From an uncultured virus (IMG/VR IMGVR_UViG_3300042886_000689) (taxonomy: Duplodnaviria > Heunggongvirae > Uroviricota > Caudoviricetes): a stretch of DNA of 64,000 nucleotides. The position numbers and the translations under genes are program-made. Under the pieces are notes generated by a model. That model was not told where the DNA came from, searched no databases, and was given only the letters and a program-made list of their open reading frames with translations. How positions within the stretch are numbered: position 1 is the stretch's first letter; every line of letters begins with the position of its first letter. Shown here piece after piece: positions 1 to 64,000 of this stretch. The stretch lies in the IMG/VR virus record IMGVR_UViG_3300042886_000689. The stretch is one strand, 5' to 3'.

Positions 1-9572: not shown

Positions 9573-9984
9573 ATGGATTTTAGGTTTGGTTGTGATGATG
9601 GTGTCATTAGTGGCATTTTCTCAAGTAGACGTTACCCCTATTGCAAACAACGATGCAGTTGGGTCAATTTTTGCAATCGTTAGCAAATTGTTGGTTGGAA
9701 AGCCGACTCTATCAGTTGTTAGTTTAGTAATAACTCAGCTTGTGATCATGATTTTGAGAACAAACTGGCTTGATAATGCTGTTGGAAAAGTAAAAATGCC
9801 GATCATTACAGGTGTTGCTATCTTGATTCCAGTTTGCACTTTCTTTATTGCTAATCCAAGTGCTTCTTTTTCACAAGTAATTGCTGATGGTGCTACCCTC
9901 GCAGCTTTACAAGTGTTTGGGCATCAAATCTTCTTGCACGTTGCTGGGGATAAAAAAGATACTGTTAATAGCATTAAGGCTTAA
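9565..9984 (+). CDS. Membrane protein (several hydrophobic helices), possibly holin-like
   Basis: GGAGG RBS; signal-like N-terminus plus about 3 hydrophobic segments. Confidence 0.55.
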   Translation: MIKWILGLVVMMVSLVAFSQVDVTPIANNDAVGSIFAIVSKLLVGKPTLSVVSLVITQLVIMILRTNWLDNAVGKVKMPIITGVAILIPVCTFFIANPSASFSQVIADGATLAALQVFGHQIFLHVAGDKKDTVNSIKA

Positions 9985-9989
9985 TAATT

Positions 9990-10015
9990 GTAGGGCTTCG
10001 GCCCTACTCTTTTTT
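9990..10015 (+). terminator. Intrinsic terminator between convergent blocks
   Basis: gtagggc-ttcg-gccctac followed by a T-run. Confidence 0.8.
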
Positions 10016-10333
10016 CTCTTGAGCGAAGTTAAATCCTGCCGCCCAAGATGCGTATGACTCAATAACTCCCAGTGTATCAGATAAGCTATTTTCGACCTCT
10101 CCTACCCTGTCATCATCTTCGTCTTCACTCTCAATCGACATAACTTGAAAACCTTCGGCTTCATAAAAATTGATTTCGTTGTTTTTATTTTCGTAATCGA
10201 GGGGATAGTTAAAAACGAGGTAATCGCCCCCATTGTATTTATTACACTCTAGGCCATCGGTGGACTGGCTACAGATAATTGTCTCCATGGCAAAGAGGGG
10301 CATGGATAACATGACTAGAAGGGCAAATTTCAT
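10004..10333 (-). CDS. Secreted acidic hypothetical protein
   Basis: Signal-peptide-like MKFALLVMLSMPLFA. Confidence 0.65.
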   Translation of the reverse strand: MKFALLVMLSMPLFAMETIICSQSTDGLECNKYNGGDYLVFNYPLDYENKNNEINFYEAEGFQVMSIESEDEDDDRVGEVENSLSDTLGVIESYASWAAGFNFAQEKKE

Positions 10334-10798
10334 GTTTATTTCCGTTTTTGAAGTTCTTTGAGTATCTTTAGCTGAACGTGCATAAAAAACGTGCCAAGGA
10401 CGATATAAAGCCCTTGAACCGCTAAATAGACTTTGCCGCCACTTGTGAGATTATTTAGATGCTCGGAAATAAAATTCATTTGACGCATCCGATCTTATGT
10501 GATTTTATGGATATGCGTAGTTCGGACTCAATGCTTGTCATTTTGCCCTCCTCTCAAAAGGCCCTATTATTTAGGGCCTTTTATTTTCAAAGCACTTTTT
10601 CGATTCAATTCAAAATATTTAAATTGCTTAATTTCTCTCAGGTGAGACTTATCGGTTCCTCTGGTAACTCTAAAAAAAGAATAGCCAAAGAAAAAACCAA
10701 GAAACAATACTTTTAGAAATTCAAATTCGATTTGATACAAGTGCATGATGCCCATCCATTCAAAAGTTAATTACAATTCTTATTCATTGTTTCAACTT

Positions 10799-11149
10799 TT
10801 AGTCGTTTTCGTCAATAGCAACAAATTCTAGTGACTTAGAGAAAGCTTCAACCTTCTCATTAAATCTTATCACTTTTTGTTTTACATCATACTTACATCT
10901 TCTTCCGGCCATCTTGCAAAGCTTGAGGATTGCAATCTTCCATTCAGCAAAGTTTTCGGCTTTGGTGCAAATCATTCCGAATCTTTCCTTGTCCCATTCT
11001 TCTTTTTCAATATCTCTTGAGTTATCTGATAATGTTTTAAAGCAACTTGCTCCATACGGGCCAGCATCTCCGCACCATTCAGAGTCTTTAATTTTTACCT
11101 GACTACAACTTAATAGTAATAAGCTTATGAAGCCTATCTTTAAATTCAT
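10799..11149 (-). CDS. Cys-rich lipoprotein, possible o-spanin-like protein
   Basis: Lipobox-like LLLLSC after MNLKIGFIS; overlaps the upstream membrane/coiled-coil gene. Confidence 0.55.
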   Translation of the reverse strand: MNLKIGFISLLLLSCSQVKIKDSEWCGDAGPYGASCFKTLSDNSRDIEKEEWDKERFGMICTKAENFAEWKIAILKLCKMAGRRCKYDVKQKVIRFNEKVEAFSKSLEFVAIDEND

Positions 11150-11444
11150 CGCGAGCCTTTTGTAGTTCTTCATCTGTGCTTCCTTTCTTTATTACTTCAT
11201 CAAACTTTTCCACGGCTTCAGTATATTTTTTCTCTTGATACTCAGTCTTAAGTCCTATCATTAAAAGCTCGCCCTCTTCTTTTAATTCGTCGTAAAGAAC
11301 AGAGTAGAGTTTTTCAGCAATATAGATAAAAACAGGATTAACAACTGGAAAGCCTAGTAATGGAATCGAAATAATCACCTTGGCCATGGCCTTCTTGATC
11401 AGAAGGTCAAAGATCATTTTCTTGGCAATTTCATTTGGATTCAT
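11103..11444 (-). CDS. Membrane-associated coiled-coil protein, possible i-spanin-like protein
   Basis: Hydrophobic segment near the N-terminus and charged helical C-terminus; overlaps the lipoprotein gene. Confidence 0.45.
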   Translation of the reverse strand: MNPNEIAKKMIFDLLIKKAMAKVIISIPLLGFPVVNPVFIYIAEKLYSVLYDELKEEGELLMIGLKTEYQEKKYTEAVEKFDEVIKKGSTDEELQKARDEFKDRLHKLITIKL

Positions 11445-11733
11445 TTTCTTCCTGTTTCTTCGGGGCTTTGTAATTTGTCTTTATGATGGGATTTGATTTT
11501 TTATTGTGCTTGGAGTTTTTCTTACCTAGACCGCGCTCCTCTAAAAGCTCTCTTAATTTCTTCTCGTTTCTATGCTCAATTTTGATGTTGGCAATGTCTT
11601 TTAATTTGGCCATCAGTAGCTCCCTATCATCTCGTCTTTGAGATGCCTTCTTCTTGCGAAGAATACGTTTAAGAATAATCACCAAGGGAAAATAATCACA
11701 TTCCACTAGCAATAGACACAATATAATTCTCAT
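11431..11733 (-). CDS. Basic hypothetical protein with KSNP motif
   Basis: Lys/Arg-rich; HNKKSNPIIK. Confidence 0.55.
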   Translation of the reverse strand: MRIILCLLLVECDYFPLVIILKRILRKKKASQRRDDRELLMAKLKDIANIKIEHRNEKKLRELLEERGLGKKNSKHNKKSNPIIKTNYKAPKKQEENESK

Positions 11734-13345
11734 CTTGAGAACATAGCTTTAAGAATTCTTCTTCGGCATAATCAATTGCATCGGGTAAATTGGAGAAATA
11801 TTTAATGTTTTGCGTTTTGGTGCCTGTACCTGATTCAACAATGAATTGCTTTTTATCTTCCATGAGTTTCACGTTATAAAAAGGAAAGTCAGGAAGCTCT
11901 AGGTAGACGTAGTGACCAATAAGGGATTTATAAAGCTGCCACTTTACTTTGATTTTAAAATGCTCAACTCTTGCTACTCTATGCGACTTTGCAATCCTCA
12001 TAGCCGTTTGACTTGATTGCAATTCATATATTCTTCTATCAACCGATTCGGGGTCATAGTCATGTTGGGCATTTCTTGTCCTGTAATCATTGGCACGAAT
12101 TTCTAGGGCCTGAGAAAGGTTTAGTTTTCCACCATCTCGCGTACCATATTCTCTTGGCCCTTTGCGAGGGTTTGATTTAGTCTCAATAATGCTTAAGAAC
12201 CGATAGCGTCCCTTTTTAAGCTCCACGAACTTCTTATCCATTTTAATTAAACCATTCTCATGTTGTCTTTTCATCTTGTCTAAATAATCAATGTCACCAA
12301 TCTGGAAAATCGACCAATGTGATTCATCAATAGGGGTGAGAATTATCTTCTCTGGCTTGTTGTAACAGTATTGAGCTATGAGTTTTTTAATTTCATCGAG
12401 AGATGGAGCCGAAGCGAGTAGTTTTAATTCTTCTTTTTTCACTGGATTGTTCTTTGTTTGTGGCCTGAATGAGTAGCGTTTGGCCATATCTGTTTCAAAT
12501 TTCAACTTGTCTTCATCTAAATGGGAAAGTTCTTTATCTTCCATTAGCTCTTTCTTTGAAATTATACCGTCTACATAATCAAGGATTTTTTGTTTTGTAT
12601 TAGGAGATTTTACAAAAAGGCTTCCGCTATTTAGATACTTGTGCCTTTGAATTGGTAAAATGACCAGATTCATCAGCTTTGCTTTATCAATAACGATTGC
12701 TTTTACGGCATAATTCATCAAAAAAGCCACGCCCATTCTTGTGCGGCCACTAATGGTTTTATAAGTATCACCATCTTTTACAATCATTGGCATATAAAGG
12801 GGTTTGTTACTTCTAAAGCTTTTAGCAAGACCAAAAACATCTTTTGGTGGTGCCATATAGGCCAGCTTTGACTTTAAATCGTCTAGGTCATCAGCTACAT
12901 AATAATCAGGATTTCTTGGATTTAATTGATCTTTAGTTATTTTCTGAACACTTGAAATTTTTGGCAACATTTCAAACATAGTGTCGCGCCATTCTTGCTC
13001 ATCGGCTTTTTTGTTATAGGCACTACTAAAAAAGAAGACAATATTCTCAGAATCCCATTCGTGGTCAAATTCTTCTTTAGTTAATGGAATCCAAGCATTG
13101 TAGAATTGAGTAGGATTTGATTTTATTGTTTTATTCTTAGTAATCTGATTATAAACCTCAAGATAATAGGGTTTATACATAACTGGTTCCCATTCTTCTT
13201 CGTAGGCATTTTGAACGTCAACTTCTGAGAAAAAATCGTCAAAGCTCATTCCTCGAATTTCGGCAACTTCAAAGCTGGCCAAAACATCATTTTTGACCAA
13301 TGACAAAGTTTCTTTATTTAGATGCTTGATATATTTTTTCGCCAT
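11696..13345 (-). CDS. Multi-domain NP-linker protein with ParB/Srx-like domain
   Basis: KSNP, KNNP and KSNP linkers; PMIVKDGDTYKTISGRTRMGVA resembles the ParB-N core. Confidence 0.7.
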   Translation of the reverse strand: MAKKYIKHLNKETLSLVKNDVLASFEVAEIRGMSFDDFFSEVDVQNAYEEEWEPVMYKPYYLEVYNQITKNKTIKSNPTQFYNAWIPLTKEEFDHEWDSENIVFFFSSAYNKKADEQEWRDTMFEMLPKISSVQKITKDQLNPRNPDYYVADDLDDLKSKLAYMAPPKDVFGLAKSFRSNKPLYMPMIVKDGDTYKTISGRTRMGVAFLMNYAVKAIVIDKAKLMNLVILPIQRHKYLNSGSLFVKSPNTKQKILDYVDGIISKKELMEDKELSHLDEDKLKFETDMAKRYSFRPQTKNNPVKKEELKLLASAPSLDEIKKLIAQYCYNKPEKIILTPIDESHWSIFQIGDIDYLDKMKRQHENGLIKMDKKFVELKKGRYRFLSIIETKSNPRKGPREYGTRDGGKLNLSQALEIRANDYRTRNAQHDYDPESVDRRIYELQSSQTAMRIAKSHRVARVEHFKIKVKWQLYKSLIGHYVYLELPDFPFYNVKLMEDKKQFIVESGTGTKTQNIKYFSNLPDAIDYAEEEFLKLCSQDENYIVSIASGM

Positions 13346-13412
13346 GGGGTTTTCCTTATCCCATTAGTATATTCTTTGTTGTCGCTTTGCTCAACTCTGT
13401 TAGACTATTATT

Positions 13413-13928
13413 ATGAACACAGATGCTAATCCCCCACCGAATAGTAGAATCCTGCCATTTTTCATGGTGATCTTGGCCCTAACAGGAGCGTATTTTTTGA
13501 ATTTTCGTAAAGTACGCTCCTTTTCCAATCCGCGCAAGGGGGGATGGGGAAAAAAGAAAATACAAGCTTATAATGAGAAGACTGGAAGCCGCTTAAAACA
13601 TGGCGTAGACCGTGACCCCAAGACGCTTTCAGACTTAAAGAGGAAAGGCTCGTGGGCCACTAGGCACTATAAGAGAAAGAACGCAACAGGGCTGAATCAG
13701 GCCCGATTAAAGGATGAGAAAAGGGAATTAACACCTTTTTCTACTCAAGCAATCGCATGGGGCGAGAAGCCGCCAAAAACCCGAAAAGATCAGAAGAAAT
13801 TGGTAAAGCTCGGGGAAAAACTTTTAAAGACCTATCAGAAATATAAAGAAATGGGATTGAAACCGAATAGTGTACTTCCTGAATCGGTTAGAAACCAATT
13901 CAGGAAAGGATTAAGAAAGAAAGTGTAA
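13413..13928 (+). CDS. Basic protein with N-terminal TM helix and SNP motif
   Basis: ILPFFMVILALTGAYFLNF then RSFSNPRK; highly basic remainder. Confidence 0.7.
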   Translation: MNTDANPPPNSRILPFFMVILALTGAYFLNFRKVRSFSNPRKGGWGKKKIQAYNEKTGSRLKHGVDRDPKTLSDLKRKGSWATRHYKRKNATGLNQARLKDEKRELTPFSTQAIAWGEKPPKTRKDQKKLVKLGEKLLKTYQKYKEMGLKPNSVLPESVRNQFRKGLRKKV

Positions 13929-13941
13929 GTTATTGATGACG

Positions 13942-14014
13942 CAAGGAAGGTTATAATAAAAGAGTCAAGGATGACTTACTCATGGATGAGTGGCCCAAGG
14001 ACGGGCCTTATAAT
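13942..14014 (+). ncRNA. Putative CsrA/RsmA-binding multi-hairpin RNA element
   Basis: Three adjacent hairpins with ANGGA in the loop (agtca-AGGA-tgact, actca-TGGA-tgagt, ggccc-AAGGAC-gggcc) plus a fourth CAAGGA, intergenic between convergent genes. Confidence 0.6.
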
Positions 14015-14016
14015 TA

Positions 14017-14472
14017 TTAAATCTTTATTTTTCTAAAATCGTTAGTTTCGTAAAATTTTCTAAATTCTGACTTCAAATCGCTTGGAATATAATTCAATCC
14101 ATTTCCACTAAGTATGTCTTCTTTTATCTTGTACGTTAAATCGTCTGAATCTGGAATAACGAAGCAATGAAATGGCTCATTGGCATTTATGGCCGCAATG
14201 GCTCTATGCCTTCCTTCATGGCCAGTAACTTGGCCATCAAGCATTACTCGAAGATATGGAAATAAGTCGGAATCATCTTTGTGATGACTATCATATTCTT
14301 CAAAAGTGGCAACCTTCTCGCTCAGTCTTAAAATAAAGCTATCACTTGGAGTAGTTAATCGAAGAAAATCGGTGGGGCTGATTTCGATAATGCCAAGACC
14401 GTACCGATCTTGGGCATTTAGCTTGTGATATTTTGATATGTAATATGGATTTCTTCTTGTCCGATATTTCAT
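14017..14472 (-). CDS. ParB/Srx-like domain protein with N-terminal RRNP leader
   Basis: MKYRTRRNP; ISPTDFLRL; PYLRV...TGHEGRHRAIAA. Confidence 0.7.
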   Translation of the reverse strand: MKYRTRRNPYYISKYHKLNAQDRYGLGIIEISPTDFLRLTTPSDSFILRLSEKVATFEEYDSHHKDDSDLFPYLRVMLDGQVTGHEGRHRAIAAINANEPFHCFVIPDSDDLTYKIKEDILSGNGLNYIPSDLKSEFRKFYETNDFRKIKI

Positions 14473-16454
14473 TTTCTTCCGCGTTTTATTATTAATTTTC
14501 TGACTTCTCTCATTTCTTCAGGATATGACTGACCAGCAACATATCGCCACTTCCCATTGTCCTTGATTAGTCTATCGAAAATTCCAAAACGAGGGATAAG
14601 GCTTGAGTGTTTGGTCATTGCCTCTCTTACATCGTTATAAGTAGCCGCTCTACACTTATCGCAGATTAAAGAAACTAATTGATCAATATCGTCTTCTTTT
14701 AATTTCTCACGGTAATTGTTGAAGTTAATTTGCATATTAGAAGGATTTGATTTTCTTTTTGAGCGCGATCTTTTACTTGGCTCATCAGCTTCAGTGAGAT
14801 AAACATCAGTTCCCTCTAATTCGATAACGCCCATCAACTCACTGGCCATCCACTCAGCATACTCATCGGCATCAACACAGCGATTTTGATCATCGACATA
14901 GCAATCTTGATCACTATCATACTTGTAATCAGAGTCCTTAATATCAACACTTCCAAGAGAAATTTCAGCATCAAAGTATCGACCATCAATCTCGACCTTA
15001 TTTCTGACAAACGCGCTATATTCATAAACGGTATAAGACGACTTCTCAACTTCTACAGGGGTATTTTTTAGAATAGTCTGAACATTTTTAGGAAGATTTA
15101 AGAATGATGTGTAATATGTATCAGACTTGAAAGTGCTATGAAGTTTTACAGGATTCTTCTTTATCTTCTTCGGCATCTGAGAGCGATGAACAACTTTCGC
15201 TACAGCGAAACGTCCCCTATCTTCTTGGCGTGATTCTTTAAAGTCATCCATGGCATCTGATTTATATGTCCAGCGAGAGATAATTTTACCGTCCTTGTCC
15301 AATGAATAGTAATTGTTTCTGTCATCACGGTCTTCGCTGATTGGATTCCCCTTAGATACATGATCACTAGAAGCCCCAAGCATTGACTTACCCTTTTCCG
15401 TCAATCCAATAGTAATGTCTTTCGTGAACGTAAGTTTTGGATTTAGTACAGCAATTCCTGACTCAAGAAGATTTCGATAATGTTTTTTATTGTGAGCTAG
15501 GTTTCCTTTCAGCATCCATATCATGTGAGTTCCCATGCTTTGCCAGTCACAGATAAGCTCCATTTCAATTTCTGATAAGTGGATACCTTTTAGAATTGGA
15601 TTCCCCTTTCTACTCATTCCTGCCTTCTTAAGTGCAATCGCTACGGCTTGTTTCTGTGGTCGTCCCGAGTGCATAAGTTCAGAGATGTTCTGGCCGATAA
15701 CTTTACGAGATTTGCCTGAATGAAGGGGGTTTGATCGAAGCATTGCGTCTGTTATAACAGGTGGAAGGCTCCCTGATTTAAACATCTCTGGATTATCATA
15801 TTGTTCATCAAGGCTTTTATGAATGGAAAGAAACTCTCTGAATGTCTTAGGTGGTTCATAATCCATGTAGTCTTGGGCGGCCTCAGAGATGATCTCGCTC
15901 TTTTTGTCGTCAGGGTAAACTTTTTTGATAAGAACTCTGTAATCATTACCATTATACAAATCAAACATATCTTTTGTTAAAACAGGTGAGCCTTGTGCTT
16001 TTCTCATCATTCGACTAATCGGTTTCCCTAGGGTTTTTTCAGCATACCGAACAGCAATATCATGCAAATCTTCATTGCTTAATTTAATAGATGAAACTTG
16101 GACAATATAGACTTCAAAGAGGCCAACCGGCGATTTGAAAATATATTTTGAAATTCTATTTTTCTTTTTTGGGAGGGGGTTTGATTTCAGCTCAACATCT
16201 TCATTTTCTTCCCAGTCAACCAATTCACAACTGGCCCTGTCGCCATACACATCAACAACATAAGAAGCACACCCTTCGTCACAATAAAGAGAAAACTCTT
16301 TATTGTTCATGGCCACGGCATAGCAATGCCATTTACTGCCATCGACTTCAACTATAAAGTTTGCATCAACTTCACACGCCTTCTTGGTTGAAAGTGAATT
16401 TTCGACACATTCTTTAAGTGATTTAAGAGCAGAACCTTTTTTTATCGGCTTCAT
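14469..16454 (-). CDS. Multi-domain NP-linker polyprotein-like protein
   Basis: Six basic-x-NP linkers (KSNP, RSNP, KGNP, KGNP, KKNP, KSNP) separating unrelated segments of roughly 45-150 aa. Confidence 0.8.
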   Translation of the reverse strand: MKPIKKGSALKSLKECVENSLSTKKACEVDANFIVEVDGSKWHCYAVAMNNKEFSLYCDEGCASYVVDVYGDRASCELVDWEENEDVELKSNPLPKKKNRISKYIFKSPVGLFEVYIVQVSSIKLSNEDLHDIAVRYAEKTLGKPISRMMRKAQGSPVLTKDMFDLYNGNDYRVLIKKVYPDDKKSEIISEAAQDYMDYEPPKTFREFLSIHKSLDEQYDNPEMFKSGSLPPVITDAMLRSNPLHSGKSRKVIGQNISELMHSGRPQKQAVAIALKKAGMSRKGNPILKGIHLSEIEMELICDWQSMGTHMIWMLKGNLAHNKKHYRNLLESGIAVLNPKLTFTKDITIGLTEKGKSMLGASSDHVSKGNPISEDRDDRNNYYSLDKDGKIISRWTYKSDAMDDFKESRQEDRGRFAVAKVVHRSQMPKKIKKNPVKLHSTFKSDTYYTSFLNLPKNVQTILKNTPVEVEKSSYTVYEYSAFVRNKVEIDGRYFDAEISLGSVDIKDSDYKYDSDQDCYVDDQNRCVDADEYAEWMASELMGVIELEGTDVYLTEADEPSKRSRSKRKSNPSNMQINFNNYREKLKEDDIDQLVSLICDKCRAATYNDVREAMTKHSSLIPRFGIFDRLIKDNGKWRYVAGQSYPEEMREVRKLIIKRGRK

Positions 16455-16466
16455 ATATATTCCTTT

Positions 16467-16982
16467 TTAGTAATCCATTTCTTCTTCATCTCTGGTTTCA
16501 CCAATATACTCACCATCGTCATCAGTCTCGATATATCTAATTACCTTCCAGAGACAAACCAATAATGATAAACCTTGCTTTGAAAAAAATGAAGAAAGCC
16601 TATCCGCTCCCTCGATGGCCTCATCGCGATCACTAAATTGCAAAACTTGATAAGCATCAACGTCATGAATGGTTATTTCATAGTGTGTTTCGGCTTTGTG
16701 AGGATTATTTTTTCTTCTGGTGGGTTTTTTCTTTTTTGAAGCAGGATTAGAGCTACTTTTTCTAACGTCACGATTATAACAGCTACCATCTTCAAACATC
16801 ATATCATAACTGCCATCGGGTCTAATATAACAAGTGAAAAGAAAATCTCCATCATGTGTATAAAATTTTGTACCATCGTATTTATCAAAGTCAAAATCCC
16901 TGAGTGATTCTTTGATAAGGATTTCGGCTTCAAGCTTATTGTGAACTCTTTCTTTTATCATAATTACCTCTAGTATTTCCAA
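16467..16982 (-). CDS. Two-module NP-linker protein
   Basis: Central KSSSNPASKKKKPTRRKNNP linker; acidic C-terminal module. Confidence 0.7.
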   Translation of the reverse strand: MEILEVIMIKERVHNKLEAEILIKESLRDFDFDKYDGTKFYTHDGDFLFTCYIRPDGSYDMMFEDGSCYNRDVRKSSSNPASKKKKPTRRKNNPHKAETHYEITIHDVDAYQVLQFSDRDEAIEGADRLSSFFSKQGLSLLVCLWKVIRYIETDDDGEYIGETRDEEEMDY

Positions 16983-18250
16983 TCTCTTGTTCCGAAAACA
17001 TCACCCAATGAATAGCTTCCGTAATCAATCATGTTGATAAGTTCTCTAGCTTTCTTGACTTTAATTGTGTGATTTCCTTTCTCGACGTAATGGCCAGAAC
17101 CATTCATGCCATCATGGATATAAAGAACACAAGTCCCACCAATAGAGATTGACTCATCTCTCATAACGGCTTCATATAATTCTTCTGACTCATCAGTAAT
17201 GATTGCTATTCCTAGTGTTCCACCTTGAGAGTTTAAATACACTTCTTCACAGTCAGCCTTTGAAAAGCCATGCTTCATTCCAAGTTTGATAACCTTTTTA
17301 AGCTCGTTTTTTGCCTCTTTTCCAGCATTGTATGGCCCCGCAAGATAATTATCTTCCGAGTAATATTTCGAGCCCGACCTGTAACCTTCAAGCGAGTTTG
17401 GGTCAGTGACAAACAAAGGAGATGGGAATTTCCAGTTATAATTTGCAAGTTCTTCATACTTAAAACGCATTTCATCTCTTAGATCAAACGCTAATTCAGA
17501 ATCAAGGTCTTCCAGTTCTTCAAATTCCTCTTCGGCATTTTCCTTCACCCAGTAATTAGCGTTTTCTGATGCCATATCAGCTACACCATCGAGCAATTGA
17601 TAATTATCAGTTCCAACATCTTCGCCCGACTTGAGTGCATCTACATAATCTTCGATTTCAATTTCGCCATCTCTATAATCAAAAACGTCCCATGAATAAT
17701 GCTTATCAGAGTTGAATTCTTTGATAATACTATTGTAAAGCTCTTTAGCTCTTGATTCAGGGTTTCTTCTCATTCGCGGATTTGATTTTGTTTTCTTGCT
17801 ATAAAACTCAGCTTTTAATTTGCTTGCTTGTTCTAATTTTTTAATGGCCTCTACTCTAGGCAGAGACTCAGCTTGCTTTAGCAAATTATTATACCTTTTA
17901 ATGAAAGAATCTTTTGTCATTGAGCTTGGATTCTTCTTAATCTTTCTCTTTGCCCAAGTAATTCCATCTTTAAATTCCATATCGCCTAAATACCATTGAC
18001 CTTTAACCTGAGAAATTCTCGGAAAATCCATTCCAAGCATATATTCAAGTTGAGTAAGGGCATTATTAATAGCTGTTTTGGTTGTTGGAGTTTGCCAACC
18101 GCCTGAAGTAAGCCTGATGCTTCCCTTGTTCTTGTCGTAAACAACCACGTTTGTTTGGTGAAGTGTTACAATGATTTCATTGGGAGAATTAGTGATTCTA
18201 ATGTTTCCGAATTTTTTAGATTTTCCAATGTCAAATGATCTTGCGCTCAT
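16970..18250 (-). CDS. Multi-domain NP-linker protein with acidic C-terminal module
   Basis: N-terminal GGWQTPTTKTAINNAL module; KKNP, KSNP and RRNP linkers; Asp/Glu-rich C-terminus. Confidence 0.75.
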   Translation of the reverse strand: MSARSFDIGKSKKFGNIRITNSPNEIIVTLHQTNVVVYDKNKGSIRLTSGGWQTPTTKTAINNALTQLEYMLGMDFPRISQVKGQWYLGDMEFKDGITWAKRKIKKNPSSMTKDSFIKRYNNLLKQAESLPRVEAIKKLEQASKLKAEFYSKKTKSNPRMRRNPESRAKELYNSIIKEFNSDKHYSWDVFDYRDGEIEIEDYVDALKSGEDVGTDNYQLLDGVADMASENANYWVKENAEEEFEELEDLDSELAFDLRDEMRFKYEELANYNWKFPSPLFVTDPNSLEGYRSGSKYYSEDNYLAGPYNAGKEAKNELKKVIKLGMKHGFSKADCEEVYLNSQGGTLGIAIITDESEELYEAVMRDESISIGGTCVLYIHDGMNGSGHYVEKGNHTIKVKKARELINMIDYGSYSLGDVFGTRDWKY

Positions 18251-18264
18251 ATATTCTCCTTAAA

Positions 18265-19542
18265 TTATTCTTTCATTACAATTATGCCTAGGCCAGTTTC
18301 TTCATAGTTTCCATCGTAATGACTTAGAAAATGAGCTTCACCATCTTCTTGAACAGCGGCTTCGGCTGCTGATTCAATGTCAATGCTTACGAATGATGCT
18401 TTAAGGTAGTCTTCTTCTGAGTAGGCACCAATTTCATTCACGAAATAATTCATGGCATCTTTTTCAAGCTCGTTGTAAACATAATCATAATGATTATCAT
18501 ATAAAGCTTCTCTCATTTTGTCGTAATCTGGCTCGGCCACTTCGATATTATTTTCGGCCCAATCAAGAAATGCTTCTAGTCTTTCTTGTTCTCCTTTGTC
18601 GTGAGAATCGGGGCTTTTTTTAACAGCTTCAATATTCTTTTCAATTTCATAGATTAAGTCATCTTTATCATCAATCCTTCCAGAAGATGAAAGCTTGTAA
18701 TGCTCTGTGAATTGACCGCCATGCCATTCGGCTGCGATTTTCGTTGCATCGTCATCTATTTCTTTGCTTCCAATATTGTAATACACACTATAGTCATCAA
18801 TATACATTTTTTCATCAGCACCGCCTTCGTACAAGGCATCTCCAACTTCTTCTTCATATTTTTCAAGAACTTCGTCTTCGTCTAAATTGCTTGTGTAAGC
18901 CTCTGCTTCTTCCCCTGCGATAAGTCTCTTGTCGGTATCAGTAATATAGGTATGGTTTTGAAGCCATTCTTGATTAAATAATTCAGGCTCATCTTCGAGT
19001 GTCTGAGTGACTGAATCAATTGCAATATCATGAAATTCATCAAAGCTTGGAATAAGGTTAAATTCCTCACCATCAACCGTAACACTGTAGCAAGTACCAT
19101 AGCTTGAATATCTTCCATTATCGTTTAGAGATTCTTCGATTTCTTCAGCAATTTCTTTTTTTGCTTTGCTAGAGAATTTCTTATGGAAAAATTCAACAAG
19201 GTCTTTTTTAACCTTTGCTGAGTCCATATCAATTGGTTTTTTCACTGGGTTGCTCCTAGTTGGATTATTGAGTTTTGAATATTTGGCGATTTTTGCTTTT
19301 CTTGCTTGGGCGTATTCTTTTTTGAAATTCTTGAGAAACCATTTACTAAATTCTTGTTGATTTTTAAAGGCGGTATTGAATTTATTTTTTGCTGCTATGA
19401 ACTCGGGCATCGCTCTAACATGGTCAGGCGTTAATCCCATAGGCCCTCTACCGAATTTATCAAAATATCTTAATTCCTCAGAAGCCTCGTCAACGATTTC
19501 TGCCAAATTTTTCCTAGTCGCTTCTGCTTCTTGATAAGTCAT
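18265..19542 (-). CDS. Multi-domain NP-linker protein; highly acidic, possibly ArdA/Ocr-like DNA mimic
   Basis: N-terminal GPMGLTPDHVR module, LNNPTRSNP linker, very acidic C-terminal region ending IDIESAAEAAVQEDGEAHFLSHYDGNYEE. Confidence 0.6.
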   Translation of the reverse strand: MTYQEAEATRKNLAEIVDEASEELRYFDKFGRGPMGLTPDHVRAMPEFIAAKNKFNTAFKNQQEFSKWFLKNFKKEYAQARKAKIAKYSKLNNPTRSNPVKKPIDMDSAKVKKDLVEFFHKKFSSKAKKEIAEEIEESLNDNGRYSSYGTCYSVTVDGEEFNLIPSFDEFHDIAIDSVTQTLEDEPELFNQEWLQNHTYITDTDKRLIAGEEAEAYTSNLDEDEVLEKYEEEVGDALYEGGADEKMYIDDYSVYYNIGSKEIDDDATKIAAEWHGGQFTEHYKLSSSGRIDDKDDLIYEIEKNIEAVKKSPDSHDKGEQERLEAFLDWAENNIEVAEPDYDKMREALYDNHYDYVYNELEKDAMNYFVNEIGAYSEEDYLKASFVSIDIESAAEAAVQEDGEAHFLSHYDGNYEETGLGIIVMKE

Positions 19543-19561
19543 AACTTTTCCCTTTCAAGAA

Positions 19562-19969
19562 TTATACCTTCGGAGTGGCCTGAGTGGTAACTTTTTGTAG
19601 TAATTTATCTTTATTTGTATAAAGTACATAAACTGCAAGGGCACCGGCACCAGCTAGGACTACTTTGCTTCTAAAAAGCTTCGTAACGTACCATAGTCCA
19701 AAAAGGGACAATATATTTTTTACCCTATCTTTAGTTACGTCTTTTAAGTACGGTGCTAGGCCCTGTTCTGAAATGAAGTCTTGAACTTCTTGACTAGACG
19801 CAAATTGTCCGGCCTTAGTGAGGGTGGTATCTACGGACGACTGTGCCATATTTGAAAATGTATTTATAAGTGAATTTTGCATTTGTTGAGCGGCATCTGT
19901 GGTTGATGCAGAGATGTTATTCATTACAACATTGCCGGTGCTTGTTACGTTTGCTTCTGGGGCATCCAT
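19562..19969 (-). CDS. Membrane protein
   Basis: Two hydrophobic segments near the C-terminus. Confidence 0.7.
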   Translation of the reverse strand: MDAPEANVTSTGNVVMNNISASTTDAAQQMQNSLINTFSNMAQSSVDTTLTKAGQFASSQEVQDFISEQGLAPYLKDVTKDRVKNILSLFGLWYVTKLFRSKVVLAGAGALAVYVLYTNKDKLLQKVTTQATPKV

Positions 19970-19970
19970 G

Positions 19971-20534
19971 TTATTTCTTCCTGTAAAAATACATTACTGT
20001 TAGTGAGCCGACCAAAAGAAACGAGATAAGCTTCATCTGGTAGGCCTGTCTTTCCTTCGTAACTCTTTCGTATTCCAAAATTTGTGCTGTATCGTCTACG
20101 GCACCCATGCCCTTTCTTCGGGCAAGAACATATCGAGTATAAAGGTTTTTAATTCTTTGAACTGGTGATGATTGCATCTGGCCAGCCTTTAGTTTTTCTG
20201 GTTTTTTTAGCTCAGGAATACTATCAATAAAATACTGCCAAGGAATTTCGATACCTGATGGCACTACATTTAAAAAGTCTGCTATTTGGGTATTCCGTTC
20301 TTCTAGGGTATATGGAATATTTGGATTTGATTCTCGGGTAGGATAAAGGAGAGTGACAAATTTTCTAGCAAGCGGATTTGAGAAGTTCTTCATATTCCCA
20401 GAAGCAGTTTTAGCCGCTCTGGCAGGAATCTTTTTAATGATTTTTGCCACATTAGGCCTAAGGCCCGTAACTTCTACAGCAAAGTTCCCTTCTGTGTAGA
20501 TTTCTGGTCTTGGAAAAACAGTCATTTTAGTCAT
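19971..20534 (-). CDS. Tail-anchored membrane protein with SNP motifs
   Basis: FSNP, ESNP, KGMGA; C-terminal TM followed by RKK. Confidence 0.7.
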   Translation of the reverse strand: MTKMTVFPRPEIYTEGNFAVEVTGLRPNVAKIIKKIPARAAKTASGNMKNFSNPLARKFVTLLYPTRESNPNIPYTLEERNTQIADFLNVVPSGIEIPWQYFIDSIPELKKPEKLKAGQMQSSPVQRIKNLYTRYVLARRKGMGAVDDTAQILEYERVTKERQAYQMKLISFLLVGSLTVMYFYRKK

Positions 20535-20543
20535 ATACGCCTC

Positions 20544-20726
20544 TTAGTCATCGAAAATTGGGTTAAATTCATCGTGGTTCTCATCGTCGTCAATTTCTTT
20601 GATTTTACCCTTACCTGAAATCAGAGTGTAAAGGAGAACACCCGACAAAAGAACACTGACAACTTGAAGATATAATTGATAGCGTTGAATTTTATACTTT
20701 TCAATGTCTAAAACTGTGGGTTCCAC
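20544..20726 (-). CDS. Small single-pass membrane protein
   Basis: One TM helix, acidic tail. Confidence 0.6.
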   Translation of the reverse strand: MEPTVLDIEKYKIQRYQLYLQVVSVLLSGVLLYTLISGKGKIKEIDDDENHDEFNPIFDD

Positions 20727-21364
20727 TATGCCATCCTTGGTGCATTAGTCATGTACTGATATATAATATACCCTAAAACGCTGGCACCAACAACCGCCAC
20801 AACACCGATTCCCACGGTCGTTGCGTTGATTGAGCCAAAAAGATTAGCGGCGTATGACTTAAGAGATTCGACGCGCTTTAGCCATCCATTCAAAAACACC
20901 GATTGACTTGGGTTATTTGCCACAATTGTTTTGTAGGCATTAATAGATTCCGTGAGGTATTTTGGGATAAAGTCGGTATCTTTTACGCCATTCAGTGTTG
21001 CAATCGTTACAGGCCCTATTTTTCCGTCTTGGGCAAGCCCGAGGATTCTTTGCGCTTGTTTTACGGCGGCACTTACGCCACGATTTACGGCCTGATCAAA
21101 GATGATTGCTGCAATTGCATATTGCTTGATTTTGTCGCCTTGAATGGCATCCCAGTACATTGTTTTATAAATGGCAACGGCATTGCCCTTTGGCATATTT
21201 TTCATAACTGAATCGGCTTCAGCACTTGAGAGCTTTCTTCCGAGAAATTTTTCGTATGTTGCTTGAGTGATTCCGAAGTTTGTTCTTCCCCCAGTATCAA
21301 GAGGATTATTTACATAACCTCCCTCGTGCTCAAGGACTTTGTTAATTGCATCTAAATAATTCAT
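20726..21364 (-). CDS. GH108 lysozyme with peptidoglycan-binding domain and C-terminal TM anchor
   Basis: EGGYVNNPLDTGGRTNFGIT, IYKTMYW, FDQAVNRG, DGKIGPVT, FLNGWLKRV; C-terminal VGIGVVAVVGASVLGYIIY. Confidence 0.92.
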   Translation of the reverse strand: MNYLDAINKVLEHEGGYVNNPLDTGGRTNFGITQATYEKFLGRKLSSAEADSVMKNMPKGNAVAIYKTMYWDAIQGDKIKQYAIAAIIFDQAVNRGVSAAVKQAQRILGLAQDGKIGPVTIATLNGVKDTDFIPKYLTESINAYKTIVANNPSQSVFLNGWLKRVESLKSYAANLFGSINATTVGIGVVAVVGASVLGYIIYQYMTNAPRMA

Positions 21365-21373
21365 CGGTGCCCC

Positions 21374-22051
21374 TTATTTCTTTAAAATCTTTAGTAGTCG
21401 TTCTCTTTCTTTTACGAGCCACGGAGTCGGGTTAAATGCCCGATCACGTTCAAAATCCTTGTTATGGATTCCCCCTGCCCCAAGATGTTCAACGAATGAA
21501 ACCTTGGATACAAAAGTATGACCTAAAATGTCTCCAAAGACAAAATCCCAACTGTTGTTAAACTTCTCGGGGATTTGCTTTATATCAGAAACGTCATAAA
21601 AAAGGCTTATTCCAGCGCATGACGTTCTTAAAACAACGTCATTATATTCTTGAATGGTTCGCATGAAGTGATGAGTAGTATTGTAGAGGCCCAAACAGCC
21701 CCGAAACTTCTTTCTCATATCATAGAGGCGATAAAGCCAGTCAGGGTCATGGATGGCATCGTTATCAATATGGTAAATGTATTTTAATTTGCCTGATTCG
21801 GCGATTTGGTGAGCAACAACTCTTAGGTGATCAATTCCTAACTTACTAGGAAGCCTTAAGACTCCTGATGAGCGAGTCCATGATTTTAATTCATCTAAGG
21901 AAAATTCGGTTGAATGGTCATCCAAGACCACGAGGCGAGCATTTAGACGAGTCGCATCAATATTTTCAAGGGCAAGCTTCGTAACATCTCCACGATTAAA
22001 CGTGGTCATGACAATTAGAATATTTTTACAAAATTCATCGAAGCTTTCCAT
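21374..22051 (-). CDS. Glycosyltransferase family 2 (GT-A fold)
   Basis: IVMTTFNR, VVLDDHST, HIDND (DxD-like), VEHLG. Confidence 0.8.
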   Translation of the reverse strand: MESFDEFCKNILIVMTTFNRGDVTKLALENIDATRLNARLVVLDDHSTEFSLDELKSWTRSSGVLRLPSKLGIDHLRVVAHQIAESGKLKYIYHIDNDAIHDPDWLYRLYDMRKKFRGCLGLYNTTHHFMRTIQEYNDVVLRTSCAGISLFYDVSDIKQIPEKFNNSWDFVFGDILGHTFVSKVSFVEHLGAGGIHNKDFERDRAFNPTPWLVKERERLLKILKK

Positions 22052-22053
22052 CC

Positions 22054-22302
22054 CTACATTTTAGCACTTTTTTTGATTTCAACAACATCGCCTTGGATAT
22101 TGGTGATCATTAAATCATGAATTTTTAAAACGGTATGAATGTCAGAAATCTCGCTGGCATGATATTCAACTTTATCGGCAGTTTTTTTAACGGTTGATTC
22201 AATATTTTCCAAGATTTTCTTAGTAGTCCAACCTATGTAACTGATAAAGCATCCAAAAATGAGCGTGATAATTGGTGTCGCTTGAAAATATTCCATCTTC
22301 AT
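22054..22302 (-). CDS. Small membrane/coiled-coil protein, possibly holin-like
   Basis: N-terminal TM then heptad-like helix; near the lysozyme gene. Confidence 0.5.
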   Translation of the reverse strand: MKMEYFQATPIITLIFGCFISYIGWTTKKILENIESTVKKTADKVEYHASEISDIHTVLKIHDLMITNIQGDVVEIKKSAKM

Positions 22303-22317
22303 GAGTAATCCTTGTTA

Positions 22318-22347
22318 TTGACAAACTGGAGAGGGGCGAACTATCTT
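22318..22347 (+). promoter_or_regulatory. Sigma70-like promoter
   Basis: TTGACA-18 nt-TATCTT upstream of the XRE gene at a strand switch. Confidence 0.55.
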
Positions 22348-22379
22348 GCCTGTATTATCTAATTTTACCATTATTACTC

Positions 22380-22631
22380 ATGCAGGGCAATATCATGAAA
22401 CACCTAAAACAGCCGACTTTTATGAAAAAACGGAGAATAGCCATGAGTATTACTCAGGAATCTATTGCTTCAAATCTCGAAATGGCAATTTCAAGCATCG
22501 GGGGCATCGAAAGGGGCGACAATCCGGCCCGAAAAGGCATAGCTGACAAAATTGCGCTCATTTTAAACGCACCTTTTTCCACTTTATTCAAGCCCCATTC
22601 AAAACTAGAAAATCGTTTTATTGCTAGATAA
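22380..22631 (+). CDS. XRE-family helix-turn-helix regulator
   Basis: KKRRIAMSITQESIASNLEMAISSIGGIERGDNP...IALILN pattern; start may be at a downstream ATG. Confidence 0.85.
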   Translation: MQGNIMKHLKQPTFMKKRRIAMSITQESIASNLEMAISSIGGIERGDNPARKGIADKIALILNAPFSTLFKPHSKLENRFIAR

Positions 22632-22667
22632 TGCTTTCCCTTTTTGCTTTGTTAATGGCAAAGTTTA

Positions 22668-23138
22668 ATGAATCAACAAGGAGAACAAATGGAATTCCCA
22701 AATTTTAAAGAAGAATTAAAGAAGAGAGAGTTTACGTTTAAATGTAAAGTTGCTCGCAAAAAAGTTTCTTTTTACGATGATGCTTATGACAACAACTCCC
22801 ATGCTGATCTAGTTATTTTGGAGCCGTATGAAGGCTCTGAGCGCGATTTATTCATGACCGCTTATTATCAAGAAGCCGCACCAATCAAGAACGGCGAAGG
22901 GCATTTAACGAGTCGTGTGGAGCTTCCTGCTTATATTGGTTCGCCATGTTCAATGCCTTCAATGGTTCGTTTAAGCTGGCCCAACGGAATTTATGAGAAG
23001 CCGCATTTATTGATTATGACTTATGCAATGGAGCAACTTTTAAATTCATATAAAAGTATTGAATCAATTGAAATAAAAGTATTTCCATACGAGAAAGCAG
23101 ACGAATTCGGATTACATAACGGCGTAGTTCGCATCTAA
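22668..23138 (+). CDS. Hypothetical protein
   Basis: AGGAG before the internal ATG (MEFP); ORF in + block. Confidence 0.7.
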   Translation: MNQQGEQMEFPNFKEELKKREFTFKCKVARKKVSFYDDAYDNNSHADLVILEPYEGSERDLFMTAYYQEAAPIKNGEGHLTSRVELPAYIGSPCSMPSMVRLSWPNGIYEKPHLLIMTYAMEQLLNSYKSIESIEIKVFPYEKADEFGLHNGVVRI

Positions 23139-23171
23139 CATTTTGAAACTAAGAGGGTTTTAAAGAATTGT

Positions 23172-23363
23172 ATGGAAGAAAATACACTGTCATTGACAAA
23201 GAAACCGAGATGGGAAATATTGACCGCATCAAAACTTGGGGAAATGGGAATTAGTGAAAAATTTCATCCTCAAATTTTGCAAGGAATAGAAACAATGCTG
23301 CCAATGATGCTAATTTTTATTCCTTGTTTGATGGCAGCATTTTTTAGCAAAAACGAAAAGTAA
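23172..23363 (+). CDS. Small hypothetical membrane protein
   Basis: Hydrophobic C-terminus. Confidence 0.5.
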   Translation: MEENTLSLTKKPRWEILTASKLGEMGISEKFHPQILQGIETMLPMMLIFIPCLMAAFFSKNEK

Positions 23364-23409
23364 CGATTAGTCCCAAAATGGTTTTGGGAACATAATGGAG
23401 AATACGCAA

Positions 23410-24192
23410 ATGGCAAAAACAAAAGCTGACACAGCTACAACAACCGATGGTCTTGAGAAATTCGCTGCAATTTTAGCAGATATGACTCCTGATCAACAAA
23501 CAGCACTTGCAACACTTACAGTTGAAGAAAAAGTTGCAAAACTTGAATTTCTTCTTTCGATTCAGTCTTCTGCTTTAGTAGCAAATGACGTTGAATTCTT
23601 AGACGTAAAACCAGTTAAAGAGAATATTGAAATTCTTACTGCCGGTGGTTTGGGCCTAACGGCTGGAACAAGAATTCGTGCATTTTTGCTTGGGACTGTT
23701 CACATTTACTCAAAAGACTTTAAAGAGAATTGGAAGATTTTCACATCTGAAAACGGCGTGACTTATTATTACAATTCATATATTAAATTTCGTGGTGTAA
23801 ACGGTAATGATTTCGGGATTTGGAACTCACCAACTCTTCGTATGCTTGAAAAAGTTCCTACAAATGCAGCACTTCCTGAATCGGTTAAATCTAACCCTCT
23901 GGTTGAAGTGACTTATATTGGAAAAATCGAAGGTCGTGACCGTCTTTCAAAAGAATTCGGAATTGAACTTCGTCAAGGTAACTCAGCACACGTTTTCCAA
24001 CCGAAAATCGCTGCCGGTGTTAAATATGATGCTTACGTTAAAGGCTGCGTGAACTCACTAAATTCACCATTTCCAGTTGAGAGAGCGGAAGCCGGTTCAG
24101 TTTCTCGTGATGAAGCTACTCGCTCAAACTACGAAAAACTTATGGCCCACCAGAACAACGGTTCATCAATAACTGCAATTTTGGCAAATTAA
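23410..24192 (+). CDS. Highly expressed protein, candidate single-stranded DNA-binding protein
   Basis: GGAG RBS, upstream hairpin, downstream terminator, CGT/AAC/TTC-rich codons; beta-rich core GIWNSPTL...VEVTYIGK...HVF suggestive of an OB fold (inference). Confidence 0.45.
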   Translation: MAKTKADTATTTDGLEKFAAILADMTPDQQTALATLTVEEKVAKLEFLLSIQSSALVANDVEFLDVKPVKENIEILTAGGLGLTAGTRIRAFLLGTVHIYSKDFKENWKIFTSENGVTYYYNSYIKFRGVNGNDFGIWNSPTLRMLEKVPTNAALPESVKSNPLVEVTYIGKIEGRDRLSKEFGIELRQGNSAHVFQPKIAAGVKYDAYVKGCVNSLNSPFPVERAEAGSVSRDEATRSNYEKLMAHQNNGSSITAILAN

Positions 24193-24209
24193 TCCAGTAA
24201 TGGTTTGAA

Positions 24210-24250
24210 GGGGAACAAAGTAGTCAAATATTTTGTTCCCCATTTGTTTT
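24210..24250 (+). terminator. Intrinsic terminator
   Basis: ggggaacaaa...tttgttcccc stem followed by a T-rich tract. Confidence 0.65.
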
Positions 24251-24271
24251 TGAATCTTCGTATAATGAGAA

Positions 24272-24490
24272 ATGGATAACGATGACAAAATTCTCATATT
24301 CCTCTCAATTTACGGCGAAGTTCTGGTTAAGGAGAAAGACACACTTTGGATATGGTCAAAATTTCTCGATGGCCCAATAATCGCAACGGACGCATATTTA
24401 TTTGAAAGTTGTTTAATATTAATTGATGAAATAGAGAGAAAAGAATGGAAGAACTTTCGCAAGTACATGAAGAAGCATCTCAAAGAGTAA
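24272..24490 (+). CDS. Hypothetical protein
   Basis: ORF in + operon. Confidence 0.6.
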   Translation: MDNDDKILIFLSIYGEVLVKEKDTLWIWSKFLDGPIIATDAYLFESCLILIDEIERKEWKNFRKYMKKHLKE

Positions 24491-24639
24491 GAGTTATGGC
24501 CCTAGAATCGGTCATGGGGCTTGGATTAAAAATCATTAAAGACATTGCATATCACAATAGACATAAAGAACCTGATTACTTAGAATTAGTTAAAGACTAC
24601 GTTGCCATTTTGGAAGGCATGATCAAGGAAGATGAATGA
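24445..24639 (+). CDS. Hypothetical protein
   Basis: ATGA-coupled to the next gene; start uncertain. Confidence 0.5.
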   Translation: MEELSQVHEEASQRVRVMALESVMGLGLKIIKDIAYHNRHKEPDYLELVKDYVAILEGMIKEDE

Positions 24640-24932
24640 TTTCGGATGAAAAAATAAAGCTCCCCACCGTTCACAATATCTTAACAAGAAAAAATACTCA
24701 TTCTTATGAAATTCCATCGTTTATTACTGGGACATTTATTGTTAAATGTTGCGGCTTAACTCTTTGTTCAAGAGAGGAATCAATGGATGAGTTTTGGGAT
24801 TTTTTCATTGAGAATAACCGAATTCATTTCAATCCTGATCTTTTGCAAAGTATTTATTTAATTGAAGATATGAATAGTTCAAATGGACTTCCGAGAGAAG
24901 TTGTTACGCTTGTTTATAAAGAACAAGAATGA
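24636..24932 (+). CDS. Hypothetical protein
   Basis: ORF in + operon. Confidence 0.6.
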   Translation: MISDEKIKLPTVHNILTRKNTHSYEIPSFITGTFIVKCCGLTLCSREESMDEFWDFFIENNRIHFNPDLLQSIYLIEDMNSSNGLPREVVTLVYKEQE

Positions 24933-25171
24933 ATAGCCACAACCTTCTCGCCTTTCTTTTTATTTGCCTGATTATGCTTATGGATACGAGCGATATTTCA
25001 ACAATGCTTCTCATGGTTTATATTACCTACTGCATTTTTACATCTTCCCCTATAGCATTTTGGCTCTGGTAATGAAAAAAGAAACCAAAGAATCAATCTT
25101 GGATTCAATGAGTATTACCGTTTTTGTTGTCGCAATACTCTACTGGCTTCTTGAGCAAATTAAGGATTGAT

Positions 25172-26092
25172 ATGATTTCCGATAAAATTATTTATTGTTT
25201 GAACTCAGCCGCCGTTGGCGATCTTATGGCCGCGGCACCAGTCGTTAAGTGGATGATTAATTCATTTCATAAAAACCAAGATTACAAGGTTGCAATATTT
25301 GAAGACTTTAAAGATTTATTTCCGTTTGTGCCTCAAGACAAGTTTATTCCTCTGGCAGCTTCATACGATGGTTCATTCGCTGTTAGACAACTCAATATGT
25401 CTGGGGTTGGTGGAAATATTGCTCGCTTAACTCCCTCACGAGTAAAGCTCACTCAATACGCCTCGATTGGGCTTGCTTCTAGGGTCTTGCCCGATTCCCT
25501 ACTTGGCTACGTTCCACTCGAAGAAGTTGATGTTTCTCATTATGGAATTGATTTTTCAAACTGTGCCATTTTTCTTACGACTTACAGGGATATTACCCGA
25601 GCATGGAAGGGCGAAGAAATTCAAAAAGTAGCTGATTACGTTTTATCTAAAGGCATTACTCCTGTTTTCGTTGGAAAACGTGGAGCTATTAGCATCTGGA
25701 AAACGCTTGCGAAAACTGATTTTGAATTTAATGGTGTTGGTGTTAATTTGATTGATAAGACGACATTTAAAGAATTGTATTCGGTTATGAATAAGGCAAA
25801 GGTCATTTTCGGAATTGATTCAGGCCCACTACATATTGCATTTTCGACTAATACGCCGGTCGTGGCAGGATTTACGAATGTTCACCCGATGTACAGGGTG
25901 CCTTTTAGAGGCGATGCCCGAACTGAGTCTGTTTTCCCTAAAAATGTTGATTGTAGATTTTGTCAAAGTAATTGGAACTTGGATTTTCATAACTTTACTA
26001 AGTGTCCTAGAAAGCTTGACGAGCCAGAATGTACTGAGAATATGAAAGCTGAATATTTTATTGAGGCGTTTGAGAAACTAGGTTTGCTTTAG
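25172..26092 (+). CDS. Glycosyltransferase family 9 (heptosyltransferase-like, GT-B)
   Basis: AVGDL, RAW, NLIDKTTFKEL, GIDSGPLHIA, C-terminal CxxC...C...C. Confidence 0.85.
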   Translation: MISDKIIYCLNSAAVGDLMAAAPVVKWMINSFHKNQDYKVAIFEDFKDLFPFVPQDKFIPLAASYDGSFAVRQLNMSGVGGNIARLTPSRVKLTQYASIGLASRVLPDSLLGYVPLEEVDVSHYGIDFSNCAIFLTTYRDITRAWKGEEIQKVADYVLSKGITPVFVGKRGAISIWKTLAKTDFEFNGVGVNLIDKTTFKELYSVMNKAKVIFGIDSGPLHIAFSTNTPVVAGFTNVHPMYRVPFRGDARTESVFPKNVDCRFCQSNWNLDFHNFTKCPRKLDEPECTENMKAEYFIEAFEKLGLL

Positions 26093-26258
26093 TAGCAATG
26101 TAGTTTTTAAGATTATTCGAGATCACCAAAACACCTGAAACAATCATGATTGATTTAAGCGTTGCCGAAGGCAGCTTTGTTCCGGCATAGATCATGAATG
26201 GCCCAAGAATTAGAACGTCTATGATTCTCATTCCTTGTGATTTTTGAACTTCAATCAT
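26058..26258 (-). CDS. Small two-TM membrane protein
   Basis: Two hydrophobic helices. Confidence 0.6.
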   Translation of the reverse strand: MIEVQKSQGMRIIDVLILGPFMIYAGTKLPSATLKSIMIVSGVLVISNNLKNYIATKANLVSQTPQ

Positions 26259-26548
26259 TAGAGGCCAGCTTTTATGAGTTTTGAGTAGTATTTCTTATCT
26301 TCGCTTAAGTGATCTAAAACAATCTCCCGAGCAATGCTTTTATCGTTCGTATGCTCCATCTCCACCTTGATTCCCATAGCAAACTCTTTAGCATTAACAT
26401 CTTTACGTGATAATCGGTCGCCTTTGCCGCCCACAAGGCGGTTTTGCGGAGTCTTGGCATCATAAGCAATCATCCAATAGCAAGCCGCATAGAAGGCGGT
26501 TAAAATGATTATTGACTTGGGCGAAAAATTGTATTTTGAGTAATCCAT
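26258..26548 (-). CDS. DUF5661-like protein with N-terminal TM helix
   Basis: GGKGD...MGIKVEMEHT...AREIVLDHLSEDKKYYSKL motif. Confidence 0.7.
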   Translation of the reverse strand: MDYSKYNFSPKSIIILTAFYAACYWMIAYDAKTPQNRLVGGKGDRLSRKDVNAKEFAMGIKVEMEHTNDKSIAREIVLDHLSEDKKYYSKLIKAGL

Positions 26549-26572
26549 TCATTTATAATAGCAAATTCAAGG

Positions 26573-26603
26573 AAAAAAGAAAGGGAGCCGTGGCCCCCTT
26601 TCT
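26573..26603 (-). terminator. Intrinsic terminator
   Basis: Minus strand agaaagggggccacggctccctttct followed by a T-run. Confidence 0.7.
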
Positions 26604-26609
26604 AGTTAA

Positions 26610-27395
26610 CTAGTTATCCAAAACTTCAATTTTCCCAATTACGAAATATCCACCGGCACAGCCACCAACCCACGTTATTGACTGGCCACTAGCATTGGTA
26701 GCATTGGCAACAAATGTCGCTTCAAGATACGAGCCAACGGCTGCATCAATCTGAACGGCAGAAAAAGATGCTACTGTTCCGGCACCGCTTTCTGGGCCAA
26801 TATAGAGACTTGCGCTATATGCACCGGCACCACTATTGGAAGTTTCTTTTACATAAACTCTAACCTTATAAGTCTCGCCCTCCACAAATGTTACAACATT
26901 AGCGCGGTTGAAATAGTATCCATCTCCTGCACCTGATTGATAGATGGAAATTCCACCATCAACGTAAGCGCAACTTCCGTATCTTTGTTCGTATGATTGC
27001 TGACCATTAGGATTAGCGAAATCCCTTGTGTACAATGGAGCCGCTGAATCAAAATTAACCACGAAGTCGGCCTGATCAAGTGACGTTGAAGGCACTCTGA
27101 ATGAGCCATTGTTAAAGTCAACAATGGTCATCGAAATAGCTTCAAAAACATCTTTCGATGGAGAGATAACAAGAAGCGAGCCAGTAGGAGAAACTTGAGT
27201 AGCATCAAAGTTTACAGTCAGCATTTCATTGTCTGATGTACTCTTGTAATTGATGATTACTTTTTTCCAGTTAGCTGAATCACCATACCATGCACTCGCG
27301 ACAACCACCGGCAAAGCAGCTAAAGCCGCTTTATCGAGTGTGAAGGTGATTGGTGCGTCTTTGCCTATTGGGGACGATTTTGTAATGATTGGCAT
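26610..27395 (-). CDS. Spike/decoration paralogue (IITK N-domain plus beta-sandwich-like C-domain)
   Basis: MPIITKSSPI N-domain shared with neighbours; beta-rich C-terminus. Confidence 0.75.
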   Translation of the reverse strand: MPIITKSSPIGKDAPITFTLDKAALAALPVVVASAWYGDSANWKKVIINYKSTSDNEMLTVNFDATQVSPTGSLLVISPSKDVFEAISMTIVDFNNGSFRVPSTSLDQADFVVNFDSAAPLYTRDFANPNGQQSYEQRYGSCAYVDGGISIYQSGAGDGYYFNRANVVTFVEGETYKVRVYVKETSNSGAGAYSASLYIGPESGAGTVASFSAVQIDAAVGSYLEATFVANATNASGQSITWVGGCAGGYFVIGKIEVLDN

Positions 27396-27418
27396 AAAAA
27401 TCCTTTTTTATCCACTTT

Positions 27419-28696
27419 TTAAATATTTCTAATTTCAATTTTATTAAAACTAAGTGTGCAAGGTGTAGCAAAGAAAGGATATAGTGATAAGAATTGATCT
27501 GCCCCATCCGTTATAGGGCCTGTAAACTCAATATATCCGTCGGCCAATATCAATGTGTATGCAGCGGCCCCTAATATATCTATAAACCCTGCTAAATTAA
27601 GATTTGCTCTGACATAAAAGTCATCATTTAACGTACCTGATTCAAGGGCATAATAAACACGCATTTTGTACGTTCCACCAACAAATTGCGGATCATTAAT
27701 TTGAAACGTATAAGTTTTGTCATTATCATTTGATACAGATGTAAATACAATTTTATTTGTATCAAATGAAGTTCCAACCCCTAAATTGGCACCGACAATA
27801 TCCCCATCAGCAAAATCATGCTGCCATAAAACAGAAGGAGGCTCAACCAAAGTTGCCGAGTTCATAAGCCCTGATAAATTTGGCAAGCTTGTCATTAAAT
27901 AAATAGGATCAGAATTATTATCGGTAAATCTGACAACATTATTAAATGTAGCCGTAATAACTCCCGATACTCTTGATATACTGAATGAAAAGGTGGCAGG
28001 ATTGTAAAGTTGCACTGACCCTACATTGGTTGCTGTATCTCCTATTCCTGCCAATTTCTCAACCTGAGCAAAACCCGAATTGTTACTAATATTTAGTGCC
28101 GTATTAAAAAGACTATTATATCCAAGTCCTGCCTGTGGAACAGTTCTCCTGTAGCCAATAAAAAGAGATGTGCCTACGGAAAAAGTAGGAACCTCGCCAC
28201 TGAAAACAAAGTCACCAGTAACTAGATTGCCATAATAGGCAGTATTATCAACGTCACCATTTGATCCTCCCGCTCTGTGAAGCTCACCATTTCCAGCCGT
28301 GGCAATAGTTGGTGCTAAGAAAACGTCCCATAGGGATACAGGAGCAGCATTAAAGTCAACAACAAACTCGGCTTGATTAAGTGAGCTTGTTGGTATCCTC
28401 AATGTCCCTTGGTTGAAGTCCTGAATCGTAATTGAAATAATATCAAAAACATCTCTCGAAGGAGATATTGCAAGAAATGAACTCGTTGGAGTCGCAAGCG
28501 TGGCATCAAATGATACAACAATCATTTCATTTCCGAGTGAACTTCCATAATTTAAAATAACTTTTTTCCAGTTTGCATCATCAGCAAACCAAGCATCGGC
28601 CACAACTACAGGCAAAGCCGCTAGTGCCGCTTTATCGAGTGTGAAAGTGATTGGTGCGTCTTTAGCAATGGGAGAAGATTTTGTAATGATCGGCAT
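27419..28696 (-). CDS. Spike/decoration paralogue (IITK N-domain plus lectin-like C-domains)
   Basis: Same N-domain; C-terminal beta-rich modules (FSFSISRVSGVITATFNN). Confidence 0.75.
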   Translation of the reverse strand: MPIITKSSPIAKDAPITFTLDKAALAALPVVVADAWFADDANWKKVILNYGSSLGNEMIVVSFDATLATPTSSFLAISPSRDVFDIISITIQDFNQGTLRIPTSSLNQAEFVVDFNAAPVSLWDVFLAPTIATAGNGELHRAGGSNGDVDNTAYYGNLVTGDFVFSGEVPTFSVGTSLFIGYRRTVPQAGLGYNSLFNTALNISNNSGFAQVEKLAGIGDTATNVGSVQLYNPATFSFSISRVSGVITATFNNVVRFTDNNSDPIYLMTSLPNLSGLMNSATLVEPPSVLWQHDFADGDIVGANLGVGTSFDTNKIVFTSVSNDNDKTYTFQINDPQFVGGTYKMRVYYALESGTLNDDFYVRANLNLAGFIDILGAAAYTLILADGYIEFTGPITDGADQFLSLYPFFATPCTLSFNKIEIRNI

Positions 28697-28708
28697 ATAT
28701 TCCTTTTA

Positions 28709-30019
28709 TTATACTTTTTCAATTAAATAATCAAAAAACTTAATCTCTGTATTATCCTGAGCGTTCATCCAGAACTGGAAAGAATTTACACCGGCCTGAA
28801 CATTGCAAGCATTAAAAGTAAATACTTCATTAGTATGAACTCCAACACTTAATCGAGGATCACTACTGTTCATTGTAAGAGTAACATCACCCAATAGAAC
28901 TTTTAAAAATACAAAAGCAGCATCAATAGATATTACTTCATAGCTCACTGTTACAGTATAATTCTGAGAGCTATTAGGGAAATACGCTGAAAGAGGAGAA
29001 GTGTAATAAATTTGATAATTGCTTGGGTTAGGCCCTGTTTGAATCAGCCTTAGACCTGAAGCGGCGTATTGAATTGTTCCAAACGGAGTTGCACTAAATT
29101 CAAAAGCTTCCTGACTTGCAGGAGAAAGAAAGTTTCTTTCAAATAGAAGAGGAGTCTCGGTAGCGTCAATAACTGCCGAACCGTTAATATCGTTTATCAT
29201 ACACGCAGCATACAAATCACCTGAGTAAGAATCGGTGAAAACCTCAACACCATTAAACTTGGCACTAACAGCACTTCCTACTCTGCTTATTTCAAAAGTT
29301 TTTATTCCTGCGGTGTAGGGGGTAGTAATTATTGTTGTGGCCGTACTGGAAACACCAGCATATAATCTTACTGCTCCTATTCCTCCATCCATATAAAGAC
29401 ATGAAGTAATATTCTGTGACGGATCGCCTCCACTAACTGAAACTGGAAACGCTTTACGATACCCTAGCATGAAATTCTCTTGTGTGGCCCCCGGCCCTGG
29501 CCCTGCTAGGCAATTGAGGTTTCCACTAAATACAAAGTCACCAACGAAAGGAGTTGAGTCATAGGCAGCATTTCCCCATGAAGCTACGCCTATAGTATGA
29601 AGTTCTCCAAGACCATCAGTGGCAACATCTCCAAAGAGTGTGTCCCACTCAAAACTTGAAGGAGGCACAACGGCCATATCAATTAAAAATTCGGCAGGAT
29701 TTAATTCACTTGTCGGCACCCTAAATGTCCCATTTGCAAAATCAGTAATTGATATTGAAACAATTTCAAAAACATCTTGGCAGATAGCAGGGGCGAGCCA
29801 TGTACCAGTAGGAGAAACTTGAGTTGCATTAAATGATACAAAAAGCATTTCTCCGTATTGTTGACTTAGATAATTAAGTGAAACTTTTTTCCAGTTTGCA
29901 GTATCACCGAACCATGGGCTTGCTGCCACAGAAGTAACGGCTGCGAGAGAAGACTTGTCTAGTGAAAATGAAGCTGGGGAGTTTTTCTCAATAGTTGAGG
30001 GCTTTGTAATAATTGGCAT
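28709..30019 (-). CDS. Spike/decoration paralogue (IITK N-domain plus lectin-like C-domains)
   Basis: Start MPIITKPS with AAGGA RBS; FEISRVGSAVSAKFNG module. Confidence 0.75.
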   Translation of the reverse strand: MPIITKPSTIEKNSPASFSLDKSSLAAVTSVAASPWFGDTANWKKVSLNYLSQQYGEMLFVSFNATQVSPTGTWLAPAICQDVFEIVSISITDFANGTFRVPTSELNPAEFLIDMAVVPPSSFEWDTLFGDVATDGLGELHTIGVASWGNAAYDSTPFVGDFVFSGNLNCLAGPGPGATQENFMLGYRKAFPVSVSGGDPSQNITSCLYMDGGIGAVRLYAGVSSTATTIITTPYTAGIKTFEISRVGSAVSAKFNGVEVFTDSYSGDLYAACMINDINGSAVIDATETPLLFERNFLSPASQEAFEFSATPFGTIQYAASGLRLIQTGPNPSNYQIYYTSPLSAYFPNSSQNYTVTVSYEVISIDAAFVFLKVLLGDVTLTMNSSDPRLSVGVHTNEVFTFNACNVQAGVNSFQFWMNAQDNTEIKFFDYLIEKV

Positions 30020-30233
30020 ATATTCCTTGTTTGTTTGGGCGGTCACAAGATTTTATCCTTGTGACCGTGATCATACCCTTTGAAGTCAATAATTCAGAAG
30101 GGCATAATACTTATTCATTGTTGATCTTCGGTTTTGTCCGTATGAATGGGCAACATATATTATACTAAATTTCAGGATTTAAAGGTAGGTAAATAAGAGG
30201 CGAGAAAGAGGAGAGACTAAATTAATCAACATT

Positions 30234-30259
30234 AAAAAGGGAGGGGTTTCCCCCTCCCT
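30234..30259 (-). terminator. Intrinsic terminator
   Basis: agggagggg/cccctccct stem with an A-run on the + side. Confidence 0.8.
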
Positions 30260-30309
30260 GAGAATCAAAGACGAATCCACTCTCAGAACTTAATCCAAGA
30301 GGGGTTTTA

Positions 30310-31914
30310 TTACTTCAAAGTAATATCAAAGCTAGAAGCATCTTCAATTTCGGCCCTTTTTACAACTTTAAGAACACCTGAAGCATTTTTCACAATGATC
30401 TTGTGTAGTTGAAATGTTTGGCCAGAAGCCATTCCTGACTTGAGTTTCATGGATTTAAAACCACTAAAGTTTTTAAACGAAGAAACAAGTCTCTTTGAAG
30501 ACGAGTTATGCTTGAATACATAACTTACCATTGACCAATCAGAATCGCTTGAAAAAGCAGCATCAGAAGAAACGCTAGAAAGAGCAGATACCAATTCCTT
30601 GCTCATTTCAGATGAGATGCTTTGCCCAGACGATGCTTGTGTACTAGCAACAATGCCTTTAGTGATTGAAGTATTCGTTCCAATATTCATCCCAGCTGTT
30701 TGTGACCCTGTAGGCCCGATAAGATACCCTGCGTTTTCATTTCCAACAAAAGAGTAGTTTACGTTATTATTAACGCTTGCCCCAGCTCCTCTGGCCCTAA
30801 GGGCCGAACCATACTTGAAACTACCCTTGAAAGTGTTGCTTGTGATAGTAGCATTTGCCGCATCAATAGTTGCCGCCGTATTGTAAGAGAATCCGCTTCC
30901 GGTTGTCCCTTTTACAGTATTGCTCAAAAATTGAGTGGCAATGTTATTGCCTTGGACAACTACTAATTGTCTAGCTACGTTTGGAAAGTTGAACTGTACG
31001 TTACCAAAAGAGAAAGCTCTGACAGTATTTACCGCATCAGGAATGTTTGCAGTAACAGTAACAACATCTCCACTGATAGAAGCAACGCGGAGGCCGGGAG
31101 TTATTTCACTTCCTTGCACGTTTCCAGCGTGAGGAGCAGTAATACCGCTCATATCAGTAAAGCGAATAGTTCTAGCTGATAGAACCGTACCCGACTTCGA
31201 CATTGTACCAAAGTTAGGAACTTGAGCAGAAGATGATCCAACAAAGGTTTGACCCTGAACTGTATTTCTACGAATAATACCGCCGCCTACGAAAGAACTA
31301 GCATCAGTCATGATAGCTGATTCACCTCTTGCTTCAATAATACAATCTTGAAGAATATAACCAGAAGCAGGGGCTTCGCCGTTACCAGCAGTTCTAAAAA
31401 AGATTGCAGCGTTATCTGCAAGGCATCTTGTTTCCAATGCTTGTGGTGCCGTAATTTTCAAATCCTGCACTACATGGTTTGCACCACGAACAACAATAGT
31501 CGATGGAATCAAAGGCATAACTACGGCTTGGTTTGTTTTGGCCGCTGTAGTTGCTGCCGAAATAGTGATAGACGTAGGAGAAACTGATAAAATCCTAGTG
31601 TTTGTAGCAAAACCTGAAGCCGAAGCGATAAATCTTCCAACCATAAGGCCCGAAGTTCCGCTAGGAAACGACAAGGTTGTTGCACCAGATAGCCATGATA
31701 TAGTTTTACTAACGCTCACCTCTTGTATGCCCTTAATTTCCGTTTGAGTTTTTCCAGCACCTTTTAAAGTAACTCCTGATTTATAAAAATCAACATTTTC
31801 TTCAAAAACTCCTGCTCCAACATCAATGGTGTCGCCTGATACAGCTTGAACAAAAGCACTTTGAATGTCAGAGTGCGTTCCTGACCCATCTTTCCGCACA
31901 TAAAAAATTGTCAT
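30310..31914 (-). CDS. Right-handed beta-helix (pectin-lyase-like) spike, putative polysaccharide depolymerase, with C-terminal IITK-like domain
   Basis: YVRKDGSGTHSDIQSAF...GDTIDVGAGVFEENV...VTLKGAG; Asn/Ile ladder repeats; divergent shared domain at the C-terminus. Confidence 0.75.
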   Translation of the reverse strand: MTIFYVRKDGSGTHSDIQSAFVQAVSGDTIDVGAGVFEENVDFYKSGVTLKGAGKTQTEIKGIQEVSVSKTISWLSGATTLSFPSGTSGLMVGRFIASASGFATNTRILSVSPTSITISAATTAAKTNQAVVMPLIPSTIVVRGANHVVQDLKITAPQALETRCLADNAAIFFRTAGNGEAPASGYILQDCIIEARGESAIMTDASSFVGGGIIRRNTVQGQTFVGSSSAQVPNFGTMSKSGTVLSARTIRFTDMSGITAPHAGNVQGSEITPGLRVASISGDVVTVTANIPDAVNTVRAFSFGNVQFNFPNVARQLVVVQGNNIATQFLSNTVKGTTGSGFSYNTAATIDAANATITSNTFKGSFKYGSALRARGAGASVNNNVNYSFVGNENAGYLIGPTGSQTAGMNIGTNTSITKGIVASTQASSGQSISSEMSKELVSALSSVSSDAAFSSDSDWSMVSYVFKHNSSSKRLVSSFKNFSGFKSMKLKSGMASGQTFQLHKIIVKNASGVLKVVKRAEIEDASSFDITLK

Positions 31915-31934
31915 AATTCCCTCCAAGGAATTTT

Positions 31935-31965
31935 AAAAAAGAGCAGGGAGAAATTTCCCTGCTCT
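31935..31965 (-). terminator. Intrinsic terminator
   Basis: agagcaggga/tccctgctct stem with an A-run on the + side. Confidence 0.8.
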
Positions 31966-31997
31966 GATGCAATTATAATTCAAGCCTTTTTGATTAA

Positions 31998-32348
31998 TTA
32001 AATTAAATTAACGTCAAATTCGCTCGTAGTTAGACTTGCTCTGTAAATTGTAAGTATTCCACCATCGAAATCAATAATGTTAATTAATTGAACTTCAAAT
32101 ACGTCTTTGGCGTGAGTTGAAACCAAGAAGCTCGCAGTTGGATTTGATAAAGTGGCATTAAATTCCACTGACTCATATTGCTTTCCAACGGAACTCTTGT
32201 ACACAACCATGACCTCGCTCCAGTTTTCCATATCTAAAAAGTAATCATCTGCAACCACTTCAGGGTGTGCCGCAAGTGCTGACTTAGAAAGAGAGAAAGA
32301 CGCTGGTACGCCTTTTTGAATTGAGCTTGGCTTTGTAATTATAGACAT
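31998..32348 (-). CDS. Stand-alone IITK-domain protein
   Basis: MSIITKPSSI...; AGGAGG RBS; consists only of the shared domain. Confidence 0.8.
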   Translation of the reverse strand: MSIITKPSSIQKGVPASFSLSKSALAAHPEVVADDYFLDMENWSEVMVVYKSSVGKQYESVEFNATLSNPTASFLVSTHAKDVFEVQLINIIDFDGGILTIYRASLTTSEFDVNLI

Positions 32349-32377
32349 AAAAACCTCCTGTTAATTATATTTTTTAA

Positions 32378-32539
32378 TTATTCTTTTAAAACAGAAACCC
32401 ATTCGTTTTCTATAAAAGCCAAGGTATAAAAATCCGTCATTTCTGGAAGAAATCCCCCCACAGAGTTATCTGGCCGTTCTTCTGCCTCGACTGATTCTGT
32501 GTATATTTTAGTGCCTGAATCGTATTTGTGAAATGTCAT
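32378..32539 (-). CDS. Small protein (53 aa), possible fibre-assembly chaperone-like; not in ORF track
   Basis: AGGAG RBS; MTFHKYDSGTKIYTESVEAEERPDNSVGGFLPEMTDFYTLAFIENEWVSVLKE*; directly downstream of the fibre gene. Confidence 0.55.
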   Translation of the reverse strand: MTFHKYDSGTKIYTESVEAEERPDNSVGGFLPEMTDFYTLAFIENEWVSVLKE

Positions 32540-32547
32540 AATTTCTC

Positions 32548-35226
32548 CTAAGTTTTAATAATGTAGTTTATAGATATGTTTTTTGGACGAGATTCTGTGC
32601 TTGTTCTTGGTGTACCGTTAACTCCATCCGTAATGGCCCCCGTAACTGTTGTAGTAATTGCCGAGGGTGAAAGGTTCGACCTGTTCATAACACTTGATCC
32701 CCCTCCAGTCCCAGCGAATGTTGTAGCACCGATTGATCCGTGTGCGTGACCTTGCATTGCATCTGCTTGCAGCGATCCTACCGACATACCGCCGTTTGCG
32801 CCGGTTGCAGCCTGTAATCTTGACGAAGCATCAGGGTCTTCCCATTGTGCTATTACTGCATTGTTTGTTCCACCTAAAACAATTTTAGTTGGAGTTCCGG
32901 CAGTAGCATTTGCTAAAGTCGCAGCAAAGGCCAATGTGCTTGAGTCAACAACTATAGCGTAATAATCAGTATTAATAACCACTCCAGTCAATGTGCCCAC
33001 ACTAGTAAATCTGACCTTGAAACCATTTCTTTTAATACCGTGACCAGTAAAGGTTGCATTGTTAGTAGTAGGCGTACCCGATCCACTTACAGATGCCGGT
33101 ATGTCTACTCGCCCTCTTAAAAACATACCTTGATAATCTGGTACGTTAAAAGTTGTACTGTTATCACCCTGACCGTATTGAGTACCAATTGCAGCATATA
33201 AGTTGAAATAAGTTGTTCTACTTACTGCCTGACCATTACACAATAGGTATCCAGTAGGTGTGCCAGATGGCGCATAAGGCATGACTATACCAGCAGGAAC
33301 TAGCGATGGGGCATTGTTTACTGGTGGGTTAATTATCATTTCCGAAGAGGATATTGCCAAACCTATTGGTGGCGTATTTGAAGCAGGCGTCGAGACTGTA
33401 ATACCGCCTATGGTTGCTACTGATGGGTAGTACAAAGACCCGACTGATAAGCCACTTAAGCCGCTCATTAAACCAGAATATTGAATATTTGTAGATGGAG
33501 CATCCAATATTTGAATATTATCTATTGCAAAAGATGGCTGAGTGCCGCCGTTAGTATCATTTACCCATCCAAATATTACTCGCACAGTAGTATTTTTGTA
33601 TGCAGAAAGGTTCACAGTTTTGTCAGTCCATACAGTAGTGTTAGTGTAAGTGCTTCTTATACCGCCAGCAGGAGCAGAGGTAATTGCTGTGCCTGCGGTC
33701 GGTGTAGCTAGATTAGGATCGACTATTACCATACCATAATCATACACAAGGCCTGCCACTTCCCCAGCTACTTTAACAGAGAACTTTAATTGAACAGAAG
33801 CTAAAGAATTAGGAACCACAATATCTTTATAGAAATACACAGCAGATGCAACAGTATCTGTGTAACCATTGGTTGTGCCGTTGTCGTTAGATATGTATGC
33901 TGAAAATCCTGATCCGTTAGATGTTGCAGAACCAACGGCCCACTTGTTTGCTTGAGAACCATTTACAGTCACCCAACCGTTTTGTGTGAAATTTGCGCTA
34001 GAAAAATCTTCAGCAAAATGAACAGTTGAACCAGAATTGAAGCTTTTAACAATACCAGCAAATCTAGTTCTAGTCGCGGTAGCTATATCCAGTTTGTATG
34101 CTTGACCGGACACTCTTGAACTATCTAGTCCAGTTCCAGAAGAAACATAAACCAGATTTCCAACTTCTAAGACCTCGCCAGACATAAGGGCAGTTAAAGA
34201 ATCCCCACCGCCCGAACCAGCTTCACCTTGTAAACCTTGTTCACCTTGTAAACCAGCTTCACCTTGAATACCTTGCTCACCTTGAATACCTTGAGTACCT
34301 TGCGCTCCTTCCGAACCAGTTGCACCAGCTTCACCTTGTAAGCCTTGTTCACCTTGTAAACCAGCTTCACCTTGTAAACCTTGTTCACCTTGTAAACCAG
34401 CTTCACCTTGAATACCTTGCTCGCCTTGAATACCTTGAGTGCCTTGCGCTCCTTCCGAACCAGTTGCACCTGTTTCACCTTGCAAGCCTTGTTCACCTTG
34501 TAAACCAGCTTCACCTTGAATACCTTGCTCACCTTGAATACCTTGAGTGCCTTGCGCTCCTTCCGAACCAGTTGCACCAGCTTCACCTTGTAAGCCTTGT
34601 TCACCTTGTAAACCAGCTTCACCTTGAATACCTTGAGTGCCTTGCGCTCCTTCCGAACCAGTTGCACCAGCTTCACCTTGTAAGCCTTGTTCACCTTGTA
34701 AACCAGCTTCACCTTGAATACCTTGCTCGCCTTGAATACCTTGAGTACCTTGCGCTCCTTGGTCGCCCTTATCACCTTGAGGCCCTTGAGTTAAAGACAG
34801 TGAATCAATTTGCAAATTAGTGTACGACTTGGCTGCGCCTAGCGTAGCTGCATCACCTGATGATCTTGCGGTTTGCTCTGCTATGAGGGCCGCCAAGATT
34901 GAAGATGAAGTAGACGATATGCTTGATGCGAGGCTTGATTCTGCACTTGTGGCCCGAGAGATTTCCGACGATAGAGAAATATTGAGAGAGTTCTCAATTG
35001 CTTCCGCTCTTGAGACTTCACTTAATTGTGCTGATCTCAAAATGCTTTCTGCCGCCATGGCCCTAGATTCTTCTGAAGCTACCTCGGAGTCAGTATATGC
35101 CTTAAGCGGAGCCTCAATTGTGCTTGCTTTGACAGATTTTGAACTTCCGTTAGTGCTCACTAGAAGAAGATCGTTCGGGTCTAACGCCGTGGTCTTTTCC
35201 GTTAATTGGTTTAATTTTTTGCTCAT
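32548..35226 (-). CDS. Fibre protein: coiled coil, collagen-like G-X-Y repeats, beta-sandwich and phage tail-collar domain
   Basis: Long G-X-Y run; [10 protein letters not shown]...[41 protein letters not shown]; ends [14 protein letters not shown]. Confidence 0.9.
34215..34788 (-). repeat. Collagen-coding tandem repeats (9-bp codon units in longer repeated blocks)
   Basis: Repeated [24 protein letters not shown] with near-identical DNA. Confidence 0.95.
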
Positions 35227-35255
35227 AACTTTCCTTTTTATATTAATGAATCATT

Positions 35256-35684
35256 TTAAAGTGATAAAATTTCGTCGGAATCAAGCATGAAACTGTCACC
35301 ATCATCCAATAGAAGGAATGATTCGGTTACACTTCCTGACAAGTCCAAGTCAAAATCTTCAGCATTAAGCTCTGATCTTGGTATTGAAAAAATCTGCCCG
35401 TCAAAATCTATAATATCAATAGAGTAAACAATAAATGAATTTCTTGCCTTGTCAGATGTTGAGAAAACAAAAGAAGGAGAAATATCAGAGGCGTTAAATG
35501 TTAATGATTTGTGCTGATTCCCGATGCTGCTATTATAGTTCAAAACTACCTTGTCCCAATTGTCTGTATCTCTAAAATAAGAATCACTATTCAATATTTG
35601 TAAATCAGCAAGCTCCGATTTCGACAAGGAGAAAGTAAAGCTTTCGCCTTTCATTATCGAGCTTGGTTTTGTAATTATTGCCAC
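35256..35684 (-). CDS. IITK-domain protein with acidic C-terminal tail
   Basis: GTG start with GAGG; MAIITKPSSI; ends FLLLDDGDSFMLDSDEILSL. Confidence 0.8.
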   Translation of the reverse strand: MAIITKPSSIMKGESFTFSLSKSELADLQILNSDSYFRDTDNWDKVVLNYNSSIGNQHKSLTFNASDISPSFVFSTSDKARNSFIVYSIDIIDFDGQIFSIPRSELNAEDFDLDLSGSVTESFLLLDDGDSFMLDSDEILSL

Positions 35685-35701
35685 GTAGCCACCTCGTTGT
35701 T

Positions 35702-35732
35702 AAAAGAAGGAGAGGATTTCTCCTCTCCTTCT
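35702..35732 (-). terminator. Intrinsic terminator
   Basis: agaaggagagga/tcctctccttct stem with an A-run on the + side. Confidence 0.8.
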
Positions 35733-35753
35733 ATGATTAATGCTAATTAAAAA

Positions 35754-38618
35754 TTAAACATCAACTGCGTATGTTACGAAAATATAGTCACCATCAACAA
35801 TTGCTTCCGTACCGCCAACTGCAAAGTCACCAATCCAAGTAAGACGAGTTACACCATTGACAACTGAAACAGAAAAGTCTTCATCTTGGTGAACCATTAG
35901 ACGACCTACGGCTACAACAAGTGAATTGTTAATTGCCAAAAACTCAAGGTCGACTGAAACTAGTTCAGAAGGTTGGTCAATTTCAAATTTCATCTTGTGA
36001 AATGTAGGGCCATCCACCTGAGCTTCGATGCTATCAATTCTTGAATCAAGGGAAACAAGTTCTGAGTTAATGTTCAGGACTTGTGACTTGATGATAGTAA
36101 CATCTGACTCAATCAAGTTTTCCTTGTTTGTGGCACGAGTAATTTCCAACTGAAGGCCATCACTAGTAGACTCAATAGATGATTCTAAATCACTATCTTG
36201 CTGATCAACGTATTCCTTGGTAGTCAAAGAAGATTGAGTCAATGGCATAAAAGGAATACCATTTTCAGAAACTTCAACACCCGTTCCGCAATTCATTACA
36301 ATAGAAAAACCACTTCCATTATCTAACATTACTTGTTCATAATTAAAGTGACCTGTTTGCCCATCAGTACCATAAATCTCCATAGCTCCAGCATAAACTT
36401 CTACCGACGAGCCAGATTCATCGCTAAAAGTTAACATTCCTGAAATATTATCACCGCTACGATTTACCTTACTATCTTCAAGCCCTTGCTCAACGCCCAT
36501 AGCGCGTTCCATTTCAGTATCAAGGTTTGATTGAATTAAACTTTCCGCTGCCATAGCTCTTGAGATTTCATCTCCAAGTGAACCAGCGGCAGAACCAGTA
36601 AGTGCATCAATCTGAGACTGTAATGAATTCTCAATCACCATTGCACGAGAAGTCTCAGCAATATCAGCGTCAATCAATAAATTAATATCAATTGTTCTGT
36701 TTTCCATTTCTTCTTCGATCTGAACTTGGAGGCCAAGTTCCGCTGCTACGGCACGAGATTGCTCATCCAAATCACCCTGCTCTCTATCCATAACTTCTTG
36801 TGACAACGCAGAAGAAATTGAACTTTCAGCAGAAGATGAGCGATTTGTCTCATTAATAATTGACTGAGCAAGTGACGCTTCAACTAATTGAGCACGAGAC
36901 ATTTCCGATGAATCACCAGCGACTCTATCAAGAATTTCTTGAGCTAATCCAGAAGAGATTGAAGACTCCATTCCTTGAGCACGATTTTGCTCATTAAGAA
37001 TTGACTGAGCCAAAGAACCTTCAACTCCTTGAGCACGAACTTGTTCATCAATTACGTTTTGTGCTCTATCAAGTGCTTCTTGAGATACGCTTGAAGCAAG
37101 TGACATTTCTGCAATTTCAGCACGATTTTTTTCATCAACAATCGACTGTGCCAAAGAACTTTCTGCCGCCATTGCTCTTGATTGCTCGGAACCGATAGCC
37201 GAACTTGCATTGGAAGCTAAAAGTTCAATTGATGCTTGAAGTGAACCATCCATCTCTTGAAAAGCTGAAACGATTTCAGTCAATGAATCAATTGCAGCAG
37301 GGTCAGTGTTTTGTTTAACAAAATCGAGGGCATTTTGTACTGAAACAATTGACTGAGCGAGTGAAGATTCTACGCCTTCAGCACGATTTTTCTCAGACGA
37401 GATTGCAAGCGAGAGCGAAGTTTCTACGCCTTCAGCACGAATTTGCTCATCAAGAATATCTTGAGCAAGTGAACCTTCAACGTCTTGTGCTCTGTTTTGT
37501 TCGTCAATTACATCTTGTTCTCTATCAAGAACTTCCTGAGCAATGCTTGAAGCGATTGAAGATTCAGAAGCTTCAGCACGATTTTTTTCAGATACGATAG
37601 AAGCGGCTAAAGATGATTCAGAGTTTTCAGCACGAGATTTTTCTGTAGATACAGATTGCGCCAATGAACTTTCAGAAGCCATTGCACGAGATGTTTCATC
37701 GTCAAGGTCTGAGCGAAGGTCTTGAGAGTGTCCATCAAGGTCGTCAAGGTCTGATCGAAGTTCTTGAGCGTAACCATCGAGATCATCCATTGAAGAAGAC
37801 AAAGAACTTTCTGCGGCCATAGCTCTTGATTGTTCAGAAGACGCAGCTTCAGACAAGGATTGTTCAGAAGCTTGTGCTCTTGATTGTTCAGACGACAAAG
37901 CTTGAGACAAAGATTGTTCAGAAGCTTGTGCTCTTGATTGTTCAGACGACAAAGCTTGAGACAAGGACTGTTCAGAAGCTTGTGCTCTTGAAACTTCATT
38001 TGCAAGGTCAGAAGAAGTTGATGAGCTAAGAGAAGTAATTTGGGATTGAAGTGAACCTTCTACCCCTGTAGCACGACTTTGCTCATCGCTAACAGCGGCG
38101 ATACGAGCAAAAACTTCATCTGCTACTGATTGAGCAAGTGAAGCTTCAGAAATTTGAGCGCGTGATTGTTCGCTTGAGTCACCATCAATTCTTGACTGAG
38201 CTTCAGACGAGATTGCTTGTGCCAAAGACGACTCGGCTGCTTGTGCTCTTGAAATTTCTGAAGCAAGGCTTCCTTCAACTGATGTGAAGTGAGCAAGAAT
38301 TGTTTGACCAAAGTTCTCATCAGAACCAAGGGCATCAGCAAGCTCTTTTAGAGTGTTTAAAAGGTCAGGTGCCCCATTTACTAGGTCAGAAATTTTCTGA
38401 TCAGTATAGGCTTCTGACTCTGCTTTAAAAGCAACTTCGGCTGGGGCATTGGAAACTGAGTTAAAGGCCATAACTTTATTGTTTTGGCCAAGTTTGATTA
38501 AGCTAACTTCAACTTGTGAGCTTGTTAAAGCTTTAACAGATTGACCGTCTTCTAATCGGAATTTATCTCCATCAACAGAATACTGTTTGAGGGAGCGTTT
38601 ACGGATTTGCTGTGACAT
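35754..38618 (-). CDS. Long coiled-coil fibre protein
   Basis: Start MSQQIRK with AGGAG RBS; LVNGAPDLLNTLKELADALG motif; many ExxRAxxxExSL 11/18-aa repeats; C-terminal beta domain. Confidence 0.85.
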   Translation of the reverse strand: MSQQIRKRSLKQYSVDGDKFRLEDGQSVKALTSSQVEVSLIKLGQNNKVMAFNSVSNAPAEVAFKAESEAYTDQKISDLVNGAPDLLNTLKELADALGSDENFGQTILAHFTSVEGSLASEISRAQAAESSLAQAISSEAQSRIDGDSSEQSRAQISEASLAQSVADEVFARIAAVSDEQSRATGVEGSLQSQITSLSSSTSSDLANEVSRAQASEQSLSQALSSEQSRAQASEQSLSQALSSEQSRAQASEQSLSEAASSEQSRAMAAESSLSSSMDDLDGYAQELRSDLDDLDGHSQDLRSDLDDETSRAMASESSLAQSVSTEKSRAENSESSLAASIVSEKNRAEASESSIASSIAQEVLDREQDVIDEQNRAQDVEGSLAQDILDEQIRAEGVETSLSLAISSEKNRAEGVESSLAQSIVSVQNALDFVKQNTDPAAIDSLTEIVSAFQEMDGSLQASIELLASNASSAIGSEQSRAMAAESSLAQSIVDEKNRAEIAEMSLASSVSQEALDRAQNVIDEQVRAQGVEGSLAQSILNEQNRAQGMESSISSGLAQEILDRVAGDSSEMSRAQLVEASLAQSIINETNRSSSAESSISSALSQEVMDREQGDLDEQSRAVAAELGLQVQIEEEMENRTIDINLLIDADIAETSRAMVIENSLQSQIDALTGSAAGSLGDEISRAMAAESLIQSNLDTEMERAMGVEQGLEDSKVNRSGDNISGMLTFSDESGSSVEVYAGAMEIYGTDGQTGHFNYEQVMLDNGSGFSIVMNCGTGVEVSENGIPFMPLTQSSLTTKEYVDQQDSDLESSIESTSDGLQLEITRATNKENLIESDVTIIKSQVLNINSELVSLDSRIDSIEAQVDGPTFHKMKFEIDQPSELVSVDLEFLAINNSLVVAVGRLMVHQDEDFSVSVVNGVTRLTWIGDFAVGGTEAIVDGDYIFVTYAVDV
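37822..37990 (-). repeat. Three 54-bp tandem repeats
   Basis: Encodes SRAQASEQSLSQALSSEQ about three times. Confidence 0.9.
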
Positions 38619-38990
38619 TAGAACTCCTATGTGTTTAAAGCTACTTGAGTCTTTCAAGTAGTGCGTGAATACAAGGTAATAGACTCCTAGAAACATTAAT
38701 TTCTAGGATTTGCCATTTTTTGAATATGAGATTTAATTAATTAAGATAATTTTAATTTTTCGATTTGAGCCGCAAAAAGCATCTAAAGATTTTTTAGCTT
38801 CAGTGACAATCATGGAAATCCCCTCATGGAATTTAAAAATTAAATTGAAATAGAAAAACCGAGTTAATCAAGCTGACTTTGGGTCATTCTGAAAAAGAGG
38901 ATTACTCTTGAGGAATCGGCGCAGGAATTTCAATATCTTCATCTGAAACTGGTGGTCTTGCTTGTGACATAAAAACTCCCTCAATAGAAT

Positions 38991-39458
38991 CTATAAATTA
39001 TACAAATAAATAAATTTAACTTCATCGCCGATTTCAAGAACATTTGGAAGATCGAACCCATCCCAAGAAACAATGTTTCCCTCAACTCCAAAATCGGTCA
39101 TGCCGAACTGTGGCAAGGTTTCTTTAATCAGCATTACTATTTTAGCACTAATTGGCGCGTGGGGCAATACTATTTGCTGTAAATCCCATATCTCCTGAGT
39201 GATAACTGAAGAGAAAATATCAAAATTTCCCGTCCCTGCCTCTAAAGCCTCAATTCGAGATGTTAGTGACTCAATGTGAGAAATCAGGGCGACTTGATCT
39301 TCCCCGACATAGGGAGGATGTAGAAATTCGATAATGTCCGATGTATTTACTCTTAGAACTTTTATGTCTCTGCGCCCGTCATACGAGCGGTAAACGAACC
39401 AATCATTGTTTCGTACCCTTAAGGACTCACTCGATGCACCAATTCTTTCAAATGCCAT
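38991..39458 (-). CDS. Short fibre-family paralogue (shared N- and C-domains, minimal stalk)
   Basis: N-terminus resembles the 62012 ORF; C-terminus resembles the 61709 ORF. Confidence 0.75.
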   Translation of the reverse strand: MAFERIGASSESLRVRNNDWFVYRSYDGRRDIKVLRVNTSDIIEFLHPPYVGEDQVALISHIESLTSRIEALEAGTGNFDIFSSVITQEIWDLQQIVLPHAPISAKIVMLIKETLPQFGMTDFGVEGNIVSWDGFDLPNVLEIGDEVKFIYLYNL

Positions 39459-39610
39459 TTTTTCTCCACCAGTCAGAACATTTTATAGTGCATCGGCAAA
39501 TCGGGCAAGTAATAATACTCACTTAACAAAAAGTTTAGAAAATTCTTGTCAATAACAGAAATAAAAGGTCATTATTGATAAAGAATCAATAATTTGAATA
39601 GGGGTATGTC

Positions 39611-40048
39611 ATGTACGTTAGATTGTACCGAGAGGCATCTGGAAAGGTTTACTTACAACAATTACTTACGCTCAAACAAATGCCACAAAACGGTAAAGCG
39701 ATGGAACAAGTTCAAAAATGGGAAAATGTTTCAACAATGGGTGATGGTCAGACAGAAGCCTTTAACCTTCCAATCTCAAGCTCGTGCGGAATTATGCTGT
39801 TTGAAAGCAGAGAGACTATTTTCTCATCAGTAAGCGAGGGGCATAAAGAAGTCACTGTGACTTATTCAGTGAGTGCTTTAGACGTTTACAAGATAACGCC
39901 AAAAGAAAACGGAGTTCAGATTTTCACAAAAGATAAATTGTCATTATTCATTAATATGTCCTACCATGAATTTACTGAACTTATGATTTCACTTTTAAAT
40001 AACTACAAGCTAATTAAATTTGGTCTTGACGGAAAGATCATTAAATAA
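39611..40048 (+). CDS. Hypothetical protein
   Basis: First gene of the + block after a divergent intergenic region. Confidence 0.7.
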   Translation: MYVRLYREASGKVYLQQLLTLKQMPQNGKAMEQVQKWENVSTMGDGQTEAFNLPISSSCGIMLFESRETIFSSVSEGHKEVTVTYSVSALDVYKITPKENGVQIFTKDKLSLFINMSYHEFTELMISLLNNYKLIKFGLDGKIIK

Positions 40049-40062
40049 CAACGGAGAAAATT

Positions 40063-40341
40063 ATGGCCAAGAAAAAAGCAGTTCAACAAGAAATTATTAC
40101 AGTAGTCGAAAAAGCTGAAGTAGTAGACGCAGGATTAAACATTCAACTATTAAAAAGCATCGCTGATTCAAGCATCCAAGAGTATGAACTTGATGGAATC
40201 GTTATCGTTGCAGTAAAGAAAGGTGTTTTTGTTCCTTTCGTGCAAGCTAGAAATGTTACCGATCTAATCACACTTGATTTTATTGCAAAAAGAGAAATTT
40301 CAAAAATCCTTGATAACGTCATGACTTCACAGCAAAAATAA
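40063..40341 (+). CDS. Hypothetical protein
   Basis: GGAG RBS; followed by a terminator. Confidence 0.75.
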   Translation: MAKKKAVQQEIITVVEKAEVVDAGLNIQLLKSIADSSIQEYELDGIVIVAVKKGVFVPFVQARNVTDLITLDFIAKREISKILDNVMTSQQK

Positions 40342-40343
40342 TA

Positions 40344-40372
40344 AAGAGGGGCTTCGGCCCCTTTCTTTTTTT
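40344..40372 (+). terminator. Intrinsic terminator
   Basis: aggggc-ttcg-gcccct plus T-run. Confidence 0.85.
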
Positions 40373-40400
40373 GACAATGATGAAAAAAGAAACATACGAT
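40371..40400 (+). promoter_or_regulatory. Sigma70-like promoter
   Basis: TTGACA-18 nt-TACGAT. Confidence 0.6.
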
Positions 40401-40430
40401 TAATGAATAGAAACTGAATGGGAGACAATT

Positions 40431-40727
40431 ATGAAAGCTTTATTTTTTCTCTACGATGCAACAATTAGTATAGTTGATAATATGTTTAGCCGACGATGGT
40501 GGTACGTTTGGTTCTTCCAAGCAACATTCCTTCTAATCCTTGCAGACAGGATTTCTTCTGATTCAAAAAATTCAAATCTATATATTCTAATGATGGCGTG
40601 GACAACGACCGTTGTGGTTCTTTTAAATGTTGAAGCTTGCTATTCAGACCATCTAAGATCGCTTTTAAAAAAGGTGAGTTACTTAAACATGGCCAAAGCA
40701 AGCATGGATGAATTAAAAGCAGATTAG
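40431..40727 (+). CDS. Small membrane protein
   Basis: Two hydrophobic segments; GGGAG RBS. Confidence 0.65.
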   Translation: MKALFFLYDATISIVDNMFSRRWWYVWFFQATFLLILADRISSDSKNSNLYILMMAWTTTVVVLLNVEACYSDHLRSLLKKVSYLNMAKASMDELKAD

Positions 40728-40736
40728 GAGCGTTGC

Positions 40737-40997
40737 ATGATTATTTCTGTAGTTGATGACAAAGCGCAAGAATTCGTAAATACATCTCCCTTATTCAAGA
40801 AACTCGCAAAGAAGAAATATATTTACAGTATTGTTGCTTATACAAATAAGAAAAATGATATTAGAATTTTTATCCGTGAAGAAGTTGGGAAAAAGCAAAG
40901 CGTCACATGGTTATCGGAAAGTGACATAGAAGCTTGGACTGATTCATCTTCACAGTCATATATGCACTTTTCAAAAAAAGAGACTCCATGCACCTGA
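40737..40997 (+). CDS. Hypothetical protein
   Basis: AGGAG RBS. Confidence 0.65.
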   Translation: MIISVVDDKAQEFVNTSPLFKKLAKKKYIYSIVAYTNKKNDIRIFIREEVGKKQSVTWLSESDIEAWTDSSSQSYMHFSKKETPCT

Positions 40998-41569
40998 TCA
41001 AGAAGTTAGTTTTTCAAACAAATGCAATTATCATTGCCTTTCTAGTCTTGTTTAGTTGCTCAACCAATAATCAGTCAAAACCTGTTCAAATTGAATTTAA
41101 TACTGACTCAAGGCTCCACGAAGTCATTTCTACTGAAAGACGCTTTGTACTTTCAAAAGGCATCAAGCAATACGCAAACGAAGCCACTAGGGCCGAAAAC
41201 TTCTTTGACTACCTTAATACTCATCGTGGAGTCGTTACGAGGCTCACGTTTGATTATACAACTGACACTCGTGAAATCCTGCTTGTTAAAATAAAACAGT
41301 CTGAGGGCCTGATATTGAGTCGTGCTGATGTTTATTCTCCACTATGGAGATTTTCAGATGTTATAGCCTACCATAAAGACAATGTTATCTATTTCAACCG
41401 CTACAAACTCAAAAGATCGGCTTGTGAGATAATTGCTACCTTCGTTCACGAATATATGCACCGCTTGGGATACGCTCACGGCGACAACAATCCAACCAGT
41501 AAAGAAAATTCCGTTCCATACTTTATGGGAAACCTTGCAAAAGAAACCTGTATCAAGGGCGATATATGA
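40988..41569 (+). CDS. Lipoprotein HExxH zincin-like metalloprotease (paralogue of 808-1437)
   Basis: Lipobox-like LVLFSC; TFVHEYMHRLGYAH; SVPY..G. Confidence 0.7.
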   Translation: MHLIKKLVFQTNAIIIAFLVLFSCSTNNQSKPVQIEFNTDSRLHEVISTERRFVLSKGIKQYANEATRAENFFDYLNTHRGVVTRLTFDYTTDTREILLVKIKQSEGLILSRADVYSPLWRFSDVIAYHKDNVIYFNRYKLKRSACEIIATFVHEYMHRLGYAHGDNNPTSKENSVPYFMGNLAKETCIKGDI

Positions 41570-41817
41570 AAACACTTGATGACATTAAAAAAGAAGCAAT
41601 CTTTGAGAGAGTTATTTTCTTTGATGGGCATCAACACAGGGCCGCTGAATCCCTTGATATTTCTCAACGTGGTCTTCGATACATCTTGTCCAGAATTAAG
41701 CAAGATGACCCTGAATTATTTTCAACATTACCTAAATACAAATACGTTAAACCTCACTTAAAAGACGACTTCGCCGAAAAATGGGAAGCCGAAAATAAAT
41801 TAAACGAAATCGAATAG
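41566..41817 (+). CDS. Fis-like (HTH_8) DNA-binding protein
   Basis: TLDDIKKEAIFERVIFFDGHQHRAAESLDISQRGLRYIL resembles the NtrC/Fis C-terminal HTH. Confidence 0.75.
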   Translation: MKTLDDIKKEAIFERVIFFDGHQHRAAESLDISQRGLRYILSRIKQDDPELFSTLPKYKYVKPHLKDDFAEKWEAENKLNEIE

Positions 41818-41844
41818 ACATTTTTGAAATGCTTGTGGCATAAT
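41815..41844 (+). promoter_or_regulatory. Promoter for tRNA-Gln
   Basis: TAGACA-18 nt-CATAAT just upstream of the tRNA. Confidence 0.5.
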
Positions 41845-41857
41845 TTTCCCTATTAGT

Positions 41858-41931
41858 TGAGCTATCGACAAGTGGTAAGTCAGCAGATTTTGATTCTGCG
41901 ATCATAGGTTCGACCCCTATTAGCTCAACCA
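41858..41931 (+). tRNA. tRNA-Gln (anticodon TTG)
   Basis: Acceptor tgagcta/tagctca, D-arm gac..gtc, anticodon arm gcaga-tt TTG at-tctgc, T-arm atagg-ttcgacc-cctat, encoded CCA. Confidence 0.95.
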
Positions 41932-41960
41932 TTAAAAACGAATAGTAACGAGGAGGAAGT

Positions 41961-42242
41961 ATGAGTTCAAATGTTTCATTGAAGGAATTGTCTATAAGTG
42001 CTTTAAAAAGCCTTGCCCAAGACATTAGAATCCAAGTTGGCCTAGGGCTTCTTAGTAATAAAGAAGCTCACGACAGAATCAACGTGATTAGTGTTGTGCT
42101 GATGCAAAAAGAAATGGCAAAAATCGAAGAAGATATTGCTGCTAGTGATCTTACGAATGAAGAATATGATGATTACTTGTTTCGTGAGAGCGATGGAATA
42201 CCTCTCGGTGATGAATTAATGACTAATGGCTGGGCTGATTAA
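41961..42242 (+). CDS. Hypothetical protein
   Basis: GAGGAGG RBS. Confidence 0.7.
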   Translation: MSSNVSLKELSISALKSLAQDIRIQVGLGLLSNKEAHDRINVISVVLMQKEMAKIEEDIAASDLTNEEYDDYLFRESDGIPLGDELMTNGWAD

Positions 42243-42243
42243 C

Positions 42244-42522
42244 ATGAAAAAGTGCAATATGTGTGCTTTGGAAAAACCCCTTGATGAATTTCAATTAAAA
42301 GACAAGACAAAAGGATTTTCCCTTAGAGGGAATTGTCGCCCATGCCGCGCCCTTGAAATGAGAAATTGGCGTAAAACTGGCACAACGTCTAAAAACTCCC
42401 TTGAAAGCAAATCTATGGCCCATTTAGAGCGCACCCTGACCGCTTTAAAGCTTGCCTATGCAAAACATGGAATTATAATTACTAAAAGACAAAACATAAC
42501 TGGGAGCAAACATGACTCGTGA
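42244..42522 (+). CDS. Zinc-finger protein (CxxC...CxxC)
   Basis: KKCNMCALEKPLDEF...NCRPCR. Confidence 0.65.
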   Translation: MKKCNMCALEKPLDEFQLKDKTKGFSLRGNCRPCRALEMRNWRKTGTTSKNSLESKSMAHLERTLTALKLAYAKHGIIITKRQNITGSKHDS

Positions 42523-42802
42523 TGAATTTTTAGTATTTCAAAGAGAAGCCTTTAACAAGGCAGCCGCCACTAATGATACTGAAATGTTGATTGATTTTGC
42601 TAACTTTTGCGAGCTAGTGCAAGGGTATTTAAAATCAAAGAAAGTTGATACATCAATTACCGTGACTCCTAATCAGAGTGTTGGCATTGCAAATGTAACG
42701 GTAACTACAGCCTCGGCAGCGGCACCCCATAGAAGAATGGGAGTCCCAGATGTTGCTCGCGCTCTCGCGGCTTCGCAAGACACAAAATCAAACAGCCTCT
42801 AG
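42512..42802 (+). CDS. Hypothetical protein
   Basis: GGGAG RBS; operon packing. Confidence 0.65.
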   Translation: MTRDEFLVFQREAFNKAAATNDTEMLIDFANFCELVQGYLKSKKVDTSITVTPNQSVGIANVTVTTASAAAPHRRMGVPDVARALAASQDTKSNSL

Positions 42803-42811
42803 GAGAAAGTC

Positions 42812-43087
42812 ATGGCAAGAGAATTTAAAGAAGTTGCTTCTATTCGCACCGACTTAAATAAATACGGAGAAGGTTATGATAGGATTTTTGGGAAGAAAAA
42901 TAGCACAGAAGTTGAATCCGAGCCTGATAGAGAAAGCAGCAAAGAAGAAGCTCTCGAAATCAAGAAAATCGCTAGGGAATCATATCGTGAAAATAGTGGT
43001 GAACAAGGTTCTGAAGGCTTTCCAGAGTCATCAAGTTTCATATACGGCTTCATTCAAGGCTATCAAGCGGCAAAAAAGGGAAGATAA
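42812..43087 (+). CDS. Hypothetical protein
   Basis: AGGAG RBS; YGEGYDRIFGKK motif. Confidence 0.7.
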   Translation: MAREFKEVASIRTDLNKYGEGYDRIFGKKNSTEVESEPDRESSKEEALEIKKIARESYRENSGEQGSEGFPESSSFIYGFIQGYQAAKKGR

Positions 43088-43267
43088 ATGAACTTTATTA
43101 CATATATCGCAACAATGTTTAGATGCGCGATTCATACAATCACTAACCCAAAAGGTGATCATCGCTTCATGACTGTTCATACCCGAGATGGAAAGAATCA
43201 TTATTTCTGTACCTGTGAATTTGAGTCATTGGTGAGAAAGCTGGGGCAAGAAGATGAGAGTTTTTAA
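43088..43267 (+). CDS. Small hypothetical protein (59 aa), not in ORF track
   Basis: Starts directly after the previous stop and fills the gap exactly; C/H-rich. Confidence 0.55.
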   Translation: MNFITYIATMFRCAIHTITNPKGDHRFMTVHTRDGKNHYFCTCEFESLVRKLGQEDESF

Positions 43268-43268
43268 C

Positions 43269-43463
43269 ATGGATTTATTTAATATTCCGCTACCAATAGT
43301 CGAGTTTGCTTTTCACTTCCTTGCAGGAGTCCTTTACTTTGTATGCGGAGGAATTTTCGCTACTTCTGAAGACGATGATACTGTCATTATCTTCATGGGT
43401 TTATTAAGCCTCGCCATTGTTTTCAATATTATGGGCTATATGGTAAATTATGTCCCACGTTAA
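43269..43463 (+). CDS. Small membrane protein
   Basis: Two TM segments. Confidence 0.55.
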   Translation: MDLFNIPLPIVEFAFHFLAGVLYFVCGGIFATSEDDDTVIIFMGLLSLAIVFNIMGYMVNYVPR

Positions 43464-43872
43464 GCAAAAGCATGACTGGGATTGCGTTATTGCTTCAATA
43501 GCTATGATGGCAGGGGTTGAATACAATGACGTTTTAAAAACCTATATTAAGCTTTATCCAAAGCACCAGAAAAGCGGTCTTAACGATGATGAAATCTTTC
43601 ATATTCTATCCCAGTTCGGTATTCGTCCAAAAATAATTGATGCAGTTGTTAAAAACTTGTCAGGAATCATGTTTCTTCCATCTAAAAATGACAAGGGTGG
43701 AAGTCATGCAGTTTATTTTACAGGTGATGAGATATTTGACCCAAATTATAGGATTAAGGGCAAAAAATATTACGCCAAAAAGATTCCTAAGAAATTTCCT
43801 CACGGTACTCAGATGGTTGTAGACAAGAATAACCCAATGAGCAAAAATGTTTTAAGGAAACTTAAACATTAG
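43450..43872 (+). CDS. Peptidase C39-like (papain-fold) protein
   Basis: VKQKHDWDCVIASIAM (Q..C), SHAVYF (H), IFDP (D). Confidence 0.7.
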   Translation: MSHVKQKHDWDCVIASIAMMAGVEYNDVLKTYIKLYPKHQKSGLNDDEIFHILSQFGIRPKIIDAVVKNLSGIMFLPSKNDKGGSHAVYFTGDEIFDPNYRIKGKKYYAKKIPKKFPHGTQMVVDKNNPMSKNVLRKLKH

Positions 43873-43879
43873 GCCCTAG

Positions 43880-46800
43880 ATGAAAACCGAAACAGTTATC
43901 TACTTTATAGTGACATTCTTTTTCTCTTTGCTTTTAATGAGTAGTGCCTTTGAGGTTTGCTCTTTCCTTCCCCCTCCCCTTCATATTCCCCTTATGATTC
44001 TCGGGATTCTGGCCGGAATGATTCTTCCGGCAATGATTTTTGTATTTATTGATGAAATGATTGAAAAACATGATGATCGGAGCGAGAAATAATGAAAGCG
44101 ATTCACATTTTACAGGATACTCTTGCGGCCCTAATTGTAGTTTCCCTTTTTACATTTATAATAGCTTCTTTCTTTATCGGCTTTGCCGATGGATTGAGGA
44201 CTAATGACTGTAGGCCCAAGCGGCTTATTAGCTATATTAATATTCCTTGGCGATTGTCGTGCGAAATGAGCATGACTCGCAATTACATTACTGGAAAGAA
44301 ATAATGAACATCATAGAGGCAATTTCTTCGGGCTTTCCTTTTAAAAGGGAGCATTGGAGCGGTTTTTACACCAATGTCGGATATAGGCAGTTTGATGTTG
44401 ATGATATTCTTGCAAATGACTGGGTGATTGATACTGGGTTCCAAAACCAGAACCAACTTCCACTTCTTCCAACATTAGAGGTGCATTATGGGCTTTAGTT
44501 TATTGCTATTTTTGAAGGAACTTAAAGACAATGGCTTTATATATGACGACAGGGACATAGAATTGATCGCCAAAGACCTAAAACCCCTCGCCATTGAGAT
44601 TTTGATTAAAATGTATGACCGTATCAAGGCCAGCGAGAAAGATGGCCACAGCGAGCTTTAAAATGATTCTACACGACAGGTGCGGCCCCTTTGAGTTAAG
44701 GATTATCGAACTTGAGGGTGAGCTTAAGGATAAAGAAAAAATTATCAATGATTTGCAAAGTCATATAGAATATTTAGAGGGAAGGCTCGGAGCCGAAAAT
44801 AACATCAAGGAAGATTCAAATGGAAAAGATTATTAATATAGAGGATTACAAGGCTCAAGCAATTGCAATCCATGGCACTCAAAAGAAATACAATTTTAAC
44901 AGCCTTGATGAAATGATTGAGAAGCTTGAAGAGTTAGACCGTCAAGGCCTATTGATTGATGCTCTTAATGAAATAATAGCGGTTAATACAAGCGAGTTTT
45001 CACTTAAAGAGATTGCGAAAAAAGCCCTTGTTAAATTTAAAGTAAGGTAGAGGATATTATGGCAACCGTTTTAATTGAAATTGACCTACACGCTGTTTCG
45101 ATAGAGCATGGTAAAGAATTTGTCATAAGAGAAGAACTTGCCGACGACGAAGCCGAGATGGCCTTTGCTGGATTCTGTGTTGGCTTCTGCGAAGGCTACG
45201 CTCTGGCCTGTGAACATATATCTGAAAAATTAAAAGGCGATGGTAATCTCCAATGAAAAAAGAAATTGAAAAGCTTCGTAAGCAAATAGAGAAATTGAAA
45301 AACGATAACCAGTCAATGTGGGAGCTTCAACAGCAATCCGCAAAAGATTTAAAATCAAATCAGAAATCAAATAACACTTCAGCCGAACTACAGGGCGAAG
45401 TCCAAATGCTAAACAAGGCAATCATTCAGCATAAAAACAAAGAAAGTCAATTTGACGCAATAACTAAAGTTATAAATGATCAAAACGATTTACTTAAGAA
45501 GTGCGCTGCTTTCTATGCCGACGAATCAAACTGGAAAGTATTGGTTGATGACGATAGCGAATATCCTTTAATTTCAAGATCAGACGAAGAAGTAATCAAC
45601 GGTAGGGCCAGAGGCGGTAAACGCGCCCGAATGTGTCTTGATGAAATTGAGAAAATGTCAAAAGAATAGTTATGAAAGAAGAACGGGCAGGATATTTTAA
45701 AGTCTCTTATCGCCTTGATGAAAATAATACAATCTCAAATATAATAGTTTTTGGTAAATCAGAAGAAAGTGTTAGAAGACATTTAATTTCTATATATGAG
45801 ATAGTTGATATTATCAGTATTACCAAGGAGAATAAAAATGATATTCATGGAAAAAGCGACGAGTAATCTTTACGAACTTATAGTTTTGTCACTTGGCGAG
45901 CCAATTGCCTACTTAATGGACAACGCCGAGTTGTCCGGCTATCCAGTCGAGTACATAACTCTTTATGGAAAAGGAAACCCCGAGTCGTGTATGTACTCCG
46001 AGATGGGTGAGCGTTTTGAATTTCTAGGATTTCTATAATATGAGCAATAAATCAAAACAAGATGTTGTCTATGAAGAAGTCCAAGACCTTATCTCAAAAA
46101 TTAGTGAACTTCTCCATGGCTACGTTGAAAACGGCTCTAATTTTTCGCACAATATACGAATTATTACTGCGTCTAGGGCCATAAATGCTTTTTATGTTCA
46201 ATGGTTTTTAAACCTTGGCGAAACCATGAAAGAAAGAACAGATTTGATCACCGAACTTGACAAGATAATCGAAGCAAAGCAAAGTAAATTTGAGCAACAA
46301 CCCTAACATTGTTTATAAAACAAACCATGGTGGTCGTGTGTAAACATTGCTGATATACCAATGCGCTCGCGTATATCAAAATTAAAAGCGGAAGATTGGC
46401 CGAGCGGTTTAAGGCAGCAGTTTTGAAAACTGCCATAGGTTAACGCCTGTCTGGGGTTCGAATCCCTAATCTTCCGCCATTTTTGAATCAAATGAATAGA
46501 AAAAAGAAAAAGATAATAATTGAAAATTTCAAAAATAAAATGGCAACTCTGGGAATTAATCACTGAAAGTGGTGAAGTATTCTACTGTAAAACAAAGAAA
46601 GAATGTCTCATGGTCTTAGAAGAATATACTTGTCAAAACTCAAGGAGCCTCAAATGAAAGATGAAGACTCAGAAGAATTTAAAAACATGGTGGACATTGC
46701 ACGAAAAGACGTTGAGGAAATTGTTGATCACTTCAATTTAAAGATAGAGGATTACTTCAAAAGTGATTCTCCCGTAGAGAACAATCAGAAATTTCTTGTC

Positions 46801-47380
46801 GTTTCTAGGGCCGTTAATTGTGTGGGCCTTATGTGGGCCGAACATTTTTGGCTAAACTTTAATCCAGTAGTTGCAAATCCTAAGAAGGTTGACGAGGTTT
46901 AATATGAGTAAAGAAATGGAACTTGAAGAAATGCTATTGCTAAAAGAAGAATACTTAATAGAGCTTGAAACTAAGCTCGAGATGACACGATTAGCTCTCG
47001 AAGATTTTGTACTAGAGAGTGATCACTTATCAAGCTGTGAATATAATAACGGATTCGGCAACGAATATGAATGTAAGTGCATGGATAGAAAGTTTTATAA
47101 CAAGATAAGGATAATGATTCGCGCCAAAGAAGTCTTGGCAAGCCTTGTTAAAATATAAAGGAGTAGAAAAATGAATGACGCTGAATTCAAAAGACGAATA
47201 GAAATTTACAAAAGTCGGTATGCCATAGAAGTCTCCCCTCCTGAATGTGAAACCTGTCACGGGCCAGCGGAGCTACACGATACTCAAGACATGGCAAATT
47301 ACTGCGAAAATTGTCTCGTAAAATCATTTATTGGCGAAGAAGAAGTCTTAATAAGTTACACCGAAATTTCAAGCTTATAA
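43880..47380 (+). other. Cluster of small hypothetical ORFs (43880-44092, 44092-44304, 44304-44498, 44488-44661, 44615-44836, 44820-45050, 45059-45256, 45253-45669, 45672-45866, 45805-46038, 46040-46306, 46603-46902, 46871-47158, 47171-47380)
   Basis: Tightly packed, co-oriented, mostly coupled 55-140 aa ORFs typical of phage early/accessory regions; no function recognised (47171 has a CxxC...CxxC). Confidence 0.7.
46390..46479 (+). tRNA. tRNA-Ser (anticodon TGA)
   Basis: Acceptor ggaagat/atcttcc, anticodon arm gcagt-tt TGA aa-actgc, long variable arm, GGTTCGAATCC, G discriminator, CCA. Confidence 0.95.
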
Positions 47381-47560
47381 TTATAGGGTGAAGGCTCTCA
47401 ATACTGGCCTTTTGCAATCGCTGACATACCGATGCCCTTGTATGTCAATCCTTTTAAATTGAGTGGCGTTAAAGTGGCGTTTAAAATCGTTTAAATGGCG
47501 GTTTTCTGGTGCCAAAACGGCAATTAAATGGTGATCAAAACACTCTTTTTTCGGTGTTCA

Positions 47561-47589
47561 TTGACAATGCTCTTTATCATCCCCATCAT
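47561..47589 (+). promoter_or_regulatory. Candidate promoter of the structural module
   Basis: TTGACA-17 nt-CATCAT ahead of the AAGGAG RBS of the 47632 gene. Confidence 0.4.
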
Positions 47590-47631
47590 ATCCTTAGAGT
47601 AAACAATACAGTTGCTATCTAAGGAGACAAA

Positions 47632-49410
47632 ATGGCACGTACAAGTACGGAAACAAAATCCAAAAAAGCCCCATCTAGGGCCGTAATTGCAAAAATTGCG
47701 GAAGAAGCAGGGAAAAAAGCAGCTAAAAAAGTCGCTTCTAAAATTGCTCACGATGAAGCCAGTAAAACAGCTACAAGAGTCGCTACACGCGCAGCCCTTG
47801 ACCCTGACTACACTTCAAACACTGACATTGAAGAAGATGACCAAGATTACAATCCTCGTTATGGGCGCGTAAACTACCTCGAAACAGAAGAAGAAGAGGA
47901 AGAAGACGAAGACAATGACTCAGGCTTTACACTGAATCAGTATGGGCAACAATCAGGCAGCGATGACCTTTCAGACAATCCAAGATCAACCGATATTTTT
48001 AGTTACGGTACAGAGCTTTTAAATAAAGGCACTCCAATCCGTTTTCAAATTAAAAAGAATGGCCAGTTCTTAACCACAGTTCGTGAGCCATACTCAGAAG
48101 ATCGCCTTCAAAAAGATCACGGCGAAGGTCACTATGCAGTTATTCTTCGTAACGATGCCAAAGGCACATTCATTAAGCAGCAATCTTTTTCAGTTGCGGC
48201 ACCGACCGTTAAGCACGAGGAAATCGTTAAAGCTAAGACAGATGAGAAGCTAGACCGTATGTTTGAAACATTTGGTCAGATGCAAGAAAGAACACAAGAC
48301 ACCCAAGCACAATTGTTTGACCGCATAATGGAAGAACAAAGACGTAGAGAAGATGAAGAAAAAGAACGCCGAAGAGAGGAGAGAGACAGTATGAGACAAC
48401 AAGAACAACAAAACCAAAACCTACTTGCTACCGTTTTACAGGCTTCACTATCTAATAAAAAAGATGATGGTGGCGGTAACATGGCACTTCTTCAAATGAT
48501 GCAAGCTCAACAACAACAAACAGCTAATCTAATCATGGAATCAAATAAGAACTTCATGACTATGATTCAAGAAATGCGTAGAGACACTTCTACTATGATT
48601 GATAAAATGAGTGAATCTCAAAAAGATCAAGCTCGTGAGTTCAGAAATCAGATTGAAAAAATGGCAGGGTCGAAGAAAGAAGGCTTCGATGCGGTAGAAA
48701 TGTTCAAGATGCTAAATGATACTCGTGAATCAGGTATGCAATTTGGTCTTCAAATCAATGCCCTTGCAAAAGAATTGTCAGATGCAGGAGAAAGCGAAAA
48801 AGAACCAAAGGGTTTAACTGAAACAATTATTGAAAACCTTGGAAAACTTGCCCCATTGATGCTTGCCGCTGGCCAGAATCAAGGTCAAGCACCAGCACAA
48901 CAATACTTTGAGCCTCAACAACAACAATTGGTAAACGCACCAGCGGCTCCATCGTATAAAAAAGCAAGTGCTGCACCAGTTCGTCACGCCCAGCCACAAA
49001 CCGTAGTGGCCCAACCAGTGGCTCAACAAAATGCTCCACAAGCCCAAACAGATGCTCAAAGAGTAGCTAAAAAAGTTGTGGCAAAAGCTTCGGTTGCAAG
49101 AAGTTCGGAAACTGCTACAATAGACGCTAACACTTCTGTAAAAAAGACAGTTGTTGACATTTGTGCATCACTAATCGGTCATGCTCTTATGAACAATGTC
49201 TCTTCAGGAGATTTGGGCGATGCAACTATTAAGGCACTAGCTGAGAAAAACATCTCAACATCAAAAGCTTTAGAATTGTTATCCCTAGATGATATTTATC
49301 ACTTGAGCTTTACGGTTTACACCCTTCCAGATGTACCCGAGCTTCGAGTTTATCTGAAGGATTATCATGATTATCTCAAAGCCAAAGCATCCATTACGCA
49401 ATCTCGGTAA
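47632..49410 (+). CDS. Large acidic/coiled-coil protein, first gene of the structural module
   Basis: Basic AKK N-terminus, poly-E tract, GEGHY beta domain, Gln/Met-rich coiled coils. Confidence 0.8.
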   Translation: MARTSTETKSKKAPSRAVIAKIAEEAGKKAAKKVASKIAHDEASKTATRVATRAALDPDYTSNTDIEEDDQDYNPRYGRVNYLETEEEEEEDEDNDSGFTLNQYGQQSGSDDLSDNPRSTDIFSYGTELLNKGTPIRFQIKKNGQFLTTVREPYSEDRLQKDHGEGHYAVILRNDAKGTFIKQQSFSVAAPTVKHEEIVKAKTDEKLDRMFETFGQMQERTQDTQAQLFDRIMEEQRRREDEEKERRREERDSMRQQEQQNQNLLATVLQASLSNKKDDGGGNMALLQMMQAQQQQTANLIMESNKNFMTMIQEMRRDTSTMIDKMSESQKDQAREFRNQIEKMAGSKKEGFDAVEMFKMLNDTRESGMQFGLQINALAKELSDAGESEKEPKGLTETIIENLGKLAPLMLAAGQNQGQAPAQQYFEPQQQQLVNAPAAPSYKKASAAPVRHAQPQTVVAQPVAQQNAPQAQTDAQRVAKKVVAKASVARSSETATIDANTSVKKTVVDICASLIGHALMNNVSSGDLGDATIKALAEKNISTSKALELLSLDDIYHLSFTVYTLPDVPELRVYLKDYHDYLKAKASITQSR

Positions 49411-49960
49411 ATTACCAGATGCTAAGAATGGCACCGTTGGAGATGGGATTATCGGAAACGTAGACACCATCAAAATTATGACAAAAATGGCGCGAGAGGG
49501 TTCAAAAAACCCTCTCGTTCGTCGCCTTGCAACAAATATTCTTAACCACGACAAAATTCCATCTCATTATTATTTAGAAGAAGCCCGAGCAATCGGCAAA
49601 TTTGTACAGTCGCACGTTCGCTATGTGAAAGATATCGCCGGTGTCGAGACTCTTCACTCACCAGATATGCTCATTAGAATGATGACTGATGTAGGCTATA
49701 CGGCGGCTGATTGCGACGACATGGCTCTTTTGATTGCCTCTATGCTACTTAGCATAGGTATTGTTCCAAAGTTTCGTGCCGTAAGGTACAACTCGCCTAC
49801 AGGCCCCTACAATCATATATATGTAGTTGTTTACGAAAATAATATCACTGACACAATGTCACCAAGTCCTACAAAAAGACTTGCCCTTGATGCAATTGTA
49901 AAAGATCGCCCAATGGGTTTTGAAGTTCCTCACTCAAGTGGCGATGAATTTGATGTTTAA
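49367..49960 (+). CDS. Transglutaminase-like Cys-His-Asp enzyme (candidate maturation protease)
   Basis: VRYVKD..GVETL..P, ADCDD (Cys), NHIYVVV (His), LALDA (Asp). Confidence 0.85.
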   Translation: MIISKPKHPLRNLGKLPDAKNGTVGDGIIGNVDTIKIMTKMAREGSKNPLVRRLATNILNHDKIPSHYYLEEARAIGKFVQSHVRYVKDIAGVETLHSPDMLIRMMTDVGYTAADCDDMALLIASMLLSIGIVPKFRAVRYNSPTGPYNHIYVVVYENNITDTMSPSPTKRLALDAIVKDRPMGFEVPHSSGDEFDV

Positions 49961-50036
49961 GCTCGGATATTGAGAATAAATTAGCAATTTGTTAAGAAAT
50001 GAATAAAATAAAATAGTCTGCTTAAAAGGAGTTTGC

Positions 50037-50423
50037 GTGAAAGTTAAAGAATATTGTAGTGGCGATTTCGGTGGAGTCTCTTATAAACAAGGTGATTTTC
50101 ATACAGTTGGTTTTAGTGGGGCACCAAAGGCACCGCAAAAAGGTATGGGAGCCAACTTTTTTGAAACAGCTTTTAGTAATATTTTTGGCGCAGGAGCTTC
50201 GCAAGTAACTAGCTCGCTTCAAGCAGGAGCAACATCGGTTGTAACAAACGTAGTTGGCTCTAAATTAACTACTGATGCCTCTGCAAAGCAGGGCATCGTT
50301 GATACAGTTAAAGCCTCGGTTGGTGAGCTTTATAAAGAATATAAAATTCCAGTCATTATTATCGGCGGTGGTATTTCAGCATTACTTGTTTACGGCATCT
50401 ATAACGCTGTTAAAAAGAAGTAA
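50037..50423 (+). CDS. Tail-anchored membrane protein with GDF motifs
   Basis: YCSGDFGG, QGDF, KGMGA; C-terminal TM plus KKK; GTG start with AGGAG. Confidence 0.75.
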   Translation: MKVKEYCSGDFGGVSYKQGDFHTVGFSGAPKAPQKGMGANFFETAFSNIFGAGASQVTSSLQAGATSVVTNVVGSKLTTDASAKQGIVDTVKASVGELYKEYKIPVIIIGGGISALLVYGIYNAVKKK

Positions 50424-50426
50424 TCC

Positions 50427-50552
50427 ATGGACGTAACATCGTACTCGAAAGATTATTTTACTCGCCTTGGGCAAAACAAAGATGTTTTTATCTATGGCCT
50501 GATGTTTGGTGCGCTTGCTAGTTATTTTGTATTTAAAATGAGGAAGAAATAA
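50427..50552 (+). CDS. Small tail-anchored membrane protein (41 aa), not in ORF track
   Basis: MDVTSYSKDYFTRLGQNKDVFIYGLMFGALASYFVFKMRKK*; fills the gap exactly. Confidence 0.65.
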   Translation: MDVTSYSKDYFTRLGQNKDVFIYGLMFGALASYFVFKMRKK

Positions 50553-51083
50553 ATGAAACACATGAACGGAATGTCTTATACTACGGGCGACTTTTATACC
50601 AATGGAACTTCTGGCCTTGGTGCTTATAGAAAACCCACTAAGAAATATCAGCAAAAACCAGCCATTAAGAAATATACCATGAATGGCGTTGGTGCCATGG
50701 TTGTTCAAAACGACTTCGGAGGAATGGGCGATATGGGTTTCTCTGTTTTTGGTTACGATGTTGGTGCCGAAGCGACTAAGCTTTACCAACAAACATTAAA
50801 AAACCTTCAATCTCAGGCCACAACGGCTGCTACGAGCGCAGTACAAAACTTTGTGGTTAAACTGACTGGGGCCAACGGTCAAGTTCAAAACGTCAACCTT
50901 ACTCCTTCCCAAGCGGCTGCATATCAACAAACTGGGGTGCTTCCAGTTGGTCTACTTCCTGCTGGCTTCGTCGCGGCACCCCCAACTTTCATGGAACAAT
51001 ATGGTAAATATATCATGATAGCTGGTGGTATCTTGGCAGGAATAATTGCAATTTCTCTTATTGTTAAAATGAAGAAGAAATAA
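50553..51083 (+). CDS. Tail-anchored membrane protein with GDF/DFG/MG motifs
   Basis: TGDF, SGLGA, MNGVGA, NDFGGMGDMG; C-terminal TM plus KMKKK. Confidence 0.8.
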   Translation: MKHMNGMSYTTGDFYTNGTSGLGAYRKPTKKYQQKPAIKKYTMNGVGAMVVQNDFGGMGDMGFSVFGYDVGAEATKLYQQTLKNLQSQATTAATSAVQNFVVKLTGANGQVQNVNLTPSQAAAYQQTGVLPVGLLPAGFVAAPPTFMEQYGKYIMIAGGILAGIIAISLIVKMKKK

Positions 51084-51085
51084 TT

Positions 51086-51286
51086 ATGAATTACTGTATG
51101 GGTGATTTTGGAGCATCTTGCGAATTAACAGAAATTAATCGAAGATTGTTAAAAGACGACTCAATGGGTTCTGCAATCGACTGTGCAAAGAATTTTGTAT
51201 CTAACAATTCTACCCTTATAATAGGCGTTAGTATTTTAGTTCTCGGGTTATGGGCAATGTCAGAAGATAAAAAAGCAAAGAGGTAG
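51086..51286 (+). CDS. Small tail-anchored membrane protein
   Basis: MNYCMGDFG, DSMG; TM plus KKAKR. Confidence 0.75.
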   Translation: MNYCMGDFGASCELTEINRRLLKDDSMGSAIDCAKNFVSNNSTLIIGVSILVLGLWAMSEDKKAKR

Positions 51287-51288
51287 TT

Positions 51289-51672
51289 ATGAGAAAATAT
51301 TGTATGGGTGATTTTGGCGAAAATGGTGGGCCTGAAAAAGAAATTAGCAATAGTTACGATACTCGGGTAAGCCAAATGCAGCCAGCTATGGTTGAATTTC
51401 AAACTGAAGACTCTGTAGAAAGGGAACTTCGATACGAATTATACAATCTCCAAACTGAAGATAATATTTATTTTGAAACAGAAGATTCTTCTGATTCAAT
51501 GGGTGAAAATGTTGTTGCAGCCGAGATGAATACAGTAAACATGGTTAAGCCAACTCTTGAGCAAGCGGCTAAAGTAGCCTCGGACGCACAAGCTCCGAAA
51601 CCGGCCAACAAAGCTTTGGTTTATGGCGGCGTTGCTGCTCTTGCAGCATTGATGTTTTTCGGGCAAGATTAA
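51289..51672 (+). CDS. Tail-anchored membrane protein
   Basis: MRKYCMGDFG, DSMG; C-terminal TM. Confidence 0.75.
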   Translation: MRKYCMGDFGENGGPEKEISNSYDTRVSQMQPAMVEFQTEDSVERELRYELYNLQTEDNIYFETEDSSDSMGENVVAAEMNTVNMVKPTLEQAAKVASDAQAPKPANKALVYGGVAALAALMFFGQD

Positions 51673-51675
51673 CAA

Positions 51676-53988
51676 ATGCTTATTCCATTTGAGTCGAATC
51701 AAAATATTGTAGATGCTTTTAAAATTCCACAGTACATTGTCGATTGGCAGCGTATTCGGATTCTAAAAGAGATTGACGATGTTAGATTTCGTGCCACAAA
51801 AGATGGAAACATTGATCTTTCTCAAGATTCATTAATTTTATTGAAAATAATGAAGCTCTGCCAAATGGCAAATCCTAAATTTAATGCCGATGGAACGGTT
51901 TTATCCGTTGACCCAATATCATATTGCTACGATGTGACGAGTGATCAGATTATTGCAACAATAAATGATTTTGTTAAATACGGTGCGACTTCAATGGATG
52001 CCGGTTCTTCTCAAACAACTTATAACTTGCTAAGAAGTAACCAGTTAAATCTCGCTCGCATGGGGCTTTTTGTTGTTAACTCTGGAGTAGATTCCTACGC
52101 GACTCAGAGGGGTTATTACAGTTCAAGAGTGTCCTCGGAGAACGACCCTTCACTGACAAGTATCCCTCCGGTGTATGCTGTTTTTACTTGCAACTTAGCA
52201 GGAAGGTCATACATTGCATCTAATCCTATGTACATTTACCAGAGCAATTTCGGAGATGGAAAAACTCTTAGCTCGGGGTTTACTTACGCCCCCTTGGACT
52301 TGTTGAAGAAAACGTCTAACTCAAAAGCATATATATTGGCTCAATCTTATATATTCAACAATTATACTGGGCGATATAGTAATGGGCCATTAAAGCCAGT
52401 TGAGCTTGGTGTGCGAATTCTTGAAGCAACAAAAGCCATTGGTTCGCAATTTAGAGATGCGCCTATGGCTGGCTCTAGCTTTTTCATCGACACTTCTTAT
52501 TCTTCTGTGCCGACTATCTACAATGCGTTGATTGTCCTTGCTGATGTTGAAATGATGACTGGGTTTAATTCTGAATATCTTAAAACCATTCCATTTATTT
52601 TTGCGTCAAAGCCTGTAAGTGAAGTAATGGGTGATTACATCGCTGTGACTGAACCAAATTTCTTTTATGGCAAAGATGTTCCAGTTGCAAAGTACGCAAT
52701 GAAAACACCAACCGCCTCGTACACGCAAGATTTCGTAACCGCTGGCCCTACGTTTGCCGAATGGTTTCAGCGAATAACCGTAACTCTAAACAATGGAAAG
52801 TCATTTGTTTTTCCAAAACAGTCAATTTCTCCGTCAATAAACGTGGGATTTATTTCCCCGTTGAGTATGAATGATAATCTTATTACTTATTGGAAAAATT
52901 CATTTACTTTTTTATTCACTGATACTTATACATACCAACCTACGCTTGCTGCCCTTGAAATGAATAAATCGAAATATCCGTTTCCTCTTCAATTTCCAAG
53001 AAAGCTGGTGGAAGGTGATTTCCGTATCCGTAACGGATTATTGTATTCAGACGCATCCAAGTTTTACGCTCTTGAATTTGTAAGATTTTCACAAAATACA
53101 ATTGATGCACTTACCACACTTGCAATTCTTCAAACATCTATTGATGAAGTTCAAAAAGATGTAGCAAGTGGTATCATTATAAGGGAAGGCAATGGCCAAA
53201 CAAGGACTTCATGGTATTGGGAGCTTGGAACAAAGATGCCATTCATTCATCCAGTAAGCTTGAAACCCATTGCGGCAGATCAATACATTGCAGAATTAGT
53301 GGTCGAGTCAGCTATTAGTTGGAACAATGCCCTTGCTGGCATCAACACTCTTACTGCTAATTTAAAAGCTCAAAACGATGCTTCGTACCAGAGAGCATAC
53401 GAAGCATATCTTCGCGGCGAAGCTCAAGCGAAGGGGCCTGAAGCACTTGCAGACTACGAAAGAAAGCTCGCTACAGGATTCTTTTACACTGACAATGGCT
53501 TTAATTATTGGAGGCCATTTACTCCACTAGAAATTTCTCTCATCCAATCATTTAAAGATCAAGCACAATTGTCACTCACGATTTCAAATGAAAATATTCT
53601 AATCCTTGCTAAAAACAGACTTGATCAAGACGCAGTAAACGCCGCCGTGATTCAGGCCAACCAAGACAAGATGGAACTAGCTCGGGTTATGGCCAATGTT
53701 GAACTAAAGCAAATAGCCGATACCGAGCTTTCAAAAATGATTGTTCCGACACTCTCGTATATTATCGCAAGAGCGGAAATCGAGGGGGGTGTCCCTACTT
53801 CTATTCTTGAGAAATGGACTCAAGAGAATCCATATTATTATCTCAGACAAGACACAAGCGATGCAGTTAATACTCTTCTTGGTTATTTAACGAGTGCTGA
53901 GCAAAAAGTGACTACCGCCCTAGTCGCTGATGCTATTGCCGAAATTGAATACACTAAGGCCCTTCAAGAATTATTCACCATAATATAA
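51676..53988 (+). CDS. Large hypothetical virion protein
   Basis: 770-aa ORF inside the structural operon; no motif recognised. Confidence 0.75.
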   Translation: MLIPFESNQNIVDAFKIPQYIVDWQRIRILKEIDDVRFRATKDGNIDLSQDSLILLKIMKLCQMANPKFNADGTVLSVDPISYCYDVTSDQIIATINDFVKYGATSMDAGSSQTTYNLLRSNQLNLARMGLFVVNSGVDSYATQRGYYSSRVSSENDPSLTSIPPVYAVFTCNLAGRSYIASNPMYIYQSNFGDGKTLSSGFTYAPLDLLKKTSNSKAYILAQSYIFNNYTGRYSNGPLKPVELGVRILEATKAIGSQFRDAPMAGSSFFIDTSYSSVPTIYNALIVLADVEMMTGFNSEYLKTIPFIFASKPVSEVMGDYIAVTEPNFFYGKDVPVAKYAMKTPTASYTQDFVTAGPTFAEWFQRITVTLNNGKSFVFPKQSISPSINVGFISPLSMNDNLITYWKNSFTFLFTDTYTYQPTLAALEMNKSKYPFPLQFPRKLVEGDFRIRNGLLYSDASKFYALEFVRFSQNTIDALTTLAILQTSIDEVQKDVASGIIIREGNGQTRTSWYWELGTKMPFIHPVSLKPIAADQYIAELVVESAISWNNALAGINTLTANLKAQNDASYQRAYEAYLRGEAQAKGPEALADYERKLATGFFYTDNGFNYWRPFTPLEISLIQSFKDQAQLSLTISNENILILAKNRLDQDAVNAAVIQANQDKMELARVMANVELKQIADTELSKMIVPTLSYIIARAEIEGGVPTSILEKWTQENPYYYLRQDTSDAVNTLLGYLTSAEQKVTTALVADAIAEIEYTKALQELFTII

Positions 53989-53997
53989 GAGATACCT

Positions 53998-56124
53998 ATG
54001 ACCATTATAAATGTTGGCCGTAGACAAGAAAAATCAGGCCCTACATATCAATTCAAAGATACTTTAGGCATGATGCCTGAAAAAATGGCAAGCAAGCTTT
54101 ATATGCAAGCGTATCACTTTCATCATGATTACAAAGTTATCGAAGACGAAACAATGGGATGGGGGATTAGTTTTAAGCGAGTCATAAGTGATATTGGAAA
54201 AACCATCAATCGTGCATTTAGGGATACGAATAATTTTATTGCAAAAGCAGCAAAGGATATTGCTAAAGTCGCTGAACCAGTAATGGTTGTCGTTAAAGAC
54301 GTTGGCTCATTCACAGAAGATGTTTACGCCGCTGCCAAAAAAACTGCCTTGGCCGCGCTCCCTCCTTCTCTTCGGACATTTGTTGGCACCGCTGTGACAC
54401 AACTAGAAAACAGGGTCACAAACCCAGCCGCAACGGTTGTGGCTATTACTCAGTCGGCTGGTGAAGTTGCTCATAATATTGTAAAAGAAACAGGAAACGC
54501 TACAGAGGTTGTTTATAGGGAAGTTACAAAGCCAGCATTTAAAATAGCTAGAAATGTTGCAAACGAAACTATCTGGCAACCAATTCATAAAGTTGTCGAT
54601 GTTGCTATCCTTCCAATTCTTCCAAAATCACTCAGGGACAAGGTTGAAAAAGTAATGGACATTCCTGATGGAGCATTTAGAGGGAAATTAACCGATAAAG
54701 ATGTTCTTGCAGGATTAAAGGCATACGTTCAAATCGCTACGCTTCCGGCTGCTACGGCAGGGCGATTTTCTAACGATGTTATCAATAGATTAAAAAAAGA
54801 TGCAATCCTTGGCCCTTTCTTGGAAAAAGTTGATATGTATTCTGGGGGCCTTCTTACTTCGGCCCAGAGTCTCGCCGCTACTCCTGATGATATTTACAAT
54901 GATAGAAATATTGACTGGAAAGCAAGGCTCATTGATGCTCTTAAAATATACCTAGCAACTGTCTCCGTTACGGCCCTCATGAGAAGCACAGCCGTTACGG
55001 CTGTTGGAACCGAAACGGGCTTAAATACAACACCGATAGGTAGGGCTGCGCTTGCCGTTGGCGTAGCTTATGGCTCTGCTTATGCTGGTGGAAGCCTGAC
55101 AAATCTTACTGTCAAAATTGGAACCGATGCGGCCAAGGATGCTGCCATAAATGAAGCCAAAGCCGCCACGATAAAAGAAGCTGTTAAAAAAGGCTGGGTT
55201 GACGATGCCTATACAGCACGAATGATTTTGTCGGCTGGTGGGAAGTTTTATACCGCTAGTGGCACAGATCAAACATTGATGCAAACAATGGGTAAAGTTC
55301 ATGATGGTGAATTTCAAAGCCTAGTAAATCGCGAAATTCAACAAAGAACAGGATTGCCAATAACTTATGCACACTTGGTTGATGTTTATAACACCGACTG
55401 GGCCACACTTGCCGAGGACTTGAACAGACAAATGGCCAGAATGGTGCCGACAATGGGCACATCTGATGGCGAATTTTTAACACAAATGGGAAGAAACTTT
55501 GTAGATGAAATGAGAAGAATTCCTGCTAATTTCTCAAATATTGGAAGCAATGTTTTAGATGAATTGCAAAGAACTCCTGAAAACATGGCAAGACTCGCAA
55601 GTATTGTGGCTAAAGAAGCTGATAGAACACCAGAAAATATTGCACGAATCGCCACAAACATTGCTAGAGAGTCAGTAATTGCCTCTCAAAACGCCGCTGA
55701 AGCCGCTGCGCAAGCCGCCAAAGATGTTGCAGCCGAAGCCGCAAGAACACCGGCCAACATTGCAACGGTGTCTGAAAATGTCGCCACAACGGTTATTAAG
55801 GCCGGTGGAGATATTGCATCCGAAGTCGCAAAAACACCTGAGAATATTGTAAACCTAGTTTCCAACGTATCAATCACTCCCCCTAGTGTTTCTCCTCCCA
55901 AGATTGACTTATCAAACCTTGATGACTTGCTTAAAAAGTATGGCCCAGACTTACTTGCATACCTACAGTCAACCCATGGGCCTAACTACGCTCAAATGTC
56001 GTTCACACCGAGCCAGTTAAGCGATATTGAATTAAATTTTAATCAAAAGAAGAAGAGTAAAGCACCACTTCTTGTTGGAATTTTTGCGATACTTGCCGCT
56101 GGATATGTCGCAACTCAGGATTAA
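53998..56124 (+). CDS. Large helical tail-anchored protein with amphipathic repeats (candidate DNA-delivery protein)
   Basis: ETMGWG leader; RTPENIA-type repeats; C-terminal KKKSKAPLLVGIFAILAAGYV. Confidence 0.7.
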   Translation: MTIINVGRRQEKSGPTYQFKDTLGMMPEKMASKLYMQAYHFHHDYKVIEDETMGWGISFKRVISDIGKTINRAFRDTNNFIAKAAKDIAKVAEPVMVVVKDVGSFTEDVYAAAKKTALAALPPSLRTFVGTAVTQLENRVTNPAATVVAITQSAGEVAHNIVKETGNATEVVYREVTKPAFKIARNVANETIWQPIHKVVDVAILPILPKSLRDKVEKVMDIPDGAFRGKLTDKDVLAGLKAYVQIATLPAATAGRFSNDVINRLKKDAILGPFLEKVDMYSGGLLTSAQSLAATPDDIYNDRNIDWKARLIDALKIYLATVSVTALMRSTAVTAVGTETGLNTTPIGRAALAVGVAYGSAYAGGSLTNLTVKIGTDAAKDAAINEAKAATIKEAVKKGWVDDAYTARMILSAGGKFYTASGTDQTLMQTMGKVHDGEFQSLVNREIQQRTGLPITYAHLVDVYNTDWATLAEDLNRQMARMVPTMGTSDGEFLTQMGRNFVDEMRRIPANFSNIGSNVLDELQRTPENMARLASIVAKEADRTPENIARIATNIARESVIASQNAAEAAAQAAKDVAAEAARTPANIATVSENVATTVIKAGGDIASEVAKTPENIVNLVSNVSITPPSVSPPKIDLSNLDDLLKKYGPDLLAYLQSTHGPNYAQMSFTPSQLSDIELNFNQKKKSKAPLLVGIFAILAAGYVATQD

Positions 56125-56172
56125 AGTTGCACAGAGCTAGGAAACTGCTAGAATAATATTCCGTAAGAGGTT

Positions 56173-56802
56173 TTGATGAAATATGTGAAAAATGATTTTG
56201 GTTCAATGGGGACACTTGGCATCTGGCCATTTGACTCTGCTAAAACATTCACAAAAGCTCAAGACCTTGCAGCCGGAAAAGCTTGGATTCAAAAAATTTA
56301 CACCACCCTCAAACCAAATGTTACTTTTGCACAATTTGTAACAACTCTTCGCAAAGGTTCTGCAAACAATCCAACTCCATTGTCAGACGCGGAGTATGAT
56401 GCTTGGCTAACATCTAAAGGTTTCGCAGTAAATCTTCAGCCTGAAACACCGGCCAAAGTTCTAACTTCAATGGCAAGGGCTTTTGCTGCAAATAAAAATA
56501 TGCTTCCAACAAGAGAATCAATTGATTCAGCATTTTTAAATCCAAATGTTATCAAATGGACATACTGGGATGCGGCAAAAATAACAGCTTCTCAAACAGC
56601 AACACAAGCAGCGGCAATAGTTTCCGATGTTGGAACAGTTCTTGAGACTTCTGGTTCAGCACTTGCCTTTATTATCAAATACAGAATACCGATTATTCTT
56701 CTTGCCCTTGGTGGAATTGGATATTTTGCCTACTTAAACAAGGGCGAAATAAAGTCTCGTATAAAAGAAAAAACATATAAGAAACTAGGTCTAGGGAAAT
56801 GA
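56173..56802 (+). CDS. Tail-anchored membrane protein with DFG/MG leader
   Basis: KNDFGSMGTLG; C-terminal TM plus basic tail. Confidence 0.75.
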   Translation: MMKYVKNDFGSMGTLGIWPFDSAKTFTKAQDLAAGKAWIQKIYTTLKPNVTFAQFVTTLRKGSANNPTPLSDAEYDAWLTSKGFAVNLQPETPAKVLTSMARAFAANKNMLPTRESIDSAFLNPNVIKWTYWDAAKITASQTATQAAAIVSDVGTVLETSGSALAFIIKYRIPIILLALGGIGYFAYLNKGEIKSRIKEKTYKKLGLGK

Positions 56803-57197
56803 ACTTCTTTAAATGGGTGAATATTTTCTTTTGTGGCGATCAAAACGACAGAAAAAAAGTTGTTCAGGCCGTACTTGAATCAATTTCAATTTTTAAAAAA
56901 GGCAAACCATCAAAACAGGGCGATGAAGCTGCAAAACTTCTCACTTCTGATAAAGTTGAGTTAATTGGTGTTGTTCCGCATATTGAGTACATTCGTGTAT
57001 CAAGTAGAAGTGCGGAAGATTTAGAAGTTATTTGGAATCACCGCTTTTCAGTACCAACACTTTTGTACAGAATTAAAGACTCACCTTTTTTACTTCTTGC
57101 AAACCCCAATATTGAGTATAATGATTCTAAGCTTCTTGAGATTCCAGAAAATGCTGATCTTAAAGAGTTACAAGATATTTTAGGAATAATAGGATAA
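56799..57197 (+). CDS. Hypothetical protein
   Basis: ATGA-coupled; lies directly upstream of the histone-like gene. Confidence 0.75.
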   Translation: MNFFKWVNIFFCGDQNDRKKVVQAVLESISIFKKGKPSKQGDEAAKLLTSDKVELIGVVPHIEYIRVSSRSAEDLEVIWNHRFSVPTLLYRIKDSPFLLLANPNIEYNDSKLLEIPENADLKELQDILGIIG

Positions 57198-57209
57198 TCG
57201 GAGGAATTT

Positions 57210-58625
57210 ATGGATTTGCAAATTTTGTATAATAATCCAAGTAGAAAGAAAAAATCGTTTAGATCAAAGCTTAATCCATCAAAAAGATTAAAAGCTTCCA
57301 AGAGAAGTAAGCTTCGCTCCTCTGGTAAGTCATTCTTTGGCATGAAGAAGAATCCTACTACTGGCAAAGTATCATTAATAGAAAGAGCGTTAGGTGTGTT
57401 CAAAGCTAAAAAAGAAGAAATTCTTAATAAACCAAAGGAAAAAATCGTGGCTAAGAAAAAAAAGAAGTCAACAAAGAAAGTTGCTAAAAAAGCAACTAAA
57501 AAAGCAACTAAAAAAGCCGCTCCGAAAAAAGCGCGTAAAAAAGTTGCTAAAAAAGCAACAAAGAAAGTTGCTAAAAAAGCAACAAAGAAAGTTGCTAAAA
57601 AAGTTGCCCCTAAAAAGGCTAGAAAAAAAGCAGCTAAAAAAGCAGCTAAAAAAGCAGCTCCGAAAAAAGCGCGAAAAAAAGCGAGTAAAAAAGCTCGTAA
57701 TAAAGCAGCTAAAAAAGCTGGCACTTTACCACCGCCAATTCCTACTGCTTCTAACCCTAAGAAGAAAAAAGCTCGTAAAGTTAGAAGAAAAAAAGGTTCA
57801 AAGAAGTCATCTTCCAAGAAAAAATCTTCTAAAAAGAAGAAAGCAACAAAAAAGAAAGCAACAAAAAAGAAAGCAACAAAAAAAGTTGCCAAAAAGTCTA
57901 CTAAGCCTAGCTATAAAAAAGCTATGAAGAGTAAATCTCGTAAGTCGAAGAAGAATCCATCGTATAAGAAGAAAAATTATTCATTAAAAAACAATCCAAT
58001 CGGAGGAGCTATGTCAAAGGTATCAAAATTTACAAAAAATGTTCTAGCACATGATCTTGGTGAAGCTGGTGGTCTATTAGCTGGTGGAGCGGCAATCCAA
58101 GGGATTCGTCACCTTCAAGCTAAATTTGCCCCACAATTAAGCTCAACTATCGCTCAAATTCCTTTGATCGGTAATTTCCTTGCTTCTAACCTTGATGCAA
58201 TCATTCCTTTGACTGTAGGTGCTATTGCTCACAAATACGTTAAAAATGCTAACGTAAAAATGCTCGCTAAAGGCATCATCGGTGCTTCAGTAGTTGGAAT
58301 CGGTTCTAAAATCTACGCTTCAGCCGCTCAAATGGCCGGTGCTAACATGGCAGGAATCATCGCTGTTCCTTCTATGAACGGAATTATCGCTGTTCCTTCA
58401 ATGAACGGTTTCGGAGCAATGAAAATGACTAACGATTTCGGTTCATCACCGGCTTCGATTTCATCTTCTGACTTCGGTGCATACGGTGTTGGTCTATCTG
58501 GTGAAGGTGGATACTTACAAGATGCTGATTTTGATTCTGCTGGCCCTCGCATGGTAGTTGCTCGTCAACCAGATTCATTAAACGGTTACGAAAATGTTGA
58601 TTACGACGATATGGGTGAATTTTAA
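57210..58625 (+). CDS. Histone H1-like AKK-repeat DNA-binding protein fused to membrane helices and a DFG-motif tail
   Basis: AKK/ATKK/KKVAKK repeats, six NP motifs, hydrophobic helices, MNGIIAVPS repeat, NDFG/SDFG; GGAGG RBS. Confidence 0.85.
   Translation: MDLQILYNNPSRKKKSFRSKLNPSKRLKASKRSKLRSSGKSFFGMKKNPTTGKVSLIERALGVFKAKKEEILNKPKEKIVAKKKKKSTKKVAKKATKKATKKAAPKKARKKVAKKATKKVAKKATKKVAKKVAPKKARKKAAKKAAKKAAPKKARKKASKKARNKAAKKAGTLPPPIPTASNPKKKKARKVRRKKGSKKSSSKKKSSKKKKATKKKATKKKATKKVAKKSTKPSYKKAMKSKSRKSKKNPSYKKKNYSLKNNPIGGAMSKVSKFTKNVLAHDLGEAGGLLAGGAAIQGIRHLQAKFAPQLSSTIAQIPLIGNFLASNLDAIIPLTVGAIAHKYVKNANVKMLAKGIIGASVVGIGSKIYASAAQMAGANMAGIIAVPSMNGIIAVPSMNGFGAMKMTNDFGSSPASISSSDFGAYGVGLSGEGGYLQDADFDSAGPRMVVARQPDSLNGYENVDYDDMGEF
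57460..57900 (+). repeat. Low-complexity Lys/Ala-coding repeats
   Basis: Repeated aagaaagttgctaaaaaagcaac and aaagaaagcaacaaa units. Confidence 0.9.
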
Positions 58626-58755
58626 TTTGCATTTTTGCAAAAATTAACGAGAATAAAAGAGTAAATAAAAGTCGGCGTATTAATCGCAACAACAAAGAAC
58701 CGACTCTATAAATGAAACGACTTCATTTATTAACAGATGTTCTAAGGAGAACCAC

Positions 58756-59355
58756 ATGGCATCGACACAGTTAAACGAAGTAGGCGGCGTAGCCCTTCGT
58801 GACCAAATCAAACAACCGTTATATGATAGTATTGACATTTCGTCAGCATCATCAATAACAGAAGAACGTCAGTTTTTCGCTAACACTCAAGGTAAGTCTC
58901 TAGTTCAGTCTAACCTTCGTGGTAACGGTTCTCTTGAGCGTAACAAGTCTTTCCGTATTATGGGAATTCAAGTTGACGCGATTTCTCAAGATGCTGACAA
59001 GCAAGAACTTCTTGCTCTTTTCTCAACTTATTCTTATGTTCAACTTTGGTTGGCTGAGAAGCAATACTGGGAATCACCTCTTCGCTTTGTAACTGGTAAG
59101 ATTCGTTCTACAGTTGCTCTAGCTGGTGCTACTGATGCTGCTTCAGTTTATAACCAATTTGGTGACGCTGGTTGTAACCCAGTATCTTTCCAAGGTGAAC
59201 AAACTTTGGATATTGGCCCTTTAACTAATTTCTACTTGGTTTTCAAAGTAGAAGGTGCTTCTGCTGGTCAGATCACTAAGATGACTCCATCTGCTGATTA
59301 CCCAATCCGCTTTGTTGCATCTCTTAAAGGTATTCTTCGTCGTCCAGTTCAATAA
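58756..59355 (+). CDS. Putative major capsid protein (probable single jelly-roll)
   Basis: 199 aa, alternating beta pattern (QPLYD, QFF, SNLRGNGSL, FRIMGIQV, FVASLKGILRR); AAGGAG RBS, high-expression codon usage, own terminator. Fold inferred. Confidence 0.6.
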   Translation: MASTQLNEVGGVALRDQIKQPLYDSIDISSASSITEERQFFANTQGKSLVQSNLRGNGSLERNKSFRIMGIQVDAISQDADKQELLALFSTYSYVQLWLAEKQYWESPLRFVTGKIRSTVALAGATDAASVYNQFGDAGCNPVSFQGEQTLDIGPLTNFYLVFKVEGASAGQITKMTPSADYPIRFVASLKGILRRPVQ

Positions 59356-59368
59356 TCTGGAATTGTTT

Positions 59369-59400
59369 GGAGAGGGAGCTTCGGCTCTCTCTCCTTTTTT
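59369..59400 (+). terminator. Intrinsic terminator after the putative MCP
   Basis: ggagagggagc-ttcg-gctctctctcc plus T6. Confidence 0.9.
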
Positions 59401-59456
59401 AAAACTTCTTCACTTTGAATAAAGCCTTGATTGGCTTTGAAAAAAGGGAACCTCGT

Positions 59457-60125
59457 ATGGACGCTAAGTCACAATTAATCCAAGATATTCTTGGAATTCA
59501 AGATGGAATCTCAAAAGTAAGAGCGCGTGAACGTCAAGTTCAGAAGCTCGAAAATTCTAATCCGTTAATGTATTCACAACCTGCTGTGAAAACAAATTCA
59601 TTAGAAGATCATCTCGCTGGAATTCTTCCACCAGAACTAATCCCTTCAAACGTAGGGGATATTAATCAAGTTCAGTGGGGATTCTTTTACGAAGTTGATT
59701 TTGACTTTGGTACAGACCCAACTTTTGATGCCAATACGGCACAAAGAAAAAGCTTTAAAGTTTCTTCGGAAGCGGCTTTTTTAATCACTCGAATTTATCG
59801 CGATCAAGATGACACTGGTGTGGCTGGCTACGAGGCCCCACTTACTCTTACTCTTCGCGACCTTCAATCTAGTCGTCAATTTATGGATAAAGGTATTCCG
59901 CTTCAATCTATCCCTTCTAAAGGATATTTTTACGAGCTACCTGTTCCATTTCTTTTATATCCTGCCGCAAGTGCTGAACTTGAACTTAAATGTTGGCTTC
60001 CGAATGGAATCAACTTAGAGACAGAAGGCTCAAGCAAACAAAGCTTTACTCTTTACGGGGCAAAAGTTCGTGTTCAAAGCCCTGATGCTATTTTCAAGGC
60101 AATGTTTCAAAAGCATAACGGTTAA
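59457..60125 (+). CDS. Putative capsid-like beta-sandwich protein (paralogue)
   Basis: WGFFY...SFKVSSEAAFLIT...LRDLQSSRQFM...PFLLYP...FTLYGAK. Confidence 0.55.
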   Translation: MDAKSQLIQDILGIQDGISKVRARERQVQKLENSNPLMYSQPAVKTNSLEDHLAGILPPELIPSNVGDINQVQWGFFYEVDFDFGTDPTFDANTAQRKSFKVSSEAAFLITRIYRDQDDTGVAGYEAPLTLTLRDLQSSRQFMDKGIPLQSIPSKGYFYELPVPFLLYPAASAELELKCWLPNGINLETEGSSKQSFTLYGAKVRVQSPDAIFKAMFQKHNG

Positions 60126-60134
60126 GGAGTATTT

Positions 60135-60782
60135 ATGAGTAACGGAATTAATTTAAAAGATATGTCTCTTGAGCAACTTGCAAAAGTCAAAAGAGATATG
60201 ATGATCAAGCAAGCCCAACTAAAAGCAGCCGTTGATATTCGCGAAAGCGAAGTAAAGGCACCAGTTGGAGCTTCAAAATATTTTCGCGATCTTGCAAACG
60301 GCGATGCCCTTGCAATCAACAACGTAATCTGGCCATTCTTTTTCACAACATCTTCAGACGTTTTACGCGCTGGTGGTGGACAACAACAAGTTAGCTTTCA
60401 AGTAACTCAGGAAGCCGCATTTGTTTGGACTGAAATGGTTAAAGTTGTTTACGCTGTTGATTTCGATGCCCCTGTTCCAACGATTGAATACATTGACCCA
60501 AATGGTGCCGGAAACTCTGATGCCAACGGATTAAGATTTACTCTTTCTGATGGTGACTCCTCAAGATCATTCATGAATGATTACGTTCCTCTCGATCAAG
60601 TTGGTTCACCTACTCAAGCATTTGTCCCTGATCGCCCAATGTTTTTATTGCCTCTACAATTAATGAATATCAATCTTATCAACAATAACCCATCTCGTGA
60701 TTTTGTTGTTTTCATGATGTTCAAAGGTTATAGACTCCGAATCCAAGGAACGAATGATCTCCAAAACCTTGTAACGCGGTAA
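60135..60782 (+). CDS. Putative capsid-like beta-sandwich protein (paralogue)
   Basis: WPFFF...SFQVTQEAAFVWT...LSDGDSSRSFM...PMFLLP...MMFKGYR; clearly similar to the 59457 ORF. Confidence 0.55.
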   Translation: MSNGINLKDMSLEQLAKVKRDMMIKQAQLKAAVDIRESEVKAPVGASKYFRDLANGDALAINNVIWPFFFTTSSDVLRAGGGQQQVSFQVTQEAAFVWTEMVKVVYAVDFDAPVPTIEYIDPNGAGNSDANGLRFTLSDGDSSRSFMNDYVPLDQVGSPTQAFVPDRPMFLLPLQLMNINLINNNPSRDFVVFMMFKGYRLRIQGTNDLQNLVTR

Positions 60783-60792
60783 GGAGTAATGA

Positions 60793-61380
60793 ATGAGCGA
60801 TTACGGATACAAGAAGAATGACCCTCGAAATCCAGACAGGATTCGTTTTTCTCCACAAGAAATAATTGATGCTTTTCTTCAAGGTGATTTTGGAAAGGTT
60901 TTTAGAGGAGTCGAGAGTAAAATTAACTCTCCCTTTATCAATCTTCCTAAAAATGCTGAGTCAATTGATATAAGACGAGTTTCGGATGCAACCGCCGGAA
61001 CCTTTGAAGAATTATTTTTAAGCTATCAGCCGCCTAAAGGCTTTGAAGCAATCATTACTGGTTATGGTATTTTTTCAGATGCTCAATTTGCAATCTCTAC
61101 TGAATTTATTCCAAAGGTAAATGGTTCGCGAGTTTTTCCCTACCATGGACAACCTCGTGACGTAACAAATCCAAGAATTCTTCCTTATAAAATTTGCTTG
61201 GGCCTTGGGCCTGACTTGACCGATGTTTCATTGGTTGAGTGTTCATTAAGATTAAAAGAAACTGATCTTTTGACTTGGCAATTGACCAACGCAAGCATTG
61301 TTTCTCAGACTATGGGGGTTCGATTTAAAGGATACTTAAGGTCAATTAATGAAGCTCGTGATTATAAAGTAGGGGGATAA
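60793..61380 (+). CDS. Putative capsid-like beta-sandwich protein
   Basis: LSYQPPKGFEAIITGYG...VRFKGYL; beta-rich. Confidence 0.5.
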   Translation: MSDYGYKKNDPRNPDRIRFSPQEIIDAFLQGDFGKVFRGVESKINSPFINLPKNAESIDIRRVSDATAGTFEELFLSYQPPKGFEAIITGYGIFSDAQFAISTEFIPKVNGSRVFPYHGQPRDVTNPRILPYKICLGLGPDLTDVSLVECSLRLKETDLLTWQLTNASIVSQTMGVRFKGYLRSINEARDYKVGG

Positions 61381-61381
61381 T

Positions 61382-61705
61382 ATGTCATTTATTGATCTTG
61401 CATCATTCCCAAATTCACGAATCAAACCTCGTCCGGCCACAAGAATATGCTCAATTGATGAGATGAATATTCCGGCAAATACACCAACTTTAGTTCGTGG
61501 TGTATTGGACGAGAGAACTTATTTAACAATTTATAATCAATCTACAACGGCTCCCCTTCGTTATCTTCGCGGAACAAACGTAAATATTTCCACCGAAGGA
61601 TTTTATTTAAGTGCTGATCGCGCCGTTGATTTAGAAGGCCCACAAGATTTGTGGGTTTGGAGTCCATCAAACATTATCGTGAGCATTGATGAGGGGATAG
61701 GTTAA
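61382..61705 (+). CDS. Small beta-rich structural protein (penton/spike-base-like)
   Basis: RTYLTIYNQS...GFYL...LWV pattern; located between capsid-like and fibre genes. Confidence 0.5.
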   Translation: MSFIDLASFPNSRIKPRPATRICSIDEMNIPANTPTLVRGVLDERTYLTIYNQSTTAPLRYLRGTNVNISTEGFYLSADRAVDLEGPQDLWVWSPSNIIVSIDEGIG

Positions 61706-61708
61706 TAT

Positions 61709-61999
61709 ATGCCATCTCCTCGGATATATTTTGGAACCTCAACCGTATCTCCTGTCTCTGATAACATTGTTATCGAGAGTCATACGCTTAGTGGTGCCGA
61801 AGTATTGGCAAAACAATTTGATCTCGCCTTCGCTCCTGTAGACTCCCTTAATATTGTCGGATGGGTTGATGGAGGAAGTACATTTCTCTCAACCGTTGAC
61901 TTTACCATAACTGGCACTCTAGTCGATTGGACGATAAGTTCTTACGCTTCATTGTTTGTCGCTGGAAATATAATTCAATTCATTTATAAGAAAGCATAA
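61709..61999 (+). CDS. Small beta-domain protein, paralogous to the C-termini of the 35754 and 38991 fibres
   Basis: DLAFAP...VDFTITGTLVDW...GNIIQFIY. Confidence 0.7.
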   Translation: MPSPRIYFGTSTVSPVSDNIVIESHTLSGAEVLAKQFDLAFAPVDSLNIVGWVDGGSTFLSTVDFTITGTLVDWTISSYASLFVAGNIIQFIYKKA

Positions 62000-62011
62000 C
62001 AAGGAAGTTCT

Positions 62012-64000
62012 ATGAGTTTAATTAATGGTAAATTTATCCTCGGAAGTACGGTCACAGGCTCGGCTATTCGTCTAGACAATGATCAATTTCTACGCGCAAG
62101 AAACGCTGCTGATACTGGTGACATTAACATTTTAAAAGTAAATGCAAGCGATGAGATTGAATTTTCTCAAATTCCAATAGTTACTGGCCTTGGTGCTCTT
62201 GCTCTTGATTCTGATGTTGCCGCACTTCAAGGCGATGTTTCTACTCTTCAATCACTTCAAGCTGACTATTTACTCCTCGACGGAACAAGGGCCATGACTG
62301 GTTCCTTGAACATGGGTACTCATACAATTACAGACGTAGTTGATCCGGTTGATCCGCAAGATGCAGCAACTAAATCATGGGTTGAGGCGCAGATTTCTGC
62401 TGGTGATCCTAATAAGGCAAATACTAATCTCGATAACTTAGTTGCAAGTGCTGATGCTACTTTTGGATATAAGCTTTACTCGAACGTCACGTTCGATAAA
62501 GGGGCAGGGGTAGCAGTAAGTATTTTCGGAAAAGAAAATATTGCTGGTCAAGCGTCTGGTAGCATGAGTGTCAACTCAGGAAATATTACTGGTGGTTCCG
62601 CATTAACTTCAGGATTTAATCTTATTTCATCTGGTGCCGTAACTGGTTCTGGGAACGGAACTTCTGGTGCTGTTCAATTAAGTTCCGGTAATACAATTAC
62701 AGGCAACTCGGGCCAAGCTGGTTTGTTTTCAGGTGTTTCTTCTAATGGTGGAAATACTGGCCCTGCCACTGTTCAATCTGGGGCTGTAACTTCTGGCCTG
62801 TCTGGTAATGCCACGATGAGTTCTGGTAATGCTTCAACAACTGGTTCGTCTGGAAGTCTATTTATTAGAAGTGGAACAGTTTTAAATGGAACTTCTGGTA
62901 ACGCTCAAATGTTTTCAGGAAGTGCTACAACAGGTACGTCTGGAAATGTTGCTGCCCAGTCAGGTTCAGCGACTATAGGCAGTACAGGCCCTAGCTTTAT
63001 GGGGTCGGGAAGTATCACGGGTATAAGCTCAACTGGTACTTCGGGAAGCGCAAATCTATATACAGGAAGCTTAGTAGGAATAAATTCAACTGGTGAAACA
63101 GGCCCAATCGAAATAACTGTCGGTGATATTCTTGGTGCCGGTGGAGTCGGTAACTCTGGTTATGTTTTACTCCGCTCAGGTAATACTCTTGCTGGAAATT
63201 CTGGCATAGTAACAATTAACTCTGGTGAATCTAGTCTTGGCAACTCTGGTGACATTAATGTTGCTACAGGTATATCAACCGTTCTAACGGGTCAAGTTAG
63301 AGCGGCTTCTGGTAACGCAACTGGTTCTGGAAATACTGGTGAGGCAATTTTTGAATCAGGCTCATCCGATAGCGGTACTACAGGTGTGGCCGTTTTAAAT
63401 TCTGGTGATACTCAAACAGGATTCACTGGTGAAGTTTATGTTCAAACAGGTGAGGCTTTAGCCTCTGGTGGTTCTTCTGGTGCCATGATTATTCAAACAG
63501 GAAATGCCGTTGATACGATAACGGGTGCTCTTTCAATTTTTACAGGCTCATCTATTGATTCTTCTGGTGAAGTCTTAATCTATTCAGGAAATTCTGTAGA
63601 TGAAATAACTGGCAACGCATCTCTTTCAAGTGGTGACAGCACAAACGCAGCTTCAGGCGCGGTCATTTTAAAAACAGGTTCAGGTGTCGGGTCAGGGGTT
63701 GTTCAAATTTTTTCAGGTGAGTCTACGTCAAGTGGTGCTGCATCTGGTGATATTTTTATGTCAACTGGAACTGTGCCTGTTGATACAAACACTGGTTCAA
63801 TGTTCTTTGCTACTCTTGCCGTTACAGGAACAGGAGAATCAGGGAAGCATGAATTCACTACTGGTTCTTCGGAAACAGGCGCGACAGGATTGTTTAACGT
63901 AACTACAGGGTACTCGGAATCTGGTGCCACTGGAACAATTGAACTTTATACAGGTGGAACAAACACTGGCAGTACGGGTGGAATATATCTCCTCACTGGA
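62012..64000 (+). CDS. Ser/Gly-repeat fibre/spike protein (3'-truncated by the window end; not in ORF track)
   Basis: AAGGAAG RBS; MSLINGKFILGSTVTGSAIRLDNDQFLRARNAADTGDINILKVNASDEIEF; LLLDGTRAMTGSLNMG...DAATKSWV; then about 15-aa [ST]G-x5-[ST]G repeats, open to 64000. Confidence 0.85.
   Translation, partial: MSLINGKFILGSTVTGSAIRLDNDQFLRARNAADTGDINILKVNASDEIEFSQIPIVTGLGALALDSDVAALQGDVSTLQSLQADYLLLDGTRAMTGSLNMGTHTITDVVDPVDPQDAATKSWVEAQISAGDPNKANTNLDNLVASADATFGYKLYSNVTFDKGAGVAVSIFGKENIAGQASGSMSVNSGNITGGSALTSGFNLISSGAVTGSGNGTSGAVQLSSGNTITGNSGQAGLFSGVSSNGGNTGPATVQSGAVTSGLSGNATMSSGNASTTGSSGSLFIRSGTVLNGTSGNAQMFSGSATTGTSGNVAAQSGSATIGSTGPSFMGSGSITGISSTGTSGSANLYTGSLVGINSTGETGPIEITVGDILGAGGVGNSGYVLLRSGNTLAGNSGIVTINSGESSLGNSGDINVATGISTVLTGQVRAASGNATGSGNTGEAIFESGSSDSGTTGVAVLNSGDTQTGFTGEVYVQTGEALASGGSSGAMIIQTGNAVDTITGALSIFTGSSIDSSGEVLIYSGNSVDEITGNASLSSGDSTNAASGAVILKTGSGVGSGVVQIFSGESTSSGAASGDIFMSTGTVPVDTNTGSMFFATLAVTGTGESGKHEFTTGSSETGATGLFNVTTGYSESGATGTIELYTGGTNTGSTGGIYLLTG

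Follow-up and report, generated by a model that had tools for sequence, protein, structure and literature searches.

The closest described kind of protein is that of the polyvalent proteins of phages and conjugative elements (Iyer, Burroughs, Anand, de Souza and Aravind 2017, J Bacteriol, PMC5512222), for which embedded zincin-like peptidase domains (MPTase) have been proposed as the processing device. The earlier note on the DNA analysed here, a stretch of 64,000 nucleotides from an uncultured virus (the window), had called its protein array an undescribed system; the multi-domain kind is in fact published, and what stands is the conserved seam motif, which is not described in the available part of PMC5512222, a text from which the word "linker" is also absent. 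Both polyvalent proteins and those of the window are multi-domain mosaics encoded by mobile elements, with domains that are reshuffled from one relative to the next, and the reading proposed below shares with the former the idea of travel with the DNA and processing into units. In addition, DarA_C and ArdA, hallmark domains of polyvalent proteins, accompany the window's cassettes in relatives. Unlike polyvalent proteins, those of the window itself were not found to contain embedded peptidase or hallmark domains; their cassettes are mostly tiny (43-150 aa) and of "ORFan type", they are set apart by [K/R]-x-Asn-Pro seams, and their context is a lysis cassette instead of a portal-terminase or MuF neighbourhood.

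The codes at which maturation proteases cut virion-internal proteins are a second point of comparison. T4 gp21 cuts after L/I-x-E in the capsid targeting sequences of IPI-III and Alt, the maturation site of phiKZ-like phages is S/A/G-x-E, and the adenovirus protease acts at (M/I/L)-x-G-x↓G on pVII, pre-mu, pVI and pTP. In these systems, too, a short consensus marks the boundaries of leaders, core proteins and cargo; the DNA-condensing core proteins, which are basic, are trimmed at that shared code, and N-terminal leaders roughly 10 residues long are cut off. The basic-x-Asn↓Pro consensus proposed for the window matches none of these codes, and its cognate protease was not found; furthermore, it chains many unrelated modules, which brings it nearer to the polyproteins of eukaryotic viruses than to phage head proteins. 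The asparagine peptide lyases (reovirus mu1, FlhB/YscU/EscU) have the same scissile Asn-Pro pair and the new N-terminal Pro that we propose here, but their site belongs to a folded self-processing domain and occurs once per protein, whereas the window's seams are repeated, disordered and variable in their neighbours.

The array genes and their motif

Seven minus-strand genes of the window encode beads-on-a-string proteins, the beads being small autonomous modules that elsewhere are free-standing viral proteins. The joints are disordered linkers of 5-20 residues, mostly basic, and at almost every joint they end in [K/R]-x-Asn-Pro. The genes, together with one on the opposite strand within the array, are the following:

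18265..19542, minus strand: 425-aa two-module protein, 1 strict motif
16970..18250, minus strand: 426-aa protein, 3 strict motifs
16467..16982, minus strand: 171-aa protein with two small acidic modules, 1 strict motif; TTG start uncertain
14469..16454, minus strand: 661-aa seven-cassette protein, 6 strict motifs
14017..14472, minus strand: 151-aa single-module protein with the 9-residue leader MKYRTRRNP, 1 strict motif (14446-14457)
11696..13345, minus strand: 549-aa four-cassette protein, 3 strict motifs
11431..11733, minus strand: 100-aa basic ORF, 1 strict motif (KSNP, aa 79-82, 11488-11499)
13413..13928, plus strand: DUF6321 protein (PF19846 at 4.9e-10), within the array

The 425-aa protein consists of a helical, phrog_7560-like N-terminal module (aa 1-87), the linker LNNP-T-RSNP (aa 91-99, window 19246-19272) and an acidic C-terminal domain of 326 aa (pI 4.2). 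The 426-aa protein carries a Kyano_Gp96/phrog_554-like module (aa 14-92), the seam KKNP (aa 105-108, window 17927-17938), a 50-aa helical piece, the seams KSNP and RRNP (aa 155-164, window 17759-17788) and an acidic domain of 262 aa (pI 4.5). The basic linker of the 171-aa protein (aa 77-94) holds SSNP and KNNP, the latter at 16701-16712. In the 661-aa protein the seams are KSNP 16176-16187, RSNP 15726-15737, KGNP 15597-15608, KGNP 15342-15353, KKNP 15150-15161 and KSNP 14742-14753; those of the 549-aa protein are KSNP 13112-13123, KNNP 12443-12454 and KSNP 12167-12178. Sequence searches of Pfam, PHROG, NCBIfam and PDB found no match for the 151-aa protein, and homologue and family searches with the 100-aa ORF, whose KSNP lies 18 residues from its end and whose start and gene status are uncertain, returned nothing. 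In the DUF6321 protein a hydrophobic N-terminal stretch is followed by RKVRSFSNP, a variant and not a strict seam, whose N39-P40 directly precede the PF19846 match beginning at residue 41. Genes for an endolysin and for holin-like TM proteins are found upstream of the array, and a TM and lipobox pair follows downstream on the same strand; the presumed morphogenesis block is about 30 kb away.

In total, 16 strict [KR]-x-N-P motifs occur in the 2483 aa of the seven genes, six of them in the 661-aa protein, in agreement with the earlier count of at least 16, and the variants SSNP, LNNP, FSNP and ESNP were all found as well. Within-protein shuffles (5000) put the chance level for these genes at 0.69 ± 0.82 motifs, none giving more than 5, and the remaining 95 ORFs (17,356 aa) hold 8 (odds ratio 14, Fisher p 9.4e-10), so the enrichment that the earlier note had proposed to test is real. 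Four of these 8 are in the Lys-rich protein at 57210-58625 (0.29 expected, maximum 3 in 2000 shuffles). The other four, in the DNA polymerase, the C39-like peptidase, 45805 and 23395, compare with 3.3 expected and therefore carry no weight; since the motif is at chance level beyond the array and 57210, it is no genome-wide code in the window. As to the rarity in fibre and small early proteins that was noted earlier, the fibre-like proteins hold no strict motif and the small plus-strand ORFs at 39.6-47.4 kb hold two. The seven genes contain 22 NP dipeptides, 18 of which fall in linkers, leaders or tails and 4 within modules. The seam flanks are basic, with K/R at 63% in position -2 and 26-38% at neighbouring positions, and acidic residues are depleted. 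The codons at the motif (Asn: AAT 11, AAC 5; Pro: CCT 6, CCA 6, CCC 3, CCG 1) are close to background usage, which places selection on the peptide and not on the DNA.

Exchange of cassettes among relatives

When 170 proteins were cut at basic-NP and the pieces clustered, 17 cassette families emerged, arranged in differing orders with one seam per joint:

Window, 661-aa protein: F4, u, F1, F14, F8, F3, F2
Relative P0015: F13, F14, F1, F8, u
Relative P0016: F10, u, u, F1, F2
Relative P0018: u, F3, F15
Relative P0059: F1, F15

Five cassettes of the 661-aa protein have relatives (aa 8-91, 243-284, 368-433, 436-555 and 575-657; HMMER, 568 hits). Three or four of its cassettes have many free-standing small homologues that match from residues 1-4, and that at aa 368-433 has relatives solely within multi-module proteins. 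Among the best 150 matches, 26 are at least 200 aa long; 19 of them carry 1-6 strict motifs, and the strict motif is absent from 7, including the ArdA-bearing P0024.

Relatives of the 549-aa protein begin, change partners or gain a DarA_C module at its seams. P0006-8 begin with M[S/A/P]QFY at the exact site of the window's KSNP-TQFY, P0009 and P0010 link the upstream cassette to a different domain via KSNP or KRNP, and in P0006 the DarA_C module (31.2 bits, cut-off 27) is inserted between NP seams. Seven relatives carry the acidic domain of the 425-aa protein on its own, ten have it joined to another part through x-N-P, and one (P0202) has a fusion that lacks NP; the ten x-N-P fusions show about six N-terminal kinds, five module types and one short leader. 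Seams are also lost, as in P0185, with RSNQ beside a kept LNNP, and in P0182, with RNAF. The picture drawn in the earlier note, of unrelated modules strung together by a motif that sits in short basic linkers at their boundaries or in short N-terminal leaders, is thus borne out: segments between motifs match separate small proteins in relatives, and modules are exchanged exactly at the NP joints.

The cassettes travel with their own linkers, a behaviour also expected if the motif had no function of its own and were a footprint of recombination at the DNA level, or a favourable linker end (Asn as N-cap, Pro in the first helix turn) inherited with the cassettes. Helices are predicted after several seams, for instance after aa 78 of the 549-aa and aa 164 of the 426-aa protein, and Asn-Pro is a common helix start. 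We nevertheless consider this explanation improbable. The Asn and Pro codons and the variable x leave no conserved DNA word, and several seams are followed by strands or unstructured starts (e.g. NP-VKLHSTF). In addition, K298, N300, P301, K390, N392 and P393 of the 549-aa protein are invariant in an alignment of 6 sequences at 59-84% identity, as are N262 and P263 in that of the 57210 family, despite divergence of the rest of the linkers, a conservation unlike that of ordinary linkers.

A further observation concerns the residue ahead of cassette F1 (aa 243-284 of the 661-aa protein). This module is 56-61% identical to small phrog_2423/DUF6496-like phage proteins, and its relative P0131 passes the DUF6496 cut-off (26.9 bits vs 24). 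The phrog_2423-like proteins of isolates start with Met-Pro-Leu, where the window has Asn-Pro-Leu. In isolates the F1-like module stands alone as a 44-aa protein or opens a head protein as its first domain, as at the N terminus of the DUF2213 "prohead core protein protease" of Acinetobacter Obolenskvirus phages, with neither chain nor Asn-Pro seam. Among 55 copies of F1, Pro-Leu is preceded by the start codon in 21, an internal Met/Val in 14, Met-Ser in 2 and Asn in 18; that is, every copy without a start or Met-Ser ahead of Pro-Leu has Asn (18/18), in 6 of the 18 in a non-basic context (e.g. FTN, DGN, FNN, ADN, FDN, PDN).

Processing at the seam and candidate enzymes

The explanation that we prefer, and to which we give about an even chance of being right, is that processing takes place at the seam, by a cut between Asn and Pro, in cargo resembling polyvalent proteins. 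Each module would be freed with an N-terminal proline, as Met-Pro starts give after methionine removal, and the Lys-rich DNA-binding core protein would be trimmed by the same code. The array proteins would be made late, as suggested by the position of the array within the lysis cassette, loaded into the particle along with the DNA and delivered at infection as a set of small factors that act early or against restriction, like phage polyvalent proteins. The suggestion of effectors comes from the two Pfam matches in relatives, DarA_C and ArdA; in family searches, none of the 20 window modules matched a known effector family. The "ParB-like" label of the earlier note, taken up here for the 151-aa protein, found no support in Pfam, PHROG, NCBIfam or PDB sequence searches; of its "acidic DNA mimics" the acidity is confirmed (pI 4.2-4.5), and the fold search gave no match in support of mimicry.

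The cutter would most likely act in trans, as a protease that takes Asn at P1 and Pro at P1', and be either viral or encoded beyond the window. It should be noted that X-Pro bonds are poor substrates for most proteases, which counts against cleavage. Also unfavourable to this reading are the roughly 30 kb between the array and the presumed morphogenesis block, the seams that some relatives lack, and the chance-level frequency of the motif beyond the array and 57210. The two viral candidates are:

43450..43872, plus strand: Peptidase_C39-like cysteine peptidase, 140 aa, candidate processing enzyme only
49367..49960, plus strand: transglutaminase-core-like Cys-His-Asp protein, 197 aa, in the morphogenesis block, candidate only

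The former has an Atlas feature score of 0.96 and a structure TM of 0.69-0.73 to C39 clusters, the latter a score of 0.97-0.98 and a TM of 0.73-0.87 to Transglut_core clusters. Both families are common among phages generally; the KNNP of 43450 itself, 11 residues from its C terminus, is not above chance. No enzyme with Asn-Pro specificity was identified in this analysis, nor any tie of these two to the motif.

Assisted cyclisation of Asn would be a less likely route, and we consider it improbable that the linkers cleave themselves, the Asn side chain attacking its own carbonyl to give a succinimide so that the Asn-Pro bond breaks with no protease involved. Asparagine peptide lyases such as reovirus mu1 (Asn42-Pro43) and FlhB/YscU (N↓PTH) use this chemistry, in which P1 must be Asn and a Pro at P1' shuts off the competing deamidation. 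Self-cleavage would account both for the lack of an evident protease and for the same two residues before unrelated modules. However, the scissile Asn of known lyases lies in a folded pocket, uncatalysed cleavage of Asn-Pro peptides takes weeks to months, and an NPTH-like extension is absent here, the residues after NP being variable. The AlphaFold models bear on the same point. In that of the 425-aa protein (mean pLDDT 76.4), aa 88-101 fall below 50 between two confident domains; that of the 549-aa protein is poor overall (mean 52.5), with a confident domain at aa 305-387 flanked by low-pLDDT stretches (292-304 and 388-460) that hold two of its three seams. As the earlier note had anticipated, the seams that could be judged appear in these models to lie in low-confidence linkers between confident domains, with variable neighbours.

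A 2A-type "StopGo", in which the ribosome would leave one peptide bond unmade at Asn-Pro so that the modules come off during translation, would likewise give a downstream piece beginning with Pro, since 2A peptides end in NPG↓P. We regard it as very improbable: the 2A consensus D-x-E-x-N-P-G-P is absent, Gly does not rank with the five residues most often found after NP, the upstream side is basic and not acidic, and 2A activity has been described only for eukaryotic ribosomes.

The Lys-rich core protein

Recurrence of the motif in a histone-like core protein, also claimed earlier, was confirmed, with positions conserved across its family:

57210..58625, plus strand: 471-aa Lys/Ala-rich, histone-H1-like protein, in the presumed morphogenesis block

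Its six NP sites (leader MDLQILYNNP, KLNP, KKNP, ASNP, KKNP and KNNP) lie at segment borders, the last one ahead of a hydrophobic C-terminal domain, and its repeated Lys/Ala tracts are free of the motif.

The presence of the motif in an obviously DNA-binding protein raises the alternative that the motif is never cut and serves as a tag for docking or tethering, binding DNA in the minor-groove style of AT-hook/SPKK, or else a capsid or membrane component. Whole multi-module proteins would then enter the particle, or stay attached to the genome, unprocessed. We think this rather unlikely, though far from negligible. It would suit the basic, acid-poor flanks (K/R 63% at -2), the motif-bearing short N-terminal leaders and C-terminal tails that have no second module, and the lack of a protease linked to the motif. 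On the other hand, what is invariant is Asn-Pro and not charge, as the six non-basic F1 contexts and the leader MDLQILYNNP illustrate, and the motif is missing from the very Lys/Ala tracts expected to bind DNA, being confined to their borders. Furthermore, loading needs no copy at each joint, and a tag leaves unexplained the rule of start codon or Asn before the Pro-Leu of F1 (bar the two Met-Ser copies).

Cleavage between Asn and Pro, for its part, is poorly fitted by an oddity of some relatives of 57210, in which three NP sites are clustered only 2-5 residues apart. Across the 20 homologues (29-95% identity) the NP positions are kept: the leader ending in NP is retained in 18, and the NP ahead of the C-terminal domain in 19, down to 29% identity.

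The Asn-Pro motif within and outside the array

The seven adjacent minus-strand genes of the array (11431-19542) encode proteins that carry 16 strict [K/R]-x-Asn-Pro (NP) motifs, distributed as follows.

Array proteins in order, with the gene start used as a name where needed, and their strict motifs
100 aa: 1
549 aa (gene 11696): 3
151 aa (gene 14017): 1
661 aa (gene 14469): 6
171 aa: 1
426 aa (gene 16970): 3
425 aa (gene 18265): 1

The array also holds the variants SSNP and LNNP and the leader MKYRTRRNP. When each protein was shuffled separately (5000 shuffles), 0.69 +/- 0.82 motifs were expected and the maximum was 5; the remaining 95 ORFs of the window (17,356 aa) contain 8 (odds ratio 14, Fisher p 9.4e-10 against the array). 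Both the count made by eye in the earlier note and the enrichment that it anticipated were thus borne out. Four of the eight motifs outside the array sit in 57210-58625 (plus strand), the gene of the Lys/Ala-rich core protein called here 57210, where 0.29 would be expected. The other four (DNA polymerase leader, tail of the C39-like peptidase, 45805 and 23395) are at chance level, with 3.3 expected, and were therefore given no weight. The fibre-like proteins of the window have no strict motif.

Since the Asn and Pro codons of the motif match the usage of the same array genes, and the x position is variable, it is the peptide that is constrained and no DNA word, and a DNA-level signal was rejected. 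The degenerate DNA word is enriched (32 vs 15.7) solely through its in-frame copies. Among 262 distinct NP contexts from 202 proteins, Lys or Arg occupies position -2 in 63%, position -1 is mostly Ser, Lys, Asn or Arg, and acidic residues are depleted at -5 to -2. The residue after Pro is Ser, Thr, Ile, Arg or Val, often with Lys or Arg next. Pro follows [K/R]-x-Asn in 177 of 402 cases.

Modules and their exchange at the seams

The array proteins have a modular format, with a conserved NP seam that lies in disordered linkers and at which modules have been shuffled. Whole-protein family scans of the array gave fragmentary matches only. In the 661-aa protein, aa 243-284 resemble phrog_2423, a 52-residue family, with RSNP and KGNP as exact borders; in the 426-aa protein, aa 14-92 resemble Kyano_Gp96/phrog_554 and are followed by KKNP; in the 425-aa protein, aa 1-86 resemble phrog_7560, an 86-residue family, and LNNP-T-RSNP comes next. 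The 661-aa protein had 568 matches in an exhaustive HMMER search, which delimited cassettes with relatives at aa 8-91, 243-284, 368-433, 436-555 and 575-657. Most of them have many free-standing homologues of cassette size, beginning at residue 1-4; the relatives of cassette 368-433 were all within multi-module proteins. To judge from these similarities, the beads of the array are ordinary small viral proteins. NCBIfam gave no match for the 20 modules of the window, and for the ParB/Srx-like label put on the proteins of genes 11696 and 14017 there was no match in Pfam, PHROGs, NCBIfam or the PDB sequences; the ParB-labelled region of the former (aa 43-233) was modelled with pLDDT below 50.

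The window also encodes a free-standing 96-aa DUF5661 protein (26261-26548, minus strand; 1.8e-10), and in P0116, a protein of metagenomic origin, DUF5661 forms a cassette flanked by NP (1.6e-12).

Among the best 150 matches, 19 of the 26 relatives of at least 200 aa carry strict motifs, one to six each. The other seven have none; three of them are of 755-1177 aa, one with ArdA. When 170 proteins were cut at basic-NP sites and the pieces clustered, 17 cassette families (F1 to F17) were obtained, which reappear in differing orders and with differing partners.

Cassette architectures of the window protein and of metagenomic relatives (u, piece without a family number)
Window 14469: F4, u, F1, F14, F8, F3, F2
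P0015: F13, F14, F1, F8, u (window cassettes 3 and 4 swapped)
P0016: F10, u, u, F1, F2
P0018: u, F3, F15
P0059: F1, F15
P0147: u, F2, F17, F11, u
P0014: F3 twice

Internal BLAST alignment boundaries fall near NP in 57 of 423 starts and 142 of 462 ends, compared with means of 22 (maximum 52) and 54 (maximum 110) for randomly placed sites. We regard a functionless linker end or a mere footprint of recombination as improbable; the constraint on the peptide speaks against it, as does the 549-aa family, where K298/N300/P301 and K390/N392/P393 do not vary among sequences at 59-84% identity. Three relatives of this family start with M[S/A/P]QFY precisely at the KSNP-TQFY of the window, and in two others the upstream cassette is joined to another domain via KSNP or KRNP. 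In one relative (P0006), a module matching DarA_C (31.2 bits, cut-off 27, 3.1e-7) is inserted between KSNP-RRLKNP and KPNP. The acidic C-terminal domain of the 425-aa family stands alone in 7 relatives, where it begins for instance with MKKPIDM at the RSNP-VKKPIDM of the window. In 10 it follows an N-terminal part, of which there are about six kinds, and is joined to it via x-N-P; one relative, the most divergent, has the fusion without NP. Some fusions retain the former start Met a few residues past the seam.

AlphaFold gave a mean pLDDT of 76.4 for the 425-aa protein (19 sequences), with a confident helical module at 1-87, confident domains at 102-240 and 290-425, and pLDDT below 50 for aa 88-101, which hold LNNP-T-RSNP. 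The model of the 549-aa protein (6 sequences) was poor (mean 52.5), with a confident stretch at 305-387 between low-confidence 292-304 (KNNP) and 388-460 (KSNP), and with the third seam in an unmodelled region. For the 661-aa protein, the MAFFT alignments stacked different small families together and were set aside. The seams that could be judged, those of the 425-aa protein and two of the 549-aa protein, fall in low-pLDDT linkers beside confident domains, and the predicted shuffling of modules between motifs was found in the relatives; on both points the earlier note had foreseen the outcome. Foldseek searches of the PDB with the two models returned nothing at E 0.001 or better, and a wide VIA-align search with the 425-aa model matched generic helical hairpins only, against aa 1-92 (Z up to 8.1), the C-terminal acidic domain being barely covered.

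Scans of viral contigs with the 661-aa protein, with a 592-aa protein of the window (47632-49410) and with the alignments of the 549-aa family and the core protein found no related locus; of two metagenome contig scans, one was empty and one gave a single 4.5-kb fragment.

A putative cut between Asn and Pro

The position of a possible cut can be approached through cassette F1. Of its 55 copies, 21 have the start codon directly before the conserved Pro-Leu, 14 an internal Met or Val that is probably the true start, and 2 Met-Ser; in all 18 others the residue is Asn, and nothing else was observed. Upstream of this Asn, at least 16 different contexts occur, and six of these are non-basic (FTN, DGN, FNN, ADN, FDN, PDN). 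Asn-Pro and Met-Pro can therefore stand in for each other, as would be the case if the chain opened between Asn and Pro, and the invariant core of the seam is Asn-Pro and not the basic residue. In isolated phages, a tblastn search with the 661-aa query matched the 40-residue F1 cassette alone (6 records), and the 549-aa protein had no match. F1 is the first domain of a DUF2213 "prohead core protein protease" in Acinetobacter phage Brutus (Obolenskvirus; matched locus L001, 2498-3829) and a separate 44-aa protein in Enterobacter phage phiEap-2 (L002, 1498-1632), and both begin with Met-Pro-Leu. These occurrences hint that the module may be head-associated.

The core protein 57210, a protein of Lys/Ala repeats, is histone-H1-like, and its C-terminal domain is hydrophobic. 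In 20 homologues (29-95% identity, contigs up to 72.8 kb) the NP sites are found at the same borders: a leader M-D-L-Q-I-L-[Y/F]-[N/G]-N-P in 18 of the 20, one or two short basic peptides each ending in x-N-P, up to three clustered sites 2-5 residues apart between two Lys-rich tracts, an NP directly before the C-terminal domain in 19 (N262 and P263 are invariant in the family alignment), and P-R-N-P ahead of an acidic tail in five. The Lys/Ala repeats contain no NP, the motif being confined to their borders. Such a layout appears to be that of a trimmed protein and not of a DNA-binding repeat. An AT-hook or SPKK motif (R-G-R-P or S-P-K-K within a DNA-binding tract) was rejected, because the core here is x-N-P and it only borders the 57210 repeats.

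We propose that the chain would be opened between Asn and Pro at the seams, and that the released modules would be virion cargo with a role resembling that of polyvalent proteins; we consider this proposal evenly poised between right and wrong. Several points count against it. X-Pro bonds are poor protease substrates, the NP clusters of the 57210 family are too close for separate cuts, the window modules have no recognised effector domain, some relatives lack the seam, and no enzyme of fitting Asn-Pro specificity was found in the window. A docking tag that stays uncut is a less probable alternative, and it does not account for the exchange of Asn-Pro with Met-Pro in F1. Skipping of the 2A type, which we hold to be very improbable, shares the Asn-Pro with the seam; 2A/StopGo was rejected because D-x-E-x-N-P-G-P was not found, the upstream residues being basic and Gly lying outside the five commonest residues after NP. 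Self-cleavage by Asn cyclisation, rather improbable in our opinion, draws on the likeness to asparagine peptide lyases (reovirus mu1, FlhB/YscU NPTH), in which Asn is likewise followed by Pro, invariant at the seams. In those systems, however, there is a folded self-processing domain or NPTH, whereas pLDDT is below 50 in the linkers that hold the seams here, and the residues after NP are variable.

Polyvalent proteins (Iyer et al. 2017) are the closest described kind. They share with the array several unrelated domains per chain and a mosaic arrangement among relatives, and in two relatives DarA_C (P0006) and ArdA (P0024, 1.6e-13) lie beside shared cassettes. However, none of their hallmarks (DarA, ArdA/ArdC, DdrB-type ParB, MuF, ART, MPTase and others) was found in the 20 modules with Pfam, PHROGs or NCBIfam. 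For polyvalent proteins an embedded processing peptidase is proposed, whereas no peptidase family was detected in any of the seven proteins, and they neighbour portal, terminase or MuF genes, whereas the array neighbours endolysin, transmembrane (TM) proteins and glycosyltransferases. For these reasons the array proteins were not classed as members. In the parts available of Iyer et al. 2017 (PMC5512222), processing is attributed to embedded metallopeptidase domains, and the word "linker" is absent.

The substrates of virion maturation proteases (T4 gp21, phiKZ, adenovirus) also have a short consensus at the borders of leaders, core proteins and cargo, as is the case here; the seam would work alike, with a different code. 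As for a virus-encoded protease, C39-like (43450) and transglutaminase-core-like (49367) Cys enzymes are present in the window, which is only part of the genome. Phages in general commonly encode both families, and the two enzymes are candidates without a tie to the motif. PDB sequence searches with them, with the 151-aa protein and with the profile of the 549-aa family gave nothing meaningful. At abstract level, literature searches on phage polyprotein and virion cleavage, and on double jelly-roll, protein-primed large bacterial viruses, found no account of such a seam.

More broadly, and as a tentative idea that we would doubt more readily than accept, Asn/Pro could be a general "cut-here" code in a lineage whose members are large, uncultured bacterial viruses with protein-primed polymerases. 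There, a maturation activity dedicated to Asn, be it a protease of new specificity or assisted Asn cyclisation, would free exchangeable mini-proteins and core-protein peptides, dozens of mini-proteins being released on entry or already inside the particle. Viruses of prokaryotes would then have a counterpart of adenovirus or asfarvirus polyprotein maturation, with different chemistry, and a plug-and-play format in which any small gene could become virion cargo by gaining a seam. If the seams are cut, they would represent a processing code that is new and very simple, based on a protease specificity not seen before or on a linker that cleaves itself, and serving a virus group in which almost no protein has a known function. 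A cut would explain how small "ORFan" genes of phage accessory regions become deliverable cargo, would make protein-level borders between genes visible, aiding annotation, and would offer protein engineering a short, portable, sequence-defined cleavable linker. Even if uncut, the seam is a marker that parses proteins into evolutionary units and flags the lineage in metagenomes.

Genome context and nearby genes

The 425-aa protein was found on 13 contigs, the longest of 71,774 bp; among the contigs of relatives there are some of 67-73 kb. The window covers part of a genome that measures at least 71.8 kb. It encodes a PIF1/Dda-like helicase, a Dam methylase, two glycosyltransferases, a GH108 endolysin, collagen-like fibre proteins and two tRNAs; no portal, terminase or HK97-type capsid families were found in its 64 kb.

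Replication, tRNA and array-flanking features
5983-7257: 424-aa ORF just upstream of the polymerase, no family match
7254-9572: protein-primed family-B DNA polymerase (PF03175, 4.2e-56)
10799-11173 and 11103-11444, minus strand: overlapping pair at the downstream end of the array
19562-20726: small TM proteins, upstream of the array
20726-21364: endolysin, upstream of the array
41858-41931: tRNA-Gln (TTG), among small plus-strand ORFs
46390-46479: tRNA-Ser (TGA), among small plus-strand ORFs

The 424-aa ORF could be the terminal protein. On the same strand, the array is flanked by the endolysin and small TM proteins on one side and by the overlapping pair on the other (read by eye). One member of this pair has a TM segment and a coiled coil, and the other a lipobox LLLLSC after an internal Met; the pair is like an i-spanin/o-spanin. 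The lysis genes thus bracket the array, and its position inside lysis-type genes suggests late expression. Promoter and terminator scans over 9.5-23 kb stayed at shuffle level (41 vs 37 and 12 vs 11).

The 592-aa protein (47632-49410) may be scaffold-like or tape-measure-like, and its gene shares 44 nt with the start of the transglutaminase-like gene. The protein has a basic Ala/Lys N-terminus, an acidic stretch and a long Gln/Glu-rich, coiled-coil-like middle, without a family match.

Small proteins of the presumed morphogenesis block, with their N-termini
50037-50423: MKVKEYCSGDFGG
50553-51083: MSYTTGDFY
51289-51672: MRKYCMGDFGENGG
56173-56802: MMKYVKNDFGSMG

These four share an N-terminal M-x(2-8)-[G/N]-D-F-[G/Y] and a C-terminal hydrophobic anchor, a combination which suggests that they may be membrane proteins with a tail anchor, in a particle that has an internal membrane. 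D-F-G also occurs in the tail of 57210 and is invariant in its family (D409 F410 G411 and D421 F422 G423 of the alignment); the D-F motif is perhaps a second signal. Finally, four proteins in a row, each of about 200 aa and without family match (58756-59355, 59415-60125, 60135-60782 and 60793-61380), are candidates for small capsid proteins. The two adjacent middle ones (about 215-236 aa) align at 30% identity over 117 aa (E 3e-8) and are paralogues.

Follow-up and report, generated by a model that had tools for sequence, protein, structure and literature searches.

What does a repeated Asn-Pro (NP) motif do at the joints of a viral mosaic protein, and, if the chain is cut there, which bond is broken? 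The question is raised by a 64,000-nucleotide stretch of DNA from an uncultured virus (IMGVR_UViG_3300042886_000689; hereafter the window), in which a sequence-only reading had noticed a small phage protein embedded in a longer one and beginning exactly at the Pro of an NP motif, and had taken this to point to cleavage between Asn and Pro (N|P).

The embedded module and the seams around it

The longer protein is a 661-aa mosaic encoded at 14469..16454 on the minus strand. It contains eight NP motifs, comprising six seams of the form basic-x-Asn-Pro, with Asn at aa 92, 242, 285, 370, 434 and 570, and two non-basic motifs at aa 221 and 338. The peptide quoted in the earlier reading corresponds to 15595-15737 on the minus strand (aa 240-286). 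Its bracketing by two NP motifs was borne out; the interval proposed for it, 15615-15740, ends six residues before the second NP, and the size, put at about 45 aa, was measured as 43 aa. The module, a small basic segment delimited by the PHROG 2423 profile and 105 short homologues, runs from P243 to N285 (15600..15728, minus strand). Upstream lies the seam R-S-N-P (15726..15737, minus strand; N242 at 15731-15729, P243 at 15728-15726), whose Pro is the native residue 2 of the module. Downstream, the seam R-K-G-N-P (15597..15611, minus strand; N285 at 15602-15600, P286 at 15599-15597) closes the module, as an NP does in most NP-class copies.

A profile search matched aa 243-284 to positions 2-43 of the 52 positions of PHROG 2423 (E 3.5e-12), a family annotated as function unknown; because the match begins at position 2, P243 is the residue next to the Met of the family. 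The small phage protein described in the earlier reading as starting MPLKKG and containing KQAVAIA is a real family, and the stand-alone homologues beginning MPL that it predicted were found: a search among proteins of 23-76 aa returned 105 short homologues, 92 of which start MPL, and the other 13 start MSP, VSP or MIMP or carry an internal M-P-L behind a longer called start. The native Pro was in register in all 105, and in 142 of 143 homologues from two protein searches in which Pro was not a requirement. In the best 80 of 561 confirmed IMG/VR loci, the residue preceding Pro was Met in 71 and Val in 9, and a recount of the codons gave ATG in 70, GTG in 9 and one mis-parse. The embedded module is up to 83% identical to stand-alone copies. 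Stand-alone members of PHROG 2423 are genes starting Met-Pro; here the module is internal, with Asn replacing Met and an NP seam replacing the stop, and is thus an embedded member. The alignment of the seam Pro with the native start is exact and general. The N|P cut drawn from it fits these data as a prediction, as a cut one residue earlier (x|N-P) may also do.

The module had no Pfam, NCBIfam or PDB sequence match, and a search for solved structures of it found none. The whole 661-aa ORF gave no Pfam match at E 0.01, and PHROG 2423 was its only PHROG match. Extending the Pro comparison to the other inter-NP segments, as the earlier reading had proposed, did not yield a second module with a native Met-Pro start, and PHROG scans of 30, 27 and 25 proteins returned no second family with a profile that starts at a seam Pro; other library-matched modules start from a few to about 20 residues past a seam, without a native Pro start.

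The seams exceed chance. The 661-aa ORF has 8 NP motifs against 1.3 in shuffled sequences, and none of 2000 shuffles reached 8. Basic-x-N-P occurred 20 times against 1.2 expected in nine window ORFs that were picked post hoc for NP content, and 2 times against 2.0 expected in 27 other window ORFs. Among 190 distinct NP contexts from 40 proteins, Lys or Arg stood two residues before Asn in 66%, and basic residues were enriched after Pro too; the residue just before Asn was variable (S 28%, K 16%, R 14%), as was the residue following the Pro. The K-G-N-P seam at aa 368-371 (15342..15353, minus strand, codons read) has 14 identical bases in common with the seam at aa 283-286, one of two seam pairs in this ORF that share 12 and 14 identical bases; the 14 common bases are likely a trace of recombination between seams. 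Across 20 seams, however, the motif is encoded by 7 synonymous codon pairs, which suggests that selection acts on the peptide. The seams thereby share a feature of protease-processed virion polyproteins, a conserved motif between domains that is under selection as a peptide.

NP motifs recur in neighbouring genes. On the minus strand, a 549-aa ORF has five (11696..13345), an ORF at 14017..14472 opens with a short basic leader ending in an NP at aa 8-9 without an upstream domain, and three NP-seamed ORFs (16467-16982, 16970-18250 and 18265-19542) occupy 16467..19542, their PHROG 554 and 7560 modules stopping shortly before the first NP. On the plus strand, the product of 13413..13928 has a hydrophobic N-terminus, an NP at aa 39 and a DUF6321 domain from aa 41 (profile position 4), and a Lys-rich protein with six NPs followed by a hydrophobic C-terminal part (57210..58625) is a probable core or membrane precursor.

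Capture of the module and the residue before its proline

The 38 longer homologues comprised 15 with N-P-L internally (the window and 14 relatives), one with D-P-L, 21 with a Met start and one divergent sequence; N-P-L was present in all 14 embedded copies of the relatives. Relatives of the 661-aa ORF carry the same neighbouring modules in differing orders, joined at NP, and in one of them (P0108) the PHROG 2423 module is joined directly to the module that lies behind the aa 368-371 seam here. When six window ORFs were compared with 18 relatives, 35 of 44 internal alignment ends fell at most 8 aa from an NP against 8.7 expected, many of these ends coming from the PHROG 2423 module alone. Where the ORF continues, NP-class copies have an NP behind the module in 29 of 32 cases; for Asp-class copies the figure is 1 of 9, and for Met-class copies 4 of 45. 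These results show that a stand-alone Met-Pro-Leu phage protein was captured into mosaic proteins of this virus group, its own Pro serving as the Pro of a basic-x-Asn-Pro seam, and that the captured module, with a second seam behind it, has been shuffled as a unit between seams. A retained Met behind the upstream NP was found in none of 15 NP-embedded copies, none of the embedded copies examined had an additional Pro following the seam, and start Met residues just after seams showed no enrichment (5 of 66, with 8.2 expected). In L177 (2070-4846), closely related to the window's virus, two neighbouring ORFs hold the module as two separate NP-embedded copies.

We then scanned IMG/VR, metagenomes and GTDB for N-terminally extended copies, requiring the Pro and a preceding codon without T in its second position, a rule that excludes start codons and also Phe, Leu, Ile and Val. 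At least 126 distinct copies were recovered from at least 176 matches, with at least 120 matches in metagenomes; among those listed, 77 begin M-x-P (60 with Ser) and 9 are one-base variants of the start codon. True extensions among the matches listed numbered at least 40 distinct copies, and the residue before Pro was Asn in 28 and Asp in 12, i.e. Asn or Asp in 40 of 40.

The Asp copies lie in the head regions of tailed phages; the proteins that hold them have x-x-Asp joints, which often flank the module at both ends, and a DUF2213 protein adjoined the Asp copy in all three cases tested. In phage AP22, the annotated head maturation protease has the PHROG 2423 module as its Met-Pro N-terminus. 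The two joint systems thus each appear to seat a constant residue immediately before the native Pro, as N|P and D|P cutting would require. In four loci (L110, L114, L117, L136), an Asp-bracketed module was observed in Asp-jointed cargo proteins between MuF-like and DUF2213 genes, and one of these proteins also carries an RMF-like module. A related Pbunavirus capsid protein is resolved only from residue 66, two past D64 of the A-M-D64-S65 sequence. According to the available portions of the structural reports, residues 1-65 are unseen and may be cleaved or disordered (PMC10329688, PMC11456595), a choice that the E217 authors, in those portions, left undecided. Literature searches for a demonstrated Asp cleavage site returned only indirect statements, among them that a capsid N-terminus is missing (PMC3496638).

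In six distinct copies from tailed phages, a leader ends in E/D-N-P-L and no NP-rich polyprotein accompanies it; the module's Pro may thus just have a preference for Asn or Asp in front of it. This preference may have structural reasons; Asx-Pro turns are common. The 77 distinct M-x-P-L starts among the matches listed also show that the native Pro need not be N-terminal. The leader is conserved and about 23 aa long in the tailed-phage small-gene copies (L081, L083-L086, L088, L090).

Short leaders also occur in the NP viruses. Seven of the 22 NP-type copies (L151, L245, L253, L254, L262, L264, L270) have only a basic leader of 4-13 aa ending with Asn before the Pro. Since removal of Met would suffice to give the same start, the motif in these copies would serve more than domain separation, unless they are remnants of gene fission. 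Leaders of this kind are found at the start of the window ORF 14017-14472 and of ORFs in L177, the close relative. A hydrophobic N-terminal stretch precedes the first NP in L179 and L223, and in L082 an NP behind a hydrophobic stretch is followed by short Arg tails.

The history of capture was assessed with a tree of 40 columns and 91 rows, from which 8 near-duplicate NP rows had been dropped and for which 45 of 275 Met-class rows had been sampled. The tree requires 8 changes and has only 2 starred branches. A single clade of Asn and Asp copies was marginally rejected (p-AU 0.047), so the two captures were probably separate events. A single clade of all NP-virus copies was not rejected (p-AU 0.35), so the 22 distinct NP-type sequences may descend from one capture.

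Whether and where the seam is cut

We consider cleavage of some kind at the seam rather probable. Its assignment to the bond between Asn and Pro, which we prefer, is tentative, with our confidence a little short of even. The exact register and the constant Asn or Asp before the native Pro favour N|P and disfavour a cut after Pro, which would strip a near-invariant residue and is the least likely bond. We propose that the basic-x-Asn-Pro seam would act as a recognition tag for virion cargo and that a virus-encoded enzyme would also cut it during particle maturation, between N242 and P243. A 43-aa basic peptide would be released, with the N-terminus of the free gene product after Met removal; the initiator Met of Met-Pro proteins is removed. 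As a weaker suggestion, this peptide would lie in the particle interior and probably bind DNA. The tag for packaging would thereby double as the maturation cut site, like the capsid-targeting leaders of T4. The annotation of gp41, gp43 and gp44 of the cultured virus SSIP-1 as structural bears only indirectly on whether the substrates are in the particle. In its full form, the proposal states that a large group of tailless bacterial viruses, including SSIP-1, has an undescribed Asn|Pro-specific maturation enzyme, that a four-residue tag loads and releases interchangeable cargo modules, and that PHROG 2423, captured twice with its Pro at P1', marks both scissile bonds; taken whole, it is a possibility that we advance with reserve. 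The idea of a cut is thereby narrowed to one predicted bond and one peptide.

The seam could instead be an uncut docking or packaging tag, a possible but rather unlikely reading, in which every module brings its own tag, fusions keep them, the Pro is shared because it is structurally needed, and the change from Met to Asn is the shortest route to a tag. Leaders ending in NP without an upstream domain and the basic residues on either side of NP agree with such a tag, and the M-x-P-L starts and tailed-phage N-P-L leaders agree with a Pro that is not obligatorily N-terminal. One tag per chain should do, however, yet internal seams flank the module on both sides (29/32), and the parallel Asp system adjoins head-maturation proteases.

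If the cut fell before Asn instead (x|N-P), the products would start with Asn-Pro and would likewise retain the Pro. The module tolerates S-P-L and N-P-L starts, and ORFs beginning M-N-P exist in these viruses (11103-11444 in the window and two in L206). We nevertheless regard this cut as unlikely, since the residue before Asn, which would occupy P1, is as variable as described above, variability that is unusual at a protease P1 position, and since the constant residue of the Asp system occupies the place of Asn.

As for the enzyme, at least four putative candidates are encoded in the window. One candidate is a transglutaminase-fold protein (49367..49960, plus strand), identified from an alignment of 71 sequences, a structural model and homology to SSIP-1 gp34. 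Cys116 and His150 are invariant in the 71 aligned sequences, and Asp175 is present by consensus. The model (pLDDT 94) matched 3kd4 (Z 13.7, rmsd 2.9, 143 aligned). The protein also matched LapG (E 1.8e-4) and SSIP-1 gp34 (E 4e-12), SSIP-1 being the only isolated phage that matched. Among 270 loci, a local HMM of the transglutaminase matched SSIP-1 and 12 loci of the Asn class, which represent about six distinct viruses, and none of the rest; in the matched loci, the gene often adjoins NP-rich genes. This co-occurrence is a weak indication, since the loci compared differ in virus type and in length. A viral-contig scan with the single 49367-49960 protein returned no relatives. In L181 (7182-9728), the transglutaminase gene is apparently interrupted, as judged by eye, at the catalytic Cys motif by a long intein-like insertion.

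This enzyme may not act on NP, because glycine motifs stand directly behind its domain in L082 and in SSIP-1 gp34. G-[MLF]-G, M-N-G and D-F-G motifs occur in six ORFs of the window (motif occurrence, unshuffled) and recur in membrane-type proteins, those of 50037-51672, 56173-56802 and 19971-20534 and the C-terminal part of that of 57210-58625; they were absent from the four NP-seamed ORFs checked. The transglutaminase-fold enzyme may serve the glycine motif instead, and a single virus may have two motif codes side by side. Further candidates are two similar-looking HExxH zincin-type ORFs, which lie far apart (808-1437 and 40988-41569), and the product of 43450-43872, which we take to be a C39-like peptidase; family searches gave no match confirming that label. 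Just upstream of the Lys-rich NP protein, 56799-57197 encodes a conserved 132-aa protein with invariant Tyr64 and His81 and a C-terminal G-I-x-G; look-alikes were seen by eye in L082 and L206, without confirmation by HMM. An enzymatic role for this protein found no support (pLDDT 67, no Foldseek viral match at E 0.001, best Z 3.2).

The same transglutaminase-fold enzyme might take the seam Asn as an acyl donor, in a side-chain cross-link or a transpeptidation, and tie cargo to the capsid or membrane instead of setting it free. Its fold does match factor XIII, transglutaminases 2 and 3 and PNGase (Z 9.5-12.3), and SSIP-1 gp34 is annotated as structural; we judge such a role very unlikely, given that proteases are also among the best fold matches, that no acceptor candidate was found, and that the seams part modules in polyprotein fashion. 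Slighter still is the case for a prolyl-type endopeptidase cutting after Pro (N-P|x), in which the variable residue after Pro would suit a P1' position: this cut would strip a Pro kept in register in 142 of 143 homologues, and no copy was seen with an extra Pro after the seam. That NP is a mere DNA recombination scar, left where short shared sequences happen to encode Asn-Pro, is the least credible account and, as a fixed recombination site and sole cause, was rejected, for although two seam pairs of the 661-aa ORF share 12 and 14 identical bases and several of the 20 largest direct-repeat families listed coincide with seams, the codons vary synonymously, the motif is kept in loci of 33% to 70% GC, and leaders exist with nothing to join.

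Related systems, the virus and SSIP-1

Cleavage at a short motif shared by many virion proteins, carried out by one viral protease at maturation, is established in T4, where gp21 cuts the capsid-targeting leaders, and in adenovirus, whose protease processes basic core proteins. The motifs and enzymes differ, and to our knowledge neither system uses a repeated Asn-Pro joint between shuffled modules. That the Asn-Pro bond can be cleaved in vivo is seen in FlhB/YscU, in which autocleavage of NPTH falls between Asn and Pro; FlhB needs a specific fold round one site, whereas the seams here separate unrelated modules. Picornaviral 2A skipping at NPG-P needs a longer motif, D-x-E-x-N-P-G-P. Neither NPTH nor the 2A motif was present in the window seam contexts or the NP profile.

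In architecture, the ORF resembles the polyvalent proteins of Iyer et al. (2017), in which unrelated domains are shuffled in one chain and proteolytic release has been proposed, as given in the available part of that report (PMC5512222). The 661-aa chain likewise combines several unrelated modules in variable order. The part of the report at hand describes polyvalent proteins as having large enzymatic domains, often with an in-cis zincin (PMC5512222), whereas the window ORF consists of modules of 40-150 aa and has no peptidase, LPD, metallopeptidase or enzymatic domain in its chain. Its joints carry a fixed dipeptide, and a short joint code is not described for polyvalent proteins in that part (PMC5512222). 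In the Asp-jointed head proteins of phages with DUF2213 proteases (Obolenskvirus AP22, Pbunavirus E217 and Pa193), the same module has been captured with the joint residue directly before the Pro; these phages differ from the NP viruses in being tailed, in the fold of the protease and in an Asp joint after which the next residue varies.

Searches of the open-licence PMC and bioRxiv literature brought up no Asn-Pro code for bacterial viruses without tails, and the available portions of PMC5894146 and PMC11161782 make no mention of one. New here are the constraint on the bond, the cross-check by the Asp system and a cultured virus for the test. If the N|P reading is true, the enzyme would have an unusual specificity, useful for removing tags so as to leave an N-terminal Pro. 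For the DUF2213 proteases, which belong to common tailed phages, the same module also provides a rule for the cut that can be tested.

The cultured virus is SSIP-1, a tailless phage that contains a membrane (PMC6356626). In its record, gp34, gp41, gp43 and gp44 carry a structural annotation; gp41 contains two RENP motifs, gp43 one, and gp44 two related NP motifs. Having both the transglutaminase homologue and RENP in structural proteins, SSIP-1 offers a system in which the predicted bond can be checked. It differs from the window's virus in lacking the PHROG 2423 module and in having few seams, with an acidic middle residue. In our set of loci (SSIP-1 = L147), its NP-bearing structural genes lie at 25740-34565 and contain probable seams. 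No solved structures were found for SSIP-1 gp44 or gp45, and the SSIP-1 capsid proteins have no detectable sequence similarity to the capsid candidates of the window.

The window encodes a family B DNA polymerase of the organellar/viral type (7254..9572, plus strand; PF03175, E 4e-56), together with fibre proteins, an endolysin and a Dda-like helicase. Of the ORFs scanned in the window, none matched a terminase, a portal or an HK97 capsid, and there were fibre-type matches only; roughly 8 kb of the contig (71.8 kb) lies beyond the window. A tailless virus of the jelly-roll capsid type is our tentative identification. The region 58756-61380 gave no family matches; in it, two adjacent paralogous ORFs (59415-60782; E ~3e-4, local search), which follow 58756-59355, are candidate capsid genes. 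The DNA is present in lake-water metagenome runs; there were no RNA runs among the sequencing runs listed, and four runs examined showed no joints. The GTDB scan for the module gave two matches, both on MAG contigs, which are not host evidence. An NP virus nearly identical to L082 (L269) occupies a 62-kb contig in a Planctomycetota MAG, a binning that is not host evidence either. Finally, minus-strand ORFs at 26610-35684, round a collagen-like fibre gene, include five to six paralogues that share an N-terminal domain of about 110 aa and are probably spike or fibre adaptors.

Follow-up and report, generated by a model that had tools for sequence, protein, structure and literature searches.

A two-part peptide tag on late membrane proteins and a core-like protein of a tailless phage, and a transglutaminase-fold enzyme as candidate maturation protease

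How membrane-containing phages choose their membrane cargo is an open question; in HCIV-1 the proteins beneath the capsomers were traceable as poly-Ala only (PMC6414509). The question is raised by a late gene block of a tailless, probably single-jelly-roll-like phage, in which short motifs recur at the N-termini of successive membrane proteins. The window, that is the whole 64-kb stretch of DNA that was analysed, may end about 8 kb before the virus does. The genes of the block, named here by their first nucleotide, are the following:

49367..49960, + strand: transglutaminase-fold Cys enzyme, 197 aa, first gene of the tagged late operon
50037..50423, + strand: 128-aa tail-anchored protein, GTG start; leader with YCSGDFGG, QGDF and KGMG; basic tail
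50427..50552, + strand: 41-aa TM protein with basic tail; lacks DFG, has KDYF and RLG
50553..51083, + strand: 176-aa tail-anchored protein; tag array in the first 62 residues; basic tail
51086..51286, + strand: 66-aa tail-anchored protein; YCMGDFG leader, DSMG further on; basic tail
51289..51672, + strand: 127-aa acidic tail-anchored protein; YCMGDFG leader, DSMG further on; no basic tail
51676..53988, + strand: 770-aa untagged protein without leader or C-terminal TM
53998..56124, + strand: 708-aa tail-anchored protein; DTLG (residues 21-24) and TMG (52-54); no basic tail
56176..56802, + strand: 208-aa protein, TM near the C-terminus; leader NDFGSMGTLG; basic tail
56799..57197, + strand: 132-aa soluble protein, conserved, untagged, without leader or C-terminal TM
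57210..58625, + strand: 471-aa Lys-rich core-like (DNA-packing-like) protein; NP motifs in a basic N-terminal part, then hydrophobic helices
about 58335-58625, + strand: acidic tag-bearing tail of 57210, without C-terminal TM

A sequence-only reading of this DNA had described [GNS]DFG and MG/LG leaders on otherwise unrelated proteins, most of them ending in a TM helix and often in a basic tail. All the motifs that it quoted are found in the ORFs to which it assigned them, one of which (56173) more likely starts at the ATG at 56176. The C-terminal TM was found in six of the seven named proteins (50037, 50553, 51086, 51289, 53998 and 56176) and not in 57210, and the basic tail in 50037, 50553, 51086 and 56176 but not in 51289 and 53998. 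The 41-aa TM ORF at 50427-50552 had been overlooked in that reading. The proteins are not wholly unrelated, as the leaders of 50037 and 50553 align with each other (E 2e-4, 16-protein database); that of 50037 aligns also with leaders of proteins from two other loci, L005 and L007. Neither Pfam nor PHROGs gave a name to the tagged proteins.

Over the span 50037..58625 (9 ORFs, 2787 aa) [GNS]DFG occurs 7 times against 0.07 expected from 2000 within-protein shuffles, and the other 90 ORFs of the window hold just 2 matches. When hydrophobic stretches were masked and the count was confined to the N-terminal 75 residues of the seven late TM proteins, we found 5 DFG (0.14 expected), 7 [GNS]DF (0.31 expected) and 13 [ML]G (3.4 expected). 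The wider pattern [ML]G[AGDSW] was not enriched over the whole proteins of the span (9 vs 5.8, p 0.12), so that the MG/LG signal is limited to leaders. The tag combines (M-x-G…)-D-F-G with [ML]-G, and its codons differ at third positions. Identical codons for CMGDF in 51086 and 51289, whose leaders are very short (5-9 residues), make a duplication possible there; the L005 and L007 proteins at the gene position of 51289 start with YMGQFG. Elsewhere in the block, 50427 is 50% identical to ORFs of L005 and L007 (E 3e-8), the L005 orthologue of 53998 retains both DTLG and TMG, 51676 has an orthologue in L005 and none in L007, and 56799 has orthologues in L005, L007 and L026. Outside the tagged block, the tail-anchored protein encoded at 19971..20534 (- strand) has an NP-bearing domain that is separated from the TM module by a stretch with KGMGA.

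The tag is shared by a membrane protein and the core-like protein in the form of a 15-residue unit, MNG-x-GAM-xxx-NDFG:

50676..50720, + strand: copy in 50553
58398..58442, + strand: second copy, in the tail of 57210

The two copies are identical at 10/15 residues (score 54; mean 22 and maximum 45 in 3000 shuffles), and at just 2/8 silent positions. A unit kept as protein while its silent sites diverged has been selected at the protein level, and for the 15-mer we reject both a motif at the nucleic-acid level and a duplication of recent date. The M-[NA]-G…DF unit is found also in L003, L004, L005, L007 and L025.

Conservation separates the two parts of the tag. All 10 leader-bearing orthologues of 56176 keep [ML]G, and DF(G) decays among them, DF being lost in 4/10; the distant L025 and L026 orthologues are leaderless and begin close to where the leader ends. 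In the tail of 57210, where [DE]F (4 vs 0.64 expected) and [LM]xG (5 vs 1.5 expected) abound, M-x-G, DFG and the second DF are invariant in 7/7 aligned tails, and D-F is retained in orthologous tails even without a following G. The aligned 56176 leaders and 57210 tails hold no conserved Gln or Lys.

The earlier reading had fitted MNGVG, MNGFG and LSGEG to the adenovirus protease consensus, an assignment that we reject. The counts of [MIL]xGxG are weak over the span (6 vs 2.1 expected, two of the 6 inside TM helices) and in leaders (2 vs 0.46, p 0.075), [MIL]xGG is absent from leaders, and the Gly after MNGx/LSGx varies in orthologous tails (MGGFG, MNGFA, MSGII, MNGQL; LNGGY, LEGSY). The candidate enzyme of the operon has the transglutaminase fold and not that of adenain; no adenain/Ulp1-fold Pfam match was found in the 51 window proteins scanned, and some 8 kb of the virus may lie outside the window. 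Of the proposed shared assembly tag and/or cleavable propeptide there stands a protein-level-selected tag on probable virion membrane proteins, together with an operon-heading enzyme whose triad is intact.

This enzyme, 49367, has a Cys-His-Asp triad (C116 at 49712, H150 at 49814, D175 at 49889) that is invariant in 42/42 aligned homologues. Its structure model (pLDDT 89) gave LapG, BDI_1141 and PeiP as top Foldseek matches and VIA-align Z scores of 13.4 for BDI_1141, 12.1 for factor XIII and 8.8 for LapG. By itself the Pfam transglutaminase match was below cut-off, and a PDB search with the 49367 profile returned weak matches only; modelled fold and triad place 49367 in the transglutaminase-like superfamily, and make it a candidate maturation protease. 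The sole homologue in phage records is SSIP-1 gp34 (34%), annotated structural. Directly behind the catalytic domain, a stretch with DFG or hydrophobic-(x)-Gly is present in 8/9 of the C-terminally anchored homologues listed (raw count). Residues 10-197 of 49367, predicted in complex with the 56176 leader (1-40), scored 0.02 against a mark of 0.32, which speaks neither for nor against their interaction. As another candidate reader of the tags, in a C39 double-glycine leader system, we considered 43450, which is weakly C39-like (E 0.033); no conservation with the tagged genes was found, this query matching in no locus and in 0/5 records.

Downstream of the block lie the genes for the proposed binding partner:

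58756..59355, + strand: probable single-jelly-roll major capsid protein
59415..61380, + strand: three more conserved genes (59415, 60135, 60793), probably for jelly-roll capsid proteins

The all-beta model of 58756 (pLDDT 68) matched SPMV, SPV1, HHIV-2 and HCIV-1 at VIA-align Z 6.0-7.5 (6.0-6.7 for the SPV1, HHIV-2 and HCIV-1 chains), under the Z 8 below which the tool advises caution, and nothing in Foldseek at E<=0.001. Its homologues comprise 86 representatives at E<=0.001, and Atlas clusters that are about 88% viral. The assignment of the three further genes is by sequence; 59415 and 60135 match each other (E 4e-7), and 60793 has QGDFG at residues 30-34, with GDFG partly retained in relatives (SEFG, GDFE, none in L026). 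Nothing significant was found with the capsid profile against SSIP-1 gp45/gp46 and P23-77 VP16 (gp46 E 0.015, probability 3%), or with the core tail of 57210 against SSIP-1 gp44. As to a packaging ATPase of FtsK/HerA type, a Walker A pattern occurs in the window only in the PIF1 helicase and at one unlikely site in 14469, the genome exceeding the window. The many tail-anchored late proteins, and analogy with SSIP-1, suggest an internal lipid membrane.

Beyond the window, a clear per-locus enrichment of tags was found in 3/25 other loci (L005, L007, L013), by a pattern composed after those loci had been inspected. In distant transglutaminase loci it is patchy, many lacking a clear tag; with L013 set aside, G[LMF]G occurs 7 times against 3.0 expected (p 0.03), and non-anchored proteins are enriched as well (18 vs 10.7). 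Gene calls are rough in GC-rich loci (for SSIP-1, 1/9 automatic vs 3/10 annotated), and the tag counts of SSIP-1 are no more than suggestive (leaders 3 vs 0.6; whole proteins 4 vs 2.0, p 0.15). IN93 has 3 DFG against 0.1 expected, two of the 3 within one duplicated stretch, P23-77 has 5 G[LMF]G against 0.9 expected, and no transglutaminase match was found in either. In a hand-picked set of 32 membrane proteins from PRD1, PM2, Bam35 and SH1/HCIV-1, both DFG and G[LMF]G are absent. IMG/VR showed no close relatives, a further search adding one new contig, L049.

The reading that we favour, tentatively and a little short of an even chance, is that the leader docks at the capsid and is trimmed at [ML]G, much as in vaccinia A17/D13/I7 and adenovirus pVI/pVII. 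Tail-anchored proteins would sit in the host membrane so that their N-termini face the assembly side of the jelly-roll shell, a topology taken from PRD1-type assembly. The aromatic/acidic half of the tag (Y-x-x-G-D-F, M-N-G…D-F-G) would bind the capsomers at an inward-facing pocket, avidity coming from the tag arrays, and one capsid site would collect the membrane proteins and the core-like tail of 57210; at maturation 49367 would cut after hydrophobic-Gly ([ML]G), freeing the cargo. Docking followed by trimming is supported by the tag enrichment, the 15-mer with its diverged silent sites and the recurrence of its unit in other loci; by the invariant [ML]G beside a decaying DF(G), with leaderless orthologues starting near the leader end; and by the D-F invariant in 7/7 core tails. 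It is supported also by the invariant triad, by LapG/Pei proteases among the nearest folds, by the structural annotation of gp34, by the tag-like stretch at the domain border of anchored homologues, and by the missing motifs in the 32 comparison proteins together with the A17 and pVI/pVII precedents. Against it speak the tags of IN93 and P23-77 without a transglutaminase match, the 3/25 enriched loci, the SSIP-1 counts, which are suggestive only, the enriched non-anchored proteins, the two leaderless 56176 orthologues, and transglutaminases scoring as high as proteases. Nor does an amphipathic helix of the pVI kind generally follow the last site (moment 0.260 vs 0.256, p 0.43; 38/82 anchored proteins had a site), the first five residues being slightly more hydrophobic (p 0.03).

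The main rival, which we consider unlikely, is that the tags bind scaffold or capsid and are never cut, 49367 acting elsewhere, for example on NP-motif proteins. Tagged Thermus phages in which no transglutaminase was detected, the very short leaders of 51086 and 51289, the tandem arrays and a D-F retained without G would all be explained, but the invariant piece of the 56176 leaders is [ML]G and not DF, and anchored enzyme forms bear tags at their own domain border. The converse, that each hydrophobic-Gly is a P2-P1 site, DFG a site variant and virion entry a matter of TM helices, appears rather improbable. D-F-G, S-M-G, T-L-G and G-L-G do share one x-hydrophobic-Gly pattern, 31 hydrophobic-Gly sites bunch within the N-terminal 60 residues where 18 are expected, and leaderless orthologues occur; the 15-mer and Y-x-x-G-D-F nevertheless exceed the length needed for a cut site, D-F is conserved without G, and IN93 and P23-77 are tagged with no enzyme found. 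The x-hydrophobic-Gly pattern is typical of papain-clan S2 pockets.

It is very improbable that the motifs are generic, either membrane-interface linkers or flexible Gly/hydrophobic ones, or are recognised by a host factor, with no virus-encoded reader. Unmasked control tail-anchored proteins do contain 25 [LMF]G against 11.9 expected, and many distant loci have no clear tag, but the control signal of PRD1, PM2, Bam35 and SH1/HCIV-1 is gone after TM masking and a unit with 10/15 identities across two protein types is too specific. Least credible is transamidation, in which 49367, as a true transglutaminase or transpeptidase, would link tagged proteins covalently, for instance to a capsid terminal Gln: factor XIII, TG3 and TG2 rank 2-5 in its fold search (Z 10.4-12.1), genuine transglutaminases thus matching as highly as proteases, and Gln or Gln-Gly forms the C-terminus of 78/82 capsid homologues, yet 49367, a stand-alone core of 197 aa, resembles in this the bacterial proteases LapG/Pei, and a conserved Gln or Lys is missing from the tags.

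The tags of IN93 and P23-77, with no enzyme found, tilt us towards docking as the older role. More tentatively still, we propose that in widespread large tailless single-jelly-roll phages one peptide code loads many unrelated membrane proteins and a core protein under the capsid and a transglutaminase-fold protease trims them; this would be a maturation-protease system of prokaryotic jelly-roll viruses that arose independently of adenain and I7, and its docking half would be older and common to P23-77/IN93. We found no description of the tag or the enzyme family in the literature; the protein tables of SSIP-1 and P23-77 may already show processed N-termini. A named tag and a named enzyme make the question of cargo choice testable, and three cultured phages could separate docking from trimming: SSIP-1 has tag and enzyme, P23-77 and IN93 the tag with no enzyme detected. 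A portable tag could bring chosen proteins into lipid-lined particles.

Among known systems, the T4 capsid targeting sequence is a common short N-terminal address on unrelated internal proteins that is removed by the virion protease. It offers an analogy for a shared address on unrelated cargo, but T4 is a tailed phage of HK97 fold with soluble cargo and a serine protease. LapG (BTLCP) and PeiW/PeiP, which act on LapA or pseudomurein, resemble 49367 in fold and Cys-His-Asp triad at 14-19% identity. SSIP-1, membrane-containing, T=49 and possibly single jelly roll (PMC6260650), likewise has NP motifs, a GH108-like lysozyme and numerous small proteins with a C-terminal TM, in which GMG/GLG lies close to the N-terminus; it differs in having no DFG, an integrase and AAA ATPase, and no annotated pPolB. 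P23-77 and IN93 (Matshushitaviridae) have single-jelly-roll capsids, as is probable here, and SDFG/SGDF and FGLG arrays in their membrane proteins, VP22 of P23-77 being a virion membrane-associated protein (PMC12429598), but have genomes of 17-20 kb, no transglutaminase match and no detectable capsid sequence similarity. In adenovirus, membrane-active pVI and basic core pVII compete for one hexon pocket (bioRxiv 857581), and maturation cuts fall at Gly-containing sites (PMC4246237); the pairing of a membrane-active and a basic core protein at one capsomer pocket and the cutting of Gly sites would be alike, whereas (M/I/L)xGG|x or xGx|G is not conserved here, the enzyme fold differs and adenovirus lacks an internal membrane. 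In vaccinia, Tyr residues of the A17 N-tail mediate its binding to the base cavity of D13 (PMC13672803), and its processing is I7-dependent (PMC4213562). The analogy would be that of a short aromatic N-tail which binds a jelly-roll capsomer cavity and is taken off by a Cys protease of the virus, and the aromatic tag does lie N-terminally, on the soluble side of the membrane proteins, as such a system requires; in vaccinia a single membrane protein meets a double jelly roll, whereas here at least six proteins and a core-like tail meet a probable single jelly roll, in a bacterial host and with a transglutaminase-fold enzyme.

Every motif quoted in the sequence-only reading was confirmed in the sequence, and enrichment was seen: [GNS]DFG occurs seven times in nine ORFs (2787 aa), against 0.07 in shuffled sequences, and twice in the remaining 90 ORFs of the window. 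Leaders were taken as residues 1-75 of the seven late TM proteins after masking of hydrophobic stretches; they held DFG 5 times (0.14 expected) and [ML]G 13 times (3.4 expected). When words were counted without bias in the window's 14 called tail-anchored proteins, Y..GD, GDF and DFG ranked highest. The C-terminal TM helix attributed to most of the named proteins is present in six of seven and absent from 57210, which carries the tag in its C-tail; a 41-aa TM gene at 50427 had been overlooked, and 51676 and 56799 are untagged. The tag is a real feature with a tentative mechanism.

The tag elements are a single family rather than separate words. The leader of the anchored protein 50037 is homologous to that of 50553, and one 15-residue unit, MNG-x-GAM-xxx-NDFG, is common to two proteins:

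50676-50720: copy in 50553
58398-58442: copy in the tail of the Lys-rich protein 57210

The two copies share 10 of 15 residues and align with a score of 54, where 3000 shuffles reached 45 at most; of their 8 silent positions just 2 agree, which indicates peptide-level selection. Among orthologues of 57210, M-x-G, DFG and a second DF are invariant in 7/7 aligned tails, some rows having gaps inside DFG (e.g., DFQG). For the anchored protein 56176 (the more likely start of the 56173 gene) the leader is present in 10 of the 12 aligned orthologues, keeping [ML]G in 10/10, the upstream D/N-F in 6/10 and DFG in 3/10; the two leaderless orthologues are the most distant (L025 and L026; 18-22% identity) and start near the end of the leader. 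The single full orthologue of 53998 aligned retains DTLG and [TS]MG, and further anchored proteins of L005 and L007 begin MGHFG, MGQFG, SDFG or GDFG. The 57210 tail also holds a tandem 7-residue repeat, GIIAVPS(M), at 58370-58420, with two copies here and three in L005/L006.

The window is most of one phage genome. Its polymerase is of the protein-primed B family (PF03175, E 4e-56), and it also encodes a PIF1 helicase, a GH108 lysozyme and fibres. None of the 51 window proteins scanned matched a terminase, portal or HK97 capsid family. Walker A patterns were found only in the helicase and at one unlikely site in 14469; a packaging ATPase may lie outside the window or be absent. The tagged genes sit between the transglutaminase-like 49367 and the probable capsid gene 58756, whose model is a single beta-sandwich best matched by jelly-roll capsid proteins, including those of SPV1, HHIV-2 and HCIV-1, with predicted-structure Z of just 6.0-7.5; the family has 86 representatives at 50% clustering. 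Other features of the window are as follows:

47632-49410 (+): 592-aa acidic, Gln-rich coiled-coil gene immediately upstream of 49367, a possible scaffold; homologues at the corresponding place in L007 and L025, similar-looking genes in L026 and SSIP-1 (gp33)
58756-59355: capsid gene; protein C-terminus RRPVQ, with Gln or Gln-Gly terminal in 78/82 homologues
62012-64000 (+): long Gly/Ser/Thr-rich open frame running past the window end, probably fibre; L006 has a 1632-aa protein at the matching gene position
20726-21364 (-): the GH108 lysozyme, which has a C-terminal TM and is probably carried in the virion; its homologue SSIP-1 gp31 lacks the anchor
11431-19542 (-) and 57210-58000 (+): second code of many basic-x-Asn-Pro motifs (KSNP, KKNP, RRNP), in a block whose proteins are mostly soluble and hold up to 8 each; SSIP-1 gp41, gp43 and gp44 have ENP/QNP motifs as well
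43450-43872 (+): 140-aa candidate C39-like peptidase (QxxxxDC…H…D; Pfam E 0.033) with small early genes around it; neither the compared loci nor 5 records yielded a homologue

In 25 other loci or genomes, found via the capsid protein or the enzyme, many of them with roughly called genes and just 1-3 anchored proteins, per-locus enrichment was clear only in L005, L007 and L013, the pattern having been written after viewing these loci. When 50 anchored proteins from distant loci were dereplicated and pooled, G[LMF]G was counted 17 times against 4.3 (7 against 3.0 without L013, p 0.03), and 18 times against 10.7 in 165 non-anchored proteins. In a 12-protein unmasked control, [LMF]G reached 25 against 11.9, a signal that disappeared after TM masking. 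SSIP-1 gave 3 against 0.6 in leaders and 4 against 2.0 in whole proteins. None of DFG, [GNS]DF and G[LMF]G occurred in control membrane proteins, chosen by annotation and hydropathy, of PRD1 (9 proteins), PM2 (7), Bam35 (9) and SH1/HCIV-1 (7). The Thermus pair, which counts as a single lineage with two protein families, showed DFG 3 against 0.1 in eight IN93 membrane proteins, two of these in one duplicated stretch, and G[LMF]G 5 against 0.9 in eleven of P23-77 (tagged ORFs at L054:7486-7899 and L034:9407-9757 and 10912-11190); the DF of IN93 ORF15 is retained in P23-77 ORF18, and the transglutaminase had no match in either phage. Since the controls are tagless and the Thermus phages are tagged without such a match, the tag's link to bacterial single-jelly-roll viruses is at least as close as its link to the enzyme. 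IN93 ORF15 has SSDFG twice, P23-77 ORF18 reads QGLG…SGDF, and VP22 and IN93 ORF19 bear FGLG-x-LG arrays; the excerpts of the literature consulted contained no comment on these stretches.

The enzyme 49367, whose identical sequence is also found on contigs up to 71,774 bases, belongs to a mostly viral family in which C116, H150 and D175 are invariant (42/42 aligned) and DCDD-like and HIY-like motifs recur (117/118); in a set of 50,697 phage records it matches only gp34 of SSIP-1, whose annotation is structural. Its model (pLDDT 89) resembles LapG, BDI_1141 and PeiP and also true transglutaminases (Z 10-12), so the predicted fold does not settle its activity. In 8 of the 9 C-terminally anchored homologues listed, the catalytic domain is soon followed by DFG or hydrophobic-(x)-Gly, a raw count with no null (LNG and GMG in gp34; GLNG and GDF in L016; GDFG in L049; PE[LM](x)G in five loci that form one clade), the L017 enzyme having none; in L015, LQGLG separates the enzyme from an N-terminal TM. 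On a MAG contig (L027:258-4028) the enzyme C-half apparently continues in frame into an unrelated protein of 1,100 aa, likely through chimeric assembly.

Our tentative preference is for dock-and-trim, in which the tag would serve both binding and cutting, acting together; here we infer binding partner, topology and cut site alike. Binding is favoured because the shared unit is long, arrays occur, D-F can persist without G, and tags are found in the Thermus phages; the last three points would also suit docking alone, a possible but less probable reading. Cutting is favoured because [ML]G is invariant, leaderless orthologues exist, the enzyme heads the block and tags lie at its domain border; of these, the invariant [ML]G and the border tags bear against docking alone, and the long unit, D-F without G and the Thermus tags bear against cutting alone, which we consider unlikely. 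Generic linkers or a host reader might suit the unmasked control and the many distant loci with no clear tag, would fit poorly with so specific a shared unit, and are improbable; transamidation, compatible with the transglutaminase matches as trimming is with the protease ones, is more improbable still. Our own prediction that the last site would be followed by an amphipathic helix failed.

The fit of some motifs to the adenovirus protease (AVP) consensus fared less well. The consensus had been quoted as in PMC4246237; its sites are weakly enriched over the span (6 against 2.1, two within TM helices), leaders hold xGxG twice against 0.46 (p 0.075) and xGG not at all, and the last Gly is not conserved in orthologous tails. 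Given the weak enrichment and unconserved final Gly, membership in the AVP substrate system was rejected, and AVP stays as an analogy.

No paper on the tag or enzyme family was found in a search that left outside the primary SSIP-1 and P23-77 papers, which may already report processed N-termini. The terms 'protease', 'transglut' and 'SSIP' are absent from the text of PMC5894146, 'protease' and 'motif' from PMC12429598, and 'protease' and 'proteolytic' from PMC6356626; in Tectiliviricetes, proteases have not been identified (PMC8328091). The window contributes the unit shared by membrane and core, together with a test on orthologues, an AVP test that failed and a cultured test set.

The base cavity of vaccinia D13 is bound by the A17 N-tail through Tyr3, 6 and 7 (PMC13672803) and I7-dependent A17 processing accompanies scaffold removal (PMC4213562), so that binding and cutting act together, as proposed for dock-and-trim here. 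A single hexon pocket of adenovirus is contested by pVI and by pVII, a core protein (bioRxiv 857581), a sharing that parallels the presence of one unit on both 50553 and 57210.
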